Shown here: positions 1-32,000 of the stretch, in pieces | Layout of the letters: each line of letters starts with the position of its first letter | Numbering within the stretch: position 1 is the stretch's first letter | DNA from: Planctomycetales bacterium | GTDB lineage: Bacteria > 4484-113 > JAFGCY01 | Direction of reading: 5' to 3' | Length of the DNA stretch: 32,000 nt | Assembly: GCA_022646745.1 (NCBI GenBank) | Contig: CP060262.1 | Location: 840,001 to 872,000, forward strand | The notes under the pieces: generated by a model | What the model saw: the letters and a program-made list of their open reading frames with translations, nothing else | What the model was told of the DNA's origin: nothing | Database searches by the model: none | Position numbers and translations under genes: made by a program

Positions 1-1917
1 CGGATCCACTCCATGTTCCAGCAGGATCCGCACCCCGTCCATCCAGCCCAGCTGCACCGCCCGGTTGAGCGGGTCATGCTCCATCGTGCGGCCGTCATAA
101 GGCGCGCTTGCCCTGGCACCATGTCCAAGCAGCAGCTCAAGCTGGCCTGCTCCATAGCTGTTCACCGCGACCAGCACGGCAGCGGCGAGGTCGGCCTCCG
201 TCAGCCAGCGTGAGTACGGCTCAAAGTCCAGGAGCGTTGCCAATATGTCAGCTTCATGCTGGCGCACCGCCAGCTCCAGGCTGTGACCCAGCCCACTGCT
301 TCCCTGCACGACATAATTGCCGGCTTCCAGCTGTCTGGCGAGGTAATCCGGGCTTCCGCAACTGATCAGCGTTTCGAGCGGTATGCCCCAACCCATTGCC
401 GACAGTTCATTCAGCGTCGCCAGCTTGCCGGCCTGGCTCGCCGCCAGCATGCACCTGCGTACCATCGCATCCTGTTCCTGCCCTGACAACACAGACAGTC
501 CGGCGATGCAGTCCTCCGTGTTGCCGAGCATCGCCAGCACAGGCAGGTCAGTAAGCCCTGAATCCCCTAGCAGGAGCGTTGCCAGCTCCCTGCGGCCAGC
601 CTGCAGTGCGAGGCTGACTGCAGTCTGCCCCTCTTCGTCCCGCTGCAGCGGATCTGCTCCGAGTTCAACCAGCGCCAGCAGCGCTGCATCCGGTACCTGA
701 GCACGTGCGCCGAGCATCCGGTGCAGGATGTTGCCACCATTGCGCATCTCGCCGTTTAGCGTCCCGGCCAGCTCCAGGATGTAGCGGTAGAATGCCAGTG
801 TGCCCTGCGGGTCGTTCTCCCAGTCCGCCAGCTTGGGCCCATAGGCGGTCATTGCCCGGTCTGCCGAGCGGTATCCCGGTGCCCGATCCGGCCGTTCCAC
901 GGCCCTTGCCGCCGCGTGCATGTCCAGCCCCTGCTTTTCAAACTGCCTGAACAGCTCCAGCAGTGCTGCCCTGCGCCAGTCACCTTCCACATAGGTCGCC
1001 GCGTGCAAAACCGTATCCGCCAGTGGATCAAAGTCCATCTCACGGCAGTACTGCTGAAGGTCCATTCCGTGTTCCACCAGCAGCTCCAGTTTCGCCGGAT
1101 CGCCGATGCACATCGGGGGCAGGAAGTAATAATTGTCATAATCACCGTCAAGCGCAAATGGCAGGTCCCGCGGGCAGATTTCATCTAGCTCCTCAATGCT
1201 CAGTTCCTGCAGCAGCACACTGAGGCAGTCCATCCATTCGCCACCGTCCTCGCGCAGGCCGCAGCTGCGCAGTGCTGCCATCATGAATCCGTGATCAATC
1301 CTCCCCTCGTGCAGCTCATGCAGCAGGGTCTCGCAGCTGGTCCTGCCGAGCTTTGCACCATGCTCGCCAAACAGCTCAATGATGCCTGCCTGCCCCTCCC
1401 GGATCGCCCGCTGCAGCAGCATGTCCATCACCTGCCTGACTTCCTCGTCGGAAGCACTGCCCTTGCCATCCGGGAACCCTTCCATGGAAATGAACCGGTC
1501 GGCCAGCTCGGGGCAGCCGCAGGGTATCGCATTGAGCAGGACGTCCATTGCCAGCACAGGCAATTCCGCACCTTGCTCAATCTCCGGCATGGCCGCAATT
1601 GCCGCCGCCTCATCCGTCTGCATCAGCCGCAGCACCTCCAGCCAGCCGGCATTCGAAGCGTCCATCTCAAACCCCGCGCTTTCCAGCAGTGCGAGGGTCT
1701 CCAATGCCTGCGGGATCCGGCTGCCCTCTCCGTAGGCATAGCTGTCCAGTGCCATTCCCATCATGAAATCCTGGCTCCATTTCAGAGCGGTTTCATCAGT
1801 CAGATGGGAAACAGCGCCTGAATCCAATTCTTCCCCGGCCTGCGCCAGCACATTGCCGGACTGCAGCAGCAGGCAGCCGGATGCGGCCAGCAGCGCCACG
1901 ATCAGCTTCCAGTTCAT
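1..1917 (-). CDS. Secreted ankyrin-like repeat protein; C-terminal part cut off by the window edge (639 codons open down to nt 1)
   Basis: Hand translation of the minus strand from ATG 1917-1915 gives an uninterrupted frame to nt 1. It is absent from the ORF track because it has no stop in the window. N-terminus MNWKLIVALLAASGCLLLQSGNVLAQA is a signal peptide. Segments GGNILHRMLGA..ALLALVELGADPLQRDEEGQTAVSLALQAGRRELATLLL and PLNRAVQLGWMDGVRILLEHGVDP fit the ankyrin consensus. Third codon positions are GC-rich. Confidence 0.8.
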   Translation of the reverse strand, partial: MNWKLIVALLAASGCLLLQSGNVLAQAGEELDSGAVSHLTDETALKWSQDFMMGMALDSYAYGEGSRIPQALETLALLESAGFEMDASNAGWLEVLRLMQTDEAAAIAAMPEIEQGAELPVLAMDVLLNAIPCGCPELADRFISMEGFPDGKGSASDEEVRQVMDMLLQRAIREGQAGIIELFGEHGAKLGRTSCETLLHELHEGRIDHGFMMAALRSCGLREDGGEWMDCLSVLLQELSIEELDEICPRDLPFALDGDYDNYYFLPPMCIGDPAKLELLVEHGMDLQQYCREMDFDPLADTVLHAATYVEGDWRRAALLELFRQFEKQGLDMHAAARAVERPDRAPGYRSADRAMTAYGPKLADWENDPQGTLAFYRYILELAGTLNGEMRNGGNILHRMLGARAQVPDAALLALVELGADPLQRDEEGQTAVSLALQAGRRELATLLLGDSGLTDLPVLAMLGNTEDCIAGLSVLSGQEQDAMVRRCMLAASQAGKLATLNELSAMGWGIPLETLISCGSPDYLARQLEAGNYVVQGSSGLGHSLELAVRQHEADILATLLDFEPYSRWLTEADLAAAVLVAVNSYGAGQLELLLGHGARASAPYDGRTMEHDPLNRAVQLGWMDGVRILLEHGVDP

Positions 1918-1923
1918 GGACTG

Positions 1924-1932
1924 ATCATAGCA
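1924..1932 (-). promoter_or_regulatory. Extended -10 element TGCTATGAT, 6 nt upstream of the ankyrin-like ATG (possible leaderless mRNA)
   Basis: Reverse complement of 1924-1932 reads TGCTATGAT, followed by CAGTCC and then ATG(1917). There is no Shine-Dalgarno in between. Related TGnTATAAT elements precede three other minus-strand genes in the window. Confidence 0.35.
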
Positions 1933-1954
1933 AGTCGGAATTCAGATCCTGCTG

Positions 1955-1982
1955 TTTACGCCACCCTCAGCCCGGGTAATAC
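1955..1982 (+). promoter_or_regulatory. Candidate sigma70-type promoter TTTACG - 16 nt - TAATAC for the gene at 2024
   Basis: TTTACG at 1955-1960 and TAATAC at 1977-1982, about 40 nt upstream of the GAGGAAG Shine-Dalgarno and ATG 2024. Confidence 0.3.
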
Positions 1983-2023
1983 ATCTGGTTTGGCCCAGGC
2001 AGGCCGGCCGAGGAAGTGACGAT

Positions 2024-2491
2024 ATGGCAAAGCGGAAAAACAGAGGAATTGCAGTGCTGACCATGCTGATGCTGGGGCTTAGCATCATCGTGCTGGGCCT
2101 GCTGGCGGACACCCGTCCGGCCAGCGCTTCAGATGAGGACTGCCTGCTGCTCGTGCTCGACAGCGTGGACGGCGTGACGCCGACCGCCGGGATCACGGTC
2201 CAGTTCGTGGACCGCGAGGGAGAGACCCACACTTACGAAACCAATGAGAACGGACTGGTGCTCGTGCCCTGCGGCCTGCTGGGCGACAGCCTGATGTTCG
2301 AGGACACCTGGGGCCATGGCTTCTGCATGGTGCTCAATCCGGAGCGTGCCCATGAGGGTCCGCTCAACAGCCTGCTGATCGACCATCCGGAGCTGGGCAT
2401 CGTCTCCGCACCGGCGGCCAGCAGCACCCCCTACGGCACCGTGCTGCGCCTGGGCATCGGCCCCGGCAGCGAGGAGCCGCTCGAAAACTGA
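2024..2491 (+). CDS. Small membrane-anchored/secreted protein of unknown function (155 aa)
   Basis: ATG preceded by GAGGAAG. Basic N-terminus plus hydrophobic helix (MAKRKNRGIAVLTMLMLGLSIIVLGLL), then a beta-rich region (LLLVLDSVDGVTPTAGITVQFVDREGETHTYETNENGLVLV). GC3-rich codons and a strong terminator downstream. Confidence 0.7.
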   Translation: MAKRKNRGIAVLTMLMLGLSIIVLGLLADTRPASASDEDCLLLVLDSVDGVTPTAGITVQFVDREGETHTYETNENGLVLVPCGLLGDSLMFEDTWGHGFCMVLNPERAHEGPLNSLLIDHPELGIVSAPAASSTPYGTVLRLGIGPGSEEPLEN

Positions 2492-2547
2492 TTCTCCATT
2501 CCCAACACCCGGGCCGGCCCCACCGGCCCATCTGATTCCCGCCCACC

Positions 2548-2585
2548 GTGGCCGCCCCCTTCCCAGGGCGGCCACCTTTTTTTCT
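2548..2585 (+). terminator. Rho-independent terminator
   Basis: 10-bp perfect stem GTGGCCGCCC / GGGCGGCCAC (2548-2557 / 2566-2575) with an 8-nt loop, followed by C then TTTTTTT. Confidence 0.8.
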
Positions 2586-2726
2586 TGCCGGCTCAGCTGA
2601 AGCTTCGCCGGTCTATGTTCCGCGTTCTGCGCCGGAAACAAGTTCCCTGAGGCTTCACAGGCATTGTGCTGTGCATTGCCATTTACTCCTGCCGGCTCCT
2701 GCAAGCAGGTACTTCAATCAGAAACC

Positions 2727-2754
2727 TGCCTTCTGCCTGTTGCCTTCTGCCTGT
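2727..2754. repeat. Perfect 14-bp tandem duplication TGCCTTCTGCCTGT x2
   Basis: 2727-2740 and 2741-2754 are identical. The repeat lies immediately 3' of the stop (2762-2764) of the minus-strand gene. Confidence 0.9.
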
Positions 2755-2761
2755 CGACGAC

Positions 2762-5323
2762 TCAGAATATCGAGAACGACGTGTAGGCCCAGTCCGTCAG
2801 GCCGCTGTCATCCACCACCGTTACCGTCACCAGCTTCGATCCCGAGCTCATGAACACATGCGTGGTCAGCGGTTCCGTGGTCGTCTCATCGGGGACCCCG
2901 TCTTCGTCGAAGTCCCAGCGGTACTCGACGATGCTGCCATCCAGGTCAAAGCTGGCGCTGGCATCGAACTCCACTGGTGCAGGCAGCGCGATGAACGGCC
3001 CGCCCGGATACTCGATTGCCGCAGTCGGTGCGCCATCCGTGCGGATGATGAACTGCTTGAAGCTTGTTTCATCGTCATCATCCCAGGCATACACGTACCC
3101 ATGGAAGGACCCAGATGTCGCGTAGCTGAAGCTGGCCATCGGCCCGGCCGGCGGGTCTGAGGTGTCAAACAGTTCGAGGCTGCCGTCACCGTCAAAGTCC
3201 CAGCCCCACTTCACGATCGTGCCGTTGTCAGTTGAACCGCTGGCGTCGAAGTTCACCGTCAGCGGGGAACTGCCCTGTGTCACATCGATCTGCAGGTCGA
3301 TCTTGGGCGGGTCACTTAGCGGGGCGAACAGGGTCAGCTTGGTGGAACCTGTGGCATTGTCACCCTGGTCATCGGTCACCCGCACACTCGGGCTGAAGCC
3401 GAACACCGCCTCCTCGTACGTGAACTGCGCAAAGGGCACGTCGCCCGTGTCCAGCTCAAAGCCGTTGCCGGCATCACCGTCAATGTCCCATTCGTACTTC
3501 ACGATGCTGCGGCCCTCGGAAGCGCTGCTGTTCTCCGCGGTGTAGCTCACGGTCAGCGGCGCGTTGCCAAAGGTCTCATCCCCGAGGATGCTGGCAACCG
3601 GCGGGCCGCCGGGCGCCTCCAGCGCGGTGATGATCACCTGTGTGGATGCGCGCTGGAACCAGGAATCCGTCACCGTCAACTCGACGACGTACACTCCGGG
3701 ATCCGTGAATGTGTACTGGCCGCTCGGCTCGCTGCTGCCGTCAGTCAGGGTGCCGAACTTGTCAAACTTCCATGCGTAGTCCGTCAGTGTGCCATTCGGG
3801 GATGAGCTGGCTGCGGCATCGAAGCTGACAGTCAGCGGCGCGATTCCCGCTTCCGGACTGATCGTTGCCACCGGCAGCGGTTCTGCCAGCGGATCACCGA
3901 CCTTGAAGTACTGCCCCCAGGGACCACCCTGTCCACGCAAGCCACCATGGATTCCCTGGCTGAAGTTCAGCACCCCGAAGAAGAACTGCAGGTGCAGGAT
4001 TCCGTCGCCGGTCGGTGCAGCGGGATCTATCCGCAGGATGGCGTCGGAATTGCTGAGGCTGGCATACGGCCAGGGCGTCCCATCTTCGGTCACGAAGCGG
4101 TAGCGCATGTCCGGATGCGTTGATATGTCCCCGAGCAGCGGGTCAGTCACCGTCACCTTGGTTTCCGACCCCGCTGAGGCGACAAAGGGATCCACGAAAT
4201 TGCCTGCTCCATCCAGCCCCTCAAAGCTGATGGATGGGGGCTGCAACTTTCCCGGGTTGCTGGACCAGCGTGGAGACGCAAGCACGTAGCTAGGCATCCC
4301 TTCAGTGACGCCATCCGAGGACCTGACCCAGTAGTAGTTGTAATCCTGCTGGCCCTGGGGCTGCGAGAGGATGTCGCCCTTGTAGAACAGCCGGCCCTCC
4401 TTGGGCAGCGGGCCAGGGTGGATCGCAGCATCCGGCAGCTGGTAGTCCATGAAGTCCTTGGTCGCATAGGGTTCGATCGTCGACGGCCCGTTGTCCGCGG
4501 GGAAGTCATCAAAGTCGTCTGAGGCGTATAGGTTGTAGGAGCTGACGCGCGCCCCGAAGTTGGCACCGATCGGCGTGATGTCCGCCAGGTTGATCTCCCC
4601 GTTGGCATCGCCGTCGATCATTCCGGGAATGGTGGCCGGCCCGAATGGCCCGACTTCCTTCAGGTGGATCCCGAGTGGAGTCAGGTCGGAGATGTTCACC
4701 TCACCGTTCTGGTCGTAGTCACCCTGGTTGTAGTAATGCCAGAAAAGTCCGTATGTCGTGTTCAGCTCATAGCTGATGTCGCTGCGGGAGCCCGGCCCGG
4801 TCGGTGCCTTGGAAGCAGCACGCACTGATCCCAGCGCTCCCCGCTCGAAGTGCACCGTTGCCAGCTTGCCGCTGCCGCTGAACCCTTCCGCATTCTGCGG
4901 ATGGATGTACAGCTGGCCATGATGCATCGCCTCCCTCGTGTCCAGCACTCCGAGGCTCAGCAGTTCAGACGGCCTGCCAAACTGCCTGGCCGCGCTGCTG
5001 GCAACCGCATGCCAGTGCCCCGTGTCGTAGCTGATGGAGAAGTACAGTGCACGCAGGTCCTTTGCATCCTCAACGCTGACTTCCGCCAGCAGGCTGCCAT
5101 CCTCCTGTTCGCTGACCGACAGGTTCACGGACGCAAGCCGGGCTCCGTAGACCAGGCTGTCCGGGCTGACTTCCAGCCGCATTCCATCACTCTCGGAAAC
5201 CAGCGCCGTCTTTGGCAGCTCAGCAATGTCGAGATCCCTGTTGCCAGCCGACCCACAGGCTGACAGCAAGGTCGCCAGTATGGCGGCGATCAGTGGATTT
5301 AATGGCAATTTAACATTCCGCAT
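2762..5323 (-). CDS. Surface lipoprotein with cohesin-like module + dockerin + unassigned middle region + 4 PKD domains (paralogue A)
   Basis: Preferred start is ATG 5323 with GGAGAG 5 nt upstream (the track start 5341 lies only 11 nt from the -10 element). Lipobox LLSAC. Cohesin-like segment ..DLRALYFSISYDTGHWHAV..GSGKLATVHFERG (about 4832-5182). Dockerin duplicated Ca loops DYDQNGEVNISDLTPLG / DGDANGEINLADITPIG (about 4550-4726). Four PKD repeats with WDFDGDG / YRWDFDEDG / YEWDIDGD motifs (2765-3871). Confidence 0.9.
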   Translation of the reverse strand: MRNVKLPLNPLIAAILATLLSACGSAGNRDLDIAELPKTALVSESDGMRLEVSPDSLVYGARLASVNLSVSEQEDGSLLAEVSVEDAKDLRALYFSISYDTGHWHAVASSAARQFGRPSELLSLGVLDTREAMHHGQLYIHPQNAEGFSGSGKLATVHFERGALGSVRAASKAPTGPGSRSDISYELNTTYGLFWHYYNQGDYDQNGEVNISDLTPLGIHLKEVGPFGPATIPGMIDGDANGEINLADITPIGANFGARVSSYNLYASDDFDDFPADNGPSTIEPYATKDFMDYQLPDAAIHPGPLPKEGRLFYKGDILSQPQGQQDYNYYWVRSSDGVTEGMPSYVLASPRWSSNPGKLQPPSISFEGLDGAGNFVDPFVASAGSETKVTVTDPLLGDISTHPDMRYRFVTEDGTPWPYASLSNSDAILRIDPAAPTGDGILHLQFFFGVLNFSQGIHGGLRGQGGPWGQYFKVGDPLAEPLPVATISPEAGIAPLTVSFDAAASSSPNGTLTDYAWKFDKFGTLTDGSSEPSGQYTFTDPGVYVVELTVTDSWFQRASTQVIITALEAPGGPPVASILGDETFGNAPLTVSYTAENSSASEGRSIVKYEWDIDGDAGNGFELDTGDVPFAQFTYEEAVFGFSPSVRVTDDQGDNATGSTKLTLFAPLSDPPKIDLQIDVTQGSSPLTVNFDASGSTDNGTIVKWGWDFDGDGSLELFDTSDPPAGPMASFSYATSGSFHGYVYAWDDDDETSFKQFIIRTDGAPTAAIEYPGGPFIALPAPVEFDASASFDLDGSIVEYRWDFDEDGVPDETTTEPLTTHVFMSSGSKLVTVTVVDDSGLTDWAYTSFSIF

Positions 5324-5352
5324 AAACACTCTCCGATCCATCTGTCGGCTGC

Positions 5353-5361
5353 ATTATATCA
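5353..5361 (-). promoter_or_regulatory. Extended -10 promoter element TGATATAAT for paralogue A
   Basis: Reverse complement of 5353-5361 is TGATATAAT, in the context GCTTGATATAATGC. This is nearly identical to the element upstream of paralogue B. Confidence 0.5.
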
Positions 5362-5457
5362 AGCAGAATGCTGGCCACACAGGCAGCATGCCTCCCTCGC
5401 ACGGATGCACTATTGCGCTGACCAAATCCGCTGGCCCCAAATGGCCGGTCCCCTGAC

Positions 5458-8025
5458 TCAGAAGATGGTGAAGGTCTGCCTGTCCCAGTCAGTCAGGCCG
5501 TTGTCATCCACCACCGTCACCCGCACGATCGGATAGCCTGCCTGCGTGAACAGATGGGTGACGGTCGGTTCAGTCGTAGTCATGTCCACCGTGCCGTCGT
5601 CATTGAAGTCCCAGCGGTACTCCACGATGCTGCCATCCATGTCACTGCTGCCGCTGGCATCGAATTCAATTTCCTGCGGCGCGCCGAAGTAAGGTCCGCC
5701 CGGGTATTCAAGCACCGCAGTCGGCGCTCCGTCCACCCGGATCACGAAGGACTTCGAGTTGAGCTGGTCCGTATCATCCCAGGCATAGAAGTAGCCATGG
5801 AAGGCCCCGCTGGTTTCGTAGGTGAAGCTCTCCATCGAAGTGGCAACCGGGTCGGACAGGTCGAACAGCTCGAGCTTCCCGTCGCCGTCGAAGTCCCAGC
5901 CCCACTTGCTGATCGAACCTTCCGCATCCGTCGTGCCACTGCCGTCAAAGTGCACTGTCAACGGACTGCTGCCAACGCTTACGTCAATCACGAGGTCCAT
6001 TTCCGGCGGGAAGTTCAGTGGCGCAAGCGGTACCACTGCCAGTCCGGCTTCCGCCGTTGCACCGATGTCATCCGTCACCCGCACACGTGCCGTCAGCAGC
6101 CCGGCTTCGGTATATGTCATCTGTGCATTCGGCTCTGAACCGGTATCCAGCTCAAAGCCATTGCCGTCATCGCCATCGAGGTCCCATTCATACTTGACGA
6201 TGCTGCGGCCGGCGGCCGCCTGGCTGTAATCAGCGCTGAAGTTGATCGTCAGCGGAATGTTGCCATCACGCACGTCCGCGAGGATGCTGGCCACCGGGTC
6301 CGTCCCGCCGGCCGGCAGTACCTTGACAACCTGCTGCGTGCTGGCCTGCTGCACCCAGTCGTCATTCACGCGCAGCTCGACCACGTAGACGCCCGGCTGA
6401 TCATATGTGTATTGCGGTTGGGCTTCATTGCTGAAGCCGAAGCTGCTGCCATAGAGGTCGAACTCCCAGCTGTAGAAGCGGATGCTGCCGTTCGGCGTAC
6501 TGCTGCCCGTGCCGTCGAACTGCACAGTCAACGGGGCCTCGCCCTCCAGCACATCCGCCGCCAGCACGGCACTCGGTGGCAGCAGGGCCGGACCGCTGCG
6601 CAGCGTCAGGCCGCGCGGGCCATCCTCGCCGGGCAAGCCGCCGAGCATGCCCTGGTCGTAGCTGAGTAAACCGAAGTAGTACTGCAGGCGCAGTTCGTCA
6701 TTTCCCTGCGGAGCCTCAGCGCTGACCCTCAGCACCGCATCGCTGTTTGACAATGTGGCGTATGGCCAGGGGGCACCGTCCTCCTGCACCACCCGGTAGC
6801 GCATCTGCGGATCCGTCGAGATGTCGCCCAGCAGCGGGTCAATCACGTTCACCTTGTATTCCCCTCCCGGCTGCAGCAGCAGCGGGTCTTCCAGCCGCCC
6901 GATGCCGCTGATGTCGTCAACGCTGATTGCCGGAGGTTCGAGGCTGTCACCGAAGAACTCGCTGTAGAAGGGTGAGGCCAGGATGTAGCTGGCCGTTCCT
7001 TCAGTCTCACCGTCCGTCGGACGCACCCAGTAGAAGTTGTAGTCCTCTCCACCGCCGCCGATGCCGGCCGAGATGATCTGCCCCCAGTAGAACAGCCGGC
7101 CGTCCTTGGGCAGCGGGCCGGGGTGGTCCTTGTCCTCCAGCTGGTAGTCGCTTGATTCCTTTGTGGAGTATGGCTCGATGCTGGACGGTCCGCCATCCGC
7201 CGGATAGTCCGCGATGTCATCCGAGGCATACAGGTTGTATGCACTGATACGCGCGCCGAAGTTGGACCCGATCGGCGTGATGTCCGCCAGGTTGATCTCG
7301 CCGTTGCCATCACCGTCAATCACGCCCTGGATCGAGGCCGGGGACCATGGCCCGGCCTCCCTCAGGTGGATGCCCAGCGGTGTCAGGTCGGAGATGTTCA
7401 CTTCGCCGTTCTGGTCGTAGTCACCCTGGTTGTAGTAATGCCAGAACAGGCCGAAGGTCGAGCCGAACACGAAGGAGATATCACTGCGTGAACCGGGGCC
7501 AGTCGGCGCTTTGGCAACACTGCGCACTGATTCAAGCGCTCCCTTCTCGAAGCGGACACTAGCCAGTGTGCCACTGCCGCTGAAGCCTTCACTGCTCTGC
7601 GGATGGATGTACAGCTGCCCGTGGTGCATCGCCTCCACTGTGTCCAGCACTCCGAGGCTCAGCAGTTCCGACTGCTTGCCAAAGCGGCTGTCAGCGCTGC
7701 TTTCGACAGCATGCCACTCGCTCGTGTCGTAGCTCAGCGTGAAGTACAGCGCGCGGAGGTCCTTTGCATCATTGGCGCGGATCTCCGCCAGCAGGCTGCC
7801 GTCCTCCTGCTCATCGACCAGCAATTCCACACTGTCCATCCTGCCACCATAAATGAAACTGTCAGCGCTCAGCTCCAGTTCCATCCCTGCGGCTGATGCA
7901 TGCAGGGCAGGCCTGTCACCAGTCGGATCAGTATCCGTCAGGCTGCTGCGGCTCCCGCAGGATGCTGCAAGACCGAGTATCGAACTGGCAATGAGTAGCT
8001 TTGTTGCAGTGCTGGCTGCTTGCAT
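5458..8025 (-). CDS. Surface lipoprotein with cohesin-like module + dockerin + unassigned middle region + 4 PKD domains (paralogue B)
   Basis: Preferred start is ATG 8025 (MQAASTATKLLIASSILGLAASCGS, lipobox LAASC) with GGAGTG upstream; the track start 8148 adds 41 non-signal residues. The architecture is collinear with paralogue A, with the same dockerin loops DYDQNGEVNISDLTPLG / DGDGNGEINLADITPIG and PKD motifs WDFDGDG / YRWDFNDDG. Confidence 0.9.
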   Translation of the reverse strand: MQAASTATKLLIASSILGLAASCGSRSSLTDTDPTGDRPALHASAAGMELELSADSFIYGGRMDSVELLVDEQEDGSLLAEIRANDAKDLRALYFTLSYDTSEWHAVESSADSRFGKQSELLSLGVLDTVEAMHHGQLYIHPQSSEGFSGSGTLASVRFEKGALESVRSVAKAPTGPGSRSDISFVFGSTFGLFWHYYNQGDYDQNGEVNISDLTPLGIHLREAGPWSPASIQGVIDGDGNGEINLADITPIGSNFGARISAYNLYASDDIADYPADGGPSSIEPYSTKESSDYQLEDKDHPGPLPKDGRLFYWGQIISAGIGGGGEDYNFYWVRPTDGETEGTASYILASPFYSEFFGDSLEPPAISVDDISGIGRLEDPLLLQPGGEYKVNVIDPLLGDISTDPQMRYRVVQEDGAPWPYATLSNSDAVLRVSAEAPQGNDELRLQYYFGLLSYDQGMLGGLPGEDGPRGLTLRSGPALLPPSAVLAADVLEGEAPLTVQFDGTGSSTPNGSIRFYSWEFDLYGSSFGFSNEAQPQYTYDQPGVYVVELRVNDDWVQQASTQQVVKVLPAGGTDPVASILADVRDGNIPLTINFSADYSQAAAGRSIVKYEWDLDGDDGNGFELDTGSEPNAQMTYTEAGLLTARVRVTDDIGATAEAGLAVVPLAPLNFPPEMDLVIDVSVGSSPLTVHFDGSGTTDAEGSISKWGWDFDGDGKLELFDLSDPVATSMESFTYETSGAFHGYFYAWDDTDQLNSKSFVIRVDGAPTAVLEYPGGPYFGAPQEIEFDASGSSDMDGSIVEYRWDFNDDGTVDMTTTEPTVTHLFTQAGYPIVRVTVVDDNGLTDWDRQTFTIF

Positions 8026-8055
8026 GTGGTCACTCCAATCAGATTGCTGCGGAGC

Positions 8056-8064
8056 ATTATAGCA
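8056..8064 (-). promoter_or_regulatory. Extended -10 promoter element TGCTATAAT for paralogue B
   Basis: Reverse complement of 8056-8064 is TGCTATAAT (context GCTTGCTATAATGC), about 30 nt upstream of ATG 8025. Confidence 0.5.
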
Positions 8065-8187
8065 AGCAAGATAATATTGTTTGAATGTTCCAATTGAGAC
8101 AATCCGATGAACGTATCGACGGGTTGCCAAGGAAGCCTGGACATTCAATCTTCACATGATTCCATTGGGATCGCCTGGTTCATCTTG

Positions 8188-10311
8188 CTACTCGATACCG
8201 GCCCTGGCCGCGTCGAATTCCGCAATTGCCCGCTGCAGGCCCTCGTCATCGGGGAACAGGGAAATCCCGTCCCGTAGCACCCTGTCAGCGCCATCGTTGT
8301 CACCGAGCCGCCGCAGGGCCGCGGATTCCAGCAGGCAGCACCGCGCATCCACATCCTCGCATGCGTGCATCTCAGTCAGCGCAGCCTTGGCCTGCTCCTC
8401 CATCCCGAGCTTGCTGTACAGCTCCGCCAGCCGCGCATGCCCGAGTGCCAGCCAGGGCCGGCTCTGCAGGGAGACGACATACTTGTCAACGCAGCCGTTG
8501 TACTTGCGCAGCTGCTCAGAATCAAGCGACTGCATGTCAACGCCGGCCAGCAGCCGGCCGATCTCCATCTGCACCGTCTGCAGCTCATCCTCCATGTGCG
8601 GCAGCAGCAGCTCGCTGCGCTTCTCCAGCGGGTAGTGCTCCAACGCTCGCACAGCTGCAAGGCGGATGATCGACTCATCGGACACCAGCCCGCCGCGGAT
8701 CGCATCCAGCCCGCCCTCGTCAGCGAAGCTGCCGAGCTCCTCCAGCGCAGTGGCCCGCACGATCGGCGCCTGGTCATGGTCCGTTGCCAGTTCACTGAGC
8801 CCCGCGATGCTGGCACGGTCGCCACTGCGCGCGGCCGCGAATACCGTGCCGAAGTGCGGTGCATGCTCAGTGCCGTACCAGCCCTGCCATGCACTGACGA
8901 TCTCGTCCAGCCCCATGTCGTCGTGGCACTGGCTGCAGGCGTTCGGCGTACCGATCTGCTGCGTCAGGTCCGGCCGCGGGATGCGGATGCTGTGGTCATG
9001 GCGCAGGTCCGCCCCGAGGTATTCGCGCACCGGCATGTGGCAGGCCACGCAGCTGGACCCCTCGCTGCCAGCGGGATGGAAGCTGTGCTTCTCGTTGTCA
9101 AACTTCTCCGCCGAGTGGCAGCGCAGGCACAGATCGTTGCCAGTTTCCCAGGTGCGGCCGGTATGCGGGTCGTGGCAGTCGGAGCAGCTCACGCCGTACA
9201 TGTACTCCCGGCTCTGCAGGAAGGAACCCGCCTCATAGACCTGCACATCGCCCGGCTGCCCGTCAGCCTCATACAGCCCCTCGCGCAGCAGCGCCAGGTC
9301 AACATAGTTCAGCGGGTCGCGGTCATAGCCGAATTCATCTACCAGTGGCTGCTGCAGCGCATGGCACTGCATGCAGGTCTCGACCTCCCGGCGTTCCGTG
9401 CGCCGCGGCTCACGGTAGGCCGTGCCGCTGGCTTCGTCCATCTTCCACTGATGTTCCTTGCCGGTCAGGAAGAAGATCAGGCCCTTGCGCGCCACCTTGT
9501 TCTCCAGGCCCTGGCGCTGGCCCTCAGCCCAGCCGATGTGGAACTTGGCACCGCCATGGCAGGACTCGCAGCCGACGTCATCCTCCGGCAGGTAGGTCTC
9601 GAAACCGCGGCTCTCCGCCTGGAAGCCAACCTTGGTTCCGCCGGCATGGCAACGGATGCAGTTCGTGTTCCAGTTGGCATTCCAGCCCAGCCAGTTGTGG
9701 CCACCGCTCATTTCATGCGGGCTGCTGGCCGGCAGGCGGAACCAGCGCTGGCCACCGTCCGCAGCTTCGCGCATATCCCAGCCGATGTCCAGCACCTGCA
9801 GGCGGCCATTGCCAATGTCCAGCGCGTATTGCTGGATGCTCTGCCCGCCGATCGCCCACTTCACTTCATAGTCCCGCGCTTCCTGTTCCGGGGCTGCGGT
9901 ATGCACTATGTACTTCTCGCCATCCCGGAAGAAGCGTGCACTGCCAAGTTCATCCGTAAACTCGACATCATTGAAATCGCCGTGCACGAACATCGGTTCC
10001 ATCACATTGTTGGCAAGGTCATGCGCGGTCTGGCGGTAGCCCACCACCAGTTCCTTGTGGCAGCTGAAGCAGTCCCCGCGACCCTTGAAACCGGCGCTGG
10101 CCAGCCGCGGAAGGTTGCCATCCGATGGGTCCTGCATGTCCTTGACCCGTTCCTCAAGTGTCATGCTGCTGGCATAGGCCGGCTTGTTATGGGACTTGCC
10201 CTGGCCAGTGGCCAGCTGTCCGCCGGTGTTGGCATCCTGATCGCGGCATCCGGTAGCTACCGCAAGCAGCAGCAATGCTATCAGGCCTGTGGACAGTTTC
10301 CCCGGGTTCAT
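8188..10311 (-). CDS. Octahaem c-type cytochrome lipoprotein with C-terminal HEAT/TPR-like helical repeats
   Basis: Lipobox signal MNPGKLSTGLIALLLLAVATGC. Eight CxxCH motifs (CFSCH, CIRCH, CESCH, CMQCH, CSDCH, CLRCH, CVACH, CSQCH). Motif RHDHSIRIPRPDL..PNACSQCH. C-terminal third has HEAT-like repeats (IVRATALEELG, IIRLAAVRALEH) and TPR-like helices. Confidence 0.9.
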   Translation of the reverse strand: MNPGKLSTGLIALLLLAVATGCRDQDANTGGQLATGQGKSHNKPAYASSMTLEERVKDMQDPSDGNLPRLASAGFKGRGDCFSCHKELVVGYRQTAHDLANNVMEPMFVHGDFNDVEFTDELGSARFFRDGEKYIVHTAAPEQEARDYEVKWAIGGQSIQQYALDIGNGRLQVLDIGWDMREAADGGQRWFRLPASSPHEMSGGHNWLGWNANWNTNCIRCHAGGTKVGFQAESRGFETYLPEDDVGCESCHGGAKFHIGWAEGQRQGLENKVARKGLIFFLTGKEHQWKMDEASGTAYREPRRTERREVETCMQCHALQQPLVDEFGYDRDPLNYVDLALLREGLYEADGQPGDVQVYEAGSFLQSREYMYGVSCSDCHDPHTGRTWETGNDLCLRCHSAEKFDNEKHSFHPAGSEGSSCVACHMPVREYLGADLRHDHSIRIPRPDLTQQIGTPNACSQCHDDMGLDEIVSAWQGWYGTEHAPHFGTVFAAARSGDRASIAGLSELATDHDQAPIVRATALEELGSFADEGGLDAIRGGLVSDESIIRLAAVRALEHYPLEKRSELLLPHMEDELQTVQMEIGRLLAGVDMQSLDSEQLRKYNGCVDKYVVSLQSRPWLALGHARLAELYSKLGMEEQAKAALTEMHACEDVDARCCLLESAALRRLGDNDGADRVLRDGISLFPDDEGLQRAIAEFDAARAGIE

Positions 10312-10480
10312 GTCTCGCTTAGTTTATCCCCTGTTGATCTGCCGTCCCATCTTTGACGGCGCTTGGGCCGGATCAGTTCGCGGAGAACTCGGATACTAAA
10401 TAAAACAATTCCGCAGCTTTGCCGGTCAGAACAACTGGCCCGGGTGGGGGGCCTGGATGTAGATTGTGCGGAGGATTGAG

Positions 10481-11026
10481 ATGATGAAGACAATATTGCT
10501 GGCCGGCGTGGCCAGCCTGCTGGTAAGCGGCATCGCCGCCGCCCAGGATCCTGCTGTTCCTGCGGGGACCACAGTTGTTGCTGCCAGCGAGCGCTGGGGC
10601 AACGCCCCGGATTTCAGCCTGACCACCTTCGAGGGTGATGAAGTGGTCATTTCCGAGCTGGGCGGCCGGCCGCTGCTGCTCAACTTCTGGGCTGAGTGGT
10701 GCCCGCCCTGTGTGGCGGAGCTGCCTATGCTGCAGGAAGCCTACGAGCAGTACGGCGAGGATGTGCAGTTCCTGACGGTCAACCTCGAGAAGGGCCGGAT
10801 GGACCCGGGAGCGTTCCTGGAGCAGCGCGGGATCAGCATCCCGGGCGGCCTGGCGGATAACGAGGTCGGACTGCGCTACGGCATCAGCGGCATCCCTGCG
10901 ACCTTCTTCATTTCCAGCGAGGGCAATGTGCTCGGCATGAAGACCGGCGCCTTCGTGGAGGGTGAGCTGCCCTATGTACTTGATGCGATGCTGGCATATG
11001 AGGACAGCCTGCTGGTCACCGAATAG
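10481..11026 (+). CDS. TlpA/ResA-like periplasmic thiol:disulfide oxidoreductase (thioredoxin fold)
   Basis: ATG 10481 lies 5 nt after GGAGGA. Signal peptide MMKTILLAGVASLLVSGIAAAQD. Motif NFWAEWCPPCVAELP (WCxxC) and GIPATFFISSEG (cis-Pro loop). Confidence 0.9.
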   Translation: MMKTILLAGVASLLVSGIAAAQDPAVPAGTTVVAASERWGNAPDFSLTTFEGDEVVISELGGRPLLLNFWAEWCPPCVAELPMLQEAYEQYGEDVQFLTVNLEKGRMDPGAFLEQRGISIPGGLADNEVGLRYGISGIPATFFISSEGNVLGMKTGAFVEGELPYVLDAMLAYEDSLLVTE

Positions 11027-11123
11027 GCGGCAGGACCCCGCTCCAGGCAGGCCATACACTTTATGGCGCTGCAAGTGAACACGGGATAGAATGTGGATAG
11101 CACGCAAACCTAAAGGCACTACG

Positions 11124-11522
11124 ATGGCTGCAGGACGACGCAATACACAACAGCGCAAGAAGATCCGTGAGGTCTTCGAGAAGGCGGGCCGGCCTCTCAA
11201 TGTTGAGGAAGTCCACTCGCTCGTGCGTGAAATCATCCCCGGTCTGGGCATCGCCACGGTCTACCGCGCGATCAACGACCTGGTGGAGGAGGAATGGCTC
11301 AAGCCGGTTGAGTTGCCTGGCCGCAACAACAGCTATGAGCTCAGCCACCTCGGCCACCACCACCACTTCATCTGCAATGAGTGTGACAAGGTGTTCGACC
11401 TCGAAGGCTGCCCCGGTTCCATGAAGGACCTGATCCCGGAAGGCTTCAAGGCCAAGGCCCATGACATCACGATCTGGGGCCTTTGCTCTCACTGCAACGA
11501 AGAGGAAGTGCCGAGCGCATAG
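11124..11522 (+). CDS. Fur-family metalloregulator (Fur/Zur/PerR subtype not resolvable)
   Basis: RRNTQQRKKIREVF..GIATVYRAINDLVEEEW (winged helix), HHHHFICNECDKVFDL and CSHCN (two CxxC pairs). Start at M12 of the track ORF is preferred (AAAGG upstream); ATG 11091 is possible. Confidence 0.9.
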   Translation: MAAGRRNTQQRKKIREVFEKAGRPLNVEEVHSLVREIIPGLGIATVYRAINDLVEEEWLKPVELPGRNNSYELSHLGHHHHFICNECDKVFDLEGCPGSMKDLIPEGFKAKAHDITIWGLCSHCNEEEVPSA

Positions 11523-11822
11523 GCAGGGCGCTGGGATCTGGGCTGGGGCCTGCGATCCGCACATATTAAATAGTTAACACCCTCCCGAGGGCAGCAACTC
11601 AGCCTGCTTTCGGATCTCAATGCATCAAATTCAGGCCTGTAGCCCCGCCCAGCGGCCTTGTTTGCCTGCTCCCAGAGCCCCACGGCCAGATATTCCTTCG
11701 ATATTTCGAAAATTCGGAAGTTTTATGTTTATAAATCCCCGGGGCGGGGAATTACAAGTGGTTTCGAAAGGAGCAGGAACTTCTGAGAAGCCCCAACAAC
11801 AATATTCTCAGAGGTGAATGTC

Positions 11823-12428
11823 ATGAAAGTCAACGGAATCATCGCTCGTATCGCAGCAATCGCAGTTCTCTCCATCAGCGCCCTCGTCGCATCCTGCGGT
11901 GGTGGCTCAGTCGCCAGTGACATGGATGCCCAGCTTGACCAGAACAGCCAGGCCAGCAACATCATTGACGAGATCAGCGTGGCGGACGACATCAACGCCC
12001 AGGCTGATATCGACAAGGGCACCAGCGGCTACGACGGCTACTGGGTTGAAAGCGCAGACGCCGCCTATGTGGACGGCCTCGACATCCTCTTCCAGTTCAA
12101 GAAGAACGGCATGGGCCAGTACAAGTTCGTGATCTACATCACCAACAACTCCGCCCACTCCCGCATCGTCGACTTCAAGGACTTCAGCCTGAACTACGAC
12201 TACTTCGTCTACCAGAACGGCGTGAAGAAGTGGCAGGCCAGCCAGGACAGCTTCTGCCTCGTGATCGAGCCGGACTTCTACCTGCCGCCCTACCAGACCA
12301 AGTCCTACGAAGTCCCCTGGGATGGCAAGGACCTCAGCAACCACGTGGTCAGCGGCCTGGCCACCGTCAAGGGCAAGCTCTACCTCAACAGCGGTACGGT
12401 GCTCCTTGAAGGCCCCGCCTACATCTAA
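11823..12428 (+). CDS. Lipoprotein with BsuPI-like (intracellular proteinase inhibitor-type) beta-sandwich domain, tentative
   Basis: ATG 11823 after AGAGGTGA. Lipobox signal MKVNGIIARIAAIAVLSISALVASC. Segment KFVIYITNNSAHSRIVDFKDFSLNYDYFVYQNGVKKWQASQD...LPPYQTKSYEVPWDGKD resembles the B. subtilis Ipi/BsuPI pattern. Codon bias is strongly C-ending. Confidence 0.7.
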   Translation: MKVNGIIARIAAIAVLSISALVASCGGGSVASDMDAQLDQNSQASNIIDEISVADDINAQADIDKGTSGYDGYWVESADAAYVDGLDILFQFKKNGMGQYKFVIYITNNSAHSRIVDFKDFSLNYDYFVYQNGVKKWQASQDSFCLVIEPDFYLPPYQTKSYEVPWDGKDLSNHVVSGLATVKGKLYLNSGTVLLEGPAYI

Positions 12429-12477
12429 GGCAGTGCCACAAACAACCAAGCTAACCACTTTCCATACACACAGTCCC

Positions 12478-12512
12478 CGGCCCGGAGCAATCCGGGCCGC
12501 TGTGCTTTCTTG
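12478..12512 (+). terminator. Probable rho-independent terminator
   Basis: 9-bp stem CGGCCCGGA / TCCGGGCCG with a GCAA loop, followed by CTGTGCTTTCTTG (interrupted T tract). Confidence 0.55.
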
Positions 12513-12532
12513 CGCCATGCTATAAACCCAAC

Positions 12533-12561
12533 TTGACAACGCCCCTGCGGCACAGTAATAT
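12533..12561 (+). promoter_or_regulatory. Near-consensus sigma70 promoter TTGACA - 17 nt - TAATAT for the rhomboid/Sel1 operon
   Basis: TTGACA at 12533-12538 and TAATAT at 12556-12561 with a 17-nt spacer. A second TGCTATAAA element sits just upstream, around 12519-12527. Confidence 0.5.
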
Positions 12562-12591
12562 CTAAGTGGGACAGGGCCCTGCGGGGCCAGC

Positions 12592-13806
12592 GTGGCAGCT
12601 TACGACCTGCCGCATTCGCAAAGGGGGACAGAATTGGCAATACCGCTCCGTGACAACGCACCGAAGGGTGCGGAACCCGTCGTCACTCCCGCCATCATCG
12701 GCGTCTGCGTGCTGGTGTTCGGCCTGCAGTGCCTGCACCCCGGCGGGATTGAGGGTTCCTGCATGCAGTGGGGTGAGATCCCGGCACGCATCTTCGCCGG
12801 TGAGCTGGTGCCTGGCACCGGCCTGAGCGCCTGGTGGACCGTGCTGACCAGCATGTTCATGCACGGCGGGCTGGCGCACATCATCGGCAACATGGTGGTG
12901 CTCTGGCTGTTCGGTGACAACGTGGAATGGCTGATGGGCCGCGCGCGCTTCCTGCTGTTCTACATCCTCAGCGGCATCGGGGCCAGTTTGGTCACGATCT
13001 GGCTCGGCAGCGAAAGCAGCTTGCCCGGCGTAGGTGCCAGTGGGGCGATCGCCGGCGTGATGGCGGCCTACCTGATCTTCTATCCGCGAGCCCGCATCAC
13101 CTCCCTGATGTGGATCGACCCCTTCAGCCTCGGGCATGCCTGGACCGGCAGCTGGGGCTTCGTGACCCGCAACATCTCGGCACTGTGGTTCATCGGCAGC
13201 TGGATCGTGTTCCAGCTGCTGCTGGCAACGCTGTTCATCGGCAGCGAAACCTGGCTGAACCTCGGCATCTATGCCCATGCCGCCGGGGCGATCACCGGAG
13301 CATTGATCTGCTGGCCGCTGGTGATTGAGAAGCGCCGGCCGGCGGCTGACCATCCCGTGTACACCGACTCAATCAGTGCCGCAGTGTTCGGCGACGAGGG
13401 CGATGCCGGCGGCAGCAGTGTGCCGGTCCAGCGGCTCGGGGCCCTGGTGCAGGAACTGCGTGAGGAACAGCGCATGCCGGAACCGGAGACCTTCTCCGAT
13501 CCGGTGGCCCTCGACATGGTGCAGGCCGGCAAGCTGGAGCAGGCCCTGCGCCACTGCCGGGACATGCTCGAGATCAACATGCAGCAGGGCAACCGTGGCC
13601 GCGCGCGCGGCTATGAACGCCTGATTGACGAACTGCAGGACACCCTCGCCCTCAGGGACCGCCGCCAGCAGGAACGCAGCCAGCGCACTGAAGCTGCGCC
13701 TGTGCCAGCCTGGCAGTCCGGCAATGCGGGGCTCGAGCGGCGGATTGCCAGCCGCCGCAGGGAACTGCTGTCCCGCTCCCGTGCGCAGGACCCCTGGCCT
13801 GACTGA
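12592..13806 (+). CDS. Rhomboid-family intramembrane serine protease with a cytoplasmic helical C-terminal extension of about 150 aa
   Basis: Motifs FMHGGLAHIIGNMVVLWLFG (TM2 H..N), GASGAIAGVMAAY (catalytic Ser) and YAHAAGAITGAL (catalytic His helix). The start is ambiguous: GTG 12592, or TTG 12634 which lies 5 nt after AGGGGGA. Confidence 0.9.
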   Translation: MAAYDLPHSQRGTELAIPLRDNAPKGAEPVVTPAIIGVCVLVFGLQCLHPGGIEGSCMQWGEIPARIFAGELVPGTGLSAWWTVLTSMFMHGGLAHIIGNMVVLWLFGDNVEWLMGRARFLLFYILSGIGASLVTIWLGSESSLPGVGASGAIAGVMAAYLIFYPRARITSLMWIDPFSLGHAWTGSWGFVTRNISALWFIGSWIVFQLLLATLFIGSETWLNLGIYAHAAGAITGALICWPLVIEKRRPAADHPVYTDSISAAVFGDEGDAGGSSVPVQRLGALVQELREEQRMPEPETFSDPVALDMVQAGKLEQALRHCRDMLEINMQQGNRGRARGYERLIDELQDTLALRDRRQQERSQRTEAAPVPAWQSGNAGLERRIASRRRELLSRSRAQDPWPD

Positions 13807-13849
13807 AGCCCGCCCGGACACATGGTGGACAATATGTGTCATCAGAGGC

Positions 13850-14875
13850 ATGCGACAACATAAGCGATATGCGAGGACCCTGGCAGTGGTCCTGCTGCTG
13901 GCAGGGCTGCTGCTGGCTGCCGCTTCCTGCCGCAAGGCCCAGGATGGCACTGCCCAGGGTGAAGCCCGCAGCGGCCAGCCGGCCCGTCCGGCTGAGGATG
14001 GCAACGGCGAAAGCGCGCGCGGACCGGAGACGGACCCGGAAGGCAATGCCCTGCTGCGCCAGTCAGCGCTGGCAGCGCAATATGGCATCTTGCGACCGGA
14101 GGACCATAGCGCCGCCCAGGCGGATTTCCGCAAGGCCTACGAAAATGGCGACAACCTGGCCGGGATCTACCTCTATTACCTGCTGGGGATCGAACCCGGC
14201 TTCGAGGACCGGCTGGCGGAGCGCACGCAGATCGCGAAGGACTGCCTGATCGATGTCAACCGCCGGGCCAAGGCGGAAGAGCCTGAGGCGCAGTACCTGA
14301 TGAGCCTGATGCGCCTGCAGTACATCGACGAGGAGGACAGCCGCGCCTTCATTGACGAACAGCTGCAGGCGGCCTGCGCGGATGGCAACGCGGCAGCCTG
14401 CTACCTGCATGGGGAACTGCTGGCCGCCGGTGACCTCGGCGAGGCGGACCACAGCGCCGCCGAGCAGCAGTTCGAACACTGCGTCGGGCTGGGCTGCAAC
14501 TACGGCCACTACGGGCTGTCGCGCCTGTATGGCAACCCGGACAGCCCGCTGTACGACCTGCCGCAGTCCATCGAACAGGCCCGCATCGCCGCCGCGGCCG
14601 GCAACCACCACTGCATGGAATACCTCGCCTTCTGTTACTACATGGGCGAAGGGGTCGAGCAGGACCTGGCAATGACGCGTGACTACTACCGCCAGGCCGC
14701 CGAACTTGGCAACGCTGAATGTGCCGGCAAGCTGGCTGCGATGATGATTGACGGCGAGGGCGGTGATGTCGACCTGGCGGGAGCGCGCCAGTGGCTGGAG
14801 AGGATCCACATCGCTGACTACCAGCCCTTCGTTGACGAGATGCTTGCGGAAATTGACGAAAAGCAGGGATCCTGA
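13850..14875 (+). CDS. Sel1-like repeat (SLR) lipoprotein
   Basis: The true start is probably ATG 13850 (MRQHKRYARTLAVVLLLAGLLLAAASC, lipobox); the track ORF 13625 overlaps the rhomboid gene. SLR motifs include CMEYLAFCYYMGEGVEQDLAMTRDYYRQAAELGNAECAGKLAAMM. Confidence 0.85.
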   Translation: MRQHKRYARTLAVVLLLAGLLLAAASCRKAQDGTAQGEARSGQPARPAEDGNGESARGPETDPEGNALLRQSALAAQYGILRPEDHSAAQADFRKAYENGDNLAGIYLYYLLGIEPGFEDRLAERTQIAKDCLIDVNRRAKAEEPEAQYLMSLMRLQYIDEEDSRAFIDEQLQAACADGNAAACYLHGELLAAGDLGEADHSAAEQQFEHCVGLGCNYGHYGLSRLYGNPDSPLYDLPQSIEQARIAAAAGNHHCMEYLAFCYYMGEGVEQDLAMTRDYYRQAAELGNAECAGKLAAMMIDGEGGDVDLAGARQWLERIHIADYQPFVDEMLAEIDEKQGS

Positions 14876-15900
14876 TGCAAGCGGAGCAGCGCAATCCCGG
14901 ACCAAGTACCGAGCAGAAGTTCAGGATCCGCCTGCTGGTTTTCATTGCCCTGCTCTGCCTGCTGGCCTTGTCAATCCTCGTGCTGGCTGGCCGCTCAGCG
15001 CTGCTGCTGTACGGATCACACAGGATGATTGGTGACAGCACGCATCAGGAGGAAGGGAATGCCGCTCTGCGGGAGCAGGGACGCAACCTGCTTTATGGCA
15101 TTGGTTGCCCGATCGACCAGCAGCGTGCTGAGCAGCTGTTCAGGGAAGCCTATCAGGCCGGGGACAAGCTCAGTGGAGGCTACCTTTACATGGTCATCAG
15201 GCACAAAGTACTCAGCGAGGATGAGCAAAATGAGCAGGGCCGGCTCTGGCGGGACTGCAAGCCGGCAATCTATGGGGCGGCCTACCAGGGTGACATGGAT
15301 GGCAAGTTCCTTGCAGCGATGAGGCAGAAGTACGTTTTGGATGACAACACGGAAGCGGTCAGGCTCTGGCGCAAGGAGATAGGCGAGGCAAGCGATGCCG
15401 GTTTCCCGCCGGCGATGGTGGAACGGGGTTACAGGATCCTAGATGGCGATGTCTGGGATTACGATGTCAATGAGGCGATGGACTGGTTCCGGAAGGCCCA
15501 TGAGGCCGGCTGCCTTGCAGGCACGGGCGGAATGGGTGCTACTGCGGCGTTGAATGATTACAGCGGCAGGGAAAAACCACTCATGATTGAATACCTCCGG
15601 CAGGCTGCCGACGGTGGAGACCCGATGGGGAACCTGACACTTGGCAACATGTATTACTACGGCGATGGCCTGCCTCTGGACTATGGTCAGGCGCTTGAGT
15701 ACTACCGCAGGACTGCTGAAGCCGGTGGTTCAAATGGATACCGGTATGTCGCACGCATCCTGATCCGCGGACTGGCTGGCCCGGCAGATCTTGCGGGAGG
15801 ACGAGCAGCGCTGGAAACATCGCTAGGATATGGCGAGGACGAGGAGAAGCTGGCGCTGCTGGCGGAACTGGAGGAGCTGGAAGCCGCTGCCGGCAGGTAA
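14875..15900 (+). CDS. Single-pass membrane-anchored Sel1-like repeat protein
   Basis: The ATG overlaps the upstream TGA by 1 nt (TGATG). KFRIR plus TM helix LLVFIALLCLLALSILVLAG. SLR motif GNLTLGNMYYYGDGLPLDYGQALEYYRRTAEAGG. Confidence 0.85.
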   Translation: MQAEQRNPGPSTEQKFRIRLLVFIALLCLLALSILVLAGRSALLLYGSHRMIGDSTHQEEGNAALREQGRNLLYGIGCPIDQQRAEQLFREAYQAGDKLSGGYLYMVIRHKVLSEDEQNEQGRLWRDCKPAIYGAAYQGDMDGKFLAAMRQKYVLDDNTEAVRLWRKEIGEASDAGFPPAMVERGYRILDGDVWDYDVNEAMDWFRKAHEAGCLAGTGGMGATAALNDYSGREKPLMIEYLRQAADGGDPMGNLTLGNMYYYGDGLPLDYGQALEYYRRTAEAGGSNGYRYVARILIRGLAGPADLAGGRAALETSLGYGEDEEKLALLAELEELEAAAGR

Positions 15901-15919
15901 TGTGAGTCCCCTCGCTTGA

Positions 15920-23711: not shown

Positions 23712-23738
23712 GTTAACCTCGATTTAACTTGAGTTAAT
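23712..23738 (+). promoter_or_regulatory. Three helically phased hexamers GTTAAC / TTTAAC / GTTAAT (candidate regulator site)
   Basis: Hexamers start at 23712, 23723 and 23733 (11- and 10-bp spacing), about 100 nt upstream of ATG 23834 and just before an AT-rich CAATATACATTCA stretch. Confidence 0.35.
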
Positions 23739-23833
23739 CGAATTTTCAATATACATTCAGGGCAACTGAGCGCCACGCTCCCTCGTGGTGAGGGGCTTTC
23801 TTATTGAGACCCGGGGCGCAGGTTGGAGGAAGT

Positions 23834-24925
23834 ATGCGGTACGTGTACCTGCTCGCCATCCTGGCGACGCTGATCATTGCATCCTGCTCGGGCAACACCG
23901 ACAGTGCGGCAATCGACAACTCCACTCCCGAGCTGCTGGACAAGGGCGACCTTGCCAAGGGAACGAGCACCGTCTATTCAGACCCCGACGCTGACTGGAC
24001 ATGGGAACTGATCGCGGGCCAGCACTACCTTGCCGGCACCGTGACCGTCACCAATGACGAGGATACCCTGTACGTCACCTACAACATGGACCCGGCCTGG
24101 CCGCTGAGCGAGGCCCACGTATATGTGGGCACCGAGCAGCCCAAGAAGGGTGCACCGGGCCAGTTCCCCTACAAGCAGGAGTTCAACCCCGCCGTTTTCA
24201 CTTACACCTTCGAGATCCCGCTTGACGGCTTTGCCGGCAAGAGCCAGATCTTCCTTGCCACCCATGCCAAGACCGGCAGCGAGACCGCCTGGGGCGGCAA
24301 CTGGAACAATGGCAGCCCGAGCTGGGACTTCGGCTGGGGCAAGAAGTGGGGCGGCGGCTTCACCACCAATGTGATGCCGATGCCAGAGCTGCCGGATGAC
24401 AGCGTCACCTACCGCGGCTACCACTACGGCACCATGAGCTACTGGAACATGCGCTTCTTCGACCCCGTCACCCTGCCCCCCGGTTCCTTCTTCCAGGGCG
24501 GCATCGAGTACTGGGCCGGCTGGTGCGTTGACAAGAACCACACCATGTACCCGAACCACGACTATGAAGTCACCCTGTACAGCACCTACGACCAGAACCT
24601 GCCTGCCTTCGCGCAGAATGACAACTGGGACCTGGTGAACTACATGGTGAATGCCCGCCGCAACAACGGCACCGGCATCTGGGACCAGAACTGGAACAGC
24701 AACGCGATCAAGGACCAGTTCCAGGCTGCCTGCTGGAAGTTCAGCGACGGCCTTGACCCCGCCCCCGGTTCACTGGCTGAGGCCTTCGTGAATGACGCCA
24801 TTGCCAACGGCGAGGACTTCATCCCCGGCCCTGGCGAGTTCTACGCGATCCTGCTCTACCCGGACACCAGCACCAACAACAACCAGGTGCGTGCCCAGAT
24901 GAACATCATCGAAGTGGATCCGTAA
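23834..24925 (+). CDS. Lipoprotein, family member A: unassigned N-terminal domain + C-terminal Cys/QxAxW domain (thioester-domain-like, hypothesis)
   Basis: ATG 23834 follows GGAGGAAG. Lipobox signal MRYVYLLAILATLIIASC. Strong C-ending codon bias. Motifs WAGWCVDKNH (Cys codon 24524-24526) and DQFQAACWKFSDG (Gln codon 24722-24724). Confidence 0.9.
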   Translation: MRYVYLLAILATLIIASCSGNTDSAAIDNSTPELLDKGDLAKGTSTVYSDPDADWTWELIAGQHYLAGTVTVTNDEDTLYVTYNMDPAWPLSEAHVYVGTEQPKKGAPGQFPYKQEFNPAVFTYTFEIPLDGFAGKSQIFLATHAKTGSETAWGGNWNNGSPSWDFGWGKKWGGGFTTNVMPMPELPDDSVTYRGYHYGTMSYWNMRFFDPVTLPPGSFFQGGIEYWAGWCVDKNHTMYPNHDYEVTLYSTYDQNLPAFAQNDNWDLVNYMVNARRNNGTGIWDQNWNSNAIKDQFQAACWKFSDGLDPAPGSLAEAFVNDAIANGEDFIPGPGEFYAILLYPDTSTNNNQVRAQMNIIEVDP

Positions 24926-24956
24926 ACCAACTGAGCAATCAATCTCATCAGCACAC

Positions 24957-24988
24957 GGCCTCCCGTACCCACGGGAGGCCATTTTTTT
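24957..24988 (+). terminator. Rho-independent terminator
   Basis: GGCCTCCCG TACCCA CGGGAGGCC (9-bp stem) followed by A TTTTTTT. Confidence 0.85.
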
Positions 24989-25157
24989 GCGCGAATGAGT
25001 TGTCAGTTTCATTATTCAAGCTATTTCACCTCTTTGTTATCTGTATTTAACATTCATCCGATGCAATCCGCCGTAAAATCTGGATAGAGGCTGCACCAGC
25101 CCGCCTCCTGCAAGACAGGGGCCTGCTGAACCAGAGGTGCAACCATGGAGGATTGTC

Positions 25158-26258
25158 ATGCGGAAGATCCTGTCGGCCGCATGGATCGCGGCCCTTATTC
25201 TCATCTCCTGCTCCACGGGGCAGGGCACGATTGGCAACAACGAGAACGCACCATTCCTGGTTGTAAAACCGGAAACCGAGAAGGCAGCCAGCACCCAGCC
25301 CTATGTTGACGACGGCATGGACTGGACCTGGGACCTGATCGCCGGGCAGCACATGCTGGCCGGTACGGTCCATGTCTACAACGACGAGGACAGCATCTAC
25401 ATCGAGTACCACACCTTCGACGACTGGCCGATGTACAGCGCGCATGCCTACTGCGGCACCACGCAGCCCGTCAAGGGTGCCCCGGGCCAGTTCCCGGCCG
25501 GCATCGAGTTTGACGACCCGGTGCACGACTGGAGCTTCAGCTTCCCGCTTGCCGAGATCGGCTACAAGGGCCAGCTCTACCTGGCGGCGCATGCCGATGT
25601 CGGCGAGGGCGGTGGCAACGAGACCGCCTGGGGCGGCTACTGGAATGACGGGGAGCCCTACTGGGACTTCGACTGGAAGAAGTGGGGCGGCGGATTCACA
25701 AGCTGGATCATGCCGATGCCCGGCCTGCCCGAGGGCGCGGTCAGCTACCGCGGCTACCACTACGGCAGCTACAGCTACTGGGACGTGGCCTTCGAGGACA
25801 GCTTCCCGCTGCCGCCCGGTTCCATCGTTGTCAACGGCCAGACCCGCTGGGTCGGCTGGTGCTGCGACAAGGACCACACGATGTACGCGAACAGCCCATA
25901 CGAGGTCACGCTGTACTCCAGCTACGACCCGGACCTGCCGCCGATGGCGCAGGGCATCGCATGGGACATGCTCAACTACATGCTCAACCAGCGCCGCAAC
26001 GGCACTGGCATCTGGGACCGCGACTGGCATGCCAATGGCAACAAGGACCAGTTCCAGAATGCACTGTGGTACTTCACGGAAGGCATCGTGCCGGCGGCCG
26101 GCTCACTGGCGGAGTCATTCGTCAATGACGCACTTACCAACGGCGATGGCTTCATCCCGGGCCCGGGCCAGTTCTACGCCCTGGTCCTCTACCCGGACAC
26201 CAGCACGACCAACCAGTACGTACGGGCGCAGATGAACATCATCGAACTTGACCCGTAG
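25158..26258 (+). CDS. Lipoprotein, family member B (full-length paralogue of 23834..24925)
   Basis: ATG 25158 follows GGAGGA. Lipobox MRKILSAAWIAALILISC. Collinear with A, including WVGWCCDKDH (Cys codons 25860-25865) and DQFQNALWYFTEG (Gln codon 26055-26057). C-terminus is YVRAQMNIIELDP versus QVRAQMNIIEVDP in A. Confidence 0.9.
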   Translation: MRKILSAAWIAALILISCSTGQGTIGNNENAPFLVVKPETEKAASTQPYVDDGMDWTWDLIAGQHMLAGTVHVYNDEDSIYIEYHTFDDWPMYSAHAYCGTTQPVKGAPGQFPAGIEFDDPVHDWSFSFPLAEIGYKGQLYLAAHADVGEGGGNETAWGGYWNDGEPYWDFDWKKWGGGFTSWIMPMPGLPEGAVSYRGYHYGSYSYWDVAFEDSFPLPPGSIVVNGQTRWVGWCCDKDHTMYANSPYEVTLYSSYDPDLPPMAQGIAWDMLNYMLNQRRNGTGIWDRDWHANGNKDQFQNALWYFTEGIVPAAGSLAESFVNDALTNGDGFIPGPGQFYALVLYPDTSTTNQYVRAQMNIIELDP

Positions 26259-26279
26259 TCTGCAGACTGACTGACTTCC

Positions 26280-26311
26280 GGCCCGGCCCCTCCAATCCCG
26301 GGGGCCGGGCC
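26280..26311 (+). other. GC-rich hairpin without a U tract (possible partial terminator or processing site between B and the short paralogue)
   Basis: 11-bp stem GGCCCGGCCCC / GGGGCCGGGCC with a loop of about 10 nt, followed by ATAATCGCG. Confidence 0.4.
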
Positions 26312-26344
26312 ATAATCGCGTTTGCGATCAGTGGGAGGTATTGC

Positions 26345-26893
26345 ATGGGCATCGTCATTTCCATCCTGCTGGCGCTGTTGCTCACAGCCTGCGCCGGCGG
26401 TTCATCCGGTCCCGGCATCCCGTCACGCGGGGCAGCCGGCGACTTCGTCGGCATGAACCCCGGCTGCTGCTGGGAGCTCGTGGCCCGGGAGCGCACCCTG
26501 GCCGGCAGCATCAGTATGCGCAACAACGCCGGACAGATGTTTGTTGAGGTTGAGGCTGCCGAGGGATACCTGCTTGAATCCCTCAGCCTGTACGCCGGCT
26601 GTGAGATCCCAGACAGGGGCAATCCTGCCAGCTTCCCCTGGCAGCTCAAGTTCAATCCGCCGGTGCAATCCTGCACGATTGAGGTTCCGGTGGCGGAGCT
26701 GCCAGCGGAATGCTGCATGCAGATCGCCAGCTTTGCCGTGCTGCGCAGCGGACACGGCAGGCAGCGGGCCTGGGGGGCATACTGGCGGGATGGCAAGGCA
26801 AGTTATGACTTCAGCTGGAAATCCGGTGGCGGGGGCATCAGCACGAAGCTGTTCCCCGTTCCCAAGCCGCCGCCGGACTGCATTGAATACTGA
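26345..26893 (+). CDS. Lipoprotein, family member C: contains only the shared N-terminal domain
   Basis: GGGAGG lies 6 nt before the ATG. Lipobox LLALLLTAC. Aligns to the first ~190 aa of A and B (CCWELVARERTLAGSISM.., ..PASFPW.., ..RAWGAYWRDGKASYDFSWKSGGGG) and ends about 20 aa later. Confidence 0.8.
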   Translation: MGIVISILLALLLTACAGGSSGPGIPSRGAAGDFVGMNPGCCWELVARERTLAGSISMRNNAGQMFVEVEAAEGYLLESLSLYAGCEIPDRGNPASFPWQLKFNPPVQSCTIEVPVAELPAECCMQIASFAVLRSGHGRQRAWGAYWRDGKASYDFSWKSGGGGISTKLFPVPKPPPDCIEY

Positions 26894-26922
26894 CTGGAGC
26901 GGCACTCAGCCGCCTCTGCATG

Positions 26923-26951
26923 GCGCACGCCTCTCCAGGCGTGCGCTTTTT
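26923..26951 (+). terminator. Rho-independent terminator
   Basis: GCGCACGCC TCTCCA GGCGTGCGC (9-bp stem) followed by TTTTT. Confidence 0.8.
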
Positions 26952-27241
26952 CATTACTCGTCAACCACAGCTTGATATTGCCTTTACTTTGGCAAACCCA
27001 TAATTCGTTAATATACCAATGACTCACCTCTGTATCGGAGCGGTGGCCGGGAGCACAACCCGCAGGGCATCCCGGCCGCCGCATCCACTACCCCGGTTTT
27101 CCCTCCACTTCACTGCGATCTCACTGATGCGATACCTCTCTTCCCGGATGCCCGGTTATCCTTGCGGAAGCTGAATATTCCATTTGGCAACATTGCAAAG
27201 ACCAACTGAGCGGATGCAGCAATGCAGGCCACGGAGGGCCT

Positions 27242-28093
27242 ATGATCTCGCAACGGGACCTTGTGCAGCAGCAGCGGATCTGCGTGAGCTATCCCTCGCG
27301 CATAGCCCGTGAATACAGCGAACTGCTGCAGCGGCTCAGTGAACTGCTGCGTCCGGTGCTGGACCTCGTCTACACCTGCCGGCCGGAAACCCTGGAAGAT
27401 GAACTGGAGCGCCTGGCCCAGCGCGCCTGGAAAAGCGGGATGGCCCGCCAGTATGAGCGCGTGCTGCGCGTCAGCCTGCTGTCCATCGAGATGCAGGCCC
27501 GGATGGACCTCAGTGGCAATGCCCCCTCCCAGCTGCAGTTGCGCATGATACTCGACATGCTGGAGCGCCGCAGCCCTGAACTGGTCTGCGACCTGCTGCT
27601 GACACGCGAACTGCTGCTGTGGCGGCTGATCGCTGACAACCATGGCGTGATCCCGCTCTCCCGCGCGGAGCTCTCCGTGCTGCTCGGCAGGCTGGACGGC
27701 CTGATGGAGGACCGCCAGCTCTGGCATGTGCTGGCGATGTGGGCCTTCATGCACCATGACCATGAGCTGATGGTGCGGGCCGCCGAGCTGTTCCTCGTGC
27801 ATCCCGGCGCTTCCCTGAACCAGGCACTCTGGCAACGCGTCAACCTGATGTACCTGCTGCTGGAAGGCCGGGCCAGCCGCCGCGATGTACTGGAAACACT
27901 CAGGGTGCTGAGTGTGCACCCGCAGGTTGAGGAGTTCCGCCTGAACATCCTGCCGGCCTGCATCGCCGCCGGGATCGCCGATGTGGAGGTGATGCGCCTG
28001 CTGGACGAGCGCATCGCGGAGCTGCGCAGCCATGGCTATGAATGGCGTGGCAACGAGGCGCGCACGAAGTCATTGCGCACGCTGACAATCTGA
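27242..28093 (+). CDS. Cytoplasmic all-helical protein of unknown function (283 aa)
   Basis: GGAGGG lies 4 nt before the ATG. Leu/Glu/Arg-rich helical composition and GC3-rich codons. The competing minus ORF 27110..28033 is Gln/His-rich and typical of an antisense frame. Confidence 0.7.
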   Translation: MISQRDLVQQQRICVSYPSRIAREYSELLQRLSELLRPVLDLVYTCRPETLEDELERLAQRAWKSGMARQYERVLRVSLLSIEMQARMDLSGNAPSQLQLRMILDMLERRSPELVCDLLLTRELLLWRLIADNHGVIPLSRAELSVLLGRLDGLMEDRQLWHVLAMWAFMHHDHELMVRAAELFLVHPGASLNQALWQRVNLMYLLLEGRASRRDVLETLRVLSVHPQVEEFRLNILPACIAAGIADVEVMRLLDERIAELRSHGYEWRGNEARTKSLRTLTI

Positions 28094-29377
28094 TCAACGG
28101 CCGATGCGGAACACTTCGAGGTCCATCCCGTTCTCGATAGCCAGCCAGTTCCCGTTAAGCAGCATGTTGCTGTTCATGTCGGAGCGCTCCAGCACAGAGG
28201 TCCACTCCAGGCTGCCATCACTTGAATAGCAGCGCAGCTCGCTGCCCTGCCCGCCGCTGTGCAGCCCGAGCCGCAGGCGCAGGAACTCCTGCCAGGCCAG
28301 GCCCGCCGCCCAGTTCTCCAGCGGGCCGCGTGTGCGGGTCAGTGCCGTTGCCAGATATGTCCGCCCATCCTCCGCGCAGGCCACCTTGCCGATGATGCCA
28401 CGCTGCGGCACATGCCACTCCAGCCTGCCTTCGGCATCATAGCTGCCCAGCCCGCGGTCCAGTTCACGCAGCACCATCCGCCCGCCGGCAATGTCCCAGG
28501 ACTGGCCATCCAGCACCATGTAGCCCTTCAGCATCCGGCCATCCCGGAACTCCATCAGGCCGCGGCCGGCACTGCTTTCCATGCACAGCACCCTGTCGCC
28601 AGTTTCCACCGGCGGCGAATGCCGGCCGTGCAGGTCGATCTGCCACAGGTCTTCATGCGTGCCGTCGGCAAACAGCCGGCGCAGCATGTATTCGCCTTGC
28701 CCGTTCTGCCCGAGCAGCGGGTCGGCCTGCACCGTCACGAGGATGCTGCCATCCTCCCAGCCATCCTTCTCGCAGTAGTGGCTGCCATTGCCAGCCATGC
28801 TGTCTGTCCAGGCTTCCGTACTCCACAGCAGCCGGCCTTCATAGTCCAGCGCATAGAGCGTGCCGTAGTGGTCATTCCAGCAGGTGAATGGCGGGATGTT
28901 GTCAACTCCGCCGGCGTAAGGCTGCCAGGCATGTTCGCCACCGACATGCTCGAAGGGTGAGAATCGCCATACCACATTGCCGTCCGGCTGGAAGGCCACC
29001 AGCATGCCGGACCGGTTCTCCGCCACCACAGTGCCATCCTGCTGGCTGACAATCCGGCTGAACAGCGGGGACCATTCCACATCGAATTGCCGCCCGGCAC
29101 TCCAGTGCTCACGGCCCTGCCAGTCCAGCGCACGCAGTGAGTATGGCTCGCTGTCCATGTCCTGCACGTAGCAGCGACCGGCCGGGTCCAGCCCGATCAG
29201 TTCGCTGCGCCCCAGCGCAGCAGGGATCGTGCGGTGCGGCGGCACACGCATCCCGGAAACCGAGGCCGTGCGGATGCCTAGCACGAGGAATGGCAACAGG
29301 AAGGGCAGTAGCTGCAGCCAGGGCCGCCTGTCGCGCAGCGGGTGTCCCCGCAGGATTGTCCCCGCACCCGGATCCAT
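28094..29377 (-). CDS. Membrane-anchored PQQ-like/BamB-like beta-propeller repeat protein
   Basis: N-terminal hydrophobic anchor WLQLLPFLLPFLVLGI. Recurrent propeller-blade motifs LVAFQPDGNVVWRF, LYALDYEGRLLWST, GSYDAEGRLEWHV and RCYSSDGSLEWTS. Confidence 0.8.
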   Translation of the reverse strand: MDPGAGTILRGHPLRDRRPWLQLLPFLLPFLVLGIRTASVSGMRVPPHRTIPAALGRSELIGLDPAGRCYVQDMDSEPYSLRALDWQGREHWSAGRQFDVEWSPLFSRIVSQQDGTVVAENRSGMLVAFQPDGNVVWRFSPFEHVGGEHAWQPYAGGVDNIPPFTCWNDHYGTLYALDYEGRLLWSTEAWTDSMAGNGSHYCEKDGWEDGSILVTVQADPLLGQNGQGEYMLRRLFADGTHEDLWQIDLHGRHSPPVETGDRVLCMESSAGRGLMEFRDGRMLKGYMVLDGQSWDIAGGRMVLRELDRGLGSYDAEGRLEWHVPQRGIIGKVACAEDGRTYLATALTRTRGPLENWAAGLAWQEFLRLRLGLHSGGQGSELRCYSSDGSLEWTSVLERSDMNSNMLLNGNWLAIENGMDLEVFRIGR

Positions 29378-29455
29378 CCATCCAGTCTAGCAAGCAAAGT
29401 CCCGCTATGGGCGCGGATGAAACCCCGCAGCGCAATTTGCTGTCCCACCACTGCT

Positions 29456-29677
29456 ATGGATGCTATCTTTAGTGTCATGCCGGACCTGCAACTTGCACTG
29501 CTGGAAATGAACCGCGGCCTGATCCCCTGGCTGTTCACGGGCAGCCTGCTGATGGGCATCCTCGCCTACTTCGTGGGCGAGAAGCAGGGCAATGGCTGCC
29601 TCGGCTGCATCCTCGGGCTGATCCTTGGACCCGTCGGACTGATCATCACGGCGCTGATGGGCCGCGGCCGCAGCTGA
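29456..29677 (+). CDS. Small two-helix membrane protein (66-73 aa)
   Basis: Start at ATG 29456 or 29477; the track start 29342 overlaps the divergent gene. Hydrophobic segments LIPWLFTGSLLMGILAYFV and GCLGCILGLILGPVGLIITALMG, with a basic end GRGRS. Confidence 0.6.
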   Translation: MDAIFSVMPDLQLALLEMNRGLIPWLFTGSLLMGILAYFVGEKQGNGCLGCILGLILGPVGLIITALMGRGRS

Positions 29678-29678
29678 A

Positions 29679-29846
29679 ATGCGGCCTGCCCGCCTGCGCT
29701 TCGGCACCCGGCTGGTGCTCGTGAACCTGTTCGCGGCCCTGGCGATCGCGGTTGCCGCATACTACTTCTTCAAGAGCACCTTCGGCTACATCCCGAGCCC
29801 GTTTACGGTCTCATCAGAACTGATGGACGAGATCGAGGGCCAATAG
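29679..29846 (+). CDS. Small single-pass membrane protein (55 aa), not in the ORF track
   Basis: ATG 29679 lies 1 nt after the upstream TGA. Sequence MRPARLRFGTRLVLVNLFAALAIAVAAYYFFKSTFGYIPSPFTVSSELMDEIEGQ, stop TAG 29844-29846. GC3/C-ending codon bias is very strong (CTG, GTG, TTC, TAC, AAG, ATC). Confidence 0.6.
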   Translation: MRPARLRFGTRLVLVNLFAALAIAVAAYYFFKSTFGYIPSPFTVSSELMDEIEGQ

Positions 29847-29903
29847 GGAACAAGCGCGCCCTATACTGGTCTGATCATCATCTGGGTTTGAAGGGAGCTG
29901 GGG

Positions 29904-30704
29904 ATGATCCGTTTGCGCAAATACGCGGCAGCAGTCGCCGCCTTGTTACTTCTGTTGCCCCTCGGGGCCGCCAAGGCCTCTCCGAATGATTCCACCATCA
30001 ACGTGATGCAGGCTGCACAGCTGGCATCCGCGGGGATCGGCGAGGCCGCCACACAGTCGCTTCAGCATGAACGGCCGGCTGGCTGGCGCTCGAAGGAGTT
30101 GCCGGGCCACGGCTACTGGGTGAATGTACGCGTCCGCCCGGTGGATGACCCGACTGGCCTCACACAGGAGGTGCTGGTTTCATTGGATGGCCGCGAGCGG
30201 GATGCGCTGTACTGCGACAACATCACCCGCGGCTACCAGCAGGACGGGAACTTCATCTCCGCCTGGCATGTGCGCAACCTCGTCTGGGTGGTGAAGGATG
30301 ACGCGCTGGATGAGCTGCTCTCCGGCGAGCCCTGGACGATTGAGCATCCCAAAGGAAGTTCAGACTGGCCGCAGGGCATGACCCATGCGGCCTTTGAGCG
30401 CATCATTGGGAAGAGCACGAAGCTGACCGCCGGCGAGCTGCACATCTTCTGCTACAGCGACGCCGGCGACAGGCTGGAGATCGACATTGATGAGGTTGAC
30501 AACAGCTACCGGGTGCAGGCGATGCTCGCCCCGGACCTGCCGCTGGCCGGCAGCCTGCTGAAGGAAATCGATGTGGACTCACGGCACAGTGACTACGCCG
30601 AACTGACCCTGCAGGCCCGCCCGGGAGCGATCGGCTGGCTGGACCCCTTTGGCAACACGGTGGTGCTGGCCCCCGCAAGGGCCTCGGAACAGGAGGAGAA
30701 GTGA
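29904..30704 (+). CDS. Secreted protein of unknown function, ELHIF-family paralogue 1
   Basis: Signal peptide MIRLRKYAAAVAALLLLLPLGAAKA. Shares RGYQ(Q/L)D and (A/V)(G/D)ELHIF.Y....R(L/I)(E/D).. blocks with the next gene. Confidence 0.8.
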   Translation: MIRLRKYAAAVAALLLLLPLGAAKASPNDSTINVMQAAQLASAGIGEAATQSLQHERPAGWRSKELPGHGYWVNVRVRPVDDPTGLTQEVLVSLDGRERDALYCDNITRGYQQDGNFISAWHVRNLVWVVKDDALDELLSGEPWTIEHPKGSSDWPQGMTHAAFERIIGKSTKLTAGELHIFCYSDAGDRLEIDIDEVDNSYRVQAMLAPDLPLAGSLLKEIDVDSRHSDYAELTLQARPGAIGWLDPFGNTVVLAPARASEQEEK

Positions 30705-31519
30705 TGAAGCGGATGATGATGGCAATCACCGCCGGGCTGGCCGGCGGGCTGCTGCTGGCGAACCTGGCAACAGCGCAGGACGAGCTGGAGGGCAAGCAAC
30801 CGCAGCCCGTCGGCGATGTCGGCTACCAGAGCTACACCGTGGAACTGCCGCGCAGGGCCTGGACGATCGGCATGCAGCTGCATGATGAGAATGGCGAGAT
30901 AAGCGAGCAGAGCATCACCGTACTGGACGGCTTCGTGGCGGAGGCCATGAGCAGCAGCATGCGTGGCTACCAGTTGGACGACGAAAGCATGGGACAGGCT
31001 GTGGCGTATAAGTTCCAGATCTGGTTCGTGCCGGACAGCAAGCTTGAGGAATGGCAGGCTGGCGAGAAGGAGCGGGCTTACTTCGATCCATCCGGCCAGG
31101 CCATGATGAGCAGCACTGCAGAGAGCACCGGCCCCGGGGACGGGCAGCCGATGGGGCGGTACTTCAGTGATGACAATGGCCGCCGCGAGCTGCTGCTGGC
31201 CAATGCGCAGGAAATCCGCGTGGACGAGCTGCACATCTTCATCTATGCGCCGGAATACCCGCGGATTGACTTAAGCGTTGACAAGCTGGACTACCGGCAC
31301 TTCATCAACGGAGTTTTCAGCGAGGATGAGGACGTCTTGAAGGCCGAGGACATCCCGTTTGAGCTGGAGAAGATCGAGAGACCGAGCCATATCGCGGATA
31401 TCGTGCTGTTCACGGCGGGCGAGGACCTCGGCTTCATCACGGCGGATGGCGTTCGGATCGGCGATGAGCACTGGGGAAAGGCAGTGGAAGAAGTGGAGGA
31501 AGTGGAAGAAGTCAAGTAG
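30704..31519 (+). CDS. Secreted protein of unknown function, ELHIF-family paralogue 2, with an acidic (VEE)3 tail
   Basis: ATG 30704 overlaps the upstream TGA by 1 nt, with AGGAGGAG upstream. Signal MKRMMMAITAGLAGGLLLANLATAQ. Motifs MRGYQLDDE and VDELHIFIYAPEYPRIDLSVDKLD. Confidence 0.8.
   Translation: MKRMMMAITAGLAGGLLLANLATAQDELEGKQPQPVGDVGYQSYTVELPRRAWTIGMQLHDENGEISEQSITVLDGFVAEAMSSSMRGYQLDDESMGQAVAYKFQIWFVPDSKLEEWQAGEKERAYFDPSGQAMMSSTAESTGPGDGQPMGRYFSDDNGRRELLLANAQEIRVDELHIFIYAPEYPRIDLSVDKLDYRHFINGVFSEDEDVLKAEDIPFELEKIERPSHIADIVLFTAGEDLGFITADGVRIGDEHWGKAVEEVEEVEEVK
31484..31510 (+). repeat. 9-bp x3 tandem repeat GTGGA(A/G)GAA encoding VEEVEEVEE
   Basis: GTGGAAGAA GTGGAGGAA GTGGAAGAA, directly before GTC AAG TAG. 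Confidence 0.9.
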
Positions 31520-31593
31520 TCAACGAGTCAATGTGTCAACTGCGAGACACCGAGCTGTCGCATATTGACCCATTGACTAGGCGACTAAGTGAC
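31511..31593. repeat. Long imperfect inverted repeat built from 8-bp-phased GTCAA and nnGAC pentamers; possible terminator or regulatory array
   Basis: GTCAA starts at 31511, 31519, 31527 and 31535. TTGAC/TTGAC/GCGAC/GTGAC start at 31565, 31573, 31581 and 31589. The arms match at about 22 of 29 positions, the spacer is about 24 nt, and TTTATT follows. Confidence 0.55.
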
Positions 31594-31622
31594 TTTATTA
31601 CTCCTAAGCCGCCGGACATCCA

Positions 31623-31663
31623 GGGCGGGGATTGAGCCGCAGGCGAGATCCACGGGCGGGGAT
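31623..31663 (+). repeat. Direct repeat GGGCGGGGAT x2, 31 bp apart, upstream of the third paralogue
   Basis: ATCCAGGGCGGGGAT (GGGCGGGGAT at 31623-31632) and ATCCACGGGCGGGGAT (GGGCGGGGAT at 31654-31663). Confidence 0.5.
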
Positions 31664-31702
31664 GTCAAATCGGCCGGCGGCGAAGAACGTATGGAGAATG
31701 AA

Positions 31703-32000
31703 ATGAAACTGATTCTGGCAACACTTGTGGCAATACTGATGGCAACCGCAGTCGCACTGGCGGAAGAGCCGACGGGAGTCAGCGAGAAGACGGAGATTGA
31801 TAAATCCATAGCTTACATGGACATGGACCAGTTCAGCGAAGAGCATTACCCTGTGCCGGGTGAAACCCGGGGCCTGTGGCATTTAAGGATCAGTGTGTAT
31901 GACGGAGAATCCAGCTCCCCCTTCAGTGAGAACATCATGTATCTCAATCCACACATGCCCGCCACTGCGACAGCCGGCAATCCGGGCTGGCAGTTCAGCC
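31703..32000 (+). CDS. Secreted protein, probable third ELHIF-family paralogue; 3' end beyond the window
   Basis: Open frame from ATG 31691/31703 to the window end, not in the ORF track. GGAG lies 8 nt before ATG 31703. Signal MKLILATLVAILMATAVALA. GLWHLRISVYDGESSSPFSENIMYLN..NPGWQF parallels RAWTIGMQLHDENGEISEQSITVLDG..MRGYQL of paralogue 2. Confidence 0.65.
   Translation, partial: MKLILATLVAILMATAVALAEEPTGVSEKTEIDKSIAYMDMDQFSEEHYPVPGETRGLWHLRISVYDGESSSPFSENIMYLNPHMPATATAGNPGWQFS

What the first reader, a model, noticed from the sequence alone, without database searches (positions are those of the whole stretch)
2762..8064. Tandem lipoprotein pair, each combining a cohesin-like module and a dockerin with four PKD domains: possible self-assembling surface scaffold
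Seen: two collinear paralogues, each with a lipobox. Each has an N-terminal module of about 120 aa with a cohesin-like pattern (DLRALYF(S/T)(I/L)SYDT..WHAV ... GSG.LA(T/S)V.FE.G). Each also has a canonical duplicated dockerin Ca-binding segment (DYDQNGEVNISDLTPLG / DGD.NGEINLADITPIG), an unassigned region of about 230 aa, and 4 PKD repeats. The Coh+Doc part is visibly more conserved between the copies than the PKD part, and includes runs of about 60 nt that are nearly identical (4684-4750 versus 7386-7450). Established: cohesin and dockerin are cognate Ca-dependent binding partners, normally on separate polypeptides. Non-cellulosomal occurrences are known but functionally unexplained. Inference: a receptor and its ligand on one lipid-anchored chain, present in two copies, could form head-to-tail homo- or A/B hetero-polymers on the cell surface that display PKD arrays. 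No glycoside hydrolase is nearby, so this is not a cellulosome.
Basis: partly seen in the sequence, partly recalled or inferred. Interest (0 to 1): 0.7.

Follow-up and report, generated by a model that had tools for sequence, protein, structure and literature searches.

The report
Lipoprotein pair with cohesin-dockerin cassette
Two neighbouring genes encode lipid-anchored envelope proteins that each carry a real but divergent cohesin, a dockerin and four PKD domains; this fused cohesin-dockerin cassette heads 20-30 unannotated lipoproteins per genome in an uncultured bacterial lineage, which suggests a cellulosome-style docking system reused to organise the cell envelope.

Summary
Two paralogous genes lie on the minus strand: A at 2762-5323/5341 and B at 5458-8025, 60% identical. 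Each encodes lipobox, N-module, dockerin-like module, two unassigned beta-sandwich modules and 4 PKD domains.

The N-module is a divergent cohesin. AlphaFold models it at pLDDT 92, and the top 37 Foldseek PDB hits are all cohesins (TM 0.50-0.58). A profile of the module also retrieves multi-cohesin proteins that Pfam scores at 1e-24 to 1e-55. The dockerin is real at profile level (PDB dockerins about 1e-8), but A and B fall below Pfam's threshold for both domains.

The tandem pair is not the functional unit. Three syntenic relatives carry one gene there, and the 60-nt near-identical run is equally conserved between species.

The unit is a fixed cohesin-dockerin-X cassette at the N-terminus of at least 19-29 lipoproteins per genome in MAGs labelled UBP7, "bacterium" or "Planctomycetales". 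Dockerin-only and a few cohesin-only lipoproteins accompany them.

Trans Ca-dependent docking between family members is my preferred mechanism (about 0.45). A rigid intramolecular pedestal is a serious rival. Self-recognising cohesin-plus-dockerin proteins are already known (R. bromii Amy4), so this is a new variant of a known kind.

The parts
2762..5341 (-). Gene A: lipoprotein, 859 aa from the ATG at 5341. The probable true start is the ATG at 5323 (853 aa).
   Evidence: ORF list. SD-like GGAG lies 8 nt before the ATG at 5323, and an extended -10 TGATATAAT sits at 5360-5353.
5255..5341 (-). A signal peptide and lipobox (…AILATLLSAC|GS, Cys29).
   Evidence: Read directly from the translation. 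A Cys after the hydrophobic region is conserved across the family alignment.
4820..5194 (-). A cohesin-like N-module (residues ~50-174).
   Evidence: Family HMM 2e-40. AF2 pLDDT 91.9 and pTM 0.84. Foldseek top 37 PDB hits are all cohesins, TMq 0.50-0.58. Pfam Cohesin 12.8 bits, E 0.14, below threshold.
4550..4747 (-). A dockerin-like module (residues ~199-264) with two Ca-loop plus helix segments: DYDQNGEVNISDLTPLG and DGDANGEINLADITPIG.
   Evidence: Pfam Dockerin_1 scores 13-17.9 bits. The family profile hits PDB dockerins at 1e-8 to 2e-7 in one stretch spanning both loops. The AF2 model places helices at model residues 178-187, 199-203 and 213-221.
4274..4546 (-). A X-module (residues ~266-356): a family-conserved beta-rich module that always follows the dockerin (motif R..F…YWVRP.DG..EG.PS).
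   Evidence: Family HMM 3e-19. AF2 predicts mostly beta-strands with block pLDDT 52-94. No significant PDB or Pfam sequence match.
3878..4273 (-). A mid2 region (residues ~357-488): a second unassigned beta-rich region, shared with only part of the family.
   Evidence: AF2 strands with block pLDDT 73-89, and a disordered loop at model residues 418-436. Alignment A1.
2765..3877 (-). A four PKD domains (residues ~489-859; individual boundaries approximate).
   Evidence: Pfam PKD_4 2.5e-31 in 4 stretches; PKD 4.1e-25.
5458..8025 (-). Gene B: paralogous lipoprotein, 855 aa, starting at the ATG at 8025.
   Evidence: It is the orthologue of the single gene at the syntenic locus in L003 (83%) and L002 (76%).
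7522..7899 (-). B cohesin-like N-module.
   Evidence: Family HMM 3e-39. 72% identical to the N-module of A.
7252..7449 (-). B dockerin-like module.
   Evidence: Family HMM 4e-36. Pfam Dockerin_1 19.6 bits. 85% identical to the dockerin of A.
6973..7248 (-). B X-module.
   Evidence: Family HMM 3e-18.
6574..6972 (-). B mid2 region.
   Evidence: Alignment to A.
5461..6573 (-). B four PKD domains.
   Evidence: Pfam PKD_4 1.8e-40 in 4 stretches.
8056..8085 (-). Promoter-like element upstream of B (TTCAAA, 18 nt spacer, TG-extended TATAAT). A similar …TGCTTGaTATAATGC box lies upstream of A at about 5353-5366.
   Evidence: Consensus scan, 10 of 12 matches; sequences read. This is a consensus match only.
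8188..10311 (-). Upstream neighbour: a multihaem cytochrome c lipoprotein with a HEAT/TPR C-terminal region. It is syntenic with the PKD lipoprotein gene in all four genomes. It is context only; it has no dockerin.
   Evidence: Pfam Paired_CXXCH_1, Cytochrome_C7, Cytochrom_c3_2, Cytochrome_C554 and HEAT_2. Synteny. No Doc HMM hit.

Best explanation
A and B are paralogous, non-catalytic, lipid-anchored envelope proteins of a large lineage-specific family. The family is defined by a fixed N-terminal cassette: lipobox Cys, one divergent cohesin, a short structured connector, one dockerin, then a conserved beta-sandwich X-module. This cassette precedes variable C-terminal 'cargo', which in A and B is a second beta-sandwich plus four PKD domains.

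Proposed mechanism (inferred, not shown): the cassette is a Ca-dependent docking device. The dockerin of one family member binds the cohesin of another copy or another paralogue in trans. Cassette proteins can therefore chain or network on the membrane. The many dockerin-only lipoproteins of the same genomes can plug into free cohesins. The result would be a lipid-anchored, cellulosome-like assembly that clusters PKD arrays, beta-propellers and cytochromes on the envelope.

The tandem A/B arrangement is a by-product of family expansion. It is not an obligate heteropair.
For: Shown:
- Cohesin fold. The AF2 model of the N-module alone has pLDDT 91.9, and the 37 best PDB matches are all type I, type II or C. 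perfringens cohesins. A search with the 451-aa model gave the same result.
- Cohesin homology by sequence. Pfam Cohesin is the only family that recurs on 42 non-redundant N-modules (14 of 42, best 7e-5). An N-module-only profile searched against 1.84 billion proteins retrieves about 15 multi-repeat proteins among its best 150. Pfam scores the nine of these that were scanned as Cohesin at 1e-24 to 1e-55, and one is annotated 'cohesin domain-containing protein'.
- Dockerin. The family profile matches PDB dockerins 4fl4_A, 2y3n_B, 4wi0_B, 2ccl_B and CelD at 1e-8 to 2e-7, in a single stretch that spans both Ca loops. Pfam Dockerin_1 hits 35 of 46 members.
- Fixed fusion. Among the best 150 hits of the unbiased N-module search, every single-cohesin protein long enough to tell is N-D-X or a repeat of it (N-D-X-D-X x15, N-D-X-N-D-X x9).
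- Family size. At least 19-29 distinct dockerin-family ORFs per MAG lie within the fetched loci alone. They often form tandem arrays of 2-4 genes. Nearly all are lipoproteins.

Pointing to trans binding:
- Roughly half of the family has a dockerin but no cohesin. A dockerin therefore works without a cohesin on its own chain.
- Cohesin-only 264-aa lipoproteins sit directly upstream of N-D-X genes in three genomes (L019, L021, L022).
- The dockerin is the most conserved module. The helix motif (L/I)TP(L/I)G is 60-80% conserved over 330 unique sequences. This fits one common binding partner.

Precedent: the cohesin of R. bromii Amy4 binds its own dockerin and those of other proteins (PMC4611034).
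Against: - No binding was modelled or measured.
- The 451-aa AF2 model has pTM 0.75 across four modules. The connector (A residues 167-180) rises from pLDDT 44-67 in the N-only model to 80-96 in the long model. This indicates a compact, rigid N-D-X unit and could mean the dockerin is packed in cis.
- The connector is about 25 residues and structured. Cellulosomal modules are instead joined by long flexible linkers.
- A and B are below Pfam thresholds for both Cohesin and Dockerin.
- The Doc profile matches calmodulin EF-hands as well as it matches dockerins.
- No multi-cohesin scaffoldin was seen in this lineage. Only 10 kb flanks of dockerin genes were examined.
- Surface exposure is not established.
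Confidence: 0.45

Rival explanations
1. Intramolecular pedestal. The cohesin, dockerin and X-module of one chain pack against each other, with the dockerin bound in cis or simply acting as a Ca-stabilised hinge. Together they form a rigid stalk that holds the variable C-terminal domains away from the membrane. There is no partner exchange between proteins.
For: - pTM is 0.75 for a four-module, 451-aa model, and the connector becomes ordered only when the downstream modules are present.
- The connector is short, about 25 residues, conserved and partly beta-stranded.
- N, D and X form an invariant evolutionary unit that is even duplicated as a block (N-D-X-N-D-X).
Against: - Many family members have the dockerin (with or without X) but no cohesin, and some have two dockerins per cohesin. 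The dockerin must therefore function without a cis cohesin.
- Cohesin-only lipoproteins exist.
- The very high conservation of the dockerin helix residues across paralogues is more typical of a shared external partner than of a private interface.
Confidence: 0.3
2. The dockerin recognises something other than the family's own cohesin. Candidates are a dedicated anchoring protein encoded elsewhere, or an envelope glycan or peptidoglycan component. The cohesin-like module would then be a structural or ligand-binding beta-sandwich with no dockerin-binding role.
For: - Dockerin-only lipoproteins outnumber cassette proteins in several MAGs: HKST-UBA01 has 15 versus 5, Zod_Metabat.1143 has 7 versus 2, and in more distant MAGs only Doc-only genes were found.
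- The dockerin is better conserved than the N-module (46% versus 34% mean column identity).
- From my own knowledge, dockerins greatly outnumber cohesins in many non-cellulosomal genomes.
Against: - The cohesin is never found alone in long single-cohesin family proteins. Such strict fusion of a known receptor-ligand pair is hard to explain if the two never interact.
- No other candidate receptor was found, but whole genomes were not searched.
Confidence: 0.15
3. One reading: A and B form a dedicated A/B heteropolymer, a two-component scaffold encoded by the tandem pair.
For: - The genes are adjacent on the same strand and share the same architecture. The Coh-Doc part is the most conserved.
- Both genes have similar promoter-like and SD sequences.
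Against: - The syntenic locus (Fur, redoxin, cytochrome, PKD lipoprotein, orf2024 homologue) holds a single gene in all three related genomes. It is B-like in L002 and L003 and A-like in L001.
- The 60-nt identity is shared with those orthologues.
- A metagenome scan found no closer relatives carrying the pair.
Confidence: 0.05

Closest known systems
Ruminococcus bromii Amy4 (amylosome): one protein carrying both a cohesin and a dockerin, where the cohesin binds its own dockerin and those of other amylases (PMC4611034)
   Same: Cohesin and dockerin sit on one polypeptide in a non-cellulosomal system. Self- and cross-recognition are predicted to give multimers, and dockerin-only partners are encoded in the same genome.
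   Different: Amy4 is a secreted GH13 enzyme of a Gram-positive bacterium. Its modules are C-terminal and well separated, and it is a single protein rather than a family. Here the modules are adjacent at the N-terminus of lipoproteins, no catalytic domain is present, there are dozens of paralogues per genome, and binding is untested.
Canonical cellulosomal cohesin-dockerin systems (type I and II; e.g. C. thermocellum CipA/SdbA, PDB 1ohz, 2b59, 2ccl)
   Same: The cohesin jelly-roll fold is shared (TM 0.50-0.58). The conserved beta3 '…F.L.YD…' and beta8 'G.LA.(V/I).F' motifs align in register. The dockerin has duplicated 12-residue Ca loops each followed by a helix. An accessory module flanks the dockerin, loosely like the X-Doc dyad of type II systems.
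   Different: No CAZymes are present. No multi-cohesin scaffoldin was seen in the lineage. Anchoring is by lipid rather than SLH domain or sortase. Each protein has one cohesin fused to one dockerin through a short structured connector. The X-module follows rather than precedes the dockerin. The dockerin helices carry (L/I)TP(L/I)G. A and B score below Pfam thresholds.
Proposed 'planctosome' of freshwater Planctomycetes (Nemodlikiaceae): an adaptor protein with dockerin, HYR domain and cohesin (PMC6461901; bioinformatic model only)
   Same: It is a non-cellulosomal cohesin/dockerin system in an uncultured Gram-negative lineage. One protein carries both modules, and envelope tethering is proposed.
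   Different: That model has one anchor, one adaptor and dockerin-bearing peptidases. It has no lipobox, no fixed Coh-Doc-X cassette and no large paralogous expansion.
Clostridium perfringens non-cellulosomal cohesin modules of GH84C and GH33 toxins (PDB 2jh2, 2w1n, 2vo8)
   Same: These are among the best structural matches (TMq 0.54-0.56, rmsd 2.8-3.2 A). They show that cohesins can assemble non-cellulolytic proteins.
   Different: They occur in secreted glycoside hydrolases of a Gram-positive pathogen. Cohesin and dockerin lie on different enzymes.

Membership tests
Cohesin (Pfam PF00963) | Nine-stranded jelly-roll beta-sandwich fold | tested here: met
   The AF2 model of the N-module has pLDDT 91.9. 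The Foldseek top 37 PDB hits are all cohesins, with probability 1.00, TMq 0.50-0.58 and rmsd about 3-5 A over 102-126 columns. The module itself has eight strands. A ninth may come from the connector; I could not check this without coordinates.
Cohesin (Pfam PF00963) | Match to the Pfam HMM at or above the gathering score (24.1 bits) | tested here: not met
   The N-module of A scores 12.8 bits, E 0.14. The full proteins give no hit. Of 42 family N-modules, 14 hit Cohesin, best 7.1e-5.
Cohesin (Pfam PF00963) | Sequence-profile homology to recognised cohesins | tested here: met
   The N-module-only profile retrieves multi-repeat proteins at 1e-24 to 1e-41. Pfam scores the nine scanned as Cohesin at 1e-24 to 1e-55 with 3-6 repeats. 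The weak PDB matches to type II cohesins are in register.
Cohesin (Pfam PF00963) | Ca-dependent binding of a dockerin on the 8-3-6-5 face | not testable with these tools
   No multimer modelling was available, and no coordinates or PAE were returned.
Dockerin (Pfam PF00404) | Two tandem segments, each a 12-residue EF-hand-like Ca loop (D-x-D/N-x-D/N-G…D) followed by a helix, about 35 residues apart | tested here: met
   The sequence shows it. The loop residues are 70-98% conserved in 330 sequences. AF2 places helices after each loop plus a short middle helix.
Dockerin (Pfam PF00404) | Match to the Pfam HMM at or above the gathering score (22.9 bits) | tested here: not met
   A scores 13.0 bits (17.9 for the isolated segment) and B 19.6 bits. 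At family level 35 of 46 members hit, best 6.1e-7.
Dockerin (Pfam PF00404) | Profile homology to solved dockerins, as distinct from generic EF-hands | tested here: inconclusive
   PDB dockerins score 1.2e-8 to 2e-7 in one full-length stretch, but calmodulins score equally well (5e-9). Dockerin_1 is the most frequent Pfam family, ahead of the EF-hand families.
PKD domain (PF18911/PF00801) | Match above the Pfam gathering score | tested here: met
   Four stretches in each protein, at 108 and 137 bits against a cut-off of 27.
Bacterial lipoprotein | Signal peptide ending in a lipobox with an invariant Cys | tested here: met
   A has LLSAC and B has LAASC. The Cys is conserved across the family. 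A lipobox-like motif occurs in 101 of 138 further representatives, many of which are fragments. Lipidation itself was not testable.
Cellulosome | Dockerin-bearing carbohydrate-active enzymes plus a multi-cohesin scaffoldin | tested here: not met
   No GH or CAZyme domain was found in A, B, the window ORFs scanned or the sampled family members. The cargo is PKD, PQQ-like and BNR-like propellers, and cytochromes. No multi-cohesin protein occurs in the fetched loci of this lineage.
Self-recognising cohesin+dockerin proteins (Amy4 type) | Both modules on one polypeptide | tested here: met
Self-recognising cohesin+dockerin proteins (Amy4 type) | The cohesin binds the dockerin of the same protein species | not testable with these tools
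   This needs recombinant modules or multimer modelling.

The most novel reading that the evidence does not exclude
In this uncultured lineage, an obligately fused cohesin-dockerin-X cassette is the common N-terminal module of dozens of lipoproteins per genome. It links them head-to-tail, Ca-dependently, into an envelope-wide, lipid-anchored lattice. Cohesin-only lipoproteins would act as chain starters and dockerin-only lipoproteins as caps or cargo. That would make cohesin-dockerin docking a general principle of envelope organisation in a Gram-negative-type bacterium, unrelated to polysaccharide degradation.
Probability: 0.2. Interest if true: 0.8.

Novelty: new variant of a known kind. Interest (0 to 1): 0.58.

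Why it matters
Cohesin-dockerin pairs are the best-studied high-affinity protein connectors in bacteria, and they are known almost entirely from Gram-positive polysaccharide-degrading complexes. This locus belongs to a family of hundreds of database clusters, all annotated as hypothetical or PKD proteins. In these proteins a cohesin and a dockerin are permanently fused next to a lipid anchor. The cassette heads about 20-30 non-enzymatic envelope proteins per genome in a candidate phylum with no cultured member.

If the modules dock in trans, this would be a simple, testable system for how such bacteria build a surface or periplasmic protein network. It would also be a new source of orthogonal Coh-Doc pairs for protein engineering. 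If the modules pack in cis, it would show a receptor-ligand pair turned into a structural stalk. Both outcomes can be decided with small recombinant modules.

Tried and rejected
- Single-sequence and whole-alignment searches of PDB sequences gave nothing significant for the N-module. Only fold comparison and the large-library profile search resolved it.
- An X-module profile against PDB sequences gave only chance-level laccase matches, and Pfam had no hit. X and mid2 remain unassigned beta-rich regions.
- I considered gene conversion between A and B as the cause of the 97%-identical run. I rejected it because the same stretch is 90-97% identical between species.
- I expected the poly-cohesin proteins found to be scaffoldins of the same lineage. 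This is not supported: the named ones come from Clostridia, Dehalococcoidia and a 'gliding motility-associated' protein set. They establish homology, not a local scaffoldin.
- Exact look-up of protein A in the assembly index found nothing on record.
- A metagenome scan for closer relatives of A returned only PKD-level matches. Conservation of the pair could not be examined beyond three genomes.
- The phylum could not be fixed. The closest MAGs are labelled UBP7 by their depositors (PMC8495973). The current description of UBP7 (0.83-1.39 Mb, 36-53% GC; PMC11382960) does not fit these MAGs, which are over 3 Mb with a window G+C of about 62%.
- Peer et al. 2009, the survey of non-cellulosomal modules, is not held in the library.
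- The window has no tRNA genes and no Rfam matches.


Full report
**1. What is in the sequence**

The region holds two collinear ORFs on the minus strand.

- Gene A is 2762..5341 (859 aa). Reading the upstream DNA shows a TG-extended TATAAT at 5360-5353 and a GGAG 8 nt before the second ATG at 5323. The real start is therefore probably 5323, giving MRNVKLPLNPLIAAILATLLSAC|GS.
- Gene B ends at 5458 and most plausibly starts at the ATG at 8025 (MQAASTATKLLIASSILGLAASC|GS). That ATG is preceded by GGAG at -8 and by a promoter-like TTCAAA-18-TGCTATAAT element at 8085-8056. The finding's end coordinate, 8064, lies inside that element.
- The boxes upstream of A and B resemble each other, so the duplication included the regulatory region.

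A and B are 60% identical over 857 residues. Pfam finds four PKD domains in each, far above threshold. It finds a Dockerin_1 match below threshold (13.0 and 19.6 bits against 22.9) and no cohesin.

The duplicated Ca-loop motif occurs at only four places in all six frames of the window, two per gene, apart from one PKD look-alike.

Identity between A and B by region is N-module 72%, dockerin 85%, X 67%, mid2 52%, and PKD1-4 47/56/68/64%. The stated observation is confirmed.

The 97%-identical 60-nt run (4682-4741 versus 7384-7443) is real. It is equally conserved (90-97%) in every pairwise comparison with the orthologues of three other genomes. It therefore reflects invariant residues and codon bias. 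It is not an A/B-specific process.

**2. Is the N-terminal module a cohesin?**

Direct sequence evidence is weak.
- PDB sequence searches with the single protein or with family profiles give nothing significant.
- The N-module of A scores 12.8 bits on Pfam Cohesin, against a cut-off of 24.1.

Three independent lines nevertheless agree that it is a cohesin.

(a) Fold.
- With a 29-sequence alignment, AlphaFold2 models residues 47-180 of A at pLDDT 91.9 and pTM 0.84, as an all-beta module of eight main strands.
- The 37 best Foldseek matches in the PDB are all cohesins: type I, type II and the non-cellulosomal C. perfringens modules.
- These matches have probability 1.00, TM 0.50-0.58 and rmsd about 3-5 A over 102-126 columns. 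Other folds (CBM3, pilins) appear only below them, with much lower probability.
- The 451-residue model gave the same answer.

(b) Pfam recurrence. Cohesin is the only Pfam family that recurs when 42 non-redundant N-modules are scanned one by one (14 of 42, best 7e-5). The marginal PDB hits are to type II cohesins and align in register at the beta3 '…F.(L/I).YD…' and beta8 'G.LA…F' motifs.

(c) Transitive homology.
- A profile of N-modules only (alignment A5) was searched against 1.84 billion representative proteins. It returns 1,145 proteins at E<=1e-3 and 375 at E<=1e-10.
- Among the best 150 are about 15 proteins with 3-11 tandem matches and no dockerin.
- Pfam scores the nine of these that I scanned as Cohesin at 1e-24 to 1e-55, with 3-6 repeats. 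One is annotated 'cohesin domain-containing protein'.

I therefore treat the module as a divergent member of the cohesin superfamily.

**3. Is the dockerin real?**

A profile of 46 non-redundant family dockerin segments matches solved dockerins: 4fl4_A at 1.2e-8, 2y3n_B at 1.9e-8, 4wi0_B, 2ccl_B at 1.9e-7 and CelD at 2e-7. Each match is one continuous stretch that covers both Ca loops with dockerin spacing.

Calmodulin EF-hands score equally well. Sequence alone therefore places the module in the EF-hand/dockerin continuum.

Dockerin_1 is the commonest Pfam family on the members (35 of 46, best 6e-7). The AF2 model gives the dockerin pattern of loop-helix, short helix, loop-helix.

The module is unusual in one respect. 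Both helices carry a strongly conserved (L/I)TP(L/I)G motif, and the second ends in NFG. Over 330 unique family sequences, the Ca ligands are 70-98% conserved and the helix motif 60-80%. 'Dockerin' is supported; 'canonical' is too strong.

**4. The rest of the protein**

After the dockerin comes a roughly 90-residue module that I call X, conserved across the family (R..F…YWVRP.DG..EG.PS). A roughly 130-residue region, mid2, follows and is shared with only part of the family. Both are modelled as beta-rich regions. Neither has a Pfam match or a significant PDB sequence match. Neither A nor B has a catalytic domain.

**5. The pair is not the unit; the cassette is**

A scan of one genome per GTDB species found 67 loci, all in about 13 MAGs. 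Their labels are 'bacterium UBP7 HKST-UBA01/03', 'bacterium AC1.30', 'Planctomycetales bacterium Ww346', SJ870, Zod_Metabat.1143 and a few others. Individual MAGs have 10-15 loci.

I built HMMs for the N, Doc and X modules and ran them over all ORFs of these loci. The main classes among 122 ORFs were 60 N-Doc-X proteins, 39 Doc-only, 13 Doc-X and 3 N-only. Counting only the fetched DNA, that is at least 19-29 family genes per well-sampled MAG. They often form tandem arrays of 2-4 N-Doc-X genes followed by Doc-only genes, for example in L025, L033, L014 and L015.

Nearly all members start with a lipoprotein signal.

The C-terminal cargo varies:
- PKD arrays, up to 10 domains;
- PQQ/BamB-like and BNR/sialidase-like propellers;
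- multihaem cytochrome domains;
- SdrD/CarboxypepD-like sandwiches.

In the unbiased N-module search, every single-cohesin hit long enough to judge is N-Doc-X or a repeat of it: N-D-X-D-X in 15 proteins and N-D-X-N-D-X in 9. The cohesin, dockerin and X-module therefore form a fixed evolutionary cassette.

The syntenic locus is conserved in three relatives (L001-L003): Sel1 genes, Fur, redoxin, multihaem cytochrome lipoprotein, PKD lipoprotein, orf2024 homologue. Each relative has only one PKD lipoprotein gene there.
- B is the orthologue of the L003 and L002 genes (83% and 76%).
- A is closest to the L001 gene (67%, against 60% to B).

Either the duplication is old and one copy was lost differentially, or A was acquired. 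In both cases an obligate A/B pair is not supported. No closer relatives were found in the metagenome collection or by exact look-up.

**6. How it most likely works**

Shown: lipobox, cohesin-superfamily module, dockerin-type module, fixed fusion, large paralogous family, absence of enzymes. Everything below is inference.

I favour trans docking (about 0.45). A dockerin binds, with Ca2+, the cohesin of another copy or paralogue. Lipid-anchored family members would then be chained or networked, and dockerin-only members would plug into free cohesins. The reasons are:
- About half of the family carries a dockerin without a cohesin, and some members carry two dockerins per cohesin. The dockerin must therefore have a partner outside its own chain.
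- Small cohesin-only lipoproteins (264 aa; L019 7872-8663 and its orthologues in L021 and L022) sit immediately upstream of cassette genes. This is what a receptor-only anchor would look like.
- The dockerin is the best-conserved module among paralogues, as in systems where many dockerins share one cohesin specificity.
- Strict fusion of a known receptor-ligand pair implies that the two interact.
- R. bromii Amy4 is experimental precedent for a cohesin that binds its own protein's dockerin as well as those of other proteins (PMC4611034).

The main rival (about 0.3) is a rigid intramolecular unit.
- The four-module model has pTM 0.75.
- The connector (A residues 167-180) is disordered in the N-only model (pLDDT 44-67) but ordered in the long model (80-96).
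- The connector is short and partly beta-stranded, unlike cellulosomal linkers.

I could not see coordinates or PAE, so I cannot say whether the dockerin occupies the canonical cohesin face.

A third possibility (about 0.15) is that the dockerin binds a different receptor or an envelope polymer. In that case the cohesin-like module has another role. Dockerin-only genes outnumber cassettes in the more distant MAGs.

Whether the proteins face the cell surface or the periplasm is unknown. The conserved upstream multihaem cytochrome lipoprotein has a weak MtrC/MtrF-like match. By analogy from my own knowledge, that hints at an outward-facing location, but it is only a hint.

**7. Comparison with what is known**

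The closest known cases are:
- Amy4 of the R. bromii amylosome, where cohesin and dockerin share one chain and self-recognition is proven;
- the purely bioinformatic 'planctosome' adaptor (dockerin, HYR, cohesin) of freshwater Planctomycetes (PMC6461901);
- the non-cellulosomal cohesins of C. perfringens glycosidases, among the best structural matches;
- the classical cellulosome.

This family differs from all of them in several ways:
- lipid anchoring;
- a single cohesin fused directly to a single dockerin plus a following X-module, at the N-terminus;
- expansion to dozens of paralogues per genome;
- non-enzymatic cargo;
- the (L/I)TP(L/I)G helix motif of the dockerin.

The homologues that carry a source name are 'hypothetical protein', 'PKD domain-containing protein' or 'PKD repeat protein'. 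The four literature searches I ran found no description of this family.

I rate it a new variant of a known kind. The interaction modules are known. Their fixed fusion on a lipoprotein family in an uncultured candidate phylum is new.

**8. Verdict**

The domain interpretation is supported. The emphasis on the tandem pair and on the nucleotide identity is misplaced, and the self-assembly mechanism is plausible but untested. Interest is moderate to high (0.58), because the question can be settled with small recombinant modules or multimer modelling.

Noticed in passing
window 8188-10311 (-): A multihaem cytochrome c lipoprotein with several CXXCH-family Pfam hits, a weak MtrC/MtrF-like hit and a HEAT/TPR C-terminal part. 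It lies directly upstream of B and is syntenic with the PKD lipoprotein gene in all three related genomes. One distant family member (P0059) combines the dockerin with cytochrome domains.
   Followed up: partly
L019 7872-8663, L021 7836-8627, L022 4291-5211: Small (~264 aa) lipoproteins with a C-terminal cohesin-like module and no dockerin. They sit immediately upstream of cohesin-dockerin-X genes in three genomes and are candidate receptor-only anchors. Pfam gives no hit; the family HMM gives 1e-8 to 2e-10.
   Followed up: partly
window 5353-5366 and 8056-8085 (-): Both paralogues have similar upstream sequences (…TGCTTG(a/c)TATAATGC…, then GGAG 8 nt before an ATG). The duplication therefore copied the promoter and RBS region. 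For A this argues that the start is the ATG at 5323 rather than 5341.
   Followed up: partly
L001-L003 versus window 2762-8025: The single gene at the syntenic locus is B-like in L002 and L003 (76-83%) but A-like in L001 (67% to A, 60% to B). This implies either an old duplication with differential loss or acquisition of A.
   Followed up: partly
P0063, P0064, P0074, P0077, P0079, P0080, P0095, P0099, P0105: Family members in which the whole cohesin-dockerin-X cassette is duplicated in one protein (N-D-X-N-D-X). Fifteen others have one cohesin and two dockerin-X units.
   Followed up: no
window 10466-11522 (+): A secreted AhpC/TSA-redoxin-like gene and a Fur-family regulator are transcribed divergently from the cytochrome/PKD lipoprotein genes. 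Both are conserved in synteny in L001-L003.
   Followed up: no
window 13625-17680 (+): Three consecutive Sel1-repeat protein genes, preceded by a rhomboid protease gene at 12592-13806. Sel1 genes are also present in the syntenic loci.
   Followed up: no
window 2548-2575: A strong GC-rich hairpin (10 bp, 9 GC pairs) followed by a T-run on the plus strand. It lies between the convergent orf2024 (2024-2491, +; 86% conserved in L002 and L003, function unknown) and the end of gene A. It may be a shared terminator.
   Followed up: no
window 1-1941 (-): An ORF running off the window start encodes ankyrin repeats (Ank_2 2.3e-8).
   Followed up: no
related MAGs versus PMC11382960: The closest genomes are labelled 'UBP7' by their depositors. 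The current description of phylum UBP7 (0.83-1.39 Mb, 36-53% GC) does not fit these MAGs: AC1.30 has contigs totalling over 3 Mb, and the window's G+C is about 62%. The taxonomic placement of the lineage is unclear.
   Followed up: partly
window, whole: Many long ORFs overlap the real genes on the opposite strand or in other frames, for example 8365-10356 (+), 663 aa, inside the cytochrome gene. This is the usual artefact of about 62% G+C, and none had Pfam support.
   Followed up: partly

Follow-up and report, generated by a model that had tools for sequence, protein, structure and literature searches.

Three lipoprotein genes with a common N-terminal domain

Three consecutive genes, here called A, B and C, lie on the forward strand of the window, the 32,000-nucleotide stretch of DNA that was analysed as a whole. 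Together with the terminators and N-terminal features recognised in them, they are as follows.

23834-24925, + strand: gene A, predicted lipoprotein of 363 aa; open reading frame, 100% identical to the 363-aa database protein P0001
23876-23887, + strand: lipobox IASC of A, residues 15-18 (Cys18); pattern match, Cys invariant in 13 close homologues
23981-24388, + strand: N-terminal beta-sandwich domain of A, about residues 50-185; all-beta in the AF2 model, common to B and C
24957-24990, + strand: terminator-like hairpin and T-run after A, seen in the sequence
25158-26258, + strand: gene B, predicted lipoprotein of 366 aa, paralogous to A and built from the same domains; 57% identity to A, database protein P0010 near-identical
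25200-25211, + strand: lipobox LISC of B, residues 15-18 (Cys18); pattern match
26345-26893, + strand: gene C, predicted lipoprotein of 182 aa with the N-terminal domain only and no thioester domain (TED); 31% identity to residues 38-193 of A
26381-26392, + strand: lipobox LTAC of C, residues 13-16 (Cys16); pattern match
26922-26957, + strand: terminator-like hairpin and T-run directly 3' of C, seen in the sequence

The open reading frames were listed at 23804-24925 for A (373 aa, TTG start), 25137-26258 for B (373 aa, GTG start) and 26345-26893 for C (182 aa). An earlier note on this DNA gave A and B 373 residues each, which is correct for these reading frames, but the proteins are likely shorter, with starts at the ATG codons at 23834 (A, 363 aa) and 25158 (B, 366 aa), since the resulting lengths equal those of the database proteins P0001 and P0010. 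Residue numbers below follow these starts unless stated otherwise.

As that note had proposed, the three genes form a lipoprotein family, with a lipobox in each and one N-terminal domain common to all, and A and B are collinear paralogues that align over their full length (57% identity, E 5e-149). The similarity between A and C is confined to the N-terminal domain (31% identity, E 2e-29), and C ends exactly where the C-terminal domain of A starts. Having the N-terminal domain only, C cannot perform the thioester chemistry considered below. An orthologue of C with equal length and 44% identity occurs in a related MAG. The neighbouring genes, encoding hslV, a cation efflux protein and a BamB-like PQQ protein, are housekeeping or envelope-related.

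Lipoproteins were recognised by pattern, as proteins with a Sec-type signal peptide ending in a lipobox of the form [LVI][ASTVI][GAS]C. IASC, LISC and LTAC each follow a hydrophobic stretch at the N-terminus, and A, B and C are predicted lipoproteins on this basis; the lipobox Cys is kept in most of a 29-sequence family alignment. Gene A encodes, in order, a signal peptide with lipobox, a disordered linker (residues 19-44, of low confidence in a full-length AF2 model with an overall pLDDT of 86.7), the N-terminal beta-sandwich and a C-terminal TED-like domain. The beta-sandwich is unannotated, with no Pfam or NCBIfam match, and it also caps SpaA/SdrD_B stalk proteins at their N-terminus. No Pfam stalk domains were detected in A or B, and their C-termini (...IIEVDP and ...IIELDP) carry no LPXTG motif.

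A C-terminal domain homologous to thioester domains

The C-terminal half of A and B was compared with TEDs by profile and by structure.

24389-24922, + strand: TED-like domain of A, residues 186-363; AF2 model, top nine Foldseek matches in the PDB are TEDs

We compared the family with Pfam TED model PF08341 (gathering score 22 bits) and with the NCBIfam TQXA/thioester models. Neither A, B nor the isolated C-domain of A had a Pfam or NCBIfam match, and none appeared even at E<=10 for A and B or at E<=0.1 for the domain. Profile matches were nevertheless present among both close and distant relatives: PF08341 matched 14/47 family domains at E<=0.1 (best E 5.4e-6), and no other family recurred. 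For example, P0004, which shares 68% identity with A and bears the NCBI name 'Cys-Gln thioester bond-forming surface protein', scores 23.1 bits, and P0071 (25.8 bits), P0105 (24.3), P0197 (25.6) and P0288 (25.6) also exceed the gathering score. The position of A and B below threshold reflects a limit of model sensitivity, because the functionally tested TED of pLS20 p34 itself scores only 23.6 bits. Moreover, in all six scored relatives (6/6) the family Cys falls at PF08341 model position ~4, which is also where p34 has its essential Cys; mutating that Cys abolishes function (PMC8092201). A family profile searched against PDB sequences gave no match at E<=10, and an hhalign comparison with one canonical TED aligned only the Cys motif, at a level that was not significant.

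The AF2 model of residues 186-363 of A is confident (pLDDT 94.2, pTM 0.90). When searched against the PDB with Foldseek, as the earlier note had envisaged, it matched significantly only TED crystal structures, which occupied all top nine places at E 9e-5 to 1.2e-3. These included CpTIE (5a0g, 5a0d), FNE (5dcq) and PnTIE (5a0n), at probability 1.00, the structural agreement being moderate, with TM 0.54-0.58 and an rmsd of about 5 A. The next match was BaTIE (6fwv) at E 0.18, followed by unrelated folds at E about 1. The TED fold joins a beta-barrel subdomain to a helical subdomain of three core helices, and the model likewise has three helices (C-domain residues 80-91, 105-120 and 129-140) flanked by beta regions.

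Taken together, the PF08341 matches of relatives, the model position of the Cys and the predicted structure indicate that the C-terminal domain of A and B (~178 residues) is homologous to the class I TEDs of Gram-positive adhesins, and the suggestion that these lipoproteins carry a TED homologue is upheld.

The candidate thioester residues

Solved TEDs carry three short motifs (Walden et al. 2015, PMC4450167). Two of them lie in beta strands: [YFL]C-Phi-zeta, which holds the thioester Cys, and the weak motif Phi-Q-zeta-Phi-Phi, which holds the thioester Gln. Between these two, the T motif occupies a central helix; its Gln makes a hydrogen bond to the backbone of the Cys and can be dispensed with for thioester formation in Cpa, and no residue of the motif is fully conserved (PMC4450167). 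All three motifs are present in A and B, in order and, in the model of A, in matching secondary-structure context.

24518-24532, + strand: C motif GWCVD of A, residues 229-233, with Cys231 the predicted thioester Cys; end of strand 224-231
24722-24742, + strand: T motif QAACWKF of A, residues 297-303 (Gln297, Trp301); in helix 290-305
24893-24910, + strand: Q motif AQMNII of A, residues 354-359, with Gln355 the predicted thioester Gln; adjoins terminal strand 357-361
25854-25868, + strand: C motif GWCCD of B, residues 233-237 (Cys235); motif match
26055-26075, + strand: T motif QNALWYF of B, residues 300-306 (Gln300); motif match
26226-26243, + strand: Q motif AQMNII of B, residues 357-362, with Gln358 the predicted thioester Gln; motif match

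The C motif reads W-C-V-D in A and W-C-C-D in B, with Trp in place of Y/F/L. The QxAxWxF segment can be assigned as the T motif because it is located in helix 290-305; it reads F-Q-A-A-C-W-K-F-S-D in A, and its Thr position is F, V or I across the family. The Q motif reads A-Q-M-N-I-I in both proteins, at the last strand, with a hydrophobic residue (Met) after the Gln where the weak published motif has a hydrophilic one.

Conservation was counted in 233 near-full domain instances from bacterial and archaeal relatives. The Cys and the T-motif Trp are each present in 232/233 domains, the strand Gln in 227/233 and the helix Gln in 220/233. Four of the six exceptions at the strand Gln (6/233) are alignment gaps at that column, and the single domain that lacks the Cys (1/233) also lacks the strand Gln. 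Where the helix Gln is replaced, by E, R, L or A in 13/233 domains, both other residues (Cys and strand Gln) are retained every time (13/13).

These counts bear on which Gln would be bonded. The earlier note had paired Cys241 with Gln307 in A, and Cys242 or Cys243 with Gln307 in B, in 373-aa numbering. The motifs, these residues and the 65-66 residue spacing from Cys to QxAxW were all reproduced once offsets of 10 (A) and 7 (B) were applied, and conservation of the Cys (232/233), Trp (232/233) and helix Gln (220/233) indicates that the motifs do not reflect chance. A bond between Cys231 and Gln297 (Gln307 in 373-aa numbering) is nonetheless highly improbable. Although Gln297 is widely kept, and the helix Gln adjoins the Cys in solved TEDs, there it is hydrogen-bonded to the Cys backbone and not bonded covalently (PMC4450167). 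Furthermore, it is lost in 13/233 domains that retain both other residues, and a spacing of 66 is unlike that of solved TEDs, whereas 124 fits. Gln297 is therefore not supported as the bonded residue. The likely thioester partner of Cys231, judged from sequence, model and analogy with solved TEDs, is Gln355 (373-aa Gln365) in the terminal strand RAQMNIIE. The earlier note had recorded this strand as a conserved feature but passed over its Gln, such that the Gln-to-Ala control first proposed would have hit the wrong residue.

The reassignment also lifts two reservations that had been attached to the TED comparison. The Cys-Gln spacing, previously considered short, becomes 124 for Cys231-Gln355 in A and 123 for Cys235-Gln358 in B, close to the 129 (CpTIE), 152 (SfbI) and 153 (PnTIE) of solved TEDs (PMC4450167). 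Phe in place of Thr in the T motif is no obstacle in a motif without any fully conserved residue (PMC4450167).

A TED fold devoid of a reactive thioester would serve as a non-covalent binding or structural module, with the Cys used for redox sensing, metal binding or an intermolecular disulfide. Consistent with this, neither A nor B reaches any curated TED threshold, their T motif is degenerate, and the TM-scores reach only 0.54-0.58. We regard it as unlikely, given that few positions in the 233 bacterial and archaeal domains are as well conserved as the Cys and the strand Gln, which are lost together in the single exception; a scaffold-only role is disfavoured because it would not preserve exactly this pair.

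We therefore favour, with a probability of about 0.7, a reading of A and B as lipid-anchored TED proteins that form a Cys-Gln thioester and tether themselves covalently to a target. On folding, Cys231 (Cys235 in B) would attack the side-chain amide of Gln355 (Gln358 in B), ammonia would leave, and a buried Cys-Gln thioester would result, with Gln297 and Trp301 of the central helix (FQAACW) lining the site in a non-bonding role. A primary amine of the target, such as a Lys side chain, could then attack the thioester to give an isopeptide link to the Gln, by which the lipoprotein would become covalently tethered. From the membrane anchor onward, the predicted build of A and B is the lipobox Cys anchor, a disordered linker of ~30 residues, the beta-sandwich and the C-terminal TED, distal to the membrane. 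The analysis establishes the homology of the domain, the order and secondary-structure setting of the motifs, and their conservation. A bond that forms and reacts, exposure of the proteins at the surface and a part in adhesion would follow by analogy with characterised TEDs.

Location, distribution and relation to known thioester systems

In a lineage presumed to be diderm, the lipoproteins may face the periplasm rather than the outside. The thioester would then act inside the envelope, either as a tether to an envelope amine (a peptidoglycan stem peptide or an envelope protein) or as a trap for an invading protein. The lipobox is the only sorting signal in A and B, the neighbouring genes named above are housekeeping or envelope-related, and a trap would parallel the alpha-2-macroglobulins of diderm bacteria, which are thioester-bearing periplasmic lipoproteins. 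Relatives carry export or surface-sorting signals, among them lipoboxes, PEP-CTERM (P0161) and a T9SS Por_Secre_tail (P0048), and giant proteins hold the domain in tandem. The PEP-CTERM and T9SS signals, and the place of the N-terminal domain at the tip of long SpaA/SdrD_B stalks, however, point to the cell exterior. We found no evidence for an envelope target, and consider this location of the chemistry distinctly unlikely compared with covalent tethering to a target outside the cell.

The TED-like family is large and mostly unannotated, and occurs in uncultured bacteria and archaea with lipobox, PEP-CTERM and T9SS anchors; a precomputed PF08341 match was present in 2/120 among the relatives listed. 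The number of full-length genes per genome in the lineage ranges from one to three, and multi-copy genomes also have a paralogue that lacks the TED. The TED is described in its literature as a Gram-positive feature (PMC4450167), and when full texts were searched for 'thioester domain' with Planctomycetes, PEP-CTERM, Bacteroidetes or diderm, none of the 15 top-ranked papers contained 'thioester domain'. The divergent TED copy predicted in A and B supports an extension of this domain to lipid-anchored proteins of environmental microbes. A broader proposition, which we hold tentatively and at low odds, is that TED-based covalent capture is a surface module of ancient origin and wide distribution in environmental bacteria and archaea, used on any anchor (lipobox, PEP-CTERM, T9SS, archaeal). 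Tandemly diversifying TED lipoproteins of this lineage could then bond cells to non-host targets (particles, polymers, other cells) or to their own envelope as a new covalent tether, with C a non-covalent competitor or partner. If the thioester forms, covalent adhesion would gain relevance for environmental microbiology and for the surfaces of diderms and archaea, and the domain, compact at 178 residues, would be a candidate for protein-ligation tools. The TED models of Pfam and NCBIfam could in that case be broadened to cover a clade that they mostly miss.

Among known systems, the alpha-2-macroglobulin/complement C3 type uses a Cys-Gln thioester that reacts with nucleophiles, as proposed for A and B. 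Its Cys and Gln are 3 residues apart, against 124 in A, and its fold (an alpha/alpha-toroid TED) is unrelated. Membership of A and B in this group was rejected, as they have no CxEQ motif and no A2M Pfam match, and no such protein appeared among the Foldseek matches.

Class II TEDs (BaTIE 6FWV, SaTIE, EfmTIE86 and pLS20 TIE p34) share the same thioester logic, and the Cys motif occupies PF08341 position ~4 both in p34 and in relatives of A and B. The Foldseek match to 6FWV is weak (E 0.18), and hhalign to p34 was not significant.

Class I TEDs (CpTIE 5A0G/5A0D, PnTIE 5A0N, SfbI, FNE 5DCQ; PF08341) have the fold of A by Foldseek (TM 0.54-0.58), and the A domain is nearly the size of that of CpTIE (178 versus 176 residues), with three core helices between beta regions in both, all three motifs in an unchanged order and secondary-structure setting, and a similar Cys-Gln spacing (124 versus 129). 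They differ in that A and B score under the TED thresholds of Pfam and NCBIfam and have Trp in the C motif at the Y/F/L position of the published motif, and their family has Phe, Val or Ile in the T motif where class I TEDs have Thr. A and B also lack the isopeptide or ester stalk domains of class I adhesins, one unannotated beta-sandwich preceding the TED, and come from an uncultured environmental lineage rather than Firmicutes or Actinobacteria. A TIE-type adhesin architecture (N-terminal TED, stalk repeats, C-terminal LPXTG) was rejected for A and B, in which the lipobox is N-terminal and the TED C-terminal. Polarity is thus reversed with respect to the C-terminal LPXTG anchor of class I proteins, but in both arrangements the TED occupies the end of the chain most distant from the anchor.

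Lipoprotein genes behind hslV

The locus contains two paralogous lipoprotein genes, A and B, and a short third gene, C, each with an N-terminal beta-sandwich domain (N-domain).

Features of the locus (positions in the window)
21736-22737 (minus strand): gene for a protein of 333 aa that has a signal peptide (…PSIASAQ) but matches nothing in Pfam
22959-23525: hslV (Pfam Proteasome), directly followed by the lipoprotein genes
23804-24925: ORF of A, 373 aa from TTG; likely start ATG 23834, giving 363 aa
23981-24388: N-domain of A
24957-24980: terminator-like hairpin and T-run 3' of A
25137-26258: ORF of B, 373 aa from GTG; likely start ATG 25158, giving 366 aa
25300-25718 (approximate): N-domain of B
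26276-26310: GC-rich hairpin (ggcccggcccc…ggggccgggcc) between B and C, without a T-run
26345-26893: C, 182 aa
26450-26890 (approximate): N-domain of C
26922-26947: terminator-like hairpin and T-run 3' of C

All three ORFs named in the earlier note are present in the ORF listing. The likely ATG starts of A and B give the lengths of two database proteins, P0001, which is 100% identical to A, and P0010; residues of A are numbered throughout on the 363-aa form. Over their full length A and B share 57% identity (E 5e-149). The similarity of C to A (31% identity, E 2e-29) is confined to residues 38-193 of A, and the end of C coincides exactly with the start of A's second domain. The hydrophobic signal sequences close with lipoboxes (IASC in A, LISC in B and LTAC in C), whose Cys is conserved among homologues. 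B and C may share one transcript, whereas A is followed by a terminator of its own.

Using an alignment of closer homologues, we found related loci in three MAGs, namely UBP7 HKST-UBA01 (a 99% identical locus), UBP7 HKST-UBA03 and Planctomycetales bacterium Ww346; the lineage of the window is uncultured, and NCBI assigns the protein identical to A to 'Planctomycetales bacterium'. The adjacency of hslV and the TED lipoproteins recurs in three other contigs (L003, L004 and L009), and a Pfam scan of ORFs downstream of hslV identified no hslU. In L003 (GCA_024645305.1) the neighbourhood is that of the window, the lipoprotein family being preceded by a cation-efflux gene, the gene for a secreted protein of 333 aa, and hslV. 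The 333-aa gene of the window has a same-size counterpart in the equivalent place in L003, and a same-size ORF occurs in L009.

Copy number ranges from one full-length and no short copy in L009 (P0004, 68% identical to A, placed behind hslV), through two and one in this window, to three full-length paralogues and one short 188-aa member in L003. The family order in L003:8451-13332 is X, A-like, C-like, B-like, as compared with L009:4001-5104 and window 23834-26893. Such differences in number and order among related MAGs indicate recent tandem duplication or loss. The 188-aa protein of L003 is 44% identical to C and has the same end point; this same-length orthologue, together with C's own terminator, led us to reject a truncated pseudogene, and C is a real gene.

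Relationship of the C-terminal domain to thioester domains

The earlier note had proposed, from the sequence of the window, that the C-terminal half of A and B resembles the thioester domain (TED, Pfam PF08341) of Gram-positive surface adhesins. The profile scan it called for gave a divided answer: A and B themselves did not match (with A, B and C as queries, neither Pfam nor NCBIfam returned a relevant model even at E<=10), but relatives reach PF08341, whose gathering score is 22. P0004 scores 23.1 bits and carries the NCBI name 'Cys-Gln thioester bond-forming surface protein', P0002 (79% identical to A) scores 20.6 bits, and four distant representatives lie above the threshold (P0071, 25.8; P0105, 24.3; P0197, 25.6; P0288, 25.6 bits). 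When 47 diverse C-domain sequences were scanned singly, 14 gave a TED match at E<=0.1 (5.4e-6 at best), and TED was the only family to recur among the 47.

For calibration, we scored the TED of p34, the conjugation adhesin of plasmid pLS20 (sequence from NC_015148), whose function is abolished by point mutation of the TED Cys (PMC8092201); it reaches 23.6 bits on PF08341. The invariant Cys of the family lies 1-3 residues past the hit start in all six scored members, corresponding to TED model position ~4, and the p34 Cys falls at the same position. Searches of PDB sequences returned nothing relevant for A (phmmer), no match at E<=10 for a 30-sequence C-domain profile, no TED for P0071 and P0288, and no match for the TED protein p34 (phmmer). 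A homology search seeded with p34 yielded two proteins only, and hhalign of the family against p34, a single-sequence comparison rather than one with a canonical TED profile, aligned only GWCVD with VYCID (probability 0.6%).

TEDs have a common fold even though their sequences are only about 12% identical (PMC4450167). Modelled at full length (pLDDT 86.7), A consists of a low-confidence linker (residues 19-44), an N-domain that is entirely beta and a C-domain of mixed structure. Modelled separately from a 47-sequence alignment, the C-domain (A 186-363; pLDDT 94.2, pTM 0.90) runs from beta strands through three helices to two final strands. Its best nine Foldseek matches in the PDB are all TED crystal structures (E 9e-5 to 1.2e-3), namely CpTIE-TED (5a0g/5a0d; best E 9e-5, TM 0.58), S. 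equi FNE (5dcq) and PnTIE-TED (5a0n), each at probability 1.00, followed by the class II BaTIE 6fwv (E 0.18) and then unrelated folds at E about 1. In these model comparisons the TED matches are cleanly separated from the rest, at moderate similarity (rmsd about 5 A). As the full-length model puts two domains into one search, it gave only weak TED matches (5a0d, E 0.025) amid Ig-like noise; use of the C-domain alone resolved this. The fold-level proposal thus stands, on TED matches in relatives, Foldseek, motifs and conservation, and it is very likely that the C-terminal domain of A and B is homologous to TEDs.

Residues of the predicted thioester

TEDs have three conserved regions (Walden et al. 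2015, PMC4450167); the thioester Cys sits within the motif [YFL]C-Phi-zeta on a beta strand, and the residues of the helical motif are unbonded and dispensable for thioester formation in Cpa (PMC4450167). The earlier note had paired Cys231 of A with Gln297 (Cys241 and Gln307 in 373-aa numbering), and its motifs and residue numbers were reproduced exactly after adding ORF offsets of 10 (A) and 7 (B). In the model, FQAACWKF of A lies within helix 290-305 and therefore corresponds to the TED helical motif, and the bonded Gln should instead be carried by RAQMNIIEV at the last modelled strand (357-361), as Gln355. Between the Cys and the strand Gln, A has a spacing of 124 and B one of 123, beside 129 (CpTIE Cys138-Gln267), 152 (SfbI) and 153 (PnTIE) in solved TEDs (PMC4450167), which the 65-66 spacing of the Gln297 pairing misfits.

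Conservation was counted over 233 near-full domain instances. Cys231 and Trp301 are each kept in 232, strand Gln355 in 227 (four of the six exceptions being alignment gaps at that column) and helix Gln297 in 220. In all 13 domains where E, R, L or A replaces Gln297, Cys231 and Gln355 are both retained. In the sole domain that lacks the Cys, P0124 (Cys to Thr), Gln355 is also replaced, by Pro, and Gln297 is retained; this one case is suggestive of co-loss of the predicted bonding pair. A Cys231-Gln297 bond is accordingly highly improbable, and the Gln-to-Ala control designed around it falls with the assignment.

Two further cysteines were observed: B has a second Cys right behind the predicted thioester Cys (GWCCD; Cys235-Cys236, window 25857-25862), and A has Cys300 within the helix motif QAACW (24731-24733), common to only 5/233 family domains.

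We put the probability that the TED-like domain of A and B forms a thioester at roughly 0.7, judging from this analysis as a whole. A TED scaffold that forms no thioester is unlikely, since exactly the bonding pair is conserved. A cysteine peptidase or transglutaminase was rejected for want of a conserved His partner (His236 occurs in only 94/233 domains), and Pfam and Foldseek searches gave no such match; an A2M-type thioester was rejected for lack of a CxEQ motif.

In the favoured Cys231-Gln355 thioester, the protein, once exported and lipidated, would be tethered to a membrane through the lipid at its N-terminus and a flexible linker of ~30 residues, with the TED at the end far from the anchor. 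On folding, Cys231 would, by homology, attack the Gln355 amide, releasing ammonia (-17 Da) and leaving a buried thioester that a target amine could open to form an isopeptide link to Gln355. The lipobox alone leaves the facing of the protein undefined, as would suit a thioester acting inside the envelope, by covalent tethering or by trapping as in lipoprotein alpha-2-macroglobulins; we regard this as quite unlikely, and for an external adhesive role of A and B we see even odds.

The wider family beside known TED proteins

Full-length A, used as the query against 1.84 billion cluster representatives, matched 2,679 proteins at E<=1e-3, many with the N-domain alone or the C-domain alone. TED-like domains occur in P0048 (three copies and a T9SS Por_Secre_tail), in a protein annotated as PEP-CTERM-sorted (P0161), and in proteins labelled as Diapherotrites, Crenarchaeota group 6, Methanofollis and Thermoplasmatota archaea. 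P0059 (3,310 aa) carries five copies with a period of 459 residues, and the giant protein P0063 (2639 aa) likewise has the domain in tandem. In P0031 (358 aa) the TED-like domain is apparently inserted inside the N-domain, the N-domain-closing strands of A ('ETAWAKG...GWGSFF') being placed after the TED, at the C-terminus. A precomputed PF08341 match exists in only 2/120 relatives listed, and current annotation overlooks most of the clade.

For the N-domain, neither Pfam nor NCBIfam gives a match, despite a very large set of relatives. In long proteins whose stalks are of SpaA, SdrD_B, DUF11 or fn3 domains (12 SpaA repeats in P0143), it forms the N-terminal tip, where the binding domain of fibrillar adhesins is usually found, which suggests that it is an undescribed binding domain of such adhesins. 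By association, the sorting signals and architectures suggest that both domains act outside the cell.

Domains of this kind are already known, one close homologue being so named by automated annotation. The TED literature consulted (including PMC4450167) presents TEDs as a Gram-positive feature, and the term 'thioester domain' is absent from the 15 papers ranked highest in our combined full-text search. In the TED architectures of that literature the domain lies near the N-terminus, beside which the internal tandem copies of P0059 and P0063 look unusual. Beyond the TED literature consulted, the present family adds the lipoprotein context of A and B, a reversed polarity with the anchor N-terminal and the TED C-terminal, a compact TED form without the Thr of the central-helix (T) motif, an un-annotated partner in the N-domain, and a TED-like clade spread over uncultured bacteria and archaea.
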